The notes under the pieces: model-generated | The model's input: the letters and a program-made list of their open reading frames with translations, nothing else | Told to the model about the DNA's origin: nothing | The model's database searches: none | Made by a program: the position numbers and the translations under genes | Assembly: GCA_963575745.1 (NCBI GenBank) | Contig: CAUYUJ010000325.1 | Location: forward strand, 248,001 to 312,000 | Direction of reading: 5' to 3' | DNA: 64,000 bases | Source: Prorocentrum cordatum | Lineage: Eukaryota | In this document: positions 1 through 64,000 of the stretch, in pieces | How the letters are laid out: every line of letters starts with the position of its first letter | Numbering within the stretch: position 1 is the stretch's first letter

Positions 1-825
1 TAGAGAGCTCCACCGAGGGTCCCAGTGGCGCAGTTATCATGCGTCCCCCCCACCCAGGACAGCGTTTCGTGGCCCCATAGGGAGCCCCACCGAGGGCCCC
101 AGTGGCGCAGTTCGCATCCGCGTCTCCCCCACCCAGGACAGCGTTTCGTGGCCCCATAGGGAGCTCCACCGAGGTCCCAGTGGCGCAGTTCGCATGCGTC
201 CCCCCACCCAGGACAGCGTTTCGTGGCCCCATAGGGAGCTCCACCGAGGGTCCCAGTGGCGCAGTTCGCATGCGTCTCCCCCACCCAGGACAACGCTTCG
301 TGGCCCCATAGGGAGCTCCACCTAAGGGCCCAGTGGCGCAGTTCGCATGCGTCTCCCCCACCCAGGACAACGTTCCGTGGCCCCATAGGGAGCTCCACCG
401 AGGGTCCCAGTGGCGCAGTTCGCATGCGTCTCCCCCACCCAGGAAGGCCCCAGTGGCGCAGTTCGCATGCGTCTCCCCCACCCAGGCCAACCTTTCGTAG
501 CCCCATAAGGAGCTCCACCGAAGTCCCAGTGGCGCAGTTCGCATGCGTCTCCCCAATCCAGGACAGCGCTTCGTGGCCCCATATGGAGCTCCACCGAAGG
601 CCACAACTGCACTCGCATGCGTCTCCCCCATCCAGGACAGCGTTTCGTTGCCCCACAGGGAGCTCAACCGAAAGCCCCAGTGCCGCAGTTCGCATGCGTC
701 TCCACCCACCCAGGACAGCGTTTCGTGGCCCCATAGGGAGCTCCACCGAAGGCATCAGTTGCTGCAGTCACATGCGTCTCCCCTACCCAGGACAGCCTTT
801 CGCGGCCCACAGGGATCTCCACCGA
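1..825. repeat. Tandem minisatellite, ~75-79 bp unit, ~10 copies
   Basis: Unit GAGCTCCACCGAGGGTCCCAGTGGCGCAGTTCGCATGCGTCTCCCCCACCCAGGACAGCGTTTCGTGGCCCCATAGG starts at 5, 82, 161, 236 and onward, degenerating toward 825; no unique spacers. Confidence 0.95.
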
Positions 826-992
826 TTGCGATACTCACAACGACGGTACTCACAACTGCATATGGTTGGGTCTTTCGCCAGGCTAATTTTCGCATCCGAA
901 TGCGCTTTCTCACCGAGCCAGCGCACCCTGCAGGCCCCGCACTGCGTTGCCAGCATCCTTGCCTACGTGCTCCAAATTCGCCTTCAGCCGCC

Positions 993-1040
993 TCGAATCG
1001 AATCGAATCGAATCGAATCGAATCGAATCGAATCGAATCG

Positions 1041-1093
<53 letters not shown>

Positions 1094-1098
1094 CCACC

Positions 1099-1180
<82 letters not shown>

Positions 1181-1215
1181 GCCACATCATCATCATCAAC
1201 ATCACTATCATCACC
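993..1215. repeat. Compound microsatellite (AATCG)n followed by (ATC)n/(ACC)n
   Basis: Directly visible. Confidence 0.97.
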
Positions 1216-2129
1216 ACCTCCCTCGCTCGCTCGCTCGCTCCTCCTCCCCCGTCCCTCCCTCCTGCTCCTCTTCCTCCTCCTGCTTCCGGGCCGGGCCACT
1301 TGCAGCCGTCTGTGGGCCGGCTTGGAGCCTCTGATACGCATGATGGGTCCGTTTGGGAGCCGTCTTGGGGGCCTCCTGGTCTTGTTCGGAGGTCTCTGTG
1401 GGCAATTTCGGGACTAGTGTGATGGCCTCTCGGGCCGTCTTGGGCCCTCTTGGGGCAATATCGAGCCGTCTTTGGCCCACCTCAGACTTTTTTGAAGGCC
1501 CTCTTGGATCTGTGGACCCGTCTTGCGCCCCCCCCAGGGGCCGCCTTCTCTTGGGCCCCTCTGGGAGGCCCCTCTTGAGCCGTCTTCAGCCCATGCTGGG
1601 CCTCTTACCTACCAATGATTCTTGAGTCCTGGCGGGTGCTTGAAGGCGACGGGTATTTTATGTAACCAAATTGGGCCTTCTGTGTTACCCGTTTCCCGCT
1701 GGATATTTTTTGTCACGATGGATTTCGTGCGTCCGACTGTTATGTAAAACGGCCCGTGTGTTGTTTCAGGAAATGAAATTATGATCTTCTTGGGGACCAT
1801 GTGGATTTCTGGATATCTCCTAAAATCCTCGTCGGACCCTTCCGTGTCCACCAACATAAATAGATACACCATCGCGTGTGAACCGTCTCTGCGTAGAACC
1901 AAAAGACGGACAACAACAGCGCATATAAAATGAAGCAATGCAAAGCATTGCCGGCTGTCATGCTAGCGACACCGACATGATCATGAGTGCAGCTGATGCT
2001 GTGCATGCCTGTGTGAACGAAAAATGTAAATGTACGGCGTGCGTAATATGATTACGAGGCATGAGTACGAAGGGAGAATTGAAATTGAGCGGTCTGAGTG
2101 TGAGTGGGTCTGAATACGAACGGCATGGA

Positions 2130-2620
2130 TTCGTGTGCGTGTGCGTGTGCCTTGCGTGTGTGTGCATGTGCGCGTGTGTGCGTGTGTGTGTGTGTGTGTG
2201 TGCGTGTGTGTGTGTGTGTGTGTGCGTGTGTGCGTCTGCGTGCGCGCGTGCACGTGCGTGTGCGTGTGTGTATGTGCGCATGTGTGTGTGCGTGTTCGTG
2301 TGCGCGTGCGTGTTCGCGTGCGTGTGTGCGTGTGTGCGCGTGTGTTGGTGATGTGTGCGGTGTGTCGGGTGTGGAGTGTGGTGTGTGGGATATGTGGTGT
2401 GCGGGGTTCGTGTGTGTGGTGTGTATGGTGTGTGTGTGTGTGTGTGTGTTCGCGCGTGTGTGTGTGTGTGTGGTGTGGGTGTGGTACGGGTGTGGGTGTT
2501 GGGCGTTCGGTGTTTGGCGTGGGTATGTGTGTGTGGTCGTGTGCGTGGATGTGAGCGCACGTCTGGATGTCGGCGTGGCTGTCGGCGTGGCTGTGGGTGT
2601 GGGTGTGAGTGTGTGCGCGG
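2130..2620. repeat. (GT)n/(GCGT)n microsatellite
   Basis: Directly visible. Confidence 0.95.
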
Positions 2621-3829
2621 AAACTCCTGTTGCCAGTGCCAATCACGGAAACTCCTGTTGCTCAATGCTGGCCCCTCTCGGCGGCACCCCATGTGGCCCG
2701 GCCAGGGCCGGGCGGTGCCCCTGCGCGCATGCGCTACCCCCGCCGCAAGCGGCCGGCCTGCTTGCCACAGTTCGGTGCGTTCTCCCCCCCTGCCCAGATC
2801 TGGGCGCACCCCCCACGGCTTTACCTGGTCGACGCTACAGCCTCACGACATCTCTGCGATGCGCGCTCCACGCCTCTGGCCTACCCCCTGGCCTTGGCAA
2901 CCCCGGGTATGCTGGTCCTGGGCCTCGCCGGGCTACCGGCCTCTACCCCCGCGCCCACTGGCAGCCGACTGCCGCCGCCGTTTGCTTCTCCGCCGATGCT
3001 TCATCAACTGAGCAATCCTGAACCCTTGCGGGATTCTCGTCTGCACCTTTCTTGAGCGGCCGGCCGTCTCACCGGCCTTCTTGGGCCTTGCACGGGCTGG
3101 TCTTGCCGGCTTGCCCCGCCCTGGTCCCCCGCGGGGGGTCTGCCCCTTCCCTCTCGCCCCGCCGCCTGGGCGGGGGCGCCTGCCCTCGCCGCCGCCAGGC
3201 GCCTCGCAAGTCACAACTGACATCGGCTCCCCATGCGCCGTCCCGCCTTGCCCGGTTTTCAGGCCGACCCCTCCTCCGAGGGGGTCCCGCACTGCCTGCC
3301 CCCGGGCTGCCTAGCAGGTCACCCGCGACCTCGGCGCCCTTGGCCTATTCCTCGCGTGTACCGTCTCCTCCAGTTTGCGCTGGGCACTGCTCCGCCCTCG
3401 GGCGCCGCCTCGTGCCTCGGCCCCCCCTCTGCCGGCCTCTCCATTCGGAGCGGTCATGCACCGGTCGATCCCGGGTGCCTCGTAGGTCAGTTGTGACCTG
3501 GGCTCCCACGGCTTGCGCTTCCGAGTTCTATTTCGACACCAGCCCACGCTGGGCGCTGCTCCCCGCCAGCCCCCCACCCCTCCGTTGGTTGCCTGGCCGG
3601 CCGACTCCCCCCCCCCAATGCCGCCGCGCCGCCGCTGGGCCCCCCTCCCGGCGCCGCCCCCCGCCGCCGCCTGGCCCCGCTGTGAGCGGGCCCGGTTTCC
3701 TCCTCCTCCCCGCCGTCGCCGGGCGCCTCCACTCCTCCCCTCGCGCATCGCAGCCAAATTTGCAATTATTCGTCCAACATTTGCCCTTCCGCCAGCGCAG
3801 TCGCTCTGCCTAGCCGCCGACGCCCAAAA

Positions 3830-3969
3830 AGTGTGCGCGCGTGTGCGTGCGTGGTGAGTGTGGGTGTTGTCGTGGGCGTGGATGTGCGTGCGCGCGTGCG
3901 TGTGCGTGTGCGTGTGCGTGTGCGTGTGCGTGTGCGTGTGCGTGTGCGTGTGCGTGTGCGTGTGCGTGT

Positions 3970-4002
<33 letters not shown>

Positions 4003-4173
4003 CGTGTGCGTGTTGCTGTGCGCGTGCGTGTGCGTGTGCGTGTGCGTGTGCGTGTGCGTGTGCGTGTGCGCGTGCGCGTGCGCGTGCGCGTGCGCTGCGC
4101 GTGCGCGTGCGCGTGCGCGTGCGCGTTGCGCGTGCGCGTGCGCGTGTGCGTGTGCGTGTGCGTGTGTGCGTGT

Positions 4174-4206
<33 letters not shown>

Positions 4207-4373
4207 CGTGTGCGTGTTGCCTGCGCGTGCGCGTGTGCGTGTGCGGTGTGCGGTGTGCGCGTTGTGTATGCGTGTGCGTCTGCGTGTGTGTGTGCGTGCG
4301 TGCGTGCGTGAGTGTGTGTGTGTGTGTGCGTGCGTGCGCGTGCTGGCTGCTGCGTGCGTGCGTGCGTGCGTCG

Positions 4374-4470
<97 letters not shown>

Positions 4471-4649
4471 TGGGGCGTTGGGTGCGTGGGTGCGTGGGTG
4501 CGTGGGTGCGGGGTGCGTGTGGTGCGTGGGTGCGTGGGTGCGTGGGTGGTGGGTGGTGGGTGGTGGGTGGTGGGTGGTGGGTGGGTGGTGGTGGGTGGGT
4601 GGGGTGGTGGGTGGTGGGGTGGGGGTGCGTGGGTGCGTGCGTGCGTGCG

Positions 4650-4726
<77 letters not shown>

Positions 4727-5050
4727 TGGTGGTGGGTGGGTGGTGGGTGGGTGGGTGGGTGGGTGGGTGGGTGGTGGGGTGGGTGGGTGGGTGGGTGTGT
4801 GTGTGTGTGTGTGCGCGTGCGTGCGTGCGTGTATGCGTGTGTTCGTGCGCGCGCGTTTGTTCGCGCGTGCGTGCGTAAATGCGCGCGCGCGCGTGCAAGC
4901 GCGCGTGCGTGCGTGCATCTGCGTGCACTTGTGCGTGCACGCGTGTGCGCGCGCGTGTCAATGTGCGCTTGCGCGTGCGTGCGTGCGTGTGTTGCGCGCG
5001 CGTGCGCGCGTGCTTGCGCGCGCAAGTGTGCGTGTGTGTGCATGTGTGTT
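3830..5050. repeat. Long compound (GCGTGT)n/(GCGT)n/(GTGG)n microsatellite
   Basis: Directly visible; it generates many spurious long ORFs. Confidence 0.97.
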
Positions 5051-5849
5051 TGACATCGACCGTGGCAAACGCAGCCCGCAGACTCCCAATGCGTAGGGCG
5101 AAGACAGAAAGGGGACACCAGGCACACACACACATTCACAGCTGGACAAATAAATTGTGTGACACGGAATGCGACTAGTCAGACCCAGACTCGGGGTCTT
5201 CACCGAGTCTGACTTGTGCTTCCTGGCCGCCCGCCGCTTCCAGCAAACGCAGCGATGCCGCTACCCTGCGCAGCTCACGGGCCTGGGCAAGATCATCGTC
5301 CTCAGAAGGGGGGGGAGGCGCAGCGAGAGAGGGAGGACCATCCGGCTCTTCGCTCCACGGGCCAATGCTGACGGAAACGCCGTCGCACTTGGGGTGTTGA
5401 CCTGTAGCCAATCGGTCCCATGAAAACCTTCGTCCCTTCGCCCCCTTCAGGGGCATGGGGCGGCAGGGGCCTCGCAAGCATCTGACCTGGCCCCCTTGTG
5501 GTATACAATTCACACCGGATGCAAATAAAAATAAACTGTTGTCGCTGGGGTCGAGATACAACATCTCGTGCCCCAGAGCAGCGAGCGCAGGAGCATCATG
5601 GCCTCGGATACCGACACCAGGACCTCACTGGCAGACTACCTCGGGCGGTTTTGAAACAGCCCGGGAACCGTGGAAACAAACATCACACTGCCAAAGGCCC
5701 GCCCAGGACCAAACATGACCCCTGGCTTTCTCGCGCACCGCAGGTTCCTGTCTCTTCAGCGGCGATGACGTCATGTCCAACTTCGGCCACACTGGCAAGA
5801 GGTTGGCGGCTAGAGCACAGGTGGCTTTCGCTACCAAGACCTAGCGCTC

Positions 5850-6800
5850 GACGCGCTGCTCTTGCTCTGGTGACGGGGCTGGGTGCCTGGCGGCCGCAGC
5901 TTGCGCTCAGGCCAGGGTCATCTACCGCGTGCGCATTGACCTTGCTAACTTTGCTCAAATGGTCGGCACCAGGGAAAGAACATATCCAGCGCACGGTCGC
6001 ATATAAGATAATTGTTCCTGGACGCGCATCTCGGATTGCTTTGCAACGTTCAAGCAGTCCGAAAAACTTCTGCCCCCTGGGAGGGCCACTTGGCCCGCGG
6101 CAGAGCCCGCGAAACTCGGCAGCCTGAGAAGGACCTGCTGGTCTTCATCGCACACTATGTAAGCCCACCCGTCGACGAAAAAAGTCCCCACTGGCGCCCA
6201 ATTCCTTGCAGCCTTCATTCTGGGGCCACACGACGTTGACCGACGCGTCGCTGGTAGGTCTACGGAATGCGCCCCCTGGACGTTCGGAGAGATCACTCGC
6301 GAACAAGGAGACCTCAGCTGGATCCGCGAAGTCCACCTCCGACAAATCTGACAACCGTCGGGGAAGACAACGGCTCAAAACATCGTTTCCGACTTCCGGG
6401 CAGGCGGGGCAAAACCAGCGCCTGTGGAGGGGCGCGCCCCCAGCATCCAAACACAATGTACAAGTCATGTCCTCGATTTGGTACCCCTTCGATTTCGCGG
6501 AATCCTTAGTCCAGATACCTCCGCAACCGCGGGATCGGACCCATGCTTTCTGGCGAGGGCCATGCTTCCACGATGAAGATTGGGCCCTGATCCGGTCGCG
6601 GCGAAGTCTCCTGCCTGATGGCAGCAGGCTTGCGGCGCTAGCGCGTTCGAGGCCGCGGAGCACAGCAGCATGCAGCGCTCGCTTCGCAAAAGCGGAAGAG
6701 CAGATCGTGAGCTGGATGACCTCGCCGAAGTCATCGATGAAGTCCGTAAATGTCCCCATGTGCCAACCTATGCGATCAAGGGAAAACTTCATCGCCAAAG
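5850..6800 (-). mobile_element. Degenerate 3' part of a non-LTR retrotransposon ORF2: CCHC knuckle plus RNase H
   Basis: Across frames, in order: CTLC...HRRWFC zinc knuckle, then RNase H-like motifs FFVDG, GWAYIV, FSDCLNV, VSKVNAH; frameshifted. Confidence 0.65.
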
Positions 6801-6959
6801 TCGGCCCAGAAACCTGCCCCCGCCCGTTATACCCCCACTGGCCCCCTCCGCCTAAAGAAAACAGCTTCCCAACCGGTGCGGGGCTCCGGGAGGGGGATGC
6901 AGTAGGGGTAAACCCTAGTCCGATTAGCCCAAATCTCCTTGGCGTAGGGGACTACGGGC

Positions 6960-7760
6960 CTCCTCCTCATCGTCCTCCTCCTCCTCCTCCTCCTCCTCCT
7001 CCTCCTCCTCCTCCCCTCCTTCCGCCTCGTGCTTCCCTCCCTCCCTCCCTAGCCGAGCCCATATGCATCCCCTCCTCCTCCTCCTCCTCCTCCTCCTCCT
7101 CCTCCTCCTCCTCCTCCACCAGCTCCTCCACCAGCTCCTCCTCCTCCCACTCCTCCTCCTCCTCCTCCTCCACCTCCTCCATCTCCTCCACCTCCTCCTG
7201 CTCCTACTCCTCCTCCTTTTCCTCCTCCCCCTCATCCCCTTCCTCCTCATCCTCAACCTCCTTCCCCTCATAGGGTTGCTGGCATCCAGGACGCCTCCTC
7301 CTCCTCCTCCTCCTCCTCCTCCTCCTCCTCCTCCTCCTCCTCCCTCTCCTCCTCCCCCTCCTCTCTCCTCCTCCTCCTCCTCCTCCTCCTCCTCCTCCTC
7401 CCCCTCCTTTCCTCCTCCTCCTCCTCCTCCTCCTCCTTCTCCTCCTCCTCCTCCACCTCTTCCGTCCACTCCTCCTCCCCTCCTCCTCCTCGTCCTCCTC
7501 CTCCTTCCGTCCTCCTCCTCTCTCCTCCCCCTCCTCCTCGTCCTCCCCCTCCTCATCCCACTCCTCCTTCTATTCCTCCTCCCTTCTCCTCCTTCTCCTC
7601 CGCCTCCTTCTACTCCTTCGACTCCTCCTCCCCTCGTCGTCCTCCTCGTCCTCCTCCTCCTCCTCCTCCTCCTCCTCCTCCAGGGCCTTCCCGCCCGTGC
7701 GGCGAGTCCTCCTCCTCCTCCTCCTCCTCCTCCTCCGATTTCTCCTCCCTCCCTTTCATC
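6960..7760. repeat. (CCT)n polypyrimidine microsatellite
   Basis: Directly visible. Confidence 0.97.
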
Positions 7761-7905
7761 GACCCTCCCTCCTCCAGGGCCCGTTCTGCGCGTGCGGCGA
7801 GTCCCGTTCTCCCCCCGCGGGGCGCCGCGCGGCGCGGCCGCCGGCGGCGGCGCGGCGCGGCCGCAAGCGGTTGGCGGGCGGAGCCCCCCTCCAAGAACGC
7901 AGAGA

Positions 7906-7990
7906 CAAAATGCGTCGACGGAGGCCTTCCAGCGAGCTCGAGCCTTGACAAGGCTCGAGTTCGCTGGAAAGCCTCCGTCGACGCATTTTG
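7906..7990. repeat. 85-bp near-perfect palindrome (42-bp arms, 1-nt centre, 2 mismatches)
   Basis: CAAAATGCGTCGACGGAGGCCTTCCAGCGAGCTCGAGCCTTG-A-CAAGGCTCGAGTTCGCTGGAAAGCCTCCGTCGACGCATTTTG. Confidence 0.95.
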
Positions 7991-8376
7991 GGGCCAGAAA
8001 ACAATCGACACCACCCCACCTACGGCCCCACGGGCCTGAGCATATACCGCGAATTCCGCTTGGGCTTTGCGGGGAACACGCTATGGCACCCGATGAGCCG
8101 TACTGTAACATGGAGAGCTATAGGTGGGATGGTGTTGTTTGTCGTTAGGTCGACCTTGCGTCTCCCGGAGACCCAGTGTCGGGGGAACTTACGCTCAGCG
8201 TGTCGCGGCGGCGGCCATGGCGACACACTACGCCCTGCGAGCGTATCGCGTGTCGCTCCGCTCCGCGGGGCGGGGGGAGCCTCGAAAGGCTCGGGACGCT
8301 GACGTTCGGGGACAGGGAAGTGGTCACCATGTCGCGCCGAGGCGTTGTGGGCCAGACCCAGCGGGGCGCTCCCAAA

Positions 8377-8490
8377 TGGCCGGAGTATCGCGCCGCATCG
8401 ACGATGCATCGGCGACGGCGTGAAGAAAATCGGGCTCCGCATCGAGCCGCATCGACGATGCATCGGCACTGCGGCGCGATACTCCGGCCA
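8377..8490. repeat. Small MITE-like unit: 21-bp inverted repeats with two 22-bp direct repeats
   Basis: TGGCCGGAGTATCGCGCCGCA at 8377-8397 and its reverse complement at 8470-8490; GCCGCATCGACGATGCATCGGC at 8392 and 8446. Confidence 0.8.
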
Positions 8491-8884
8491 CATCTACTCG
8501 GGACCCATCTTGGAGGCCCAAAGTCGGGCGATTCCCGGAGGGAGGGTGCTGCCAGTGTGCTCGAAGACAGTCCGCGGTGCCCGTTTTTCCACGCGCGTGC
8601 TGGCCCTCTGCGTGTGGTATGCATGTGCGTGGTGCCTGGGTTCTCTGCATGCCCATCATACATCAATCCGCCGGCCCCTTGTGGGGCCACCAGGCTGTAG
8701 GCGCGAAATTCGCAGTTTCCTGCACCAGTTGTAGCTTGTAGTTTCCAGTGTTACAGTTCTGCTTCTTGCTGGTTACTGTAACTAGTTGATTGACCGCGCG
8801 AGGGGGGGGGAGGCCCAAACCGACATTTTAGCACCTCCTGGGCGCGTTGTCTGAATTGCTGGGGGGGCTCGAAATCGACACCAC

Positions 8885-9097
8885 TCACGCAGATCCGCGG
8901 GGTCAGGGTCCAAAAACACACGGGATTTGCCACATTTCTGAAATTCGGTGCCACCCCTCACGCAGATCCGCGGGGTCAGGGTCCAAAAACACAAGGGAGT
9001 TGCCACATTTTTGAAATTCGGTGCCACCCCTCACGCAGATCCGCGGGGTCAGGGTCCAAAAACACATGGGATTTGCCACATTTCTGAAATTCGGTGC
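8885..9097. repeat. Three tandem copies of a ~73-bp unit
   Basis: CACGCAGATCCGCGGGGTCAGGGTCCAAAAACAC..GGATTTGCCACATTTCTGAAATTCGGTGCCA at about 8887, 8959 and 9032. Confidence 0.93.
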
Positions 9098-9234
9098 CAT
9101 GTCCGCCACTGCACTCTCGTGCTGTCGCTTGAGCTGGTCGACGGCGTTGGCCAGGTCCTGCACCTCGGCCTGGGGCACTGGCGGGGCGGCTCCTCCTGGC
9201 GGAATATTCGCCTGCAGCGCCGCGTAGACCATCT
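9098..9234 (-). CDS. Isolated candidate internal exon (MVYAALQANIPPGGAAPPVPQAEVQDLANAVDQLKRQHESAVADM), product unknown
   Basis: Protein-like, GC3-rich codons, bounded by a TTTCAG acceptor and a G|GC donor; partner exons not identified. Confidence 0.45.
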
Positions 9235-12200
9235 CTGAAATGCCCGTGTTCTCGGAGGAGGAGGAGGAGGGGGGGAGGAGGAGGAGGAGAAACCCCCCAA
9301 AGTCTGGGGGCGGCCCAGAGTCTGAACAACGCTTTTTTTTCAAATAGGAAGGGGTTGAAAAGGGCACCGCGAGGGCCCGAGGAAGGCCCCTGAGGGCTCC
9401 CCCAAGAGCAGAGAGTAGCAAATCACGCGCGCGCTCCCTCGCGTGATTTCGTTGACGGACCCCCCTGGGAGCGCTCCCGCGCCGCGGTGGACGGGCCCCA
9501 AAACGTCTCGAAGGGGCCTCAGGACGGCTCCCCCTAGGACCCAAGAGGCCCTGGAGACCTCGCGGGCCGTTTTGGGGCCCCCTGGGGCTGCGCTGGCACT
9601 TTCAGGGGGGCGCCCGATGCGGTCTTCAGGTGATTGAGGGCCTCCCGGGCCGTCTGAGCGGACGTCGTTTCGCCATGTTTTCGTGGACGCGCTCTTGGAG
9701 GCATATTGGGTCGTCGTGGAGGCCGAACCGCGATGCCCAATTATCGAACCACCCTATCCCGAGAACTCAACAACCAGTCTCATCGATGGCAAGACTCCGT
9801 GGGTTTCTTCCAAGAGCCATGAGGAACGCGCATGAAAACAGAAACTAAGAAAATACAATCAGGGCATCACTGAGGCTGGCGCAACTGCACCCGAGCAGGT
9901 GCGCGTCGACAACCCAAAAGGGGGTCTCTTAGTGCGCCGGGTGAGGGTTGCGGAATGGAAAGGAGAAGTGGACGAAGCGAAATTGAAGCTGACCGAGGCC
10001 GGCATGCAGGCGGGAGTAGAAGCATCGCACGCAGCAGCGGCCGTGCAAGTTCGCTGCTAGGATGCACCTCGCGCCCAGGGAAGCCCAACAAATAACGGGC
10101 GGGGCACTTCATCGCTAAAACACGAGAGAGGCCACGGCAGGTTTATGGAGGCAGCGCGCGCCAAAGTTTTTGCCACATGCGAATTCAATGAGCAATCGCC
10201 GATGAACTCCAACCAGCGTTTGGGAAAATGTCTAGCCGAGATTCGATGGAAAGAATGGGGCCACATCCGTTGGGCTCACGAACGGCTTTTGCCCGTAGCA
10301 GATATACTAGTTTCGCTGGGCATCGACGCCCCGCCCTCCGGCGCCAGCAGGGCGGCGGCGAATCTGCATGCCGCGCTAGAACGAAGGCTGCGTGCGAACA
10401 GGCAGAGCGCCAGCACCTCCCAAGGCGTCGCCCCCGGCGCGCTTCTCGCGCCTGGGACAAGACAAAGAAAATATTCCCGTCCGCGTCGCGGCGGTAAAAT
10501 TATTTCGGAATAGCAATCGCCATCGCGCGAATAAGCAAGATTCATAATAATGGTTATTCGATTGAGAATAGATGGGTCCACTAAACACACTTAGAGGGCA
10601 ATGACACAAGTCGGAATCATCCCAGTGGTAGTTAATCGTAGCACGACTGGTTGATAAGATTTGCAAGTAGCACTAGTTGGGCCAACTGACTCGCAATATT
10701 AGCAGCCAAGCGAGAAAGTGTACAATAGTGGCACTCGACGTAGCGAGAGTCGAAGGAAGTGTAGTCGCAGGAACAACTACTACGTATGAGTAATATCAAC
10801 GCAATGCTAGGGTTGCTCTGCGCGCGTCTGGGCGCGCGCCTGCATCTGCGCGCGCCTGAGCGCCGCTGCGCGCGCGCTGTCCGCGCGCGTCTGCCTTTGC
10901 TGCTCTGTTCCGAACGCGCGCGCATCCGCGCGCCCCTGGGCAGGCGAATGCGAGCGCGCGTGCCTGAGCGCGCAGGCCTGGGCGAACCTGGGCACGAGCG
11001 AGTCCTGGATATGAATGCGAATGAACTTGGGCTTGGCTGAGTCTGAGTGAGAATGGGCCTGCGTCTGAATGGGTTCGAATGGGGCTGACTATGCTTGCCA
11101 TGCGTGGGCATTGGTGCGAGAGGTTCTGCTCATAGGCGATGCTGATATTGACTCTGATGCTGGCTGGTCTTCGCGGGCGGCCAGCCCCGCCCGCGCCTCC
11201 AACGAAATGGTCGGAAGAGCTGCTTCCTCGGGAAGTCCTGTTCGGGAAGTCCTGAGCGCTGACAGCCGTTCCCCGGCCGAGCGGGCGCCCGCCCCCGATC
11301 GCCCCGCGAACTGAGGCGCCTGGGCGCTGCAAGCGCCGGGAACTGAAAACTAAGCTCGGCAGCGCTCGTCGCCGAAGGCCAAGCGCTGAGGGCCGGGCGC
11401 CGCGCGCGCTGGGAACTGCATCACTCCGCCTCGAAACGCCCATCGCTGGGGGCAGAGCGCGGGGGGTTGGGCGCCGCGAGCACTGAGGACTAAAAACTCA
11501 AACTTGAAGCGCCCATCACTGAAGGTGGAGCACTGAGGTCGGCGCGCTCGAAGCACGAGCGGGGGCTGAGGATTGACTGTGTGAGAATGAAGCCCTGCGG
11601 ACTGAGCACCGATGCCCTCTCGCTCCTGCCCCCCCTCTCACGTCGCCGCCCCGCCCCCGTCTTCCTCGGCGCTCGCTCGGGATGCGCTGCGTGACCGCGT
11701 AGAAATCCACGCGCTGAGCCAGGCTGAGACGCCGGGTGACTTCGCGCGTCGTTAAACTCGGGCCACGCCCGCCCGCAGTCTCGCGGCACGCTGAAGCGCG
11801 CTCGCCCATGAGCTGGTCGGCCAGCATGACCTCATTGCTGGAGTCTGCGCTCGAGCGCGAAACCGCCGAATCTAGCAGCGCGCCTGACTCGCGCAGGCCC
11901 CGCGATTGGAGCCATGGAACTTGCGGGCGCACTGAGCGCTGTTCTGACAGAGCCGACGACTACCGAAGTCACTGTCGACGCCCATGCCCCACCCCTGAAT
12001 GGCTGAGATCGTCTGGCGCAACGCCTCGCATGGGCTGAAGTGGCGAGCCATCAAGCTGCGCCCAATGAAAAAGCATCGGCTGCGGACGCCGTTGACCGAA
12101 GACGCCGCGCGCGCTGATGTCGCCGTCGCGCCCAGAAAGCCCCGAAGAACTCCCCGGCAATGAACGCGTTTCACGCCGCGGAGAAAATCAGCCGATCCGG

Positions 12201-12399
12201 CGCGTGAGTTTCAAAAAGCCACAGATACAGCCTGGGCCTCAGTGCTTGAACTTCAGCTCTGCTGGGGTGGCGGGCGCGGGGGCGGCCCTGCCGGGGCGGG
12301 GGGGGGGGGCCCGAGTCAATCTCGGTGGCGAAATCAGAGCTCCAGCTCACTCCGGGCCGGCCCCCCGCCTCGGAAAAGCTCGAACGCGGGCTCGCGAAA

Positions 12400-13070
12400 A
12401 ACCCGGCAGCCGCCCGGGCGGCCCAAGAGGGCCCTGGGTGGCCGAAACATGCCCCAAGACGCCCAATATGTTCCTAAGACGGCTCCAGAAGCTTCCAAAC
12501 AGACCCCCCCCCCCCCGACACCTCCTGAGAATGCCAAATCGGAAAATCTGCACCATTGCGTTAGGGATATGCACGTTTGTTTGCATTTTCGCTTCTTCGG
12601 CCTTCGCAGTGTCCAACGCGGCCAGTGAGACCCCCATAACAAGCCCAGGGGCTCATCGGCCCTGGAAGGGCCCAAGACGGCCCGGGAGGCCCCCAAGACA
12701 GCCCAAACGGGCCCCAGGACGGGCCCAAGAAGCGCCCAAGAGGGCTCCATGACGGCCCCAGAAGACCCAAGACGGCCCAAGAGGCGCCCAGGAGGCACCC
12801 GCATGGCCCTAGGAGCCCCCAAGAAACCCCGAGCGGCTACAAGGCCCCCAGAAGGCGCCCAAAAGCGCTCCCGAAGGCTAAACAAAAACCTTCTACACAC
12901 CCCAAGGAAGCCCCCAGGACGCCTCCCACAAGCCCCCAAGAAGCCCAACATGACCCCAGGAGGCTCAACAATCACCTCCCGGACGCCCCCCCAGAGGGTT
13001 CGAAGATGCGTCGTAGAGGCCCCCCAACCATCACCTCCAAGACGCCCCCCGAGGAAGCCTACAACATTGA
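12400..13070. repeat. Low-complexity CCCAAGA/GGCCCC-type dispersed repeat; related tracts at ~1330-1600 (opposite strand) and ~9370-9740
   Basis: Recurrent short CCCAAGA and GGCCCCCA words. Confidence 0.7.
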
Positions 13071-15229
13071 AGCGAAGCGCGGAGAGGGGACAATATCACC
13101 CCGCGCTGGGGCGAAAGCGCCCTTCTGACAGCGGGGTCGCCCAGGGTCGGCGGTGCCAGCCAGAGGCCTCTACAATATGTAGCTGAATCATGCTGGTGAC
13201 GATGTGCGCCCCGGTGCCGGGCCACAAATGCACGGCCCCTGCTCGCGCCGCCACTGCCGGCGAAACGGCTGCCACAACTGCCGCGCTGACAGCGCTGAGA
13301 GCCATTGTCGGCGACCGCGGGGTGCCAAGGCGAGGGGCGAGTTGGCTGAGCTAGTCGCCCGGGCCGCAGCGCGCTGCGGACGCGGCGCCGCGATGCTCCG
13401 CGCAGTCGACCCGCGCGACAAGGCGAGCGGCAAGGATGCGACAATCTTCGAAGGCCACGCCCCGCACTTTGCGCGCGGCGCGGCGGCCGGCGAGATCGGC
13501 CGAGAATGGGCCGGAAGTAACGCGCAGAAAGGTAACCTTGAGATGTCGCTCATCCTCGCTATGCAACCTGACCCTAATTGCGCAGTCTGGCAGGGTGGGC
13601 CGTCGTCTCGTGGGGGAGCTGTCTGGTCGGGCATCTACGAGCCGTCTGGTAGCAGCTGCGAGCTGCCCGGTCAGTGACGCTTGTTGCGCTGTCTGGCGCG
13701 GTAGCTGCGAGCTGTCTGGCAGGGCGCGCTGTCTAGCAGGTCGGTCGCAATGCCCGGACTCGTGCGCGAGCTGTCTGGAAACGCCTGGCAAGGTGGGCCG
13801 TCGAAGGCTGCCGGAGAGCCAGCTCAGCGTCGACATGCCCGAGCCCCTCCGCCCGCCAAGCCCCCCCCCCCCCCTCCTTCCCTCCCATCCTCCTCGCCCC
13901 CCGCCCCTCCTCCCACCTGAGATTCCCATGTCATTCATGGGCCTCGAGCTTGCAGGCCGGCAAAGGGCCCCGCGCGTGCGAGACGCGATGCGAGACGCGC
14001 CGATGTTGATGCTGATGCCGGCTGATTCTCGACGACGGACCACCCCGCCCTCCGACGAAGGGCAGCGCGTCTGGGAGGACGGCGGCCACCGGAGGTCCTG
14101 GGCACTGAAAGTCGCTGCGGCTAGGCGCTGCGAGCGTAGGGGCTGGAAGCGCCGATGGCGGCGGGCGAAGCCTGAGGGCCCTCGTCAGACACCTGGGCAC
14201 TGGGGGCCAGGCGCCCGAATCATAGCGGGCCCGGCTTCGAAAAATTAGCGCCCGAAGCGCCGATGCCCGAGGCTGCCGGCAGTCTGGGCCGCCCTCGGTC
14301 CGCGAGGGCGCAGAAATCCACCTGGCGACGCCGCGCCAAGTCGCTGATGGCGCTGATCTCGGCGCTATGCTGGCGGCCGCCGTCTGGGAGGCCGTGGAAC
14401 TGAACGTGCTGGGGAGCTCGCGATGCAGGCGCGCGCCCACGACGCGCCCCCCTGCCCCCCAAAAACCAATGGCTCTGCTCGCTGAGTTCGCGACGATTGA
14501 CAGCGGCGGCGAATTGCACGGCCCGCCCGCGCGCTGAAGGACGATTTGCGATTAGCTGCCCAGCTTTTGAAGGGCCTAACTGGTGCGTGCCCAGGGCCCC
14601 GACCGATGCCCCAACGCCCGGTGGCCCCCGTGATCTGACGTGGGCGCCCATGCCGGGCGGCGCTCGATGAAGTTGCACTGCTGGTTGACTGAGCCGAGCA
14701 GGTACCGTGTCTGATCCACCGCTTCTGCTACCTGCTTGAACAGCAGGCTGGTAATCATCGGCAATACAATCGCGACCAGCGCCCGCGCGCTGAAGGCGTC
14801 GACCCGGCGCAACTGGGTCGCCGCGGCTGAAGCTGCAACAGAGACAGCGACTGGCGCGGCTTGAGCCTGAACCTCGAAGCTCCCGCTGGTCGCCTGACCG
14901 GCAGCTCGTCGCGGGCGCGCCGCAGCGTCGCGCCGCGGGGCCAGGCCGCGTGGCGAGGGCGCGCGATGGGCATGCCAAGGCCATTGAAGACCGCGCCGAC
15001 ACTGAGGAAGAGGGGCGCGGCCAGCGAACGAGACCGACGCCTGGCAGGCTGGGGCGGGCGCGCGGGCGACCATGGGAAGTCGCTCATCCACGCTGCGCGG
15101 TCTCACTGTGCCTGCGCTGTCTGGTAGGGCGCGCTGTCCGGTGGGGCAGCTGCCCGACTGGGCGGCGAGCTGCCAGGCAGGGTCGCTGCGGCGAGAACAA
15201 GGTTGCGGGCGCGAGCCGCCCTGACTCCG

Positions 15230-16450
15230 AAGCTCGGGCAAAATTTCGAAAACTACCCTGCGCGGCGCTAGCGCGAGAGCGAGACTTTGGAAACGAGCCG
15301 CCCTCCATCTGAGAGAACTGCCGCAAGGCTCAAGGCGGAAATGCGCGGGGCGCTCGGGCGAGAGACGCACGTTGAGGACGGCCCGCCCTCAATCAGCGAA
15401 ACTCTTGCACTCTGTCTGAACGCGCGCGCGGCGCGAAAACGAACGGCGCATCCAGGAAACTGTCGGCCCTCAATTCGCGAAACTCCCGCGCGCGTTGAAA
15501 CCGACTGAGCGCGCCGCTCAGGCGCGAGCAGCGCGCGGGGGGCGACCCGCCCCCCGTCCGCGAAGCTCTTGCAACGCAGCTAAAAAGGGGGCGCGCGGCG
15601 CCAGGGCGAGAGCCGAATTTCGGGGGCGCGCCGCCCTCGACCCGCGAAACAACTGCAGTTTTGCCAAACGAATGTGCGCGGCGCGAAGGCGATAGAGACA
15701 CGTTGAAAACGACCCGCCCTCAAACAACGAATGTCCCGCAAATGGTTGACAGGGGTGCGCGCGTGGCGCCACTGCGAAAGATGCGCCCTGTCGGCGGCCC
15801 GCCCCCCGCCCGCGAAGATCTTGCAAATTTCAGAAACAAGCGCGCGCCGCGCGCTCGGGCGAGAGCAACATTTTGGCAGAGACCCGCCCACGATTAGTGA
15901 AACTCTGGCCAAACTTTCAAAACGATTGCGCGCCGCGCCGAAGCGAGATCCACGCGACGCAGACGGCCCGCCCTCAGTCCGCGAAGCTCTCGCAAATCCC
16001 CACGCCGAGCGCGCGCGGCGCTCGAGCGAGAGCAACCCTTCGGAAGCGGCCCGCCCTCCATCTGCAAAGCCCCTGCAACGCGTGCAAAACGACCGCGCGC
16101 GGCGCTAGGGAAAGCCGCGCGCTGCAAACGACCCGCCCTCGATCCGCGAAGCCCCCGCAAGTTTTGCAAGCGCGCGGCGCCATGGCGAAATCCACATTTT
16201 GAAGGCGGCCCACCCTCGACCCGCGCCACTCGCGGAAGCCGCGACGGAAACGCGGGCGCGCGGCGCTCCGGCGAGGGCCGCACGTCGAAAGCAAGCCCGT
16301 CCTCAAACGGCGAAGCTCTCAAATTTCTGAAACAAATGCGCGCGGCGTTCAAGCGAGAACCGCGCGTCGTCGACGACCCGCCCTCAATCCGCGCACCCCC
16401 CGCAAGCTTGTCAGAGCGAATGCGCACGGCGCTACGGCGAGAGCCACATT
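15230..16450. repeat. Highly degenerate tandem repeat (~60-bp scale)
   Basis: Recurring CCCGCCCTC(A)ATC...CGAAACTCT...GCGCGCGGCGC words. Confidence 0.7.
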
Positions 16451-19400
16451 GTGGAAGCGAGGGGGGCCCCTCGCCCCCCCCTCCTCCCCCCGCCCTCGCC
16501 ATTGCCATCATCGTCGCCCATCGGGCGCTGGGGCAACGCTTCCAGCGCGAGAAAATCAAAATTTTGTCGACGGGGGAGAAGGGGGGGTCTCGTGAACTTC
16601 CGGGGGTTTGTCCACGATCGCTCTAGCTGCCCGTCGCCGGGCTCTGGCAAGTCGCCCAGCTTCCCAGCGCCCATCGTCGGCGCTTCTTCGGTCGGACATT
16701 GCGACTCCAGTGCGAAACTGCCGTCGTCGGGCGCTCCCTTGACGCGGCCGATCGACGCCCGGGCGCACCCCGTGCACGTGCGTCGTTGGGCTCAGTTTGT
16801 GAGACGCGATCCTTTTCATCGGTCGAATCAAAGATAGGGTTGCGTCAGATTTGGCTCCGAAAAATGCCACCAGGCGCGCCGAGTGCGCGATGTAAAACAA
16901 AGAGATGTCACCGATCTCAGTCGCGCAGCAGCGCGTGGTTCTTGGATTCCCAAATGTTCTAAGCATCTTCCAGCGTCCCCAGAACCGATGGGAACGCGCA
17001 AATCTCTGCGTCGGGGCGCGCGCCGGAGCGAATGCGGGGGTCGAACGGCACGCGCGGACATCCGCAAACAAAGTGGCGCACGTCACGGAGCCTTCTCGCG
17101 TCGCGCTCGCCAGGGTCGTGTCCTGGTGCTTCGGGCGTTGGCGGTGGCGGCGCGCCGGCGCTGCCGGCTGCCTCCCGTGCACGCCCCAGGGGCGGGCTGA
17201 TTGACGTGCGTGATGACGGGGCACCGCCAGCGCAGCGCCCCCCCCCTTCCTCGTGGAAAGGGGCCCGCCTCTTCCCGAGCCCCCCCGGCAAGTTTCGCGG
17301 AGGGAGGTGCGCGATCAGCGCGCCCTCTCTCGTAAGTATTTCTTTCCTCTTCCATTATCCGATGGTCCTTTTGCAGCGAACTCGCGCTTGTTCAGCTCCA
17401 TGCTGCGGCGCGCGTGCACGTCGACGCGCGCGGCGGAAGCGGTTTTGCACCTCGCGCAAACGACAGACGGAGGCATCACCTCCCCCTCTGTCACGTATGA
17501 CAGCGAGATGCAGAAGCACACCAATGGCGGGCAAGTGTAAACATGTTTCGCGCATGCCGCGGCTATAGAGGCGACTCGGCCATGGCCCTCTCCAGTATTT
17601 GAACGCTGCAATTGTAAGATTGCTGGCTGATGAGCAGGCGCTAAAGGCCTGGGGTACCTCGGCTGGCCCTCTAATGCTGCGCGGCAAGCTCCGCTCTCGC
17701 TTTCGCTTCGCCCTGTGCTTTTCTGGCCCGGGGCCAGCGGGGATATTGACCTCGCCCTCCTCTGGCGCGTTATCCTTATCCTCCTCGTTGGCCTCCGAGG
17801 CAGATGGCGCCGTCGTCGTCTGAAACTCTGCCCTCCTCGGGGCCGCGTCGGCCTTCCGGCGCGCGGTCGGGCCCCCAGGAGCGGGGTCGGCGCATCGGGG
17901 TCGATCCCCGCAAGCTCTCCGCAATGCGCGAGCCTCTCCTCCGAGGGGCTAGCGGGATTAAGCGATGGGGAGGGGTGCGTCTCCACGCCTCGAGACCAGC
18001 GCGCGAACCCCACTTCATCTAGCGCTGCCGTGTAGGTCCCAGGTGACGAAATTGATGAGGTGCTGGGACATCTGTGCTCGGTCACTCGTGGTTCGTGCTA
18101 TTGGAATTTTGCGGCGAGGGCTACGCGACCCCCTGCGAATCTCACGTCTCAGCCGCTTGGCGCCCAGTGGCCCGCTCCCGCGACGGGCCCTCTCCTGCGC
18201 CGAGTCATTGATCTTCCTTGAGGGGGCGAGAGTCGCCCCCCGAACTCCGCTGGCCTGTTCTCCGAGCGAGCCAGGGCCCACGCGGGGCCGGAGATCCAGC
18301 TCGAAGTTGCCCCGTCGAGAAGATGAAGCGACAGACGCACGCAGCCCCCGCTTGCGGGTCTTGCGTCAGCGGCGTGGGGCCGCGCAGCTGCGCGGAAAAT
18401 GTTCGCCGGCATCAGACAGCGCCATTGCTTCCCCCCCAAGGCTTGCCATCTACGACGAGGAACACTCGGTGCGACGTGCCGCGCTCGACGGATCCAGGAG
18501 ATGAAGCTCGCTCGCGACGTTCGAACCGTCGCCAAAAAACTCGCGGGCCACCGGGTAATTCGCGCGGATGACAGTCGCTGCCCCCGCATCCTCGAACGCG
18601 TGCACTCCACGGGCTTTCGCGCCAGTGCACTGCTTGGTCTTGGTCCTGCCGCCTTCGTCATCCCGCGAGACAACGAAGACGCCCGCGTCGATCGTGACCC
18701 CCAGGGGGTTAGCGTCGACCACATGGGGGAGAACGACGACAGCCTTGCCGCATCATCTATTATTTACAAGACTTCGGGGAGACCGCGACCGTGGGGGATC
18801 GCCCATACAGCGAAATGCTCGCTGCTTTCATCCAGGATTCTCCTTGGAGCGAACGCGTCGCAAAGTGTCGCATTCTGGCCATTGGCCGCGCGCAGGCGCC
18901 CGGGCGCCATCCGCCCCGCAATTTGAAGCGAGCCTCCGCGGGCGGGGGTGGCGCTGCCACCCGAATGGTTGGCCAGCAACTGGGACTGGCTGGCGTTCGC
19001 GATAATTCTACACTTGCCATATTCCGCCTGGTCGGGCGCCGCGGTCTTTGAGAGCTCCTTCGGAGCAAATTCGTCCGCCGCGTGCCGCTTGAGCAATGGA
19101 ATCGCAGTCGATCTGCGACTCGGGTGCAAGGCTTCGACCGAAAAGCCTGCCCTCTGCAGGCCCTTGCCCGCGATGGTCGGAGACCGATGAGTCTCCGAAG
19201 AAGCAAAGGCCTTCTCACAGGCGATCAAACTCTCGCCTGTGCGGCACCTCAACGAGCGATCTCCACCGCGAAGGGTCGACTGCTCGGGGATGCGATCCGC
19301 GAGACTCGCCCACCAAACGAGGGTGCTGATTTCCTGCTCCTGGGGGCAGTCCGCCTGGGACTTTCTCTGCGCCTCCATCTCCATCGCCTTGGTCGCCTTG

Positions 19401-19677
19401 ATCCATCTGGCGGGTCGCGCGGACATTGTCCGGTTCCCCGCCGCCGCCGCCTCAGTGAGGTCAACGCAATCCTTCATATGATCGTTTGGCTTGAGCCAGA
19501 TCTGCATGTGTTTTCCAATGGGATGGTGGGATCATGCCGGGCAAGCGTGCTTTGTCGTCGAATTGAAGCACGAGAAGGAAACGTCGGCCCATGGAATGCG
19601 GGCCGCCAGGTGCTTGCATGCAACCCACTCCGCGAAAGCTGGGGGGCCCACGTCAACGCGCCCCAGCTTCGGCAGCG

Positions 19678-20390
19678 CTAGAGTGATTTCGGGGTATCCG
19701 CTAGAGTCCCGGCGCAAGTCGCCCGGCGCGTTAGACATTGCATTCGCCCCCGGTGACGGGTGGGCACACTGCGTCCACGACTGGCATCGGTGGGGGCCTG
19801 ATTGAGCTCTGCGCAGAGGTGGTTGGCCCGTTGAGAATACACGGCCATGTCGTCTACAAACGCGCACCCCATTCTCCCCGTGAGTTCGGCCAGGAAGTGC
19901 CAACTGTCACCTTCAGGGTGCTCTCCGCGTCTGTAGAGCTCGGGGTCTCTGATCAACATGATACGGCGGGTATGCCCAAGTTCCTCCCAGTAGAGCATCC
20001 CATTGTTGGCAGCGGCAGCGCCGCGGCCAGCTTGGGTGTTCCAAGCGGCGTGCGCGCCGCTTTCTGGCGGTATCCCCCAAAACTGGGCATCGCCCATTCC
20101 CAGTGCCACCATGAACGCGCACTCAGGCATGACATGGCCTGCTTGGAGGTCCACAAGCTGTTCGACCTGATCTAACGCGTATCTCCCGAACTCGACATAC
20201 TCCTGCGCGCCTGCGCCACTGCCCGCGCCGCGAAAGACACGGTCCTCGTCGGTGTCGAAGTCGTTTCCACTCCGCAGCGTCACGCGAACATTCAAGGTCT
20301 CGCCAATCCCGAACTTCAGCGGTTTCGGCACCCTGCCAAAATCACTGATATTGTCCAGGGTGGTACCTCCTCTGATCATGCTCTGGCAGC
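19678..20390 (-). pseudogene. SGNH/GDSL-hydrolase-like ORF fragment, probably TE-associated
   Basis: IRGG (block II-like), SGNDF (block III GxND-like) and DSWH (block V DxxH) in correct order; block I is not seen and the 5' end abuts an LTR-element remnant. Confidence 0.5.
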
Positions 20391-20449
20391 AGCCGCGTTG
20401 TTATGGAGCGCGTCCCGGAGGGGGTTGGCGGGCGGTTTGGCATTTGCGC

Positions 20450-21870
20450 CCCCGTATAGAACTGCGCAGTTGAATATGAGAAAGTCCGAAAGTTGACATT
20501 AATGTAGGACTTTCTCCTGCCGGATTTCCCCGTCGATTCCGAGAGCAGTAGCCCCCTGTACCAATCACTGATAAGGCGGTTCTGGTGCTGATATGCCACA
20601 ATCCATCACGATATGGCCCAATATGATTGGCTAGACGTGGCCGTTGCTGACGAATGTGCCAAGAATATGTTGTCCACGCGCGTCGCCAAGCACAGTGTCG
20701 ATCTCCTCTTGAGTGACCGGCACAGTCGATGCTGGAGACGACGGTGGAGTAAGTGGTGGGTTGCTTTGCGCCACGTGCTCGCCGATTTCCATCGCGTAGC
20801 AACGTTCCTGCCCGATGCCGAGTTCCTGGGGCACGTCGTCAAAGCAAGCCCATTGTTCAAACGTTGTGGACATCTGAAGTTACGGCGCCAGATAATCGCC
20901 AATACCCCACATATATCCCTCAACGCTGTCATAAGCATCGTTCCAAGAAAAATGCATAATCAAATGTGCGGGTTTGTTTTCTACAAAGAGTTGGTGGTAC
21001 TCTACGTGCCTTCAAGATACTGAACCATCATGTTATGCATAATCCCTATATCGTCCCTTTCCTTCTCCATCATTGCGCTGTGATGCGCCATGGCTGGAGG
21101 AAACGCATGTATTGCACAACATACGACGGCCATCATTACCAATAGGGTGTAGCTGTCTGCCTTTCCCTGTGCCGGTGGTGCGACGACCTCTGCTCTGACC
21201 TCCACCTCCGAAGCGCATTTCGTCGTATTCGTCGTTAGCTACAGACGCCTTGAATGAGGCGATGCCTTTGCCGTGTAACACCCTCCTATGTCCGCCTTTA
21301 CCCTTGCCCCACCCTTTAATATGGAAGGTCCGCCTGATGTATTTACGCACGTGGCGTACAAGCTCCTGTATGCACCTCCTCCACCTCCTCTTGGCATGAC
21401 GCATGGCGGAATAGGTGAAAGCAGCCTTCCGATCATCAGTAAGATGTGCAGGTATGTATTCTTGATCAGTATGGTGATTCGGAGTCGGCTTCTGTGCCAG
21501 AATCGAACGGTGTGGCATGTGCAGCCTGGCCACCTTGGCCACAAAGGGTGGTAGTAGGTAGCGTTGGGTGAGTAGGTGGTGAACAGGTCTTGTCTGCACT
21601 GCCAACTGCCTGGCTACCAGACACCTGGCCCGTGAGAAGGGCTGCGCCTTCAGCAGAAATGTCTGACAATCTGTTGTATCCAATGGTCGTTTCGACACCA
21701 CTACCGATAAGGAGTGCACAACCGTTTTGGAAGCGTGACGCGTTGCCGTGTCATCGTCCAAACACCCCACCGATGTTCCCAGGAGATCGTTCAGCAATGT
21801 TGTTCGGCAAATATTACTGAAACACACTGGGTGTGGCCCCACGCGGACTAACACATAACAGTACAGCATA
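20450..21870 (-). mobile_element. Decayed LTR-retrotransposon (copia-type) gag/protease region
   Basis: Basic AKRRWRR..VRKYIRR..KGWGKGKG tract, then a degenerate zinc knuckle HPIGNDGRRMLCNTCVSSSH; many stops; relatively TG/CA-rich. Confidence 0.55.
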
Positions 21871-22549
21871 ATATGGCGTGCAAGTATCTATGTATACGAC
21901 CCGCGTGCGCAGCTACATCCCGTATGCATACGGGCAATGCCTTCACGTCTTTTGTTTTCATATGATGCATCCGCAGATGAATTACGCACGTCCGTCATCG
22001 ATGCTGTGTGCTTGTGCTCTCGTTGAAAGAAAAGCAAATGCACCATATTGTTGGTAGCAGTACGTGTGCATGTCATGTTCTCGTGGCATGCGTGTGGGCG
22101 TGTGTGTATTGCGTATGTTCTCCAAATGTTCTATTACACCATGTACGTGCACTCGTGCTGCATGGTACATATGAATGTACACATTGCGCGTTCGGCACGT
22201 GGGTTACACATGAGTGTTGTACTGTGCCGAGTACATGTGGTGTGTCGTGTCAGTGGCCATGTAGAATCCTTTGTCTAGGTAAAGTGAAGTGTGATATGCA
22301 CGTCTGCTCTCACACGATGTATGCGAAATATGTTTGTGATTAGTTGGTTGTATTAACATGCCCTCGTCAAAGATGCCTGGGTGCCCCGTTTGTCGCAACT
22401 GGAAATGTGGAAACCAAAAGTTACCGATACCACTACCCCCTGAACGTCTCCTGGACTCAATCTGACCAGAATTACGATGCGAATCCAGCGGTGGCGACGA
22501 GGGCCTCCCCTGAGGGCCGAAAAGGGGAGAACCGTCGAAACCTAGCTGT

Positions 22550-24293
22550 ATGGGTACGGCTTCCGCCTCTGAGGAACGGCCCGATCACAAAACTCGTTGT
22601 GATCGGTCCCTTCTAGCCGCAGATCGGTCCCCTGTGGCTGCGATCGGCCGCGCTCGCCCCCGGTGGGGGGGCCGCACACCGCCGCCCCTGGCTCAGGCGC
22701 GCGCGTCGCCAGCGGGCGGACCGCGCCAGGGCCCACCGCCCACCACCTCGGGAGGGCGCCGGCTACAGTCCAGTTTGATTAGAGAGGACATGCGAGAGGA
22801 CACAAGACCCTCCCGAGGGCCACATTGCCATAGAAATGTAAAGAGGCATGGGTCGCGAAACACAGGGTACCTACTAATCAACTTCGCCTGCGTCCACTTA
22901 CGCCATCAGCGAACACAATCGTACCTTTGCGCTATCGCCACCGTTGGCAACTTCCCTGCGTGCCGACGCCCGCCGCAGTCGCGCACACCCTGTGCGTGCC
23001 GACGCGCGTCGTCACGCAGGGCGTGTTGCGAGGCGCCGAGTCCAAGCCATTTCCGCTCAGCCCGATCATATCGTTGATGGCGCACTGGTACCTGCCATCC
23101 GTCGTCTGGACAAAACATAACAACGAAGACGCACGTTGTCGCGCGTATCAACCCCACGGTGGCTGTTCCAAACCAATGCATGATGACAGGACATATACTA
23201 ATAATAAGAGTAAATACTAAGAATAATAATAACAATAGTAACAACGATAGCAATACTAATAATAACTGAATGAATTAATACCAGTAATAATAATAATAAT
23301 AATAACACTAACAATAATAGTATTGACGATGCTAATTATGGGACAAATTATAATAATAATAATAATAATCGTAATGATAGTGGTAGTAATACTAATCATA
23401 ATAATAATAATACGAATAAGAAGAGTAGTAATAATAAAAATAATAATATTAATATTAATATGAATAATACTAATACTTTGGATAACAATACTAAAGACAA
23501 TAATACTAACAACAATAATACTACGAAAATCAATATAAAAAAGGAAGAATACGACTAAGCGACAAAGGGGTCGAAAGGCCTGGGAACCATCTTGAAACAA
23601 TAACACATCGGACGTATAACTGTCTAGCTCCCCTGCTGCACCACTCCTGGTCGACAAGTCCTGGACCCAAAATTCCCCGACGTGAACGCTGGTTTTGACA
23701 CCGCGTCGATCGCTCATATTGAGCGACCTCGGGTATCCGACAGCGGAAATCTGTGACCTGACTCAGGCCGCTGATGGCCCTGGACCTTGGGTCCCGGGGC
23801 CTGGCGAAAGCACCTCGGAAGCCTAGGTCACTGCTGGCCTGCGAACCCCGACTCGGACCGCCGCTGGCCATTCGAGTTGATTTGGGCATTTCCACGGCCC
23901 TCCCGATGCTGGAAACCTACCTTGGGAACTCGCGTAAACGTCCGAACACCTCGTACCTGGAGTTTCAGTACAATGGAAGTATGCGGACGAGGAGGAGGAA
24001 GAGGAAGAGCACGGACAAGGATAAGGAAGGAGGGGAGAGGAAGAGCAAAAGGAAGGGGGAAGGAGGAGAAGGGAGGAGAAGGAAGGATAATGAAGCAGAA
24101 GGACGGAGGAGGAAATAATAGGGACAATTGGGAGGGTGGTGACGGGGGATGTGGAGGAGGGATGAGGAAGGATGCGGAAGAGGTGGCCAGGACAACTGCG
24201 AGGAAAGATGTGCAGCCTAAATTTTCCGAGCAGCGGAATGTAAGTGATAAGGGCGCGTCTGACAGCAAGCGCGGTGCGCGGTACCAGCTGTAA
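22550..24293 (+). CDS. Candidate spliced gene(s) of unknown product
   Basis: Phase-consistent introns 22958-23019 (GC..AG|G, 15-bp inverted repeats), 23190-23577 (GA..AG|G, AAT-rich) and 23992-24190 (GA..AG|G, purine-rich). A stop at 23698 splits the model; no recognisable domain. Confidence 0.35.
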
Positions 24294-27200
24294 ACGGCAG
24301 CGGAGGAAGGACAGCAATAGCACAGACACGGATGGGGTGAAATAGGCAGGGCAGCGGGACGTACCGTTCGAGTCTGGTGCTCGGACACTTTCGTATTGAC
24401 CTCGTTACTGCGACCCGGCTGATGGTTGCTGGTTGGCTGCGTCATTGGCCACATTCGGAAACATGCCATCGATGGGCGATATGCTGATCGCGCAGAGGAG
24501 ACTACTAACACAGGGCGTACCGCATGATTGTTGGCGCTCCATTAACGCAATCAGCTGGAGCAGCGCTCAAGTAGATGATCAGCTTCGTCGTAACCCGTGA
24601 CCGCGAACGACGACAAAATTTGACGTTCTCGCGGCTGCTGGGTAGATCGACCCGCGTCCTGGTGAGCGGAGCTACGGCGGTCGACCTCATGACGCAGTCA
24701 CTCAAGTCGACTCTTCACCGCTGGGCGAGGGAACTGTGCAGCGAGCTCGGGGCGGCCTTCTGCCTCTTCTCGTCGATGAACTTTGTGCATGTAGGTTGAC
24801 GACCGAAGAGTCGAACCTACTGAGATACCCGCAGGTAGACGAAGGCAAGGGAGAGGGCGTCGATCCCTTTCTCCCACGCGCCGCGGGCAGGCGGCGCCGC
24901 ATCTGTTTCCAGTAGCTGAGCCAGGACGGTAGCAGAATGGATTGAGAGAAAGGTACTATGAGCGGACATCGCGCGCGCGAGCCCCGCCCCGAATCCCGCC
25001 AGCGCCTCGCGGGCCTCGGGCCCATGGGAGACGAAGGCGGGGCTCGGGATCGGAGGCGCGAGGTCCACTCAGCGCGCCTGCCCATCCCCTGCGACCTCCA
25101 GACGAGGCCGTCACGCAGGGCACTTGAAGGAGTCCACCCGCCTTGGCCCGGGGCGCGCCCCGCAAAAACGCCCCGGCGCGCCCGGGCGCCCCCTTCTCCA
25201 CGGATGGCAATGTTGGGAGAACAAGGGGTAGAAGAAGTGGAAGACGATGCCGCGTCGCAGATGCCAGCGCGGGCGCTTCCCCGGCACGCCGCGCGCAGAG
25301 GGAAGAAAGTCAGATCGCGCGGGCGCATGGCAACCCGAAGCTCTGATCCAAGCGTCTCGCGATCAAAGTGGCGACGACAACTGCCCATGACATGCTCAGA
25401 AACTGGTCAACCAACGGGCGCCCCAGATCCAAACTCAAGTTGGCATTCGCATCGGATCTGCCGCGGCAACTGATCAAATAAGTTGCGCTTGGTCGACGCT
25501 GTTACAACATCATGTCAATGCCGTGACACTGTAGCGCGATGCGCGAGGCGCTCCATCTCGAGCGCGAAGGATACCCGCGCCCTTGCCCAGGCGAGGCGAG
25601 GCGGCAAGGGGCGGGGGGGGCGACGCGCCGCAGCCCGCGGCGGTTGCGCAAGAGAAGATGCGGCGGCCCTTGGGACATTACAACATTACAAGACGCTGTC
25701 TTCTCCGGGCATCCGCTTGCACCGAAGGCGCACGCGTTCCAATCGGCAGAGTGGCCGACCGCGCGTTGGTCGCTCTCGAGCAAAAGTAGATCGTTTGGAG
25801 GCGCGCCTACGAAGGCGCACAAGCAAGCGTTTGGGGCTCGACGCGCAAAAATGCGCCCCGGGCGCCCTGGGCGGGCGCCGCTGCAATCCCGCGCGCGCCC
25901 CAAACGCCCGGTGCCCCGATGGCCAGGCGCGGTCGCCAGGGGCTGCTCCCTGGAAAACCCGCCTGGCGCCGCCCCAGCTAGGTCCGGGCGCGCGTCGGGG
26001 GGCGCAGCCGCCGACGCGCGTTGATGGCGCACCCGGACACGCGCCCGCACCTAATCAAGGCGGCGCTTGGTCGAAATCACACTCGGGTGCACGCGCGGCC
26101 ACCGAGAGCTCCCCCGAACGCGGCCGCAGAGGCCCCTGGGGGGCGCGCGATTGCAGCGACGCTCCGGCGGGCAGGCCCAAATTCAACAGAGTGGTAGTGC
26201 CTGCCCCCAAATGGGACAGGCACCACCACTCCAATGCTGTCCTAAACCCCGCGGACACCCCCGATGCCCCCAGACGTCCCCGACGCAAACCAGGGCGCGT
26301 CGCTGCAATCGAACAACCAGCAGTTCAGCGCGCCATTGCGCCCTGACGCGCGGACGCTGAAACCGCGCGCGCGAGGCAGGCCGATCGGGCGCAGCGGCGG
26401 GCGCCCAGTCCAGCGGGCGGCCCGTTTCACCCAGGCCGACCCAGGGCTAGAGCACGTTTAGGACTAATGACTCCAGGCCCCAAGGTTATGCGATGCACCT
26501 CCAACAGTTTACAAAAGAGAGAATGCCACTGAATGAAGAGTCACCGGAATCATGCTTTGCATATGTCGTACTCTGTGTTTCCGACATCATATGAAGAGAA
26601 AGTGACATGTATATTGTGACAAGATTTGCGACGGGCGACCTGCCTGGGTGCGTTCGTGCCCTTGAGGTCGCCAAGAGTGTCATGCGTGAGTGGCGGGCGA
26701 CCTGCCAGGGTAGGTTTATGCCCACAACGCCAACACATGTGTCACGACATGCTGCCGTGTGAGAGTCGCAAGAAATATGGCATGAATGCCAACGTATACG
26801 TGACGAAATCATATCATCTTAAATCAATCAACGAAACCTGCGGGCATCAGAATACAAATCACCCCAAATACAGTTGCCATGGATATCGACTTGTCCAATC
26901 GTGCGAGTAGCAATCTTATCAAGCCAAATAGATTCACAATCGTTCTCGCCGATCTGATTCCATTTGCTCAGATAGTACGACCAATATCGGTATGTGTTGT
27001 CGCGGTAGTGCTCGAGGTCGTAGCGCCGCCGCGCCCAGGGGGGCGCCCTGCGGGTGCCGTTCCGAATGCGATTGCTGGTCATGTGCTGCGAGCCTCGCGG
27101 CAGGCGCGGCGGCGCAATCGGCCTCCGCGCCCGCCGCGATCGGCGCGGCAGCTGTTGCAGCCCCGCCACTCCAGTCTGCGTCGCCAGGAACAGGGCCGCC

Positions 27201-28259
27201 GGAAGACGCCGCGCCCGTGGAGGAGGCAGCGCCCATGCCAGGCCCATCGCGGCGCGGCGGTGGAGGAGAGGGCGATGAGGTAGAGCGGGGGTCGGCGACG
27301 GGAGCAATCCCCTCGCCGAAGACTTTGCTCCCCGCAGTGGTCGCAGCAGCGCGATGCCTCGCTCTGAGCTGCGCCATGGTCACAAGGTCCTGACACGTCT
27401 CGCCGATCTGGGGAGCGTTTGCGCACATCTTGCACATGTGCTCAAAGGGGCCGGCGCAAACTATTGTGTCCGTCTGGATCCCGAACGCACCTGCCTGGGC
27501 CAGCGTCTCAATCCGCTCGCGGGCGCATCCGCCGGCGCTCAAGTCGCGACCAAGATCGCGGATGGCCTGACCAGGGATCGCGCAAGCGCCAACGGTGGCC
27601 AGATCGGCGGAGGGAGATTCGCATCTCGCGTCGGTCATCTGATCGAGGGCACGGCCCATCGCAATGTCTCCACGAGATCGGCGTGCTGAGGCAATGCCAG
27701 GACGCTCGGCCTTGATCCGCTTGGTCTGCTCCACCCGGGCCGCCTCGTTCGCAGCCCTCTCGTCGCCATGCTGGATATCACCGCTATCAGCGCGGAGTAT
27801 TTGGGCGATATGTTCCTAAGTGGGAGCGGCCGAGGAAGCGGAGCTTCCTGGGTCAGGCTTGGGCCCTGGAGACTCACTGGATCCCTCGGCATCCCTCTCA
27901 GCATATGGGCGCGAAGGATTACCAGCGTCAACCGTGGAGATAGATGCGCCAGGCTGCCGCGCACGCGCGGGACTGTCGCCCGGCCGGTCCTGCCACAACC
28001 GGAATGTTGACTGAAAATATCCTTGAAGTGACACATCGGCCACACTTGAATCGCCCCGCAAACTTCGCATTGCACAGAGTCTCGGACAATTAGAGTCCCA
28101 TGAGCCATTGTGCGAGAGATCTCTAGCAAGACACGCGCGCAAACGCATGGAAGGGCCGAGAGAGGGAGAACGAGGACACGCGACAGCAGGAACAGGCCCC
28201 GCAGTCTTAGCGGTCTCCGTCATCTTCTCGGACTCCGGCGGAGTGGCGGGAAATACGGA

Positions 28260-30830
28260 AGATAGTTCTAACCATTGTTTCCAATGGTGAGCTTTCTTAG
28301 GCTCAATATGTTTAGCCATCGCGTCAGCAACCTGTACTTTTGCGCCTACATTTTTGAGCTGCGATTTTTTCATGCTGGCATGTCTCTCTTATCCAATCCA
28401 AGTCAATGCGATGAGTGCGATGCAGGCGGCAAACACGGGCGCGCGCCCTTCCTGTGTCATCGCGGAAACTGCCCGGCTGCCCTCGGCCGCGCTGAGGCGC
28501 GCCATCGGCCGGGGGCAGCGCCGGCGCGGATAGAGGGCGCGGGGTATGTAGCGCGATGCCCTCGCACGTGATGTTTGTTGATCGCGTCGGCGATGCTGGT
28601 GTAACTCGCGTCGATATCCTGGAGCCGGGAGCAGAAACTCTCACTGGCGGCGTCCTCCGTGGAGGCGCGTTGCGTCGCTTCCTCTCGGCGGCCGCGGACG
28701 CGCGGGCGATCCCCTCTCGGGCTGGGTCTTGAACCGCAGCTTCCCGAGAAAAAAGCAAAGGCAGACCTTCAGTGCGCACAGCCGCGTCGAGAGCCGCGAT
28801 CCCGGACTCCGCGGACGAGCGCGATGCCACGGTCTGCTTCTTGCACGCAGTATTGAGAAGGAAAAATCTCGGGGCCCGGAAGCGCCGCGAAGACGCCAGG
28901 TCGACTTCGAAACGTTGACACAATCAGCAAAAGAGGCGTCGGTAAAGAGCACAATGGAAATGTGATCCTATCTGTCACCAATCCACCCATGAAGACAGCG
29001 CGCGCGCATAGACTTCAAGTAACAGACCAGTCGACGCGCGCTTATCCCATGCGTCATTTAAATTGGTGATCTCTCGCGCCAACATGCATATTGGGCGCGT
29101 GAGATCCAGCCTGCGCCAACAGGCCAGGTGCAATATTTTCATCGGGGCACTCGCTGCGACAGGTCCGAGTACGCCTTCATCACTGTAATCCCGCTCTGAG
29201 AAAGACGCGTCCACAATGAGGAGTGTCGGCGCGTGGGAGATCGTCGAATGCGATGTGGATGGGGTCGTTCGCGGGTTTTTAACCGACTCGCAAGATCAGG
29301 ACGCGGGCATGCTAACGGGCGCAGAAGACCGAGGCTGGGTTGAGCCGGGCCTAGGAGCTAGGAGAGGATGATCTCTTTTTCCTAGAACCAGAGATACCAG
29401 GTAGCTTGGGCACGCGTTCCATGTGCCGAACAATGCGCCGGTAGGTAAAGCCAAGCACGTCGCGTCAAATTCCACGAACGTTTGATGCAGATGCGCACTG
29501 CTTGGCGACATGCCCCGGCAAGATGGGTCGGATCGTGGCCATTCGTTTTTCTCGAAGACTCGTTGTGGTATTCCTGCCATGCATCCTGACCGCAACCCAA
29601 ATTGTTTCTGCGCATGGCGAAGGTGGGTCGATCTGAACTCCACTGCGTCGTACCAAGCCCCATCCAATTTGCAAATTGCTTCGGGCCCTGCCATCTTCAA
29701 ATCATCGACGTAGACAGATAAAACAAGATTCAGCGCGTCAAGCTTCCAAGGGCATCCCCATCCAGGGATAGGTCGGAATCCCACTGACTCCAAGCAAACA
29801 CGGCAGTGGCGCTCCCAAAATACACCCGCCAACGGGCGGCCATAGAGAGCGAGGCGTAGTCGACGAACGGGATTCGCGCATGTGGCCCAAGACGCAGGCA
29901 GTCGCCATTTGGGAAAAGATCCACGCGTCAACTGGATCGATTCGACCGTCAACGTAGAGCAATGCCTGCGCGCAGGCTCAGGGCACATGATTATGCTCGC
30001 CGCCGCCGCCTGGCAACAGCGCTGCGGCGCCGCGCAACTTGGAGGCCTCAGTGTGCGAAGCGCTGGAAGCGGCATCAGCGAATGCAGCGGCTTGGCCGCC
30101 CTCGCCCATCACATCATCGCCCTGGACTACGACGCGGCCCCTGCACATCTGAAATTCCGGGGGTAGTTCTGCGTGCTTGACGGAAGAAAGTTCTAAGATG
30201 TCGGCAAAGAGAGCAGTCGCTATCACATTGCGCGTGCGTCTGATCGCGCTGTCGCGCTCCATAACCGCGTCGAGCATCCAAATTCGCTTCTTTTCCACAG
30301 CGTTCATATCGTTTGCGAAGTGCGTCTTGCGCTCGTGGTTCTGCAGCAACATCCTTCTCAGTGTGGTCGCGGGTGACGAGGCGCGGCCGCCCCCGGCGAA
30401 TCGAGTCCAAGCTGTTCCTGTGTTCCTGGCGATAACTGGGGGTGCGTGGCATTATAGGCACATCACCGGCGTTGTGCAACAACGTAAATAAGCCTGCAAC
30501 ACTCGCCGGAATGGCGTCCGGCTGCGAACGGCAGATTGCACGGCGACGATGTCGCGCGGTCCGTCAGGGAGGGCGGCGAAATATATTGTCGGTAGCGCCC
30601 TTGACGCTTTCGTCTCTGATGTCGGCGTCGTGGTGTAAATTGTAAGTTACGCGTCGTTCCGCAGCATTCCATGTGGGGCCGTCGCCGCTGTTGGTTCGGA
30701 AGCGATGGGCACTTTTGCCTTTTCGAGTCCTTGCGCAAAGAGCGGATCGATTGCGCATCTCCCGTAAATCGGAAAACATGTTTGCGAACTCGCGTTCGGA
30801 CTTGTCGCTCTTGCTTGGACATGGTGTTCC
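28260..30830 (-). mobile_element. Degenerate Ty1/copia pol (RT plus RNase H)
   Basis: In order: GRVVVQG, LRLALYG, SVYVDD (YVDD at 29701-29712), MKIL..R.DL, LFTDASFA, KKQTVASRSSAES, VQVADAMAK; multiple frameshifts. Confidence 0.9.
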
Positions 30831-30959
30831 AACGATCGGGCAAGACGCGGCCTGGCCGGGGCGTGGCCTGAACACGGGTCTGAGCGCGTGGCCGGGGCGT
30901 GATCCACCGCCGCTTTACTGTGGAAAATTGCCAACCTTTTCCTCCGGAAAAATTGCCAA

Positions 30960-32058
30960 CCTATTTCCTTCCGGATCCCGGGGGTCGCCTCCCCCCCCCC
31001 CCATCCGAAAATCCCCCCCCCCCCTGCCAGGAACCCCGCCTCCCCCACCCCCCCCTCCCTCGGCAATAACCCCCCCCTCCCCTAACCCTCCCCCCCCCCC
31101 CCCCCCCCCCCGCTCGAAAAACCCGGGGGGTGGGACACTACCGGTTCGGAAACAACGGACCCCTCCCCCCCCCCCCCCACCCTCCGGATCCCGGAAAACC
31201 GGGGGGGGGTCACTACCCCACCGACTAACCCGCCCTAACCAACTTACCCCCACCACCGCCACCCGCCCCCCCCCCCCCCCCCCCCACCCCCCCCCCTACT
31301 CACCGCCAGCAAACGACTCCCGGTCCCCACCACCGTCCGCATCACATCCCCCAATGGTGTTCCCAGCACCACTGTCCTCACCACCGCTGTCCCCACTGGT
31401 TCCACCACCGCCCCTAGTGTCCCCACCAGTGGCCCCACCACTGTCGCACTGTCCCCGCTGTCCCCAGAACTGTTCCCACCACGGTTCCACCACTCTCCCC
31501 ACTGTCTCCACGGCCCCAACCACTGCCCGACTATCCCCACTGTCCCCACTGTCCCACTGACTCCTCCGCTGTCCCACTGAGCTGTCCCACTGGTCCCACC
31601 ACTGTCCCCACTGTCCCCACCACTGTCCCCACTGTACCTCTGTCCCATTGTCCCACCGCCGTCCTCGCCACCGCCTTCACCACTGTCCCCACCACCATTG
31701 TACCCTCCACTGTCCCACTGTTTCCACCTCATTCCCCTTGTCCCCACACCACTGTCCCCACCACCACCGTCACCACCACTGTCCACTGTCCCCCCCTGTT
31801 CCCACCATTGTCCCCACCACTGTCCCCACCACTACCGTCCCCACCACTGTCCCACTGTCTCACTGTCCCCACCACTGTCCCGCTATCCCCTCACCACTGT
31901 CCCCACCAACACCGCCCCCACCACTGTCCGCACCCCCACTCGGTTTTCGAGGGGGGGGGGTTCGAACCGGTAGTGACCCCACCCGGTTTTCCGGATCCGG
32001 AGGGGGGGGGGAAGGGGTTCGAACCGGTAGTGACCCCCCCCCCTTTTCATGATGAGCA

Positions 32059-32090
<32 letters not shown>

Positions 32091-32190
32091 CGAACCATAG
32101 TGGCCCCCCCCCCGGTTTGCCGGAGGGGGGGGGGGAGGGGGGGGGGGGGGGGGGGAGGGGTTCGAACCGGTAGTGGCCCCCCCCGGTTTT
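30960..32190. repeat. Foldback-like low-complexity block: (CACTGTCCC)n core with poly-C left and poly-G right flanks carrying inverted subunits
   Basis: GTTCGAACCGGTAGTG(A/G)CCCC-like units at about 31960, 32017, 32088 and 32160; reverse-complement-like units at ~31115-31220. Confidence 0.75.
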
Positions 32191-33329
32191 CCGCCAGCAG
32201 CGGTAGAACACGCTCTTTCGGATATTAGAATATTGCCGTCTGGTGTGATCTCGGGCCGCCAGTAGAAACAAATGATTCCGGTCCAACGTTCACTGAGATG
32301 ACGGCTGTCTCGAGCTTGTCCACCAAGACAGGACGTCGGTAGGTCGAAAAAGCTAAGTGCGGGGCGCGCGGATGCGTCGTAGGATAGCCTCACGCGTTGT
32401 TCCTAATAATCAGGCTCAGGAGCTGGAGCAACGGGCTCTGTTGCCTCGGGAAAGACTCGGGAGGCAGTGCTCCGGGAACGGAAGCTCCGGGGAGGTCTGG
32501 TTCGGGGAGCTTCGCGATGCTGGGGTCGCCCCATTCAGCTGGGCATCATAGAAATATCGGGTCGTCTTTGACGGGTGGTCCGAGCGGCTAGCGGGCGAGA
32601 TGTCAAGAAAGATGCCGAGTCCTGTGCTTCCAGGCTGCGGCGTCGGAGGAGACTTTCTTTGTTTTGGAAAATGCGCCTTCGTCCGGGGTCGCGAGGCATC
32701 GTCGCCGACAGAGCGACGAGAGGGGCGAGAGAGCCATCGGGCCGTCAAGACACGCTCTCGACTGAGGGCGCCCCAACGACGCGCGCGCCGCGGCGGCGCG
32801 CCTCGCCCGCCGCCTCGCGCCCCGCCGCGATCGACGGGGCGCGCGCGCCGCGCCTGGAGGGCGCGCCGCGCCCGAGAAGCGCAACGCGCCGCTTGAGCGG
32901 GCGCGCGGGAGCGTGGGCGGGCGAACCTCAACGCATCGCGCAACCCCCCCTCTCCCCGCGTGCCTGCCGCGGGGCGCGCTCGGGGGTCGTGCGTCAAATC
33001 GCCTCGCGACTTCGCGCGACTCGCGCCTCGCTGGCGCTGCCCCGCGAGGCATCATCGCCGACAGAGCGACGACCGCGGCGCCCTAGCAGCGAGTGCGCCG
33101 CGCGCGGCGCGCCTCGCCCGCCGCCTCGCGCTCCGCCGCGAGCGACAGGGCGCGCGCGCCGCGCCTGGCGGGCGCGGCGCGCCCACTGAGCGCGAACGCA
33201 AGGAGCGGCCGCGCGCCGCGGGCGCGCCTCGCCACCCAATGCGACGCGCAGGCGGGGCACGGCGTGCGAGGGGTTTGAAATTGCGAATTGCCGCCCCCGG
33301 CCGGCGCGTCGGAATCCGAACCGCTCTCG

Positions 33330-35920
33330 GCGAAGTGCTCCGACAGAGCCACCTCCTGTCGTTGCGCAGGGAAGCGACTGCAATACTTGAAAATGACTAT
33401 GAGCGAACGCCACTCGCCCTGCGTGGCAACCTCCTCGAGCGACTTCCCGCGAGATGCAAGGCCCCGCGAGCGGCCTCTGCGCGGGTCGCGCGAAGCCAAA
33501 ATAAAAATCTGCGTCCGCCACCCCCGCTGCGGACATGGCCGCCCGCAGGGCGCGCCGCGTCTGCGCGGGCGACGCGGCCGCCCGCGGCGCCGCCTCCACG
33601 GGCGAAGCCGCGTGCCAACGCCCCGCGCTGCGCACTGGGCGCGCGCCCTCGCCACGTTCGGCGCATGCCCATGCGCGCCGCGCGGTGCCCCCCCGCGGCT
33701 CGCTGTTCCGCGTTGGAGGCCGAATGCCAATTGCGCGGTCGGTGAAAACGACTGCCGGCGTCTGTGCGGCGGGGAAGGCGTCCGCGCCGCCCCGCGCCAG
33801 GGGCGCCCCTTCGCTGGGAACGCGCGGAAGAAAATGGCAACAAGTCACAAATTAGCGCTCGCCGTGCTGCGCCAGCGTCTGCGCCGGCTGGCGCGCAGGC
33901 CATGCGCCGGAGCATCGGCGACTGCATGGGCCGCAGGGGCCGGCGTGGCATCGCGCAGCGGCGCCCGATGGCTGCGCGGGCCCACCTGGCCGCGCGCCCA
34001 CCTGGCCGCTCGCGCCCCGCCGGGGCAGCGACGACGCGGCGCGCGGGCACGAACAAAAGTTGGCGAACGTGCCCGAGCAGCGAAAGCACAGGCTGGACTA
34101 CAAGAGCCCTGCCTCGGCAACGGGGAAAAAGCGGGCCTGGCCGCCGCAGGCGACCGCGCAAAACTCGCACCAGCGCCGCGCCGCCGCTTCGATGTCGGCC
34201 GCGGCGCGCGCCGTGCATGCGAGCGCGGCCTCGGCCCGCGCCTGCCTGCGCCAAAGTGCTGCATGCTGTCGGATGGCGCGAGTGAGCGCTGCAGCGCGGC
34301 ACTCGTCGCCCTCGGCCCGCCCGTGGGGGCCGCGATCGGTGCGCCGCTCGCGCGATCGATTGCGGCTAGCGCCGCCGTCAGCGACGGCTGGGGCCGCGCG
34401 TCGCTACGTTCGCGCCGCGCGCCTCGGCGCGCGCGAGCGGGCGAACGGGCGAACGGCTGCGCGGCCTGGCCGCGCTCGCGACATCCGCCTGCCGCGCCGC
34501 GGCCGTCGCGGGCCCGCGGGCGACCCGCCGCGCGGGCGCCTGCGCGCGAGACGCAAGCGCCGAAAACTACTTGCCAAAGGCGCGCGCGCGCGGCGCCCCG
34601 TCCCCTGGGGCCCCGAGGCCGCCCGCGGCACCCAGGCGGCGGCGTCGGAGGCGGCTTTGGCCTTTGCGCGCGCGCGCCAGCCGCAGAATTGTCTGTTTTC
34701 ATGCCCCGCTTGACTCAGCGAAGCCACGCCAGCCGCGCGCCGGCGCCGCCTCGCGGGCCGGCGCGACGCCCCGCGGCGACCGCGCGTCGTTGCGCGCCAG
34801 CACGGCGCCCCCTTCTTCCATCAACAAAAACGGCGCCGCGCGCAAAACACCCTGCAACTGCGGCGTCAGCGACGCCGTCGCGGCCGATGCGCACTTCTTC
34901 AGCGCGACCCCTGCAGCGCGCGCGCGCGCTGCGCCATTCCGCGCGGCCCCGCCGCTAGCCGCGGGCGCGCGCGCCGCGCCGCTTGCTTGCCCAGTCGCAA
35001 AATGCGCCACGCGCCGGGCGCGGCCAGCTCCTCGTCGAGCACCGGCGCCGCCCGCTCGGCGCCGATCATGCGACGGGCCGCGCGCCTCCCTGGAAGGCGG
35101 ATCCGCCATGTTCTCCGCGGATGGCGCGCGGTCCACCCATAGCTGCGCGCGTTGCTTGGCCGCGCGCAACCAGATTGAGCGCGCCGGGCAGGCGTGGCCC
35201 CGCGCCCGCGCCGACCCATGGCGCGCCCCGCGCTCGGCGCCATAACTGTCGGAAAACAACCGAACGCGCGCGCCCTCGAGCTTGCTGCCGAAGGCGCAGA
35301 GGGCAAAGACAATGGACTTCAATTCGAGCGACGCGATCTGCCCGCCCCCGCGCGGCCGGAAATGCCCCGGGAAGCGCTCGGGCGGTTCTACGTCGGAACG
35401 GCGCGCGCGCCACTCAGTCACGAGCACCGCGGCGATCCTCGCCGGCGCGCTCCGCGCATCGACGACAGGCCGCGCGGGAGCTGCTGGCGCCTGCGCGAAA
35501 CCGCGCTCCTGCACCAGGTGGAGGCACCACGCGTCCCCCCACCGCTCCGGCGCTGCATCCACGTCGGGACTTCATCGCGCTGCGTGCGAATGGCTCCGCT
35601 TGAACAGCGGCCCCAGCATCGACCGGCCGAGGCGGTGAAACACGCGGCGCCCCAAGGCGAAGCGCCCGCTAGTTTGGGCGCCTGTCCTAGTGCTAGCACG
35701 CCGCCTGCGCGCGCCTTCCGCAGGGCCACGCGCCACTTCGCGACTTCGCCGCGGAGGGCGCGCAACGCGTTCCGGCGCTTGAAAGGTCGACCTGCCTGCC
35801 CAGGGCGAAAAGTGACGCGGCGCGCCCCAGATTTGCGTCGGCGATCGCCGACGGCCCCAAAATTGCGCGGATCACGCGCGCCACGCGCGACTTTGCGTGG
35901 CGCGCGCTTTCGCGGAAGCA
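33330..35920 (-). mobile_element. Degenerate DIRS/Ngaro-type tyrosine-recombinase retrotransposon (RT C-terminus, RNase H, YR)
   Basis: RT end KWRVAL..GQAPKLAG; RNase H IASLEL..RVRLFSD..LWVDRAPSAENMADPPSR (~35090-35340); YR motifs FLPRVPSE (~33830) and RRG..GKSLEEVATQGEWRS..KY (~33385-33490). Confidence 0.8.
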
Positions 35921-37118
35921 CGCCCAGAACATTTCATCGACGAAGCGCAGAAGCGGAACGAACACAAGGCGCCGCAAGATGGACGCGAGAGCCGCGCCAA
36001 TCCGCTCCCAGCCGTAGCCGCTGCCGCGACCGCCCAATGGGAGCGCTCCCAGAGGTTGAATAACTCTTGCTCTAAGAGTTAACATTTGTCTTGTTACATG
36101 CATCTTAGAGTAAGAATCTAGCTTGTTGCGTTTTCCTTCTTTTTTCATTCAGGTGGCGCGGACAGTCGATGGGTGGCGATTTAGGTGATTTCGTATTAAA
36201 TTTCAAGAACCCGCCCATGTTCTCGACCCGAAGTCGAACTTATAAAGCGAAGACGTTCGGCGAAACAAAAAACTTACGACCGCGCGCGCATGAGCTCGTC
36301 AACGCGCGACGGTGGGAACTCCACTCAAAAGGACGAATAGCCCGAATAGCCCGCGGGCTTGGCGCGCCCAAACGGGGGGAACGGGGGAGCAGTTGCAAGG
36401 AGCTTAGGCTTTGCAGCGGTTCCGAGGACACCCCTGGCCCCTGCGTCCCCGCCCGCAACCTTGGCACCCCGCGGGCGATGGCGAGTCGACTTAAGCCAAA
36501 CGCGCGCGATGGCACCACGCGGCTCGATGCAAATGATCGCACCACCGTTGGATATTTCATACATAATGAATTGAACATTGGACGGCTCGATGCGCAGGAT
36601 CCAGCCCGTTTTGAAAATGCCGCCCTCCATCCGAAAGCAGATCCGCCGCCCTCGCACCGCGTCTTCGCCCAACGGGGGGACTGGCGGGGCGGCGCAGGCT
36701 CCCTGCCCAGAAATGGCAAACGCGTTGCGCCATCCCTTCTTTTCCTCCCTTGGGCGACGACGACGGTCGACAGCCCGCCGAACTCGCGTCGGCCCGCGTG
36801 CTTTCCCTCGTTGCTACATGGGGCCGCGCTGCCATCATCATCGCCCAGCGTCGTCGCCCAGCGGGAGGGGCGCGGGCGGGCGGCGCGGGGAGGGCGTGAC
36901 CCTGGGGTTCACGACCCGCCCTTCATTGGGCACCCCCCTTCCCGCCGCGCTCCACCCCCTGGTCGACGACGGCGGCCGATGACGAGGGCAGCTCGGAGGA
37001 GGAGATGGGAGCGGGGGGGGGGGGGGGCGCTGCCGCCAAGCCGTTTCACGCTCGAGGTGCCGACCGCCCGCGCGCTGCAGCGCCGCAGCCCCCCCGGCCT
37101 GGGATCCCATTCCCAGGC

Positions 37119-38576
<1,458 letters not shown>

Positions 38577-38667
38577 GGGGCCCGTCCAGATCCGCCCAGT
38601 CAGCCAAACTCGCGGCAATCCTAGTTACGCCCCATTCCTCCCTCGTGATCTTGACCCTGCGTTCTCA

Positions 38668-39063
38668 TTAAACCCTCCTCCACTCCTCCACCTCATTTCC
38701 CTTCCCCAGCCTCTCCTCGTGCTTCCCTTTCCCTTCCCATATTCCGTGCCGCCCTCATCCAACAGTCCTCATCCTCCAGGCATCCCGCATCCTATACCAT
38801 CACACCATCTGCCTCGAGGTGCATTCTTGCCGGCGGCGATCCGCGCCACGGCGCGACAGCGCACAGCTCTCCCAGGACAAGACACTGCATCGAGCTCGGC
38901 GCGCAGCGCGTTCCTCGAGCGGGCCGCGGGCTTGCGAGTGTCGCGGCAGGCGGCGGGGTCGAGCATCGATGGCCGATCGGGGATCGGACGTGCAACCGCG
39001 CTCAACCCCGCCTCCTGCGGCACCCGCTTAGCGTTGCAGCTCGCTCGAGGAGCGCGCGCTGCG

Positions 39064-39120
<57 letters not shown>

Positions 39121-39992
39121 AAGAACAACCAAGAGAGAGAGAGAGAGAGAGAGGGAGAGGAAAAATACAGAGAGAGAGAGAGGGGGAGAGGGAGAGCCCC
39201 TCAGAGGAGGAACTAGGAAGAGGAGGAGGAGAAGGAGGAGAAGAAGGAGGAGGGGGAAGGGGGCGAGGAAGAGAAGGAGGAGGCGGCGGTGGACCCGAGG
39301 ACGAGAAGGAGGAGAGGGCGGAGGAGGGGGGGAGGAAAATAAGCGGAGCTTGAGTAGAGAAAGAGCGGGAGGAGGTGCCAGCGCCCGCCAGTCAGGCGCC
39401 GCCCGCGATGGCGATGGCGAGGAGCTGCTTATCCTGCTGGCGGCGGGCGGGGGGATGGGCCGCCCCTCCTCTCCGAGGGCCTTCACCTCCATCCCTCCCT
39501 CCTCCTTCCCCTCCTCCACCTCCTCCTTCTCCTCCTCCCTTTTTCTCCTTCTCCTCCTCCCCCTCCTCCTCCTCCTTCTCCTCCTTCTCCCCCTCCCCCC
39601 CCCCTCCTCCCCCCTCGAGCCCCCCTCGGATCCCCGGTCGCCCGCCTCCACCCCCCTTCTCCGCCCGTGCCGCCGTCGGCAATTTCGCCGCGCCCCTCAC
39701 GCGCTTTCGTTGCCCATCCAATCGTGTGTGCCCCGTGTCCTCAGTCGTCGTTAGCGCCCGAATATACCCAGTCCCAGAATCGATCACCGATGCGGCGGCG
39801 CGGCGGGCACGCGCACTCGACACCCGACGCGTCGACGTCTGGAGTTGAAAGACGCAGCGTCTCCAACTCGGACGGGGTCGGGTTCCGCCGCGCGCAGGGC
39901 CTAGCACTCCAACTTGAACTATCGGCACCGTCGCGGTGATTCACCAGCTCTGACTCGAGACCAAAGCGGGGCGTCCAAGTGGAGAAGGGCAT
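38668..39992 (-). CDS. Candidate convergent spliced gene B, unknown product (exons ~39992-39901, 39788-39696, 39433-39379, 39014-38974, 38884-38813, last exon uncertain)
   Basis: Four GC donors and three CAG acceptors are phase-consistent and two introns are hairpins, but exon 2 needs non-canonical boundaries and the terminal exon is ambiguous. Confidence 0.35.
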
Positions 39993-40657
39993 GACACCTA
40001 CGACCCCGCGGTGCCCTAGGGGGAGGGGGCGGGCTTGACGGGCGAACCCCTCCGCGCGACCCCCGCGCCGTTCGCCCACCGACCGACTTATAGGGGAGGA
40101 GGGGGGGGAGGGGGGGTAGAAGGGGGAGAAGGAGGAGGAGGGGGGTAAGGAGGAGAAGGAGGAAGAGGAGGAGGAGGGGGAAGGGGGAGGAGGAGGAGAA
40201 GGAGGAGAAGGAGGACAAGGACGAGGATGAGGACGTCAAGGAGGTGGAGGAGGATGATGATGATGATGAAGCGCCTTGAAAGGTCGGTCCTCCCATAACA
40301 CAAACCTGAGAAGCCACCAATACGCCAAATGCGAAGGTAGAGAGAGAAAGAAGGCGAAGAAGCAGGAAAGAATAGAAGCGGAGAATAGGTAAAGCCCAAC
40401 CCAGGATTGAAACCCAGGATACTGAAAGAAAACATAAATGAAAGACTGTCCAAGATCCCAAATAAATCCCACCACTAGGTTCCTCTTGTGTTGAATGAAG
40501 ATAGAGAAACAGAAGAAAGGGATGCCCAAATTTGACTAACAAGATCTTGAGTGACAATTGGGTCCCAACTTTGAAAGCACATGGTCCCAAGGTCTAAAGT
40601 AAGAGGTGAAGAAAACTTTCATTAAGTCCCATGAAACCCATTTAACATGAGTAGTGA

Positions 40658-41077
40658 TCAAGGCTGATATATATGACTAAAAGAGAATCTGAATGATAAA
40701 CTGAACGACCCAAGCACGCAATGAAACCAGAAGATACGGAGGCACGCAAGATGAACGGTCAAAGCCGAATGAGATCCCAACCATGAGAACCCACGCCAGA
40801 CCTGTCGAGGAATATGTAATATGGATGAATTCAAACTAATATGGAGAACGCAAGGTGGCTGGAATTGTTTATAACCTTTTGTATTTGCAAACCACCATCG
40901 TAGGCGAGCCGCCGACGTTTGAACTGAAATGTCTGAGGGCCCTATCCCCAGGACATAAGAAATACATGCAAGAAAGACTGAGAAAGACTGAGAGCCCTCC
41001 AAGAAGCCGCAGGCCCACGCACCACGGACACCAGAAGATTCCAGTCTAAGGAAGTCCCAGGAGTGCTCTTCAGCCAT
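40658..41077 (-). CDS. Cargo ORF, 139 aa (MAEEHSWDFLRL...), unknown
   Basis: Its ATG overlaps the upstream ORF end (ATGGCTGA); shares F-x6-[IC]S-x2-L[GA]I-x2-S[DE]I with ORF 41819-42046. Confidence 0.5.
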   Translation of the reverse strand: MAEEHSWDFLRLESSGVRGAWACGFLEGSQSFSVFLACISYVLGIGPSDISVQTSAARLRWWFANTKGYKQFQPPCVLHISLNSSILHIPRQVWRGFSWLGSHSALTVHLACLRIFWFHCVLGSFSLSFRFSFSHIYQP

Positions 41078-41315
41078 ACCTCCACCGCCACTTCTCCACG
41101 AAGAAATCTCCATCCCACCAGTAATCGGACAAGTACCACACAACCGGGTGAGGCCACCCCGAATCGGGATCGATCCACGTGTCAAAGTACTCCGTTTTCC
41201 ACACTTTCGTGTAGACTTCGTCTACTTCGCAGTAGTTCCACATTCCGCCCGAGCCATGGGACCACTTGAGACGCTTCTTGGCAGCAAGCATGACTGGAAG
41301 GCAGCTTTTAGCCAT
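41070..41315 (-). CDS. Cargo ORF, 73-81 aa Trp-rich protein, homolog of gene A
   Basis: WNYCEVDEVYTKVWKTEYFDTWIDPDSGWPHPVVW..EKWRWRY aligns to gene A; preceded by SL relic 41368-41389. Confidence 0.75.
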   Translation of the reverse strand: MAKSCLPVMLAAKKRLKWSHGSGGMWNYCEVDEVYTKVWKTEYFDTWIDPDSGWPHPVVWYLSDYWWDGDFFVEKWRWRYG

Positions 41316-41367
41316 CCACTGGAGTTGAAAGTTCCCCAGCCGTACCAGACAGGAGCTCCAGAAAGGA

Positions 41368-41389
41368 TTTGAGGCAAAACGGCTACTGA
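41368..41389 (-). promoter_or_regulatory. Dinoflagellate spliced-leader relic / probable trans-splice acceptor
   Basis: TCAGTAGCCGTTTTGCCTCAAA matches TCCGTAGCCATTTTGGCTCAAG at 18/22; its TAG is the stop codon of ORF 41383-41709. Confidence 0.85.
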
Positions 41390-41709
41390 CCCGCAACAAA
41401 TTCTGTCCAAGGAACTCTACGAACCCTCTCATCGGGACCCCGAACGTTGACATACAGGCCATGATAGCCGCTGTCCCGGCAAGCTTTGAAGTGTGGGATT
41501 TTGCACCAGTCATATGTGAAATGAGGACCACCAAGGCCCGTCGGTATAAGAAGCCGAGCCGGCAACTTGACCACCCTTCGGAATAGTAGCGGGGAGCAGT
41601 ATGAAAGTGCCTCAAGATCCCGTTTAGATAGGAAGCAGACTTTGCGGTTAGACCTGCAAAGATTCCCCTGAAAGATAACGTAAGGATCCGAAACCGCGTG
41701 ATGTAACAT
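41383..41709 (-). CDS. Cargo ORF, 108 aa (MLHHAVSDPYVIFQG...TEFVAGQ), unknown
   Basis: Open frame; ATG lies just downstream of SL-like CTGCAGTCTCGGGCTCAAG (41736-41718). Confidence 0.55.
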   Translation of the reverse strand: MLHHAVSDPYVIFQGNLCRSNRKVCFLSKRDLEALSYCSPLLFRRVVKLPARLLIPTGLGGPHFTYDWCKIPHFKACRDSGYHGLYVNVRGPDERVRRVPWTEFVAGQ

Positions 41710-41818
41710 ACCGAAAGCTTGAGCCCGAGACTGCAGGAGCCGACAGGGGTCAAGTGGAGAGAAGGGGCCCATCCCTCCAAAGCCTAAGGGAGGTGAACAG
41801 ACGCCGAGGCCCAAGGAC

Positions 41819-42046
41819 TCAGAGGCTTCCCGAGGGGAGGAAAGGATTGTTGCGAAGCCACGGTACCCCTAAGAACATGTGGAGTGTGACGCATTTCTGT
41901 GGATTGTATGAACCCAAATTTACAGGAACGATCTCGGAACTTTCAATTGCCAGTGCACGTGAGCAGACGGATGCCCATGCCTCGAATACACAACACTGGA
42001 GAGATTTTGAATTCCATGGCCTGACGACCCTCTGAGGGGCAAGCAT
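41819..42046 (-). CDS. Cargo ORF, 75 aa (MLAPQRVVRPW...), unknown
   Basis: First ATG after SL relic 42103-42124; start context TCATGCTTGC is shared with the internal ATG at 41291 of the Trp-rich ORF. Confidence 0.5.
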   Translation of the reverse strand: MLAPQRVVRPWNSKSLQCCVFEAWASVCSRALAIESSEIVPVNLGSYNPQKCVTLHMFLGVPWLRNNPFLPSGSL

Positions 42047-42102
42047 GAGAGTGTGTTCCCAGATAACTTGAGAAGAGGTTGAAGCAAAACGAGGTAAGAC
42101 GG

Positions 42103-42124
42103 ATTGAACCAAAATGACTACAGA
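42103..42124 (-). promoter_or_regulatory. Dinoflagellate spliced-leader relic
   Basis: TCTGTAGTCATTTTGGTTCAAT matches the SL at 18/22; the three internal differences are all C>T. Confidence 0.85.
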
Positions 42125-42216
42125 AAAGCACCAGGACACCAAGACAATCGACAGATGGAGATCCAGGAGATGGGGAGACAGGGGTGTGAGGTACACTTTA
42201 TCAGGGATCGGACGGC

Positions 42217-42756
42217 AGTCATCGTCCTGGCCAACGTAGTGAGATTAACAATCCCAGGCCAAACCCATTTTGAACTGAAGTAAAGAAGCAAACTAAGCGC
42301 AAAGCAACCCCAAGTTGAAACTTGTCACGTCGAGGCTGTGGGAAATGAGCAAGAACCGACCCCACTACTTTGGCCCCGACAATCGGATTGAGAAGAGCAT
42401 GATGTAATCCCAGCTCATGAGAAATGACCTGAAGGCCCAATGAAATGAAGCACTTGTAATCCCCGATATTCCCAGATTGAACCAAGAGTCACCGTCCTGG
42501 CCAACGTAGTGAGATTAACAATCCCAGGCCAGACCCATTTAGAACTGAAGTGTAGAATCAAACTAAGCGCAAAGCAATCCCAAGTTGAAACTTGTCACGT
42601 CGAGGCTGTGGGCAAAGAGCAAGAATCGACCCCACTACTTTGGCCCCGACAATCGAATTGAGGAGAACATGATGTAATCCCAGCCCCAGAGAAATGACCT
42701 GAGTGCTCAATGAAATGAAGCACTTGTAATCCCATATATTCCCAGATTGAACCAAG
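42217..42756. repeat. Two tandem 270-bp direct repeats plus a partial third (also at 50924-51463)
   Basis: Copies at 42217-42486 and 42487-42756; each begins on the minus strand with SL-like CTTGGTTCAA and carries a ~75-90 codon frame lacking an ATG start. Confidence 0.9.
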
Positions 42757-42816
42757 AAATGAGCTGAGGGCCCAATGGAATGAAACACTTGAGCCGTATC
42801 TTCGGAACGATCTTGA

Positions 42817-43872
42817 TCACATCAGGAAGCGAGGTTTGCAAAGCAAATGGCACCTTACATTGGCCCCGTTACTCCCAGACTCCACCGTGATAAGATCTCC
42901 CACATCTTCAAACATATCCTTAATGAAGAGGAGGGCCACAATGCAGCTGCCAGCAAAGATCTGCGATTTGTCATGGGGCCTCTCCTGCTTTGGGCAGACC
43001 TCTGGGCCAATAAAGGCCTCTTTGGTGTAAAAGCGCGCATTGAACAAATGAATGTCCTTGAAACGAAATGTTTGGAGCCCAAAGTGCCAAAGAATCTTCG
43101 TGACATCCCTGGTAGTGAGGTATCCGTGCTCTCCCAAGACTGGAATGCTGTCTGAAACCAAGGGACCTTGATTATCAATGATGAAAGGCGTCAGCTCACG
43201 AACTGTGATGATTTGGAAATGTTCTCCAACCTTGGCCTTGAAGGTATTCAAACCCGTGAGCTGAGGTACGAAAACCATAATGTAACGCCTTGAGCTCGTG
43301 TGGTCTGTGCCGCCCTTCGGAGCGAATATTGGGCAGCCTGAGTGGTCGTGTTCCAACTGTGACTTGAACACAGGTGGGCCCAACTTGCTGATCCAGGGCT
43401 TCTTGTCCTGTTCCCAGCTTTTGGGAGCTGGTTGCGACCTCCTGTCAGGCGAGTCGACCTCCGCTTCAGATCCTGAGGTAGAGCCCCTGGTGTCTGAGCC
43501 CCCCGAAGACGGGGGGGAGTGCCTGACAGGCGCTTCCTCTCGGTAGTCCTGTGTCTCTGGCAAGGCCTCGTCCGGATCTGGCTTGGAAACCGACGCACCA
43601 CCCTGCAATTGTTTCTTGGACCCACCTGAGAACTGCATCTTCCTGGCAATCGGTGATCGGCTCCGAGACAAGGAGTCACCCCTGTGCACAGGTGCTGGAG
43701 GCGGGGTAGGGAGCACCCTGGACTCGCGAGAGTCAGCACCTGACGATGCTTTAGCCTTGAGGCCCTGATTCCTGATCTCGACCGTCCTCGCTTGGTCCTC
43801 CTTTTTCTGCTCGAGCTTCTTCTGCAGCTTGGCTTTCTTCTCATTCGTGGTAAGCACGGGCTTCGGCTCCAT
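42817..43872 (-). CDS. Cargo ORF, ~351 aa (MEPKPVLTTNEKKAKLQKKLEQKKEDQ...): Lys-rich coiled coil, disordered linker, globular C-terminal domain
   Basis: Long open frame immediately downstream of the RT stop and SL relic 44065-44080. Confidence 0.75.
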   Translation of the reverse strand: MEPKPVLTTNEKKAKLQKKLEQKKEDQARTVEIRNQGLKAKASSGADSRESRVLPTPPPAPVHRGDSLSRSRSPIARKMQFSGGSKKQLQGGASVSKPDPDEALPETQDYREEAPVRHSPPSSGGSDTRGSTSGSEAEVDSPDRRSQPAPKSWEQDKKPWISKLGPPVFKSQLEHDHSGCPIFAPKGGTDHTSSRRYIMVFVPQLTGLNTFKAKVGEHFQIITVRELTPFIIDNQGPLVSDSIPVLGEHGYLTTRDVTKILWHFGLQTFRFKDIHLFNARFYTKEAFIGPEVCPKQERPHDKSQIFAGSCIVALLFIKDMFEDVGDLITVESGSNGANVRCHLLCKPRFLM

Positions 43873-44064
43873 CTTATCAAAACGCTTCCGAGCCCAACAA
43901 TCCAAGGCGTGGCGATCGAATCCAAAGAAAAGAGGAACTGTCGGCTGAATCTGATTCCCAACCAAATCCAGATCCTGAGAGTAACAGGTGTCCGTGGTGA
44001 AAAGAAAGGTAGCCCCGCTGGGCGCAGTACGGTAACAAATGTGAGTCTGGATCACGCCAGACAA

Positions 44065-44080
44065 AGCCAATGGCTACTGA
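44065..44080 (-). promoter_or_regulatory. SL relic overlapping the RT stop codon (copy at ~52773-52788)
   Basis: TCAGTAGCCATTGGCT; the TAG at 44076-44074 terminates the RT ORF. Confidence 0.7.
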
Positions 44081-47006
44081 AGGCGAAGGTGAAGCGGTTG
44101 CCGAACCCAATCAAGCATTTCTTGAGCAAGACCCAAACGAAACTTTTTGTCCCGGGAGCCCTGAGGGGAGAATAAGGTGGTCCAGGCATCCTTGTCATAC
44201 CTGAAAACATATCCCCTATGCGAGCGTGAGTGGGTACGGCTGCCCCCAAAGTTATCAAAGGAGCGATTCTGAATGACCCAATGCTTGCAATATTGAAACA
44301 GCCTCGACGAAAAATCTTCTGGATGTCTTTGCATGTGTGAAACCCAACTAATAGCTGAATCCAAATGGAAAATAGCCCATGAAACATCTTTGTATCCCTT
44401 GGTTTTGCGATTTCTGCGTAAACTAAACTGTTCGGGAGATTCCCCCGGGAGCCTTTTGAGTTTCAACATGATCCTGATACATTGATTTTGAGCCTTGGTA
44501 ATCAAATCCGCCGTCGTCTTACAAGGGACCCAGGCAGCACCTCTGGAGCGGATAATCCCCCCCGCCATACAGTTAAGTTTTGAGAGACGTTTTGACATGG
44601 GGATCTGCTCGCTGATCAAGAACCTACTGTTAGCCCAAAAGGCTTTGTTAATCTGTGAAATACCCTGCTTGACATCTTCGTGACAGGATCCAGTGGCAGA
44701 GAGAATCGGACCCAACACCTTAGCCTCCGGTACAACAGACCAAGTTTTCCCAAAGGGATCGGACCAATTGTATCCTTGAAAGAAATAGGGGTAGGCCGGA
44801 AGGATTTCCCGATCGTCTTTGAGTTTGAGCCGATGTTCATTCCAGAGCTCCGACTCTACCAGTGCAGTCAGAGTTGCAAGGACTTGTTCCGAGGACGCCA
44901 CCACGAAGATATTATCTGACCAGCTGAGAAGGGCAATCCTGAAATCGAAGCCCAACTGCTCACAACGGATAGAGATTCCCAAAGAAGAATGGTGATTTTC
45001 TCCAGGGTGGAGGCGAAGCAATCTTCTACGGAAGCGCGCGCCAGTATGCATGCAGTCCCAGCTCCCTGCATCAACCCACGGTCTCTCTGGATAATCCCAG
45101 TGTTTGAGTCCAAAAGAGAGATGGAGACTCGAGGGTTCCTATGCAATCTGATGCAGCCAACTGTTAAAAAAGAGGGACTCCCCGTCCCAGTAGACTCCGC
45201 AGGACTAATCCATAACGAATCTGATCGTGGTGAGCTTTGATGTCAGTAATCCCAACCATTCTTTTGTTAAAATGATCTCGGCCGTATTCTAAAATGTGAT
45301 AGACACTGGTATGAAGTTCTTGTAATTGTCCACCTTTGCTGAGCCCAAAAATAAGACCTTTGAGACCTTTTGAATCAGTGTATGAATCCAAAACTGGCAG
45401 AATGGCCCTTGCCACATATGCGTGCCCGATCTTGGCAATTGCTGGCTGGGGAATGACAACTCTGGTTTGAGAGGGGGTTCCAAAACCCTTGATCTTGTTA
45501 CCCAGGTGGCCCCCGAATGTGACATCATTCCAAAATTCGGGATCGCCTAGGCAGGCCTGTATACACCCCGTGAGCCTCTGGGACCATCCCGAGGCTTTTA
45601 CTACCGCCGTACAGGCGAACTCTGTGTCGATCTTACGGGGTGCCTTGATGTTGTCCAGCGCGTCTTCCAGCAGGGAAGGAATGATGGGGTCGTTGTAGAA
45701 GTTGAAGAAACCCAAAGAGCGAAGCCAGGCGAAGTCCTCTTGCCGCTCCGATTCTGAGAGTCCCCACCTCTCGCTGTATTCTTCAGCCACCAGTTTGGTA
45801 CAGCGGTCCACTTCAAAAATCTTGACTTGATCTACACAGAAACCCAAAATGGGTAGGAGTGTCTTGCGGGAGGCCCAGACCTGTTTTCCTTGAGAGGCGT
45901 TGAGCGCAACCTGAGCCAAATCGCGTTGAAGTCTAGTTATTTTGAGAGCTTTCAAGAGGAGCTGACCCAATGAGACCCTCGTGGCTTCGTTAAGTTCGGA
46001 GTTGAACCGTGTCCTGAGACTCTTGACCCAAAATGGCTCTTCGGCAAATCTCCTAAAACTCCTTGGGGGAGCCTGAGTCGCTTCATAAACCTGGCCCAAC
46101 ATGTTCCCAGAAATCAAAGGAGAGGGTGAGGTCCCTTGGGTCATGATACCTGACCGCACATGAATCGGGCTGTTCTTCGTCATTTAAACGAATAAGTTCC
46201 GATGATTCGGGAAACAGACCTTGGGCGATCTTCCTAACCTCCAAAATGTTTGTAGGAGTCCACCTGAGAGGTCTCCTCTTACGCATCTGCTGGTGAAAGG
46301 CCAGCACATCACAGCCAACAAGAGCATGGTCCCCTGGGACGCCCGCCCAGCGGGCGAAACAATCAAAAGTGAGATCACTCCTGGCGAGAGCTATGTGATC
46401 GATCGTGCTGTTGGCCAGAGAGAGCGCCTGATCACCATCAGGCTTCCTAGTGAATTGCATGGAGGTCTCTTGGAACCTGAGAGGACACCAACGGAGATTG
46501 AGGCATGAACAAGCTTCACTGAATGATCGGAATTTCGGATCTCCGTTACCTTGATCGGCATTCATGTCCCCCAACCAAGAAAGAGTAGACCCCACGGGGC
46601 GGGATCGACCGAGTTGGATGGCACAGTTGAGAGAATCATGGAAAAAATCGTGGGCAAGATGAGAGAAGAGAAAGGATCTGGCATGATGGTGGCAACCATC
46701 GAGACAGTCGGGACGAAGATCAACACGGATAGATCTCCAATCGCAGACAATGTCTTTCACACGTTTTCTCAGAGACTTGTGCACAAGCACGCCCATGGCC
46801 CTACACCCAGGGCCAGAGTGATGGCGGTAGTAAGCGTGGCCATTGAAAACAGGGCGTAGTAGCCCATCGTTTTGAAGACAGCCCTTAAAATCCGCCTCTA
46901 AGATACAAATTAAGCCCCAGCACTTCAGCTCGAGCAAATCTAGGTTGGCTTGCATTTGAGTCTCGTCGGCCCTTTTACCCTGCACAGCTGAAACTCGAGA
47001 GGTCAT
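44074..47006 (-). mobile_element. Non-LTR retrotransposon APE endonuclease plus reverse transcriptase, copy 1 (about 3 apparent frameshifts)
   Basis: APE motifs CILEAD, GDMNA, TIDHI, GDH; RT motifs TRVVIPQPAIAK, FGLSKG, DIKAHHD, RGLMQG, LLSWSDNI, KVLG. Confidence 0.92.
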
Positions 47007-47644
47007 CGCAGTCCTAGTGCCTTGGCCTAATTACCACGTGCTTCTAACGCTTTGAGCGTCTCTACGGAAATGCACCTCGTCCAGAAAAAACTGTGGAGGT
47101 GCGTGGCAGGAGGAGGTGCCAGATGAGGAGGAAGAGGAAGTGGACCGATTCTAAAGTTCGCCTGCACAAGGCACGCGATTCGGGGCAGGGGATCGGGGGT
47201 GGGAAATAATTATTGGCGGCCCCTCTATTAGCAATAGTTTGTTCCGATGTTCGTATCCGCCTCGTATACACTTCTGCCCCATTCTTCCTCTCCCACCTCC
47301 TCTTCCTCCTCCCTCTCCTTCCCGTCCTCCTCCCGCCCTACCCTGCCCCTTATCCTCATTATTCCCCTTTTCCTTCCTCCTCCATCACTTCTTCGTCCTG
47401 CTCCCCCCCCTTCCTGCTCCTCTTCCTCCTTCTCTTGATCCTGCTCCTCCCCCCTCCTGGATGGGCCGCTGGGCAGGTGGCGCGAACGACGAGATGGGCC
47501 AGATGGAGGGGGCCCGCTGACGGTGAGAGGCACCGTCTCGCTTCCTCGCGCCAGCCGGCCTCGATGCTCGCTCCCCATGTCTCATTATCCTCCACATCCT
47601 CCTTCTCCTTCTCCTTCTGCAGGTCTCAATTGGGCGGCGGTCCT

Positions 47645-47930
47645 CTATGGCCGACGCTGGTTGCGCCGACGCCTGCGGCCCTGCTGCGCACCGCGCTTGG
47701 GCGGCGCGGCATAGAAATTCTTGGCCGTGCCCGAGTACCCGCACACGTTGAAGCAGCTGAACACTGTCTGCTCCAATCGCCTCCTATGGGCCCGCGACGC
47801 AGCCTGCCGCAGGGTAAGGTTCAACGTCTCATCCACAAACGTGGAATACCAAGACGGGTTGCCAAGATTCCAAGACCTGCGTTGAGCGCGAACCAACGTT
47901 ATGCAACCCCGCCAACCCCATACAAGGAGT
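47645..47930 (-). pseudogene. Possible C-terminal fragment of a DDE (CMC/Plavaka-like) transposase (copy at 56350-56635)
   Basis: LGNPSWYSTFVDETLNLTLRQAASRAHRRRLEQTVF resembles the GNP..Y...DE..N segment of such proteins; recalled similarity only. Confidence 0.3.
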
Positions 47931-48724
47931 AAACTAATAGCGTCAGATGGTTTCCTCCTTGGGGGAACGGTTCGCCCCCGCCCTCCCCCCCCGACATCTT
48001 GCGCCCGAAACTTTCCGCCCCTCTGCCTTTCTATCCCCCGCGCGTCGGCGCTTGGCCAGGCCAAGCGATGAAATCAAACTATTGAAGAAGTCTCAGGCGG
48101 GCGCCGAACTGGATCGCGAAGTAACTGCACCTTGCATGCCTACCGAATTTCTTCTCGCCCTCGCACGCGCGCGGGCGCCGTCCTATATCAGGCCCGTTAG
48201 GCCTGAGTTGGACCCCTACGAACCTCGACGCTTACTATTCATTTCGACCATATTCCCCCATCCCCCCCCCCCCTACTCCTCCTCCCCCCATCCGTCTCCC
48301 CCTCCTGCGCGTGGCCAGGCGGGGGCGCGCGCGGCGTTGGGGATATGCGACGCACTCGCGACCCATCCCCCCGCCCACCCCCTTCTCCCCCCCCCCCCCC
48401 CTCCCCCGCGGGAGAGGGGGGGCGGGGCGATGGCAGGAGGCGAAGGAGGAGGGGGTGGAGGAGAAGGGAAGAGGAGGGAAGGAAGGGGCAGATGAGGATA
48501 AGGAGAGGGAGGAGAAGATGAAGCGCGGGGGAAGTGGATGACGGGAAGGTGGAGGAAGCATGCGTTCCCCTCTCGAAATGGCACCCCGATCAGGTCCCCG
48601 AGCTCACCATCCTGCAGGCGCTTCGGCCGCTCGCTTTTTGCCTGCCGTGAGAACCCCCTCTCCCATCCCTCCCCTCTCCTCCTTCCTCCTCATTCCCTCT
48701 TCCCTCCTCCATCCACTATCTCTT

Positions 48725-48767
<43 letters not shown>

Positions 48768-48770
48768 TTT

Positions 48771-48786
48771 GTAGTCTCGGCTCGAG
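48771..48786 (+). promoter_or_regulatory. Polypyrimidine tract plus SL-like relic upstream of ORF1 (copy at 57476-57491)
   Basis: (CT)n-TTTTT then GTAGTCTCGGCTCGAG, close to the minus-arm relic GCAGTCTCGGGCTCAAG; 160 bp upstream of the ATG. Confidence 0.5.
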
Positions 48787-48930
48787 AGTACCCTGCACTC
48801 AGACCGCAGCCGCGACGCGAAGCGCCCCGCCTCGGAGTCAGACTCCCAGGCCTCGCGACACCGGAGGGGTCCCAGCAGGACCCTACTGATTCGCGTCACC
48901 TCTTCCCCCCCCGCCAGAGCGCCCGCCGCA

Positions 48931-50713
48931 ATGGCCCCCGCCAAGCCGGAGCGCCGTCGCTCTTCCAAGCGGCCGCCGAGCTCACGTCCTGCAGCTGAAG
49001 GGTCTCTCCTCCAACGCAAACAGGACTGCATTGCAGCTTTCAAGCAAGCGGGGTCTGACCGCCCCACGGCCGCATACAACGGGCTCGCCGAGCTGAACGC
49101 GGACGAGCTGCAGGCCACGTACGACATGCACAAGACCAACACAAAGAAGCTCGGCAGTGCCTTGATCCGCATGTGTGCCGCCAACCAGATTAGCTACACG
49201 CTGGATCACCACCAGCGCAGCAAGCCTAAGCGCAGTGGTGGTGACACATCTTACCCACCAGCTGCGTCCGCACGTCTTCAGGCTGCGGACGCCCAATTCA
49301 TTGCCTTGGACCCGGCCTTCTGGAAGGTCCCAGTCCTGGCCGAACCCACATCACTTGACGACGGCAAGACGTACAAGCCCAGCATCAGCCTCCACGACTA
49401 CGAGAGCGGTGAACGGCTGCTGCAGCACCACCTCGTGCAGGGTAAGCGTACCACGGGTCAGCTTGCGATTGCTGTCATGGGCCCAAAAAACGATAACTAC
49501 GTCGGTACCGAGCTCGCCGTCCCCGTGCTGAAGCGCACCCCAAGGCGCCCAAAGTGGTCCACACGCACGTCCCCGTGACCGTGTACCAGCTGGGCACCAA
49601 GGAAGTCGCCTGCACGGAAAAAGTAGCCGTCGCCACCATTGATCCTGCCGACCACGCATGCTGGATTCGGGTGACCATACATGAAACCGAAGCCATCGCC
49701 GCAGTCCCCTCCATGCATCAGGCCTTCGAGGATCAGTTTTCGGGAGGCGCCCCCGTGAACGGTGGTCCACGCGCCAAGGGTCCTTTCCGAGGGGATTCCG
49801 CTCCACAGGACAAGGCGCGCCAAAACCAAAAGCACAGGGAGTCCAAGAAAGACGCTCGCCGCCAGGAGCTCGATAGTCAGATCCAGGACACCTTCAAGGC
49901 CCTCTTCCACGGCAACTTTAAAGCCGTCACCATCCTCGAACCCTGCAAAAGCCTAGGCAGGTACGGATCGGGCGTCGGAAAGAGGTCCCTGGCTGCCACC
50001 TTCGGCGTCAGTCTTCAAGCGGTTGACAAGGTCTTGGCGGGTTCAGGGCAACTCGGCGCCACCTATGACCTCAGCAACGTAGGTGCAGACGAGCCCACTG
50101 CAGACAAGTACCAGACCGTGTGGTTCCCTGAGGACCAGCCCATCACGATGGCAGATGCGTTCCAGAAGTCGGTGGACTTCAAGGCCCTAGGAGTCGTCAG
50201 GCATGGCAAGTCAGGCTTATTGGGGATCCGTGTTGCACGAGGGTCAGACGCCGCCAAGGCTGCTGCCGTCAGCATCCGTGGCTGTGAAGCCACCCTCGCC
50301 AAGACGCGATACCGCATCACTGGCATTGCGGCACGCCACGCCACGCTGACCCAGCTCGCTAAGACTCTCACGGGCCCGTCCGTCAAATGGGACTGTGAGG
50401 TCTACCACGCCGCCTGGGACCCAGCCACTTCGGCTCAGTTTGCCTTAGTGCGCGCCCATCGTCCCCACCCACATATACGGTACAGGTCGCAGGGTGCCCC
50501 ATCCCGTGGAGCATCACCGAGGCCCCGTTGGCTGAGGTCGTGCCGAAGAGGGACAACGTTACCATTGTCACCCCTACAACTATCACAGAGCCTGTGACGC
50601 CGCCCGCCCGTGGTGGCGGCTTCAGCCCCGCCACGGGCACACTCCTAACCAAAGCGGCCCAGAGCCCCTACCTCCACGACCTCATGACTGCCACGCCAAA
50701 GGCAAGGGCGTCG
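48931..50713 (+). CDS. LINE ORF1/gag-like protein, copy 1 (two 1-nt frameshifts, truncated by the gap)
   Basis: Near-identical to 57636-59414. Confidence 0.65.
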
Positions 50714-50813
50714 NNNNNNNNNNNNNNNNNNNNNNNNNNNNNNNNNNNNNNNNNNNNNNNNNNNNNNNNNNNNNNNNNNNNNNNNNNNNNNNNNNNNNNN
50801 NNNNNNNNNNNNN
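50714..50813. other. Assembly gap, 100 N
   Basis: Directly visible. Confidence 1.
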
Positions 50814-51523
50814 AACCAAAATGACTACAGAAAAGCACCAGGACACCAAGACAATCGACAGATGGAGATCCAGGAGATGGGGAGACAGGGGTGAGAGGTA
50901 CACTTTATCAGGGATCGGACGGCAGTCATCGTCCTGGCCAACGTAGTGAGATTAACAATCCCAGGCCAAACCCATTTTGAACTGAAGTAAAGAAGCAAAC
51001 TAAGCGCAAAACAACCCCAAGTTGAAACTTGTCACGTCGAGGCTGTGGGAAAAGAGCAAGAACCGACCCCACTACTTTGGCCCCGACAATCGGATTGAGA
51101 AGAGCATGATGTAATCCCAGCTCATGAGAAATGACCTGAAGGCCCAATGAAATGAAGCACTTGTAATCCCCGATATTCCCAGATTGAACCAAGAGTCACC
51201 GTCCTGGCCAACGTAGTGAGATTAACAATCCCAGGCCAGACCCATTTAGAACTGAAGTGTAGAATCAAACTAAGCGCAAAGCAATCCCAAGTTGAAACTT
51301 GTCACGTCGAGGCTGTGGGCAAAGAGCAAGAATCGACCCCACTACTTTGGCCCCGACAATCGAATTGAGGAGAACATGATGTAATCCCAGCCCCAGAGAA
51401 ATGACCTGAGTGCTCAATGAAATGAAGCACTTGTAATCCCATATATTCCCAGATTGAACCAAGAAATGAGCTGAGGGCCCAATGGAATGAAACACTTGAG
51501 CCGTATCTTCGGAACGATCTTGA

Positions 51524-52580
51524 TCACATCAGGAAGCGAGGTTTGCAAAGCAAATGGCACCTTACATTGGCCCCGTTACTCCCAGACTCCACCGTGATAA
51601 GATCTCCCACATCTTCAAACATATCCTTAATGAAGAGGAGGGCCACAATGCAGCTGCCAGCAAAGATCTGCGATTTGTCATGGGGCCTCTCCTGCTTTGG
51701 GCAGACCTCTGGGCCAATAAAGGCCTCTTTGGTGTAAAAGCGCGCATTGAACAAATGAATGTCCTTGAAACGAAATGTTTGGAGCCCAAAGTGCCAAAGA
51801 ATCTTCGTGACATCCCTGGTAGTGAGGTATCCGTGCTCTCCCAAGACTGGAATGCTGTCTGAAACCAAGGGACCTTGATTATCAATGATGAAAGGCGTCA
51901 GCTCACGAACTGTGATGATTTGGAAATGTTCTCCAACCTTGGCCTTGAAGGTATTCAAACCCGTGAGCTGAGGTACGAAAACCATAATGTAACGCCTTGA
52001 GCTCGTGTGGTCTGTGCCGCCCTTCGGAGCGAATATTGGGCAGCCTGAGTGGTCGTATTCCAACTGTGACTTGAACACAGGTGGGCCCAACTTGCTGATC
52101 CAGGGCTTCTTGTCCTGTCCCCAGCTTTTGGGAGCTGGTTGCGACCTCCTGTCAGGCGAGTCGACCTCCGCTTCAGATCCTGAGGTAGAGCTCCTGGTGT
52201 CTGAGCCCCCCGAAGACGGGGGGGGAGTGCCTGACAGGCGCTTCCTCTCGGTAGTCCTGTGTCTCTGGCAAGGCCTCGTCCGGATCTGGCTTGGAAACCG
52301 ACGCACCACCCTGCAATTGTTTCTTGGACCCACCTGAGAACTGCATCTTCCTGGCAATCGGTGATCGGCTCCGAGACAAGGAGTCACCCCTGTGCACAGG
52401 TGCTGGAGGCGGGGTAGGGAGCACCCTGAACTCGCGAGAGTCAGCACCTGACGATGCTTTGGCCTTGAGGCCCTGATTCCTGATCTCGACCGTCCTCGCT
52501 TGGTCCTCCTTTTTCTGCTCGAGCTTCTTCTGCAGCTTGGCTTTCTTCTCATTCGTGGTAAGCACGGGCTTCGGCTCCAT
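51524..52580 (-). CDS. Second copy of the ~351-aa cargo ORF (extra base in a G run at ~52220)
   Basis: Near-identical to 42817-43872. Confidence 0.7.
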
Positions 52581-52781
52581 CTTATCAAAACGCTTCCGAG
52601 CCCAACAATCCAAGGCGTGGCGATCGAATCCAAAGAAAAGAGGAACTGTCGGCTGAATCTGATTCCCAACCAAATCCAGATCCTGAGAGTAACAGGTGTC
52701 CGTGGTGAAAAGAAAGGTAGCCCCGCTGGGCGCAGTACGGTAACAAATGTGAGTCTGGATCACGCCAGACAAAGCCAATGG

Positions 52782-55722
52782 CTACTGAAGGCGAAGGTGA
52801 AGCGGTTGCCGAACCCAATCAAGCATTTCTTGAGCAAGACCAAAACGAAACTTTTTGTCCCGGGAGCCCTGAGGGGAGAATAAGGTGGTCCAGGCATCCT
52901 TGTCATACCTGAAAACATATCCCCTATGCGAGCGAGAGAAGGTACGGCTGCCCCCAGAGTTATCAAAGGAGCGATTCTGAATGACCCAATGCTTGCAATA
53001 TTGAAACAGCCTCGACGAAAAATCTTCTGGATGTCTTTGCATGTGTGAAACCCAACTAATAGCTGAATCCAAATGAAAAATAGCCCAAGAAACATCTTTG
53101 TATCCCTTGGTTCTACGATTTCTGCGTAAACTAAACTGTTCGGGAGATTCCCCAGGGAGCCTTTTGAGTTTCAACATGATCCTGATACATTGATTTTGAG
53201 CCTTGGTAATCAAATCCGCCGTCGTCTTACAAGGGACCCAGGCAGCACCTCTGGAGCGGATAATCCCCCCCGCCATACAGTTAAGTTTTGAGAGACGTTT
53301 TGACATGGGGATCTGCTCGCTGATCAAGAACCTACTGTTAGCCCAAAAGGCTTTGTTAATCTGTGAAATACCCTGCTTGACATCTTCGTGACAGGATCCA
53401 GTGGCAGAGAGAATCGGACCCAACACCTTAGCCTCCGGTACAACAGACCAAGTTTTCCCAAAGGGATCGGACCAATTGTATCCTTGAAAGAAATAGGGGT
53501 AGGCCGGAAGGATTTCCCGATCGTCTTTGAGTTTGAGCCGATGTTCATTCCAGAGCTCCGACTCTACCAGTGCAGTCAGAGTTGCAAGGTCCTGTTCCGA
53601 GGACGCCACCACGAAGATATTATCTGACCAGCTGAGAAGGGCAATCCTGAAATTGAAGCCCAACTGCTCACAACGGATAGAGATTCCCAAAGAAGAATGG
53701 GTGATTTTCTCCAGGGGGGAGGCGAAGCAATCTTCTACGGAAACGCGCGCCAGTATGCATGCAGTCCCAGCTCCCTGCATCAACCCACGGTCTCTCTGGA
53801 TAATCCCAGTGTTTGAGTCCAAAAGAGAGATGAGACTCGAGGGTTCCTATGCAATCTGATGCAGCCAACTGCTAAGAAAAGAGGGACTCCCCGTCCCAGT
53901 AGACTCCGCAGGACTAATCCATAACGAATCTGATCGTGGTGAGCTTTGATGTCAGTAATCCCAACCATTCCTTTGTTAAAATGATCTCGGCCGTATTCTA
54001 AAATGTGATAGACACTGGTATGAAGTTCTTGTAATTGTCCACCTTTGCTGAGCCCAAAAATAAGACCTTTGAGACCTTTTGAATCAGTGTATGAATCCAA
54101 AACTGGCAGAATGGCCCTTGCCACATATGCGTGCCCGATCTTGGCAATTGCTGGCTGGGGAATGACATCTCTGGTTTGAGAGGGGTTCCAAAACCCTTGA
54201 TCTTGTTACCCAGGTGGCCCCCGAATGTGACATCATTCCAAAATTCGGGATCGCCTAAGCAGGCCTGTATACACCCCGTGAGCCTCTGGGACCATCCCGA
54301 GGCTTTTACTACCGCCGTACAGGCGAACTCTGTGTCGATCTTACGGGGTGCCTTGATGTTGTCCAGCGCGTCTTCCAGCAGGGAAGGAATGATGGGGTCG
54401 TTGTAGAAGTTGAAGAAACCCAAAGAGCGAAGCCAGGCGAAGTCCTCTTGCCGCTCCGATTCTGAGAGCCCCCACCTCTCGCTGTATTCTTCAGCCACCA
54501 GTTTGGTACAGCGGTCCACTTCAAAAACCTTGACTTGATCTACACAGAAACCCAAAATGGGTAGGAGTGTCTTGCGGGAGGCCCAGACCTGTTTTCCTTG
54601 AGAGGCGTTGAGCGCAACCTGAGCCAAATCGCGTTGAAGTTTAGTTATTTTGAGAGCTTTCAAGAGGAGCTGACCCAATGAGACCCTCGTGGCTTCGTTA
54701 AGTTCGGAGTTGAACCGCGTCCTGAGACTCTTGACCCAAAATGGCTCTTCGGCAAATCTCCTAAAACTCCTTGGGAGAGCCTGAGTCGCTTCATAAACCT
54801 GGCCCAACATGTTTTCCCAGAAATCAAAGGAGAGGGTGAGGTCCCTTGGGTCATGATACCTGACCGCACATGAATCGGGCTGTTCTTCGCCATTTAAACG
54901 AATAAGTTCCGATGGTTCGGGAAACAGACCTTGGGCGATCTTCCTAACCTCCAAAATGTTTGTAGGAGTCCACATGTGAGGTCTCTTCTTACGCATCTGC
55001 TGGTGAAAGGCCAGCACATCACAGCCAACAAGAGCATGGTCCCCTGGGACGCCCGCCCAGCGGGCGAAACAATCAAAAGTGAGATCACTCCTGGCGAGAG
55101 CTATGTGATCGATCGTGCTGTTGGCCTGAGAGAGCGCCTGATCACCATCAGGCTTCCTAGTGAATTGCATGGAGGTCTCTTGGAACCTGAGAGGACACCA
55201 ACGGAGATTGAGGCATGAACAAGCTTCACTGAATGATCGGAATTTCGGATCTCCGTTACCTTGATCGGCATTCATGTCCCCCAACCAAGAAAGAGTAGAC
55301 CCCACGGGGCGGGATCGACCGAGTTGGATGGCACAGTTGAGAGAATCATGGAAAAAATCGTGGGCAATATGAGAGAAGAGAAAGGATCTGGCATGATGGT
55401 GGCAACCATCGAGACAGTCGGGACGAAGATCAACACGGATAGATCTCCAATCGCAGACAATGTCTTTCACACGTTTTCTCAGAGATTTGTGCACAAGCAC
55501 GCCCATGGCCCTACACCCAGGGCCAGAGTGATGGCGGTAGTAAGCGCGGCCATTGAAAACAGGGCGTAGTAGCCCATCGTTTTGAAGACAGCCCTTAAAA
55601 TCCGCCTCTAAGATACAAATTAAGCCCCAGCACTTCAGCTCGAGCAAATCTAGGTTGGCTTGCATTTGAGTCTCGTCGGCCCATTTACCCTGCACATTGA
55701 GTGCACATACGAGACCCCTCAC
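52782..55722 (-). mobile_element. APE endonuclease plus RT, copy 2 (consensus ~980 aa)
   Basis: N-terminal APE motif LVCALNVQG is intact; frameshifts at ~54180 and ~53830 differ in position from those of copy 1. Confidence 0.92.
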
Positions 55723-57429
55723 GTGAGCATCTCAAAGAGATAGTGCTTCGTCGATTGTGTCTTTGAGCGTCTTACGGAGCGCTTCGTCGGGAGGTGGAGG
55801 TGCGTGGAGGAGGAGGTGCCAGAGGAGGAGGAAGAGGAGGTGGACGTATTCTATAAGTTCGCCTGCCACAGGCACGCGATCGGGGCAGGGGCATCGGGGG
55901 CTGGGAAATAATTATCTGGCGGCCCCCCTCTATTATGCAACAGTCCGCCATCCTGGTCAGGGCGCCTCGTATACACTTCTGCCCCATTCTTCCTCTCCCA
56001 CCTCCTCTTCCTCCTCCCTCTCCTTCCCGTCCTCCTCCCGCCCTACCCTGCCCCTTATCCTCATTATTCCCCTTTTCCTTCCTCCTCCATCACTTCTTCG
56101 TCCTGCTCCCCCCCCTTCCTGCTCCTCTTCCTCCTTCTCTTGATCCTGCTCCTCCCCCCTCCTGGATGGGCCGCTGGGCAGGTGGCGCGAACGACGAGAT
56201 GGGCCAGATGGAGGGGGCCCGCTGACGGTGAGAGGCACCGTCTCGCTTCCTCGCGCCAGCCGGCCTCGATGCTCGCTCCCCATGTCTCATTATCCTCCAC
56301 ATCCTCCTTCTCCTTCTCCTTCTGCAGGTCTCAATTGGGCGGCGGTCCTCTATGGCCGACGCTGGTTGCGCCGACGCCTGCGGCCCTGCTGCGCACCGCG
56401 CTTGGGCGGCGCGGCATAGAAATTCTTGGCCGTGCCCGAGTACCCGCACACGTTGAAGCAGCTGAACACTGTCTGCTCCAATCGCCTCCTATGGGCCCGC
56501 GACGCAGCCTGCCGCAGGGTAAGGTTCAACGTCTCATCCACAAACGTGGAATACCAAGACGGGTTGCCAAGATTCCAAGACCTGCGTTGAGCGCGAACCA
56601 ACGTTATGCAACCCCGCCAACCCCATACAAGGAGTAAACTAATAGCGTCAGATGGTTTCCTCCTTGGGGGAACGGTTCGCCCCCGCCCTCCCCCCCCGAC
56701 ATCTTGCGCCCGAAACTTTCCGCCCCTCTGCCTTTCTATCCCCCGCGCGTCGGCGCTTGGCCAGGCCAAGCGATGAAATCAAACTATTGAAGAAGTCTCA
56801 GGCGGGCGCCGAACTGGATCGCGAAGTAACTGCACCTTGCATGCCTACCGAATTTCTTCTCGCCCTCGCACGCGCGCGGGCGCCGTCCTATATCAGGCCC
56901 GTTAGGCCTGAGTTGGACCCCTACGAACCTCGACGCTTACTATTCATTTCGACCATATTCCCCCATCCCCCCCCCCCCTACTCCTCCTCCCCCCATCCGT
57001 CTCCCCCTCCTGCGCGTGGCCAGGCGGGGGCGCGCGCGGCGTTGGGGATATGCGACGCACTCGCGACCCATCCCCCCGCCCACCCCCTTCTCCCCCCCCC
57101 CCCCCCTCCCCCGCGGGAGAGGGGGGGCGGGGCGATGGCAGGAGGCGAAGGAGGAGGGGGTGGAGGAGAAGGGAAGAGGAGGGAAGGAAGGGGCAGATGA
57201 GGATAAGGAGAGGGAGGAGAAGATGAAGCGCGGGGGAAGTGGATGACGGGAAGGTGGAGGAAGCATGCGTTCCCCTCTCGAAATGGCACCCCGATCAGGT
57301 CCCCGAGCTCACCATCCTGCAGGCGCTTCGGCCGCTCGCTTTTTGCCTGCCGTGAGAACCCCCTCTCCCATCCCTCCCCTCTCCTCCTTCCTCCTCATTC
57401 CCTCTTCCCTCCTCCATCCACTATCTCTT

Positions 57430-57472
<43 letters not shown>

Positions 57473-57635
57473 TTTGTAGTCTCGGCTCGAGAGTACCCTG
57501 CACTCAGACCGCAGCCGCGACGCGAAGCGCCCCGCCTCGGAGTCAGACTCCCAGGCCTCGCGACACCGGAGGGGTCCCAGCAGGACCCTACTGATTCGCG
57601 TCACCTCTTCCCCCCCCGCCAGAGCGCCCGCCGCA

Positions 57636-60199
57636 ATGGCCCCCGCCAAGCCGGAGCGCCGTCGCTCTTCCAAGCGGCCGCCGAGCTCACGTCCTGCAGC
57701 TGAAGGGTCTCTCCTCCAACGCAAACAGGACTGCATTGCAGCTTTCAAGCAAGCGGGGTCTGACCGCCCCACGGCCGCATACAACGGGCTCGCCGAGCTG
57801 AACGCGGACGAGCTGCAGGCCACGTACGACATGCACAAGACCAACACAAAGAAGCTAGGCAGCGCCTTGATCCGCATGTGTGCCGCCAACCAGATCAGCT
57901 ACACGCTGGATCACCACCAGCGCAGCAAGCCTAAGCGCAGTGGTGGTGACACACCCTACCCACCAGCTGCGTCCGCACGTCTTCAGGCTGCGGACGCCCA
58001 ATTCATTGCCTTGGACCCGGCCTTCTGGAAGGTCCCAGTCCTGGCCGAACCCACATCACTCGACGACGGCAAGACGTACAAGCCCAGCATCAGCCTCCTC
58101 GACTACGAGAGTGGCGAGCGGCTGCTGCAGCACCATCTCGAGCAGGGTAAGCGTACCACGGGTCAGCTCGCGATCGCTGTCATGGGCCCAAAAAACGACA
58201 ACTACGTCGGCACCGAGCTCGCCGTCCCCGTGCTGAATCGCCACCCCAAGGCGCCCAATGTGGTTCACACGCACGTCCCCGTGACCGTGTACCAGCTGGG
58301 CACCAAGGAAGTCGCCTGCACGGAAAAAGTAGCCGTCGCCACCATCGATCCTGCCGACCACGTATGCTGGATTCGGGTGACCATACATGAAACCGAAGCC
58401 ATCGCCGAAGTCCCCTCCATGCATCAGGCCTTCGAGGACCAGTTCTCGGGAGGTGCCCCCGTGAACGGTGGTCCACGCGCCAAGGGTCCTTTCCGAAGGG
58501 ACTCCGCTCCACAGGACAAGGCGCGCCAAAACCAAAAGCACAGGGAGTCCAAGAAAGACGCTCGCCGCCAGGAGCTCGATATTCAGCTCCAGGACACCTT
58601 CAAGGCCCTCTTCCACGGCAACTTTAAAGCCGTCACCATCCTCGAACCCTGCAAAAGCCTAGGCAGGTTTGGATCGGGCGTCGGAAAGAGGTCCCTGGCT
58701 GCCACCTTCGGCGTCAGTCTTCAAGCGGTTGACAAGGTCTTGGCGGGTTCAGGGCAACTCGGCGCCACCTACGACCTCAACAACGTAGGTGCAGACGAGC
58801 CCACTGCAGACAAGTACCAGACCGTGTGGTTCCCTGAGGACCAGCCCATCGCGATGGCAGATGCGTTCCAAAAGTCGGTGGACTTCAAGGCCCTAGGAAT
58901 CGTCAGGCACGGCAAGTCAGGCTTATTGGGGATCCGTGTTGCACGAGGGTCAGACGCCGCCAAGGCTGCTGCCATCCGTGGCTGTGAAACCACCCTCGCC
59001 AAGACGCGATACCGCATTACTGGCATTGCGGCACGCCACGCCACGCTGACCCAGCTTGCTAAGACTCTCACGGGCCCGTCCGTCAAATGGGACTGTGAGG
59101 TCTACCACACCGCCTGGGGCCAGCCACTTCGGCTCAGTTTGCCTTAGTGCGCGCCCATCGTCCCCCACCCACATATACGGTACAGGTCGCAGGGTGCCCC
59201 ATCCCATGGAGCATCACCGAGGCCCCGTTGGCTGAGGTGGTGCCGAAGAGGGACAACGTTACCATTGTCACCCCTACCACTATCACAGAGCCTGTGACGC
59301 CGCCAGCCCGTGGTGGTGGCTTCAGCCCCGCCACGGGCACACTCCTAACCAAAGCGGCCCAGAGCCCTTACCTCCACGACCTCATGACTGCCACGCCCAA
59401 AGGCAAGGGCGTCGCACCGCTCCCGATCCCCACGGAGGAGCCTCTAGCCAAGCGCCACCGATCCTCCAGCGGGAAACGCGACGCCACGCCGCACGCAAGA
59501 TCACACGGCGCCCCAGGCCGCAGCTCCTCTGCACCCCCGCACGGCACGGATGGAGCTGCCGAGCAGACGGCCGTCCAAGGACCAGGGGGGCATGACCCGC
59601 AACTTGGCACGGTGGCGGCTGAAGGCGGGGGCCACACGGAAGGGGGCGTTGCCACAGCCGCCGAGGTACCAGGCGACGATGACGACGTCGAGATCCTCTC
59701 ATCAGGGGATGAATTCAGCGTGGCATCTCGCGAACTGAACACCCTCGGCGAACGCTTCGCTACGGCCCCTAAACTGTCAGATGCCGCCACGACCCGCATC
59801 CAACACATGGAACAACAGCACGAGCTGCTTGCCAACACGGTGGATAACATGCAGGCCCAGCTTGCGGGCGTTCTCTCATCCCAGGTCACACTCACGGAGC
59901 ACGTTTCAGGTTTGGAACGAGGGCTTGCCACCGTCGTCACTCAGCAACAGACGGCAACTACCGAAGCTGCTGCACTGCGTGGCGACATCCAGGCCCTCCT
60001 CGGGCACCTCACGGGGGGCACCATCCACCTGCCACAGGTGGCCACCCTCGAAACCAAAAAGGAGGAAGCTGCATCAGTTGCCGATCCCGTGGCTGTCTGC
60101 GGGTGGATCGACCAGCCAGGCCAGGTCACCCCAGGGACGGGGCCCCCAGGGGCTGACAAAGGCAAAGACAAGGGGCGGGCCACACAGGAACCCTATTGA
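57636..60199 (+). CDS. LINE ORF1/gag-like protein, ~855 aa with one frameshift at ~59118
   Basis: Long intron-less frame: LDPAFWKVPV, VYQLG, LGIVR..LGIRV, RYRITGI..L..W (RRM-like alternation), disordered linker, C-terminal coiled coil RIQHMEQQHELLANTVDNMQAQL. Many inter-copy substitutions are synonymous. ORF1 identity is an inference. Confidence 0.65.
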
Positions 60200-60460
60200 A
60201 GGTGCCTCAGAGAGCCCGCCTCAGCCCTCCGAGGAAGCGCCTTCAGAGGCATCCCTTCTCACTTCTCGTCGTACCTCCTCCTTGCTATTTCATGTCATTT
60301 TTGGCAGCAGCACGAGCAAGCTACCTGGTGTAGGGACACCTGTCATCTTGCTGTGGGTGTGTTTGTTGCAATGTACATGAGCATGCAGGGGTACCTAAAG
60401 ATGCGTGCTGACATGCAGCTTTTGGCTCATCGCTCGCGCCGCCCGCCAGGCCTCGCCATC

Positions 60461-60760
60461 ATGTGGCGCCTTGCTCGCAGCCTGGCCCTCCCCTCGCTCG
60501 CTGGAGCACACCCGTCTTCAGGCGGTGCGCCCCAGCATGGAGGTGGGTTTCTCCTGCAGCACGTGGAACGTGCGTCCCTTTTCTACCTCTACGATGACAG
60601 CATCTACAAGTACGATCACTGCACCATTTTGGACCCGCTCGTGAACAGCACCGTAGCCGCGGGTCCGTGCGGCAATAGGCCAGGCACACAGTGGCGGCTT
60701 CAGCCCCGCTGTTGTGCCCCGCTATTGCCCTACGGGTCTCACCACTCCCCTGTGCGATAG
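60461..60760 (+). CDS. Small cargo ORF, 99 aa, unknown
   Basis: First ATG after SL-like GCAGCTTTTGGCTCA (60415-60429). Confidence 0.35.
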   Translation: MWRLARSLALPSLAGAHPSSGGAPQHGGGFLLQHVERASLFYLYDDSIYKYDHCTILDPLVNSTVAAGPCGNRPGTQWRLQPRCCAPLLPYGSHHSPVR

Positions 60761-62342
60761 GGGCGAACCCGAGGAGGACCCTGCTTTCTGGCACCTGATG
60801 ATGATCCGCGCCCGGCTCATACCGTGTGCTGCGGCGTGGGCACCAGGTGAGGATAACCAGGACATGTTCTGGGCATGGCTCGAGGACTGCGTCCCGTACA
60901 TCCTGGCGACGCTCCATCTGCCACCGTACGATCACCTCTTCCTTGAGGCGTCCGAGGACACCACCGACGCCCTGCGTCATCGCACCGCGGTCGACATGTG
61001 CGAGGACATCTGGCACAGAGCGGGCCCCGACAGGCAGCGCATCAACCGCAACCTCACTCGTATCCAGAGCAGCCGCGAGTACGCCACCCGCTATTTTGGC
61101 CTCCTTCTGGAATACCAGGGCGCTCGTGCCACTCTCGTCGGCCCTGGGGCTTTCACGGCACCTTTGCCGCCATACCTCTCACGGGCCCATGCTCTGCTGC
61201 CAAGAGGCCTCCCTCCACCCGACCAAGACGCCATGGCGTACCTCGCCGACGTGATCCTGCACCAACCGCCAGACATGCTGCCGCTCGTCGAGGCGGAGCT
61301 CGCCGCGGCGCCGATGGACGGCACCGATCAGGCCGCAGATGACCCCGTATCATGGCTGCTTCAGCACATCGCGGCCAGCGATATCGGCAACACATCCATG
61401 GACTCGTTCCACGCGTCGGAAGATAGCCAGGACGGCATAGATACCCAGGATCGAGAAGGCACGATACCACCAGGCGACTCGGCCCAGCGTGACCGCGACA
61501 GTGAACCCTACTTTGGGCACACCTCGTTGCAAAGCAGTCCGCCCCACACCTCAGCTCAGGCCGACCCCAGCGCACGGCTCAACGACGCTGAAGGCGTCAC
61601 TGCCGCTGACGTGCCAAGCCATTCCACTGCATCGCCAGCTCATGCCAGCCCGTGCAGTGGCGGCTTCAGCCCCGCTGCACCACTGGCTAGACCTGGACAT
61701 CCCCAGACCGCAGGTGGCAGCACCACGCCCTTCACCTCCGTACACCGTGACAACGTGACTGACCCCAACCCCAGTGCCATTGACCACTGGCAGGCCGACA
61801 TCGACAACGACCCCATCGATGATGAGTACCCAGATGCCAGCGGTTCTCACGAGCCACAGCACAGCGCAGCGGCATCACGACATTGTGGCTGCCTCATCTG
61901 CCTCTTTGTGGCCACGTACGCCATCGCGATAGCAATGCCGTACAAGGACCAGATCGATGGGTACTTGCCGACACCGAGCCGAGACCCCAGCTACCGACAA
62001 CGACGACGACGCAAAGCGACGGCACCAGGCCCATCGGTGTCCACCACAACCCGACGCAAAACGACATACAATGTCACGTCCACATTGTGGGCCACTCTCA
62101 AATGGACCAGCGTCAAACTCAGAGATAGCGTCTCGGGCGGAGCCACTGCAGTCGGAGTCGGCCTCGGGGGTGTCCTTAAATGGGCCAGCGGCAAGCTAGG
62201 GGCTATTGCCACGGGTGGAGTCGTGTGTGGTCTTCTACTCGTCGGTGCCAAACTTCTTGCCCAGGGAGCTGTCGGACACGTAGGAGCCCGCATCTGTGCG
62301 CGGGCCCTGGACTCATCCACTGCCCAGTGGTGCCTCCGCTGA
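60714..62342 (+). CDS. Cargo ORF, up to 542 aa: Trp-containing helical N-domain, acidic disordered middle, hydrophobic/Gly-rich C-terminal segments
   Basis: 1.6-kb open frame in non-repetitive sequence; hydrophobic stretches CLICLFVATYAIAIAM and AVGVGLGGVL..GGVVCGLLLVGA. Confidence 0.7.
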   Translation: MPRYCPTGLTTPLCDRGEPEEDPAFWHLMMIRARLIPCAAAWAPGEDNQDMFWAWLEDCVPYILATLHLPPYDHLFLEASEDTTDALRHRTAVDMCEDIWHRAGPDRQRINRNLTRIQSSREYATRYFGLLLEYQGARATLVGPGAFTAPLPPYLSRAHALLPRGLPPPDQDAMAYLADVILHQPPDMLPLVEAELAAAPMDGTDQAADDPVSWLLQHIAASDIGNTSMDSFHASEDSQDGIDTQDREGTIPPGDSAQRDRDSEPYFGHTSLQSSPPHTSAQADPSARLNDAEGVTAADVPSHSTASPAHASPCSGGFSPAAPLARPGHPQTAGGSTTPFTSVHRDNVTDPNPSAIDHWQADIDNDPIDDEYPDASGSHEPQHSAAASRHCGCLICLFVATYAIAIAMPYKDQIDGYLPTPSRDPSYRQRRRRKATAPGPSVSTTTRRKTTYNVTSTLWATLKWTSVKLRDSVSGGATAVGVGLGGVLKWASGKLGAIATGGVVCGLLLVGAKLLAQGAVGHVGARICARALDSSTAQWCLR

Positions 62343-62384
62343 TGCCAACCGAGCAGGAGGCCGAGGGACGAGGCCACATACAAA

Positions 62385-63572
62385 ATGCCGTGCACGCTCG
62401 CCGACGAACACGACGACCAGCATGTGCACGCACTCCGACATCCGCTGCTACAGGAACACTACGCCGCAGCAGTTGCCGCCGCAGCCGCCGACGTCACCAC
62501 CGCCACCACCGCCGCCATCGTCGAAGTCACTGCCGCCGTATCGCGAGCCTCGTCTGTCACACCAAGATCGACCAGCCCGACTCCACGAGACGGCTCCAAG
62601 AGCGGCGCGACATTCGGCAACCTACCGACTAACGAGGATGCCACAGCACACGGCAGCGACACCGAGGCAAGGGAAACGCGTGAACGCACCCATAATAGCC
62701 CGTGGTCTATCTTCCGACACGCTGACGCTCGTGGTTCCTCCCCCGACGCGGACACCCAACCACCACGACGGCGAGCACGCTATGCATCACCCGACAGGCC
62801 CCAGGCGCCTTCAGGCCCTGGTACGCCTTACACTGCCCTCAAGCCACCGACACGCAACTTACGCAACACCATTCAGCGCGACCCAGCGGTCCCCGAGCCG
62901 CCGAAGAGCATACTTAACGCCCTGTATCAAAACGGCTTTGCGCTAGGGAACAGTGGCGTGTCTACAGAGGACATCAAAGACGCTCTACGACTCCACGACC
63001 ACCCTCGATTCACTCATGATCCAACACTCCAAGCGCTGGGGCCGTGGACGGACATCATGCAGAGGCCACCGAACCGCCTCACTTGGGTGCTCGAAGACTC
63101 GGGCGGAAACCCGGGCGAGACAATCTTCCCATACCTCACGTGGGACCTCCGCCAACCCACCACCGACGCGCCCACTGTCTTCTGGCATGGGACCCGCGGC
63201 GACCTTGCGGCCCGTCTTGCTGCCAGTGGAGGGCACCTCTTGCCAGGCCCCCGCCGTGAAGCGAAGGGCCGAACTGGCACCAACGTTGGCCGCACGTACG
63301 CGAGCGTGCACCCTTCGCTTGCCGCGTGGTACGCAATGCCGCCCCACCCGCCTTACAGTCTTGAAGACGACGCCCTCGCGTGGGGACCCATCGCACTCTG
63401 GATGTGCGAGGCCACCCAACCACCGCGCGGGGAAAACAGGCACAACTACGTGAAAGGGGAGGCCCACGGAGCGCGCCTCATTTACCCTCGGGTCCTGAGC
63501 CTCCTCATCCGCATGGACTGGTGTGCCCCCACAGAAGCTGCTTCCAGGTGCCGTGCCCTTCCACACGCCTAA
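62385..63572 (+). CDS. Cargo ORF, 395 aa, with C-terminal ADP-ribosyltransferase (PARP/H-Y-type)-like domain
   Basis: VFWHGT (His codon at 63186) ... GRTYAS ... LAAWYA ... NYVK, matching the order and spacing of the H-Y-Y NAD-binding motifs. Confidence 0.65.
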   Translation: MPCTLADEHDDQHVHALRHPLLQEHYAAAVAAAAADVTTATTAAIVEVTAAVSRASSVTPRSTSPTPRDGSKSGATFGNLPTNEDATAHGSDTEARETRERTHNSPWSIFRHADARGSSPDADTQPPRRRARYASPDRPQAPSGPGTPYTALKPPTRNLRNTIQRDPAVPEPPKSILNALYQNGFALGNSGVSTEDIKDALRLHDHPRFTHDPTLQALGPWTDIMQRPPNRLTWVLEDSGGNPGETIFPYLTWDLRQPTTDAPTVFWHGTRGDLAARLAASGGHLLPGPRREAKGRTGTNVGRTYASVHPSLAAWYAMPPHPPYSLEDDALAWGPIALWMCEATQPPRGENRHNYVKGEAHGARLIYPRVLSLLIRMDWCAPTEAASRCRALPHA

Positions 63573-63793
63573 GGCATGGGCGACTGCGCGCACGCCCTCC
63601 ACATCGCTGGCTACGATCATCCAGATCTCCGTGAGGCGGCTGAAGCTCACGACCAGGAAGCTAGCACCAGGCGCAGATCAACCATCGCGGCAGCATGGCC
63701 ACCACCGCAGGCGCTCTACTCCCCAGAAGCGGCGCGAGCATGGGCCAAACAGCACGACGACACGGAAGCAGCCACCAGGGACGACCCTAACCA

Positions 63794-64000
63794 CAAAAAA
63801 AAAACCAAAACCAAAATAAACCAACCAAAAAAACCAATAAAACATAAAAAAAAAACAACCAAAAACCAAGAAAACAACCAAAAAAACAAAAGAAGAAAAA
63901 CAAAACCAAGAAAGAAACAAAGCAAAACCAAACAAAAAAAACAACATAGAAAAAAACAACCAAAAAAAACCCATACAAAACAAACCACCAACAGAACACC
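63794..64000 (+). repeat. A/C-rich tail running to the window end
   Basis: AAAAAAAAAACCAAAACCAAAATAAACC... with very few G or T; about 220 bp after the last stop codon. Confidence 0.85.

Follow-up and report, generated by a model that had tools for sequence, protein, structure and literature searches.

In the 64-kb window, the whole stretch of DNA analyzed, we observed a GC content of 60–70%, long arrays of CT, AC and CCT, and an island of 50% GC with sharp borders to the 62% GC flank on both sides. This island is a single repeat unit of high copy number on the minus strand; no recognisable gene was found in the rest of the window. As presented in Table 1, the unit holds an intron-less chain of same-strand ORFs behind an APE-RT ORF, as a previous sequence-only reading had described. 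All four sequencing runs that were aligned contained contigs at 90–100% identity to the element (1385, 704, 432 and 294 contigs), with hundreds of variant contigs and a coverage of 29–30 of the 30 bins of the unit in each run, the RT and the tail alike. The summed contig depth at the 5′-edge bin, a rough guide, was about 20–65% of that of the preceding bin. Among the contigs listed, those of runs X2 and X6 bridge the junction between the RT and the next ORF (44074), and site 5 (42118) is bridged by contigs of runs X2, X4 and X6, with differences over 171 nt at 2 letters and 1 gap for X2 and X4 and at 10 letters for X6. In a relative, the RT (P0159) and the next ORF (P0001) come from contigs of the same size, 5642 bp, and the RT-to-ORF order is kept in relatives at 73–89% protein identity. 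These results bear out the linkage of the chain to the RT in other copies. At the 3′ end, the tail finishes with a (CAT)5 run (40268-40254) adjoining CCT-rich low-complexity flank, and positions 40902-40957 are absent from the contigs of all four runs. Neither a poly(A) remnant nor a target-site duplication was found for the element, and comparison with Rfam returned neither a ribozyme nor any other family. A "second copy" at 50814-59414 was rejected as an independent insertion: it adjoins a 100-N gap and is a DNA-level duplication including 3.6 kb of flank, the only further copy visible in the window.

Table 1. Features of the repeat unit, in order along the minus strand (window positions; SL, spliced leader).
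Feature	Position	Strand	Remarks
LINE-type repeat unit	47068-40260	minus	about 6.8 kb, multi-copy
SL-like site 1	47068-47050	minus	element 5′ edge; 4 nt between the 5′ and 3′ parts of the leader; gapped score 15
APE endonuclease and RT ORF	47006-44074	minus	L1 ORF2-like, divergent; three frameshifts here
APE motifs	46574-46554, 46406-46386, 46334-46314	minus	
Further SL-like site	46038-46022	minus	16/17 nt to a truncated leader relic; 16/21 ungapped (46042-46022); APE-RT linker coding sequence
RT motif A	45244-45218	minus	
RT motif B	45077-45051	minus	
RT motif C	44925-44899	minus	reads SDN
SL-like site 2	44080-44065	minus	gapped score 23; includes the RT stop (TAG), directly followed by the open frame of the second ORF
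Second ORF	44073-42817	minus	open for 418 codons past the RT stop, in the same frame; 351 aa counted from first ATG (43872)
SL-like site 3	42806-42788	minus	10 nt past the second ORF's stop; split form as site 1; gapped score 17
SL-like site 4, weak	42768-42747	minus	start of the 270-bp units; gapped score 19
Two tandem 270-bp units	42757-42217	minus	period 270, 2.0 copies, 92% matches
SL-like site 5	42124-42104	minus	gapped score 30; 17/21 ungapped at 42123-42103; pyrimidine-rich stretch before
75-aa ORF	42046-41819	minus	coding unsupported; codon-frame test ambiguous, −1.8/+8.6
SL-like site 6	41736-41718	minus	gapped score 16; alignment limited to the final 8 nt of the leader, GGCTCAAG
108-aa ORF	41709-41383	minus	stop TAG within site 7
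SL-like site 7	41389-41369	minus	gapped score 30; 17/21 ungapped at 41388-41368; 67 nt before the 81-aa ATG
81-aa Trp-rich ORF	41315-41070	minus	conserved, no assigned function
3′ tail	41077-40260	minus	139-aa ORF 41077-40658 (coding unsupported), then non-coding sequence

The identity of the first ORF as an APE-RT of the LINE type, as already proposed from the letters, was established through its relatives. The ORFs of this copy gave no match in a PDB sequence search, and seven of the eight gave no Pfam family; the DUF match of the eighth (E 0.072) was discarded as chance. By contrast with these searches of the copy itself, 429 proteins are related to the RT ORF at E ≤ 1e-3, one of which passes Pfam RVT_1 (2e-12) and three of which give sub-threshold matches to Exo_endo_phos. 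A family profile of 30 sequences matches human L1 ORF2p (E 1.4e-12) across both the EN and the RT, with motifs A, B and C aligned. The frameshifts of this copy lie near 46105, 45168 and 44993; the RT frame is uninterrupted in P0002 and P0159, at 83–89% identity, and five of the six copy-to-copy indels examined fall within or beside runs of at least two identical bases. The only organism name that we found, on two proteins 91–97% identical to the window RT, was Pyramimonas sp., a green alga; it is the SL likeness that points to a dinoflagellate host.

Downstream of the RT, the second ORF and the 81-aa ORF are conserved, as judged from their homologues, and their codon-frame scores match those of the RT. 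Residues 8-420 of P0001 align to 44049-42820 in one frame with 73% identity over 416 aa, the C-terminal domain being far better kept than the middle. The predicted layout of the second ORF comprises an N-terminal helix, a disordered basic/Ser-Pro region and a conserved C-terminal domain of about 190 aa without fold assignment, helix 9-43 being the sole confident part of the model. The 67 codons upstream of its first ATG are positive in the codon-frame test and are kept in P0001, whose ORF begins within a few residues of the RT stop; the in-frame arrangement of the RT stop and the second ORF appears not to be kept in this relative, since its ORF start aligns to another window frame. The 81-aa ORF gave the strongest codon-frame signal (+11.5/+21.3). 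Its length is kept in four relatives with RT-like divergence, P0153, P0154 and P0155 being each 81 aa from start to stop at 78–83% identity, and the alignment with P0153 preserves every one of the 10 Trp. These homologues come from ENA, JGI/IMG and NCBI. The model of this ORF is all-beta (pLDDT 61) and found no fold match; its stop overlaps the next ATG as ATGGCTGA. Searches returned one match among 3100 candidates for the 418/351-aa ORF and one among 4 for the 81-aa ORF, both of the element type, and no stand-alone relative of either ORF was found in 5.8 billion proteins, two look-ups in the ESM Atlas or Pfam. The term "cargo", used in the sequence-only reading, is not supported, the only relatives found being copies of the same element-linked ORFs.

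The remaining small ORFs gave less uniform results. The 108-aa ORF is possibly coding (codon-frame test +9.8/+7.6 over 108 codons). The 75-aa and 139-aa ORFs, listed earlier as members of the chain, look non-coding in the same test, and contigs of three of the four runs diverge from the window at 41874/41875, inside the 75-aa ORF. The two 270-bp units were found again as described; they show no coding signal in the codon-frame test and their copy number differs across family members, an X4 contig that goes back 269 nt pointing to a third unit in another copy. Overall, the APE-RT LINE, its unity and some of the SL-like sites of the initial description stood, but not the cargo or the 75- and 139-aa ORFs.

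To locate leader-like sequences, both strands of the window were scanned without gaps against the 21-nt leader, with a separate gapped scoring. All the SL-like sites lie on the sense strand of the element, and outside the element and its duplicate the window maximum was 14/21. Four sites exceed every null: 44080-44065, 42124-42104, 41389-41369 and 46038-46022, the last of which had escaped the earlier description. At a score of at least 23, we observed 4 sites compared to means of 0.08 in 60 dinucleotide shuffles and 0.31 under a 4th-order Markov null, in which none of 150 simulations reached 4; at a score of at least 30, 3 were observed and 0 expected. At a score of at least 17, there were 11 sites against 7.2, a count reached by 21 of the 150 nulls, so the weak sites are individually at background. 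The strong match at 46038-46022 encodes EPFWVK, and the motif EPxx[IV]K is gap-free in distant family members; its leader likeness is therefore probably a coincidence, and a strong match can arise here without any leader insertion. Taken together, these results demonstrate a non-random leader likeness at three non-coding sites (2, 5 and 7). Of the seven sites listed in the sequence-only reading, the other four are individually at background.

Among these four, sites 4 and 6 have no more than background likeness, GGCTCAAG occurring twice in the element and at least twice in 60 of 2000 shuffles. Site 1 alone is also at background, and the duplicate carries it with a 1-nt difference; however, a split pattern (5′ and 3′ parts of the leader, 2–9 nt apart) is common to sites 1 and 3 and is found elsewhere in the window only in the duplicate. 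This pattern, defined after seeing the data, occurred at least once in 13 of 2000 shuffles and at least twice in none. Sites 5 and 7 agree with the leader at 18/22 in each case but with each other at only 16/22 (hand count); this looks like independent decay from the leader, not like one site having been copied from the other. P0156 has the same 12 residues at site 7, so the decayed form of this site is common to a 92% relative. The first ATG lies 71 nt past site 5. The location of the sites at junctions, noted earlier, carries less weight than it may seem. That an ORF opens at the first ATG past a relic is not unusual: for a random position, this ATG opens an ORF of at least 75 aa in 42% of cases, and for the relics in 5 of 7 (P = 0.11). 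Pyrimidine tracts precede only 4 of the 7 sites; for site 2, the upstream 20 nt are 75% pyrimidine (98th percentile).

The reading that we favor, with a probability of roughly 40%, is that of a multi-ORF LINE carrying inherited footprints of SL-capped RNAs. The element would be a non-LTR retrotransposon of about 6.8 kb without upstream ORF1, in which the L1-like APE-RT ORF comes first and is followed by same-strand ORFs specific to the element, about 418 aa and 81 aa long, and perhaps by one of 108 aa, with a variable 270-bp repeat after the 418-codon ORF. The family would have inherited its decayed leaders, which lie at the RT stop and in front of the small ORFs: after a leader had been added at an internal acceptor, element RNAs would have been reverse-transcribed, and the RT would then have switched to an upstream element RNA, fixing the leader before that ORF. 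The AG inside each relic could serve again as an acceptor. This origin, any current use of the relics and a host that employs the leader are inferred. Against trans-splicing at site 2 in this copy, 67 conserved coding-like codons would stay untranslated.

The strongest competitor, which we consider unlikely though not by a wide measure, holds that the likeness is not leader-derived. The host would be a green alga without this SL, the sites would combine coincidence with a T-rich motif favored by the element (words of the ATTTTGG type, or a site for protein or Sm binding), and the downstream ORFs would depend for their translation on stop-codon readthrough or termination-reinitiation, like those of other bicistronic LINEs. 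The name Pyramimonas sp. agrees with such a host, and among the papers found, available in part, none reports a spliced leader in Pyramimonas sp.; however, contamination can make the source labels of bulk data sets wrong. The base composition, arrays and lack of recognisable genes in the window are in line with it as well. ATTTTGG occurs five times on the element sense strand, mostly in coding sequence, and the conserved protein motif at 46038-46022 is the strongest leader match. Yet sites 5, 7 and 2 lie in non-coding spacers, their match runs the full length of the leader, beyond the T-rich core, and the Markov simulations that failed to reach the observed counts keep the 5-mer content. Since the likeness of sites 5 and 7 to each other is no greater than that of chance pairs, a shared element motif gives no explanation. 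As for translation, the RT stop TAG followed by open codons in frame, the ORF start close to the RT stop in the relative and the ATGGCTGA overlap would suit readthrough or reinitiation, but the in-frame arrangement seems to be lost in the relative.

Another explanation, which we regard as improbable, is that leader-capped host mRNAs, or retrogenes beside a master copy, became attached to the element's 3′ part through template switching of the RT or through 3′ transduction and have since been cargo without a role in transposition. L1 chimeric retrocopies and 3′ transduction are established processes, and the succession of relic, short leader sequence and small ORF, with the spacing seen at sites 5 and 7, is the anatomy of dinoflagellate retrogenes in the excerpts available on them. 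Host-gene uptake is also known for dinoflagellate LINEs, as excerpts on SymbioLINE-Dnmt indicate (PMC5890265). Against capture, the above searches found no stand-alone relatives of the 418/351-aa and 81-aa ORFs, there is no poly(A) or 3′ UTR remnant between units, and upstream ORFs end inside the next relic. The constraint on the 81-aa ORF is unexpected for idle cargo, and derived features common to sites 1 and 3, and also to sites 4 and 5, point to duplication inside the element, not to separate captures. Least probable of all is that the chain is a positional accident, a LINE copy and an unrelated neighbour co-amplified by segmental or tandem DNA duplication: the only second copy in the window is such a duplication, and neither a target-site duplication nor a distinct 3′ tail was seen, but the variant contigs covering RT and tail equally, the depth drop at the 5′ edge, the order kept in relatives and the abrupt GC edges all speak against it.

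Among known systems, dinoflagellate retrogenes with relic spliced leaders (DinoRL) were reportedly described by Slamovits and Keeling in 2008. According to the excerpts available of two reports, leader-bearing transcripts that re-integrate leave relic leaders, and a role in splitting polycistronic precursors is attributed to the leader (PMC7245778, PMC12014239). Like the element, DinoRL retrogenes in these excerpts have a decayed sense-strand leader some tens of nt ahead of an ORF without introns, with an AG that could be reused (PMC7245778, PMC12014239). DinoRL relics precede, in the excerpts, one retroposed host gene at its 5′ end, whereas those of the element are internal, between ORFs of a multi-copy retrotransposon known here from its sequence, with no parent gene found. 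Similarly, the excerpts on SymbioLINE-Dnmt describe dinoflagellate LINEs with a DNA methyltransferase in an ORF upstream of the RT, thus a LINE with an extra selected non-standard ORF, in an active family and a related setting (PMC5890265). That extra ORF has the ORF1 position and a known domain, unlike the several downstream orphan ORFs of the element, and these excerpts contain a single passing mention of trans-splicing and none of leader relics (PMC5890265).

Compared to human LINE-1 ORF2p (PDB 9k6g, 8sxt, 9hdo), the element shares the succession of APE then RT, with motifs aligning over about 740 profile positions, but identity is about 20% or less and RT motif C is DN instead of DD family-wide; in contrast to human LINE-1, it has no upstream ORF1 and carries ORFs after the RT. 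The partial sources available on trypanosomatid L1Tc/ingi describe a LINE amid polycistronic transcription and universal leader addition, like the setting proposed here, although L1Tc has an internal promoter (Pr77), an HDV-like ribozyme and unspliced transcripts, while no Rfam ribozyme was found in the element. A LINE RT can join the cDNA of another RNA by template switching, giving chimeric retrocopies, or carry flanking DNA by 3′ transduction. These are the mechanisms invoked for the relic origin; their products are dead-end single insertions, whereas here the composite itself propagates. Terminons are retroelements with several co-oriented extra ORFs. This feature is also common to the element and, in the excerpts available, to the ORF-capturing retroelements of bdelloid rotifers (PMC5408684). 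Both are LTR or Penelope-like elements, unlike the LINE described here, and in the partial sources on them we found no report of leader relics between ORFs.

If the favored reading of a multi-ORF LINE with inherited leader footprints is true, the relics would mark past or present cut points at which one long transcript is divided into separate leader-capped mRNAs. Such cutting is the ordinary route to the translation of downstream ORFs in dinoflagellates.

The element lies on the minus strand as an island of 50% GC, at about 47068-40260, in surroundings of 62% GC with CCT-rich low-complexity flanks. As proposed in the sequence-only reading, a same-strand chain follows the RT ORF: the second ORF, two 270-bp units and ORFs of 75, 108, 81 and 139 aa were all located on the minus strand. 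LTRs were absent and the ORFs were co-linear on this one strand, self-comparison showing nothing but the 270-bp units and the duplication that flanks the gap. The (CAT)5 run that ends the element, 40268-40254, may represent its 3' tail, and no target-site duplication was found at the element edges except the common CCT-rich low complexity. Human L1 carries ORF1 upstream of ORF2; in contrast, no L1-type ORF1 (nucleic-acid chaperone) was found upstream of the RT ORF, where ~60 nt separate the edge at 47068 from the ATG, and a helix-plus-domain ORF sits downstream of the RT in its place. It is unusual for a LINE to carry several conserved ORFs after its RT. No Rfam family was detected in the element at E ≤ 1, nor in the window at gathering score; thus, no ribozyme-type processing signal was seen in the element.

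Features of the element in the window copy, with the seven leader-like sites and their gapped scores against the dinoflagellate spliced leader
Feature	Position	Strand	Remarks
SL-like site #1	47068-47050	-	at 5' edge of element; gapped score 15
APE-RT ORF	ATG 47006 to TAG 44074	-	three frameshifts in window copy
APE endonuclease motifs	46574-46314	-	window copy
RT motif C	44925-44899	-	SWSDNIFVV
SL-like site #2	44080-44065	-	gapped score 23
Second ORF frame	directly after RT TAG, stop 42817	-	418 codons; 351 aa from first ATG 43872
SL-like site #3	42806-42788	-	gapped score 17
SL-like site #4	42768-42747	-	gapped score 19
Two 270-bp tandem units	42757-42217	-	
1.9-kb tail		-	ATG-ORFs of 75, 108, 81 and 139 aa; terminates at (CAT)5 run
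SL-like site #5	42124-42104	-	gapped score 30
SL-like site #6	41736-41718	-	gapped score 16
SL-like site #7	41389-41369	-	gapped score 30

Pfam and PDB sequence searches with the window's own element ORFs gave no match, and the proposed APE-RT identity of the first ORF was upheld through its relatives. An NCBI protein of 695 aa (P0002) supplies an unbroken RT frame with 85-89% identity to the window, and 429 relatives, many of them 900-1050 aa long, were recovered at E ≤ 1e-3 among 1.84 billion representatives. When 17 relatives were searched against Pfam, RVT_1 was above the curated cut-off in one (2e-12) and weaker in four, Exo_endo_phos appeared in three, always sub-threshold, and nine had no family; on P0002 itself RVT_1 reached E 0.19 at best. 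A family profile built from 30 members matched human L1 ORF2p at 1.4e-12, spanning endonuclease and RT, with further matches to R2 proteins (1e-6) and to exodeoxyribonuclease (E 0.01). In this alignment, the GDxN and DH motifs of the L1 ORF2p EN domain were in register and RT motifs A, B and C were aligned, motif C standing opposite FADD. Across all aligned relatives motif C reads (V/S)DN, with DN in place of the usual DD and both D and N near-invariant. Taken together, the relatives, the profile match to L1 ORF2p and the aligned motifs settle the predicted identity of the element as an APE-type non-LTR retrotransposon (LINE, L1 ORF2-like).

We observed contigs matching the element at 90-100% identity in four sequencing runs (1385, 704, 432 and 294 contigs, a depth that does not equate to copy number). 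Three of the runs are tentatively listed as DNA, two of these being metagenomes; the kind of run X1 is unrecorded and none is recorded as RNA. In all four, contigs covered 29-30 of the 30 bins that span the element between its 3' tail and its 5' edge, and they bridged 44074 in runs X2 and X6 and 42118 in X2, X4 and X6. These hundreds of variant contigs indicate a repeat family to which the tail belongs, and some copies carry a third 270-bp unit. Loose ends of contigs were considered as leaders and rejected, as they proved to be variants of the element's own sequence. Within the 75-aa ORF, at 41874/41875, contigs of three of the four runs break off into unlike sequence, and some copies may hold an insertion or a different segment there. 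A stretch of 56 nt, 40902-40957, which includes a 14/21 match to the leader (40938-40918), is skipped by contigs of all four runs and represents an indel that is polymorphic in the family. Scans of metagenome, genome and viral contigs returned no further loci of the element.

Inside the window, 42107-50713 is repeated at 50814-59414 with 98-99% identity, right after a 100-N gap (50714-50813). An independent second insertion was rejected, since the duplicate abuts the gap and takes in 3.6 kb of flank; most simply it is an overlap between two contigs or haplotypes that were left unmerged, or else a tandem duplication including the flank. Between the two copies there are 150 substitutions, 24 indels (of six inspected, five lie in or beside short base runs) and, at the 5' end, a swapped block of ~100 nt (46987-47092), for which the duplicate's version is the one present in all four runs (loose end 46986). 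Outside the element the window yielded no gene that could be recognised: 10 long and 59 further ORFs gave no Pfam family, and two flank ORFs had nothing in PDB. Just upstream of the element, on the opposite strand, a 555-codon frame (57480-59144, plus strand) without Pfam or PDB match is unbroken in one copy, whereas the other has it split (48775-50594). Tandem repeats with offsets in multiples of ~78 bp occupy positions 1-825, low-complexity arrays of AC/GT, CT/GA and CCT type lie at 2000-5200, 6900-8100 and 36800-40300, and a second island of lower GC (50-54%) at 20000-24000 holds ORFs of up to 284 codons, with no Pfam family and unlike the element.

Of the proposed chain of ORFs, the second ORF and the 81-aa ORF are conserved. 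The RT stop, TAG at 44076-44074, is followed by 418 open codons in the same frame (44073-42817). A single relative was found for this second ORF, P0001, a protein of 420 aa whose residues 8-420 align on 44049-42820 in one frame at 73% identity, the C-terminal 190 aa being far better kept than the middle. A codon-frame test gave +12 over the 67 codons that follow the RT stop and precede the first ATG (43872). Together with the P0001 alignment, this suggests that the stretch is coding and that the second ORF measures ~418-420 aa from the RT stop. P0001 begins with a Met at the position of the RT stop, and the in-frame relation between this stop and the second ORF does not appear to be kept in the relative. 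Because the 418 codons are open and in frame, the first 67 are coding-like and the relative starts with its Met at this very place, the second ORF may alternatively be reached by reinitiation or by reading through the UAG of the RT, which is a live alternative.

The 81-aa ORF has relatives of 81 aa in ENA, JGI/IMG and NCBI, aligned from start to stop at 78-83% identity, and all ten Trp are kept in comparison with one of them, P0153. It exhibited the strongest codon-frame signal of the element. A 130-aa form of a relative reads identically across site #7, and the stop of the 81-aa ORF overlaps the ATG of the 139-aa ORF as ATGGCTGA (41077-41070). In the codon-frame test, the 108-aa ORF was moderately coding-like, and no coding likeness was observed for the 75-aa ORF, the 139-aa ORF or the 270-bp repeat. 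Protein searches for a parent gene of the 351-aa or the 81-aa ORF returned only element-type relatives, with no Pfam family and no usable match in the ESM Atlas. The structure model of the 351-aa protein was unusable (mean pLDDT 40), and that of the 81-aa protein (pLDDT 61) had no fold match at E ≤ 0.001.

Both strands of the window were scanned without gaps against the 21-nt leader, and the best matches were 17/21 at 42123-42103 and 41388-41368 and 16/21 at 46042-46022, compared to 14/21 at best once the element and its duplicate were excluded. With gaps allowed, four sites of the element scored at least 23 against 0.08 expected from dinucleotide shuffles (n = 60), and three scored at least 30 against 0, counts that none of the shuffles reached. 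A harsher null, a 4th-order Markov model trained on the element itself, gave expectations of 0.31 and 0.00 at these thresholds, and the observed counts were reached in none of 150 sequences. At a score of at least 17 there was no excess (11 observed, 7.2 expected, reached in 21 of 150). The excess at 23 and its absence at 17 suggest that the leader likeness of the spacer sites #2, #5 and #7 is real and solid and that the remainder are individually at background, sites #4 and #6 not going beyond chance. The expectation that relics would be denser than in randomized sequence was thus borne out against every null for the strong sites, and not for the weak ones. A split form of the leader, a pattern defined only after the data were seen, is common to sites #1 and #3; elsewhere in the window it occurs only in the duplicate, and it turned up at least once in only 13 of 2000 shuffles. 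Compared with the leader, sites #5 and #7 both reach 18/22; compared with one another they reach 16/22, which is the chance level for positions in 6.8 kb, and they therefore seem to have decayed from the leader separately.

The placement of the sites at ORF junctions is less telling than it seems and does not exceed chance: the first ATG opens an ORF at five of seven (P = 0.11), and a random position opens at least 75 aa in 42% of cases. A fourth strong site, absent from the seven of the sequence-only reading, matches a truncated leader relic at 16/17 nt (46038-46022) in a coding linker. We rejected an inserted relic here, as there is no insertion relative to 29 family members. EPFWVK is encoded at this site, and distant members of the family keep the motif EPxx[IV]K gap-free; since a conserved coding motif is involved, the leader match is probably a coincidence. 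It serves as a warning that strong leader matches can arise in this element without leader insertion.

The cluster of P0002 contains two proteins named by their source as Pyramimonas sp., a green alga. They match the window at 46102-44719 and are 91-97% identical to its RT, closer than the NCBI relatives. This name conflicts with the host being a dinoflagellate: either some other organism is present in the data set or the element resides in a green alga. The host lineage is the largest uncertainty of the case. The available text of the literature yielded no report of a spliced leader in Pyramimonas and no mention of the strain label that these relatives bear.

The reading that we favor, with a probability of roughly 0.4, is that of a LINE with multiple ORFs in which the leader-like sites would be inherited footprints: leader-capped RNAs would have been copied back into the LINE lineage, and the footprints would mark past or present internal acceptor sites. 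The Pyramimonas label and the coincidental match within the RT speak against such footprints, as does site #2, where splicing would remove the 67 coding-like codons in the window copy. A less probable explanation, still to be taken seriously, combines the green-algal host with leader likeness that has no leader origin, readthrough or reinitiation serving the downstream ORFs; against it stands the excess of strong sites over both nulls. In a bolder reading, the element may also be in a green alga now, the leader relics having come along by horizontal transfer from a dinoflagellate.

The proposal of a dinoflagellate retrotransposon 'operon' appears unlikely as a whole. A long transcript would be cut at the AGs of the relics by leader trans-splicing, so that the RT, the 418-aa protein and the small proteins would be translated from capped mRNAs of their own, and the uncut RNA would be the template for transposition. 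Copying of a spliced sub-RNA would renew the acceptor, so that the relics would act as self-perpetuating processing signals; a pyrimidine-rich run precedes the AG at four of the seven sites only. The capture of host mRNAs as idle cargo seems improbable: the conservation of the 81-aa ORF is unexpected for such cargo, and the protein searches gave no stand-alone relatives of this or the second ORF. Co-amplified neighbours that do not form one mobile unit are very improbable: the tail belongs to the repeat family, and RT and second ORF are linked in a relative, where the RT P0159 (796 aa) and P0001 both derive from a contig 5642 bp long. That no target-site duplication was found at the edges speaks for this rival.

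Retrogenes with relic leaders are well documented, and it has been proposed that polycistrons are split by the addition of leaders (PMC7245778, PMC12014239, in the excerpts available), although polycistronic expression is seemingly rare according to the accessible part of a review (PMC11453091). Dinoflagellate LINEs with an acquired host gene carry it upstream of the RT in the available portion of their description (PMC5890265), whereas the extra ORFs of the present element are downstream. From what is accessible on trypanosomatid LINEs, the same problem is met there by a promoter and a ribozyme, unlike the present element, which has no Rfam ribozyme. We found neither a LINE with leader relics between downstream ORFs nor a trans-spliced polycistronic retrotransposon in the available text of the literature, supplements aside.

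The element bears on how a downstream ORF is translated where every mRNA needs a trans-spliced cap. If the host is a green alga, coincidence or the transfer of a LINE across lineages would account for the relics, and the case would warn against calling leader relics on likeness alone. The family also offers two orphan proteins (~418 aa and 81 aa), apparently kept by the retrotransposon and with no known fold or function. Should the relics be real acceptors, the element would be a retrotransposon needing no promoter of its own, and the family would allow the debated leader-resolved polycistrons of dinoflagellates to be examined in a compact natural system.

Follow-up and report, generated by a model that had tools for sequence, protein, structure and literature searches.

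Spliced-leader relics at the internal ORF boundaries of a high-copy LINE composite in Prorocentrum cordatum: stop codons in probable retroposition scars

Dinoflagellate genomes are full of leader-tagged retrocopies, and the machinery that makes them is poorly known, as is the way in which retroelement genes are expressed in an all-trans-spliced cell. Such "recycled cDNAs" with relicts of the dinoflagellate spliced leader (DinoSL) go back to Slamovits and Keeling (2008), as described in passages of PMC6050394, PMC3229502 and PMC12014239, and a genomic survey of DinoSL relicts was carried out by Song et al. (2017; PMC5585692), a section of which sets the minimum for a relict at an exact 9-mer of the 22-nt DinoSL, located on the same strand as an ORF and no more than 500 bp upstream of it. 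According to passages of PMC12014239, PMC3229502 and PMC5585692, the AG of GTAG (nt 6-7) in a genomic SL relic is the site of re-splicing. In the sections of the DinoSL relict literature that we consulted, no mention was found of a relic supplying a stop codon. The locus described here resembles these DinoSL retrogenes in that 22-nt leader DNA copies precede same-strand ORFs at 5'-UTR distance (here 55-201 nt), and in the relic AG at nt 6-7, the re-splicing site given in those passages. On the other hand, its relics are found inside one repeated unit and abut the preceding ORF, of which the relic TAG is the stop, and the units are retroelement ORFs and not host genes.

Two further systems are close. 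Our locus shares with APE-type LINEs (nearest solved: R2 and human L1 ORF2p) an ORF2 with a putative endonuclease (EN), reverse transcriptase (RT) and C-terminal domain, a high copy number and simple-repeat flanks. Unlike them, it has an SL relic in place of an upstream ORF1, RT motif C reads SWSDN instead of xADD, no 3' UTR separates ORF2 from the next block, and ~3.8 kb with three further ORFs follow ORF2. Operons without intercistronic DNA are known in Ciona intestinalis, where they are resolved by SL trans-splicing (PMC1488885), and the minor SL1-type operons of Caenorhabditis elegans are cited in a passage of that paper as the same class. As in Ciona, the boundary here has zero length, with the putative acceptor AG at the very end of the upstream cistron. 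However, the Ciona cistron keeps a 3' UTR and receives poly(A) at the AG, whereas here the AG lies inside the stop codon.

Chimeric retrocopies arise by RT template switching, such as L1/U6 chimeras and the end-to-end template jumping of the R2 RT. These are likewise head-to-tail joins of different RNAs without poly(A) at internal joins, but the joins observed here are at SL 5' ends and the composite itself has been amplified to high copy. In-frame stops between retroelement ORFs are found in MLV (gag-UAG-pol readthrough) and SART1 (UAAUG stop-start coupling). Here too, a single in-frame TAG separates two ORFs, with a candidate start located 2 nt past the stop in a relative; however, no stimulatory structure was found, the register is not conserved, and the RT comes first and the accessory ORF follows. 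Finally, SLACS, CZAR and CRE (trypanosomatids) and NeSL-1 (nematodes) are SL-gene-specific retrotransposons inserted in SL RNA genes. Our element also adjoins SL sequence, but a different sequence follows each SL block and no SL intron is present.

Layout of the composite repeat

In the window, which is the whole 64-kb stretch of P. cordatum DNA that was analysed, we identified a ~6.8-kb low-GC, high-copy composite repeat amid TCC-type simple repeats. Its order is a worn SL relic, LINE ORF2 (EN-like and RT), a TAG, an SL-like block, an ORF of 351/418 codons, two 270-bp repeats, an SL relic, the remnant of a ~200-aa ORF, a second TAG, an SL relic and an 81-codon Trp-rich ORF. The features are as follows.

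47050 to 47068, minus strand: worn SL relic marking the 5' end of LINE copy 1 (first 7 nt of DinoSL exact, 5 unrelated nt, CTCAAAG)
44074 to 47030, minus strand: LINE ORF2 copy 1 (endonuclease-like N-terminus, RT, conserved C-terminal domain)
46022 to 46040, minus strand: SL-like 17-mer inside ORF2 (16/17 to SL nt 6-22), read E-P-F-W-V-K
44074 to 44076, minus strand: TAG ending ORF2; the 418-codon frame opens at the next base, in the same frame
44059 to 44080, minus strand: SL-like block TCAGTAGCCATTGGCTTTGTCT (exact 9-mer of DinoSL nt 4-12, marginal at full length)
42817 to 44073, minus strand: 418-codon open frame (351 aa from the ATG at 43872), no family assigned
42217 to 42757, no strand: a 270-271-bp unit in two tandem copies that are 92% alike
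42103 to 42124, minus strand: SL relic TCTGTAGTCATTTTGGTTCAAT (18/22)
41383 to 41868, minus strand: 161-codon frame ending VAGQ and TAG (41385-41383)
41368 to 41389, minus strand: strong SL relic TCAGTAGCCGTTTTGCCTCAAA (18/22)
41070 to 41315, minus strand: 81-codon Trp-rich ORF, starting 67 nt past the AG of the 41389 relic
40095 to 40254, no strand: (GGA)n on the plus strand, that is (TCC)n on the element strand, 53 units; downstream flank of the low-GC block
50714 to 50813, no strand: 100-N assembly gap between the two copies
52760 to 55775, minus strand: LINE ORF2 copy 2, which likewise ends in an SL-like junction (TCAGTAGCC at 52788-52780)

TCC/CTT-rich sequence also flanks the block upstream (about 47100-47300), and no target-site duplication was identified at the element in the window. 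Copy 2 belongs to an 8.6-kb tandem duplication (42107-50713 versus 50814-59414, 97.7% identity), whose alignment stops at the assembly gap at both ends.

A family profile (A4) matched R2 proteins of solved structure at E=1.6e-10 and human L1 ORF2p at E=2-4e-7, and the relative P0074 contains RVT_1 (E=1.2e-21) plus Exo_endo_phos. By these sequence matches, which include an RT domain, ORF2 is a non-LTR reverse transcriptase. No Pfam endonuclease was detected in the window ORF itself; from residue 8 on, copy 2 can be aligned to P0021 across EN and linker (E=6e-19), and Exo_endo_phos was found in the distant members P0074 (31.9 bits) and P0082 (19.4 bits), only the former passing the cut-off. Pfam searches gave nothing usable for nine window ORFs at E<=0.01 or for five at E<=10 and no match for the relatives P0001 and P0002, and neither two window ORFs (phmmer) nor a profile of the C-terminal domain (A1) matched any protein in PDB. 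The "RT ORF" of the first-pass annotation does end at TAG 44076-44074, but it is only one of three frames over which the ORF2 of copy 1 is split, with frameshifts near 46100-46180, 45140-45240 and 44900-45000. In copy 2, EN, linker and the N-terminus of RT occupy a single 577-codon frame and the downstream ORF is frameshifted. ORF2 is frameshifted in both copies, differently, and the window copies need not be expressed at all. The tail of ORF2 after the anchor column has 12 aa, within the family range of 8-27, so ORF2 is not truncated and the join lies at its natural end.

Only one or two close homologues were found for each downstream ORF. The homologue of the 351-aa ORF, P0154 (420 aa), is 73% identical to it, with 84% identity over the C-terminal 217 aa, and covers also the 66 codons before the window ATG. 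As the downstream ORFs are open in relatives and the C-terminal domain is more conserved, they are or were probably expressed. AlphaFold2 on the C-terminal 217 aa (2-row alignment) gave a mean pLDDT of 36.8, an unusable model. The second ORF, presented in the first-pass annotation as 108 aa long, does end in VAGQ, but counted from its first ATG it has 129 aa, and from stop to stop 161 codons. It is what remains, at the C-terminal end, of a ~200-aa ORF that is conserved in P0152 and P0153. No family was found for the 81-codon ORF. Pfam yielded no match for P0152, P0153, P0154, P0160 or two small ORFs, and Atlas yielded no usable match for the 351-aa ORF or P0152.

SL-like blocks and the stop codons within them

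Four SL-like 19-mers were present in the window against 0.01 expected, and a score of at least 30 was reached in none of 100 simulations. The four SL-like blocks at 47068, 44080, 42124 and 41389 are on one strand, and an ATG opening at least 60 codons lies 55-201 nt past each, so that each block is on the same strand as an ORF and within 500 bp upstream of it. Past the AG of the 47068 relic, which has a comparable block in copy 2, the first long-ORF ATG follows after 55 nt. The TAG of the 42124 relic closes a 68-codon open frame, and a 75-codon ATG frame starts 71 nt past its AG. The sequences after the four blocks are mutually unrelated and each runs into an ORF, with no SL intron; the blocks are thus mRNA-derived leaders, and insertion into an SL RNA gene was rejected for these differing flanks. 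No A-run was found directly upstream of any of the three junctions.

Both ORF ends singled out by the first-pass annotation were borne out by sequence and translation: TAG 44076-44074, the stop of the RT-like ORF, and TAG 41385-41383, the stop of the second ORF, fall within TCAGTAGCC on the minus strand. The first junction reads CTTCAGTAGCCATTGGCT (translation ending DWVRQPLHLRLQ, then stop) and is followed directly 3' of the TAG by CCATTGGCT; the second reads GGTCAGTAGCCGTTTTGCC (ending VPWTEFVAGQ, then stop) and is followed by CCGTTTTGCC. TCAGTAGCC occurs three times in the window, always on the minus strand (0.31 expected; three reached in 0/100 shuffles), and since the third site (52788-52780) is in copy 2 of the tandem duplication, only two occurrences are independent. 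An SL origin for both ends, as had been claimed, is well founded at 41389 (18/22) but marginal at 44080, where SL nt 1-12 match at 11/12 positions before a 2-nt gap and only 12/22 positions match ungapped.

The C>A change common to the two junctions had been taken as the mark of an element-specific signal. However, SL position 3 differs in 3/4 relics (C, A, T, A), and the shared change is no evidence for a dedicated signal, as simpler readings exist: the A may come from the CAG TAG with which the upstream ORF itself ends, and not from a mutated SL. What stands of the proposed compact intercistronic signal is that both TAGs occupy nt 5-7 of SL-like blocks and that a further ORF follows each; the shared C>A lends it no support. 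On these sequence grounds, a dual role of the TAG as stop and acceptor is plausible, though unproven, and the junction blocks may also mark where the mRNA of the next gene is excised.

Stop positions are the same in close relatives. All nine close ORF2 relatives end in SLSQ at the same residue as the window ORF2, and both relatives of the second ORF end in GQ at the same residue, so the stops do not fall elsewhere in close homologues, an outcome that had been named as contrary to the proposed signal; all these protein ends are Gln. Recent nonsense mutation as the source of the in-frame TAG was rejected because 9/9 ORF2 relatives end there. A common C-terminus is ordinary at 60-70% identity, and it is silent on the DNA past the stop. 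The 7-aa tail of ORF2 differs by subfamily (PLHLRLQ versus xPxSLSQ), with Gln last in both, and distant ORF2 relatives end elsewhere, with tails of 8-27 aa. Pattern searches based on the closer alignment (A2) gave 204 pattern matches but no relative in metagenome contigs, and the same kind of search gave 17 matches but no relative in viral contigs. The 16-mer of the window junction occurs at 119 loci in metagenome contigs; none resembles the element in blastn or tblastn comparisons, and all are thus chance matches.

Origin and possible use of the junctions

The junction is real and curious, and it is probably a retroposition scar. In our best explanation, the host SL, copied into DNA, would stand before every cistron (ORF2, the 351/418-codon ORF, the ~200-aa ORF and the 81-codon ORF), and each SL block would be a scar, the 5' end of a reverse-transcribed SL-capped RNA whose copy was joined straight to the end of the preceding cistron, without poly(A) or 3' UTR. 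The absence of poly(A) points to template jumping, and the most likely route would be a template jump of the LINE reverse transcriptase at the SL 5' end, perhaps helped by micro-homology between SL nt 2-7 (CCGTAG) and the ORF end CAGTAG. The stop would be the TAG of SL nt 5-7 unless the ORF contributed a TAG itself, two cases that the sequence cannot distinguish, and it would have been retained as any stop codon would be. Because relic SLs are re-spliced at the same AG according to the published accounts, it is probably through shorter SL-capped mRNAs, excised at the relic AGs, that the downstream ORFs are expressed. Such mRNAs would be an alternative to the full-length RNA, which would be both the message for ORF2 and the template of retrotransposition. 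With an origin by joining at SL ends, the dual use of the TAG would be a by-product and not a purpose-built signal. Whether the composite was built in this way from joined SL-capped RNAs, with the TAG used twice by accident and downstream mRNAs cut out at the relics, we judge to be an even call.

In the tandem arrays of Amphidinium, a 3' UTR of 42-143 nt and a spacer of 85-982 nt separate stop and acceptor (PMC2488372), so that a zero-length junction would be abnormal for dinoflagellate mRNA processing, a point against our explanation. One rival explanation takes the junction as a selected, element-specific signal, in which one TAG terminates the upstream ORF and at the same time provides the trans-splice acceptor for the downstream one in a polycistronic retroelement RNA. 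The Ciona operons, in which the G of the AG acceptor receives the poly(A) (PMC1488885), show that a zero-length boundary is workable, and stop positions are fixed across subfamilies with only 63-67% identity. Furthermore, pyrimidines make up 75% of the 20 nt that precede the 44080 block, and these close with CAG, as a splice site would, and the PLHLRLQ and xPxSLSQ tails both consist of residues with pyrimidine-rich codons and end in Gln. However, the pyrimidine fraction upstream of the second junction is only 0.40, the distant ORF2 relatives stop elsewhere, conservation of a stop codon requires no second function, and the dinoflagellate acceptor is an AG without consensus, for which SL sequence is unneeded (PMC2488372). 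We consider a selected signal fairly unlikely. A broader variant, which we regard as unlikely, would make the LINE a true polycistronic retroelement: its full-length RNA would encode ORF2, SL motifs on its stops would yield trans-spliced sub-length mRNAs for the three accessory ORFs, in analogy to the spliced env mRNA of retroviruses but made by SL trans-splicing, and SL homology would guide RT jumps by which composites are built as well as reshuffled.

The block at 44080 might also be a coincidence, ORF2 ending in CAG TAG and its 3' UTR opening with a dozen SL-like bases, so that only 41389 and 42124 would be true relics. Its full-length SL score is indeed at background level (23.5, reached in 9/100 simulations, with background sites of the window at 23-24), and the 17-mer inside ORF2 (46022-46040), which by its sequence is a conserved linker peptide and not a cistron boundary, indicates that SL-like strings here need not be boundaries. 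But the block contains an exact SL 9-mer, the relict minimum given in the section of PMC5585692 cited above, has 9 bases in common with a strong relic and is located at an ORF boundary of a unit whose other boundaries bear clear relics, which makes coincidence quite improbable. A translational reading of the first junction is very unlikely. It rests on a feature missed in the first-pass annotation: ORF2 and the 418-codon ORF are in one frame, parted by a single TAG and then C, and the downstream ORF could be made by TAG readthrough as a fusion or by termination-reinitiation just after the stop. Neither copy has a change of frame at the TAG, the 66-codon stretch that leads up to the first window ATG is open and conserved in P0154, and the start of P0154 (MGSVW) maps to ATT GGC TTT GTC TGG in the window, 2 bases past the TAG. 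Nevertheless, no stable RNA structure follows the TAG (MFE -21.6 versus a shuffle mean of -22.85, z=+0.42; 132/200 shuffles fold at least as well), the first 7 codons of P0154 are in a different register, so that the in-frame arrangement is not shared, at the 41385 junction the downstream ORF lies in another frame, and a same frame has a 1-in-3 chance. Highly improbable in our view is a head-to-tail LINE boundary, at which a second SL-capped LINE would have inserted behind the first, at its 3' end, and contributed the post-junction ORF as ORF1. The hexamer found three times in the ORF2 3' tail (CCGCTT CACCTT CGCCTT) is like a simple-repeat LINE tail, and in the downstream ORF a globular C-terminus comes after an N-terminus rich in Lys and Glu. 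But no second ORF2 follows (tblastn with P0021 and P0160 found only the two known copies), an unusual 3'-truncated LINE would be needed, diverged copies have the junction in common, and no ORF1-type family or fold is assignable to the downstream ORF.

If the junctions are scars of joined SL-capped RNAs, a high-copy LINE with an SL copy at every internal ORF boundary would offer a concrete model for the chaining of leader-capped RNAs, and the composite yields a prediction testable in RNA, namely that a retroelement uses host trans-splicing for sub-length mRNAs. For annotation, ORFs that end on an SL-relic TAG without 3' UTR should be suspected to be element cistrons and not ordinary genes.

Comparison of contigs from sequencing runs indicated that the whole 41000-47100 stretch is a polymorphic high-copy repeat (4/4 runs). 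Summed contig depth was higher in the 3' half of ORF2 than in the next ORF, depth being unfit for ranking parts. Among the loose contig ends listed, none is at 44076 or 41385, which has no bearing on the boundaries. The 44076 junction itself was bridged by contigs with 0, 6 and 5 differences.

Two stop/SL junctions in a composite repeat

Both ORFs that the first-pass annotation had placed on a TAG within a shared junction sequence were found to end there. On the minus strand, the first junction reads ...CGCCTTCAGTAGCCATTGGCT, in which TAG 44076-44074 terminates the ORF2 frame (...DWVRQPLHLRLQ*), and the second reads ...GCGGGTCAGTAGCCGTTTTGCC, in which TAG 41385-41383 terminates a frame reading ...VPWTEFVAGQ*. 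At both junctions the TAG corresponds to nt 5-7 of the dinoflagellate spliced leader (SL; 22 nt, given as DCCGTAGCCATTTTGGCTCAAG in PMC6050394 and PMC12014239), and an A-run just upstream is absent at every junction. The string TCAGTAGCC occurs three times in the window, always on the minus strand (expected 0.31; three were reached in 0 of 100 shuffles). The third site (52788-52780) duplicates the first junction within a tandem duplication (42107-50713 versus 50814-59414, 97.7% identity), whose alignment stops at both ends at a 100-N assembly gap (50714-50813). Thus, the independent junctions number two, not three.

The junctions lie in a low-GC block from ~47300 to 40290, flanked on both sides by TCC/CTT-type simple repeats.

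Features of the composite repeat, in order along the minus strand
47068-47050, minus: worn SL relic (degraded genomic copy of the SL), 5' end of the LINE
after the 47068 relic, minus: ORF2
44080, minus: TAG and SL-like block
directly after TAG 44074, minus: 418-codon frame
between the 418-codon frame and the 42124 relic: two 270-bp repeats
42124, minus: SL relic
between the 42124 and 41389 relics, minus: small frames, including one of 161 codons (the second ORF)
41389, minus: TAG and SL relic
after the 41389 relic, minus: 81-codon Trp-rich ORF
40095-40254: (GGA)53 simple repeat, downstream flank

Downstream of every SL block, 55, 201, 71 and 67 nt past the respective AG, lies an ATG that opens 60 codons or more. 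When contigs of four runs were aligned to 41000-47100 at ≥90% identity, 1186, 598, 397 and 265 short contigs were placed per run, across the 99+, 95-99 and 90-95% classes, and 30, 30, 30 and 29 of 30 bins were covered; a polymorphic multi-copy family extends over the entire stretch and takes in the accessory ORFs. Two contigs bridge the 44076 junction with at least 31 letters on each side (43939-44112, 6 differences; 43907-44112, 5 differences), and another (43973-44088, 0 differences) nearly does, with only 12 letters past the TAG, so this junction is common to diverged copies. Upstream of the LINE, within the tandem duplication, 47500-50700 and 56200-59400 are GC-rich (0.6-0.75) and Pro/Ser-rich low-complexity, with plus-strand ORFs of 267 and 366 codons that have no Pfam match.

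The SL 19-mer was found with at most three mismatches at four places, all on the minus strand (41386, 42121, 46040 and 54748; expected 0.01), the last duplicating the match at 46040. These sites score 30 in local alignment to the SL, and 44080 and its duplicate score 23.5, in the tier of background sites of the window (24.0 at ~7940, minus; 23.0 at 23041, plus). When the 7-kb element strand was simulated with a first-order Markov model, scores of at least 23.5 arose in 9/100 simulations and of at least 30 in 0/100. Without gaps, 18/22 positions agree with the SL at both 41389 and 42124, 12/22 at 44080 and 9/22 at 47068. The 44080 block contains an exact 9-mer (SL nt 4-12), and an exact SL 9-mer is the operational relict criterion in Song et al., 2017 (PMC5585692). 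Judged by likeness, the 41389 block is surely an SL relic and the 44080 block probably one.

SL position 3 reads C, A, T and A in the blocks at 47068, 44080, 42124 and 41389, and is altered in three of the four. The C>T is consistent with CpG decay. For the two C>A changes, the source could be a modified base close to the SL cap that reverse transcriptase (RT) misread, or the upstream ORF could have supplied the A; alternatively, the position may simply be variable in these blocks. The shared C>A, previously read as a mark of an element-specific signal, is for these last two reasons a weak pointer to one.

Identity and C-termini of the ORFs

None of the window ORFs matched a Pfam family, and the PDB sequence search with two of them gave no match. 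The in-frame C-terminal 306 aa of the RT-like ORF served as query in an exhaustive HMMER search, which returned 237 proteins at E<=0.001, 48 of them at E<=1e-10. Domain scans of ten long members identified RVT_1 (77.8 bits, E=1.2e-21) together with Exo_endo_phos (31.9 bits) in P0074 (987 aa), and the others gave three sub-threshold RVT_1 matches, one sub-threshold endonuclease match and, in five cases, nothing. A profile of 15 long members, with P0160 (~61% identity to the window) as its first row, matched R2 (E=1.6e-10) and human LINE-1 ORF2p (E=2-4e-7) among solved proteins. The relatives P0002 and P0160 span continuously the three separate frames of copy 1; copy 2 has a 577-codon unbroken EN-linker-RT frame, other frameshifts and a broken downstream ORF. 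RT motif C reads SWSDN/WADN. ORF2 is a decayed LINE ORF2. Its 5' UTR and first codons (46987-47100 versus 55690-55800, minus) diverge strongly between the 97.7%-identical copies, and the version in contigs of 4/4 runs is that of copy 2 (with a loose end at 46986), so copy 1 has a replaced patch, perhaps from conversion by another family member.

The second ORF had been described as 108 aa long; this length holds from the ATG chosen then, and the frame measures 129 aa from its first ATG and 161 codons stop-to-stop. To judge from two homologues, P0152 (199 aa, 67% identity) and P0153 (141 aa, 64%), it is real and conserved. Its in-frame remainder in the window is the C-terminal part only, and at 41874|41875 contigs of 4/4 runs carry extra sequence, absent from the window, that probably encodes the N-terminus seen in P0152. 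The ORF downstream of the first junction (351 aa from its ATG; 418 codons stop-to-stop) has one close homologue, P0154 (420 aa, 73% identity), with 84% identity over its C-terminal 217 aa, and this uneven conservation argues for a selected protein. Searches and structure prediction yielded no family, Atlas neighbour or usable fold for it.

Twelve close ORF2 relatives, from the clusters of P0001, P0003 and P0002, were all read. The nine that reach the C-terminus end ...WVRQxPxSLSQ (P0002, P0003 and P0163 end before it and lie outside this count), and the window ORF2 (...WVRQPLHLRLQ) has the same length and a terminal Gln. Both homologues of the second ORF end ...GQ at its final residue. Among 19 sequences of distant ORF2 relatives reaching the last conserved block, the tail past the anchor column varies from 8 to 27 aa (12 in the window) and the last residue is L (5), Q (3), E (3), S (3), D (2), P (2) or A (1). 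Stops lying elsewhere in homologues, which had been named as evidence against a shared signal, were therefore seen among distant ORF2 relatives and not among close ones (same residue in 9/9 and 2/2). The stops are fixed in close subfamilies and variable over the wider LINE family; at 60-70% identity, a common C-terminus is nothing unusual.

The six sense codons that lead up to the CAG of ORF2 (44081-44098, minus) consist of three repeats of one hexamer (CCGCTT, CACCTT, CGCCTT). The residues of this 7-aa tail differ from the xPxSLSQ of the related subfamily, but both tails consist of residues whose codons are pyrimidine-rich; the ORF2 tail may be a polypyrimidine tract, or else a simple-repeat 3' end that is translated.

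Origin and possible use of the junctions

As far as sequence can tell, it is most likely that the junction is a retroposition scar, which incidentally set the stop and probably gives an acceptor. Since the ORF2 C-terminus is complete and neither 3' UTR nor poly(A) precedes the next SL block, the join lies where the upstream cistron naturally ends. Non-LTR RTs jump between templates, and L1 chimeras are known. The simplest origin would be that, as reverse transcription proceeded, the 5' end of an SL-capped RNA was joined to the end of the RNA before it, guided by micro-homology of SL nt 2-7 to an ORF that ends in CAGTAG. Such micro-homology would explain why the joins fall on stop codons and why CAG, not CCG, stands at both junctions and CTG at the 42124 block; the junction A need not then have arisen by mutation of the SL.

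The TAG could also be a selected dual stop/acceptor signal, a less likely reading. According to PMC12014239, PMC3229502 and PMC5585692, relics are re-spliced at the AG of SL nt 6-7, with loss of the first seven bases. Since nt 5-7 of the SL make up the relic TAG, the earlier proposal follows the standard relic model in its acceptor half; the new element would be that the same TAG doubles as the upstream stop. The accessory ORFs are open in relatives and so must be, or have been, expressed, and expression in dinoflagellates means gaining the SL at an upstream AG, for which the relic AG is the documented site. Trans-splicing at the TAG would, however, ruin that molecule as an ORF2 mRNA, and a 3' UTR does not fit behind ORF2. 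Stop and next acceptor in Amphidinium arrays are separated by a 42-143-nt 3' UTR and an 85-982 nt spacer; poly(A) is added there at an A-run, and the acceptor is an AG without consensus (PMC2488372). Either the two uses would fall on different molecules (full-length RNA and sub-length mRNAs), or processing would resemble that of Ciona, where the acceptor AG is polyadenylated at its G (PMC1488885).

At the first junction, readthrough or stop-start coupling producing the downstream ORF is a rival, because the 418-codon frame starts at the base after the TAG in the frame of ORF2 (...LRLQ*PLALSGVIQTH...) and the P0154 N-terminus (MGSVWCFQTH) is colinear with window bases from two after the TAG. 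However, P0154 is in a different register (one base, before QTH), RNA structure after the TAG shows no excess (z=+0.42), and the second junction is out of frame with its downstream ORF.

The junction, preferably read as a scar, is a variation on DinoSL relics and LINEs, both known. In the available portions of the literature on DinoSL relics and trans-splicing (PMC6050394, PMC12014239, PMC3229502, PMC1488885, PMC2488372, PMC5585692), we found neither an SL relic acting as an upstream stop nor a dinoflagellate LINE of several ORFs whose boundaries carry SL copies.

Other SL-like and low-GC sequences in the window

The SL-like 17-mer at 46022-46040 (minus; copy at 54730-54748, minus) matches SL nt 6-22 at 16/17 positions. 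It was rejected as a cistron boundary because it is internal to ORF2 and encodes EPFWVK, which aligns with EPFAIK in P0021 and EPWLIK in P0073, two distant full-length relatives. Of 13 collected proteins of at least 550 aa, 2 contain the motif EP[FW]x[IV]KxLRxR. Either the SL likeness of the 17-mer is a remarkable coincidence, or an SL captured long ago has turned coding between EN and RT.

A second low-GC island (0.50-0.54) lies at 20000-24000 within GC-rich background and may be another element. At 7900-7995, a long, nearly perfect inverted repeat, with arms of ~40 nt that hold the weak SL-like string TCCGTCGACGCATTTTG and a short centre, looks like a hairpin-forming small element.
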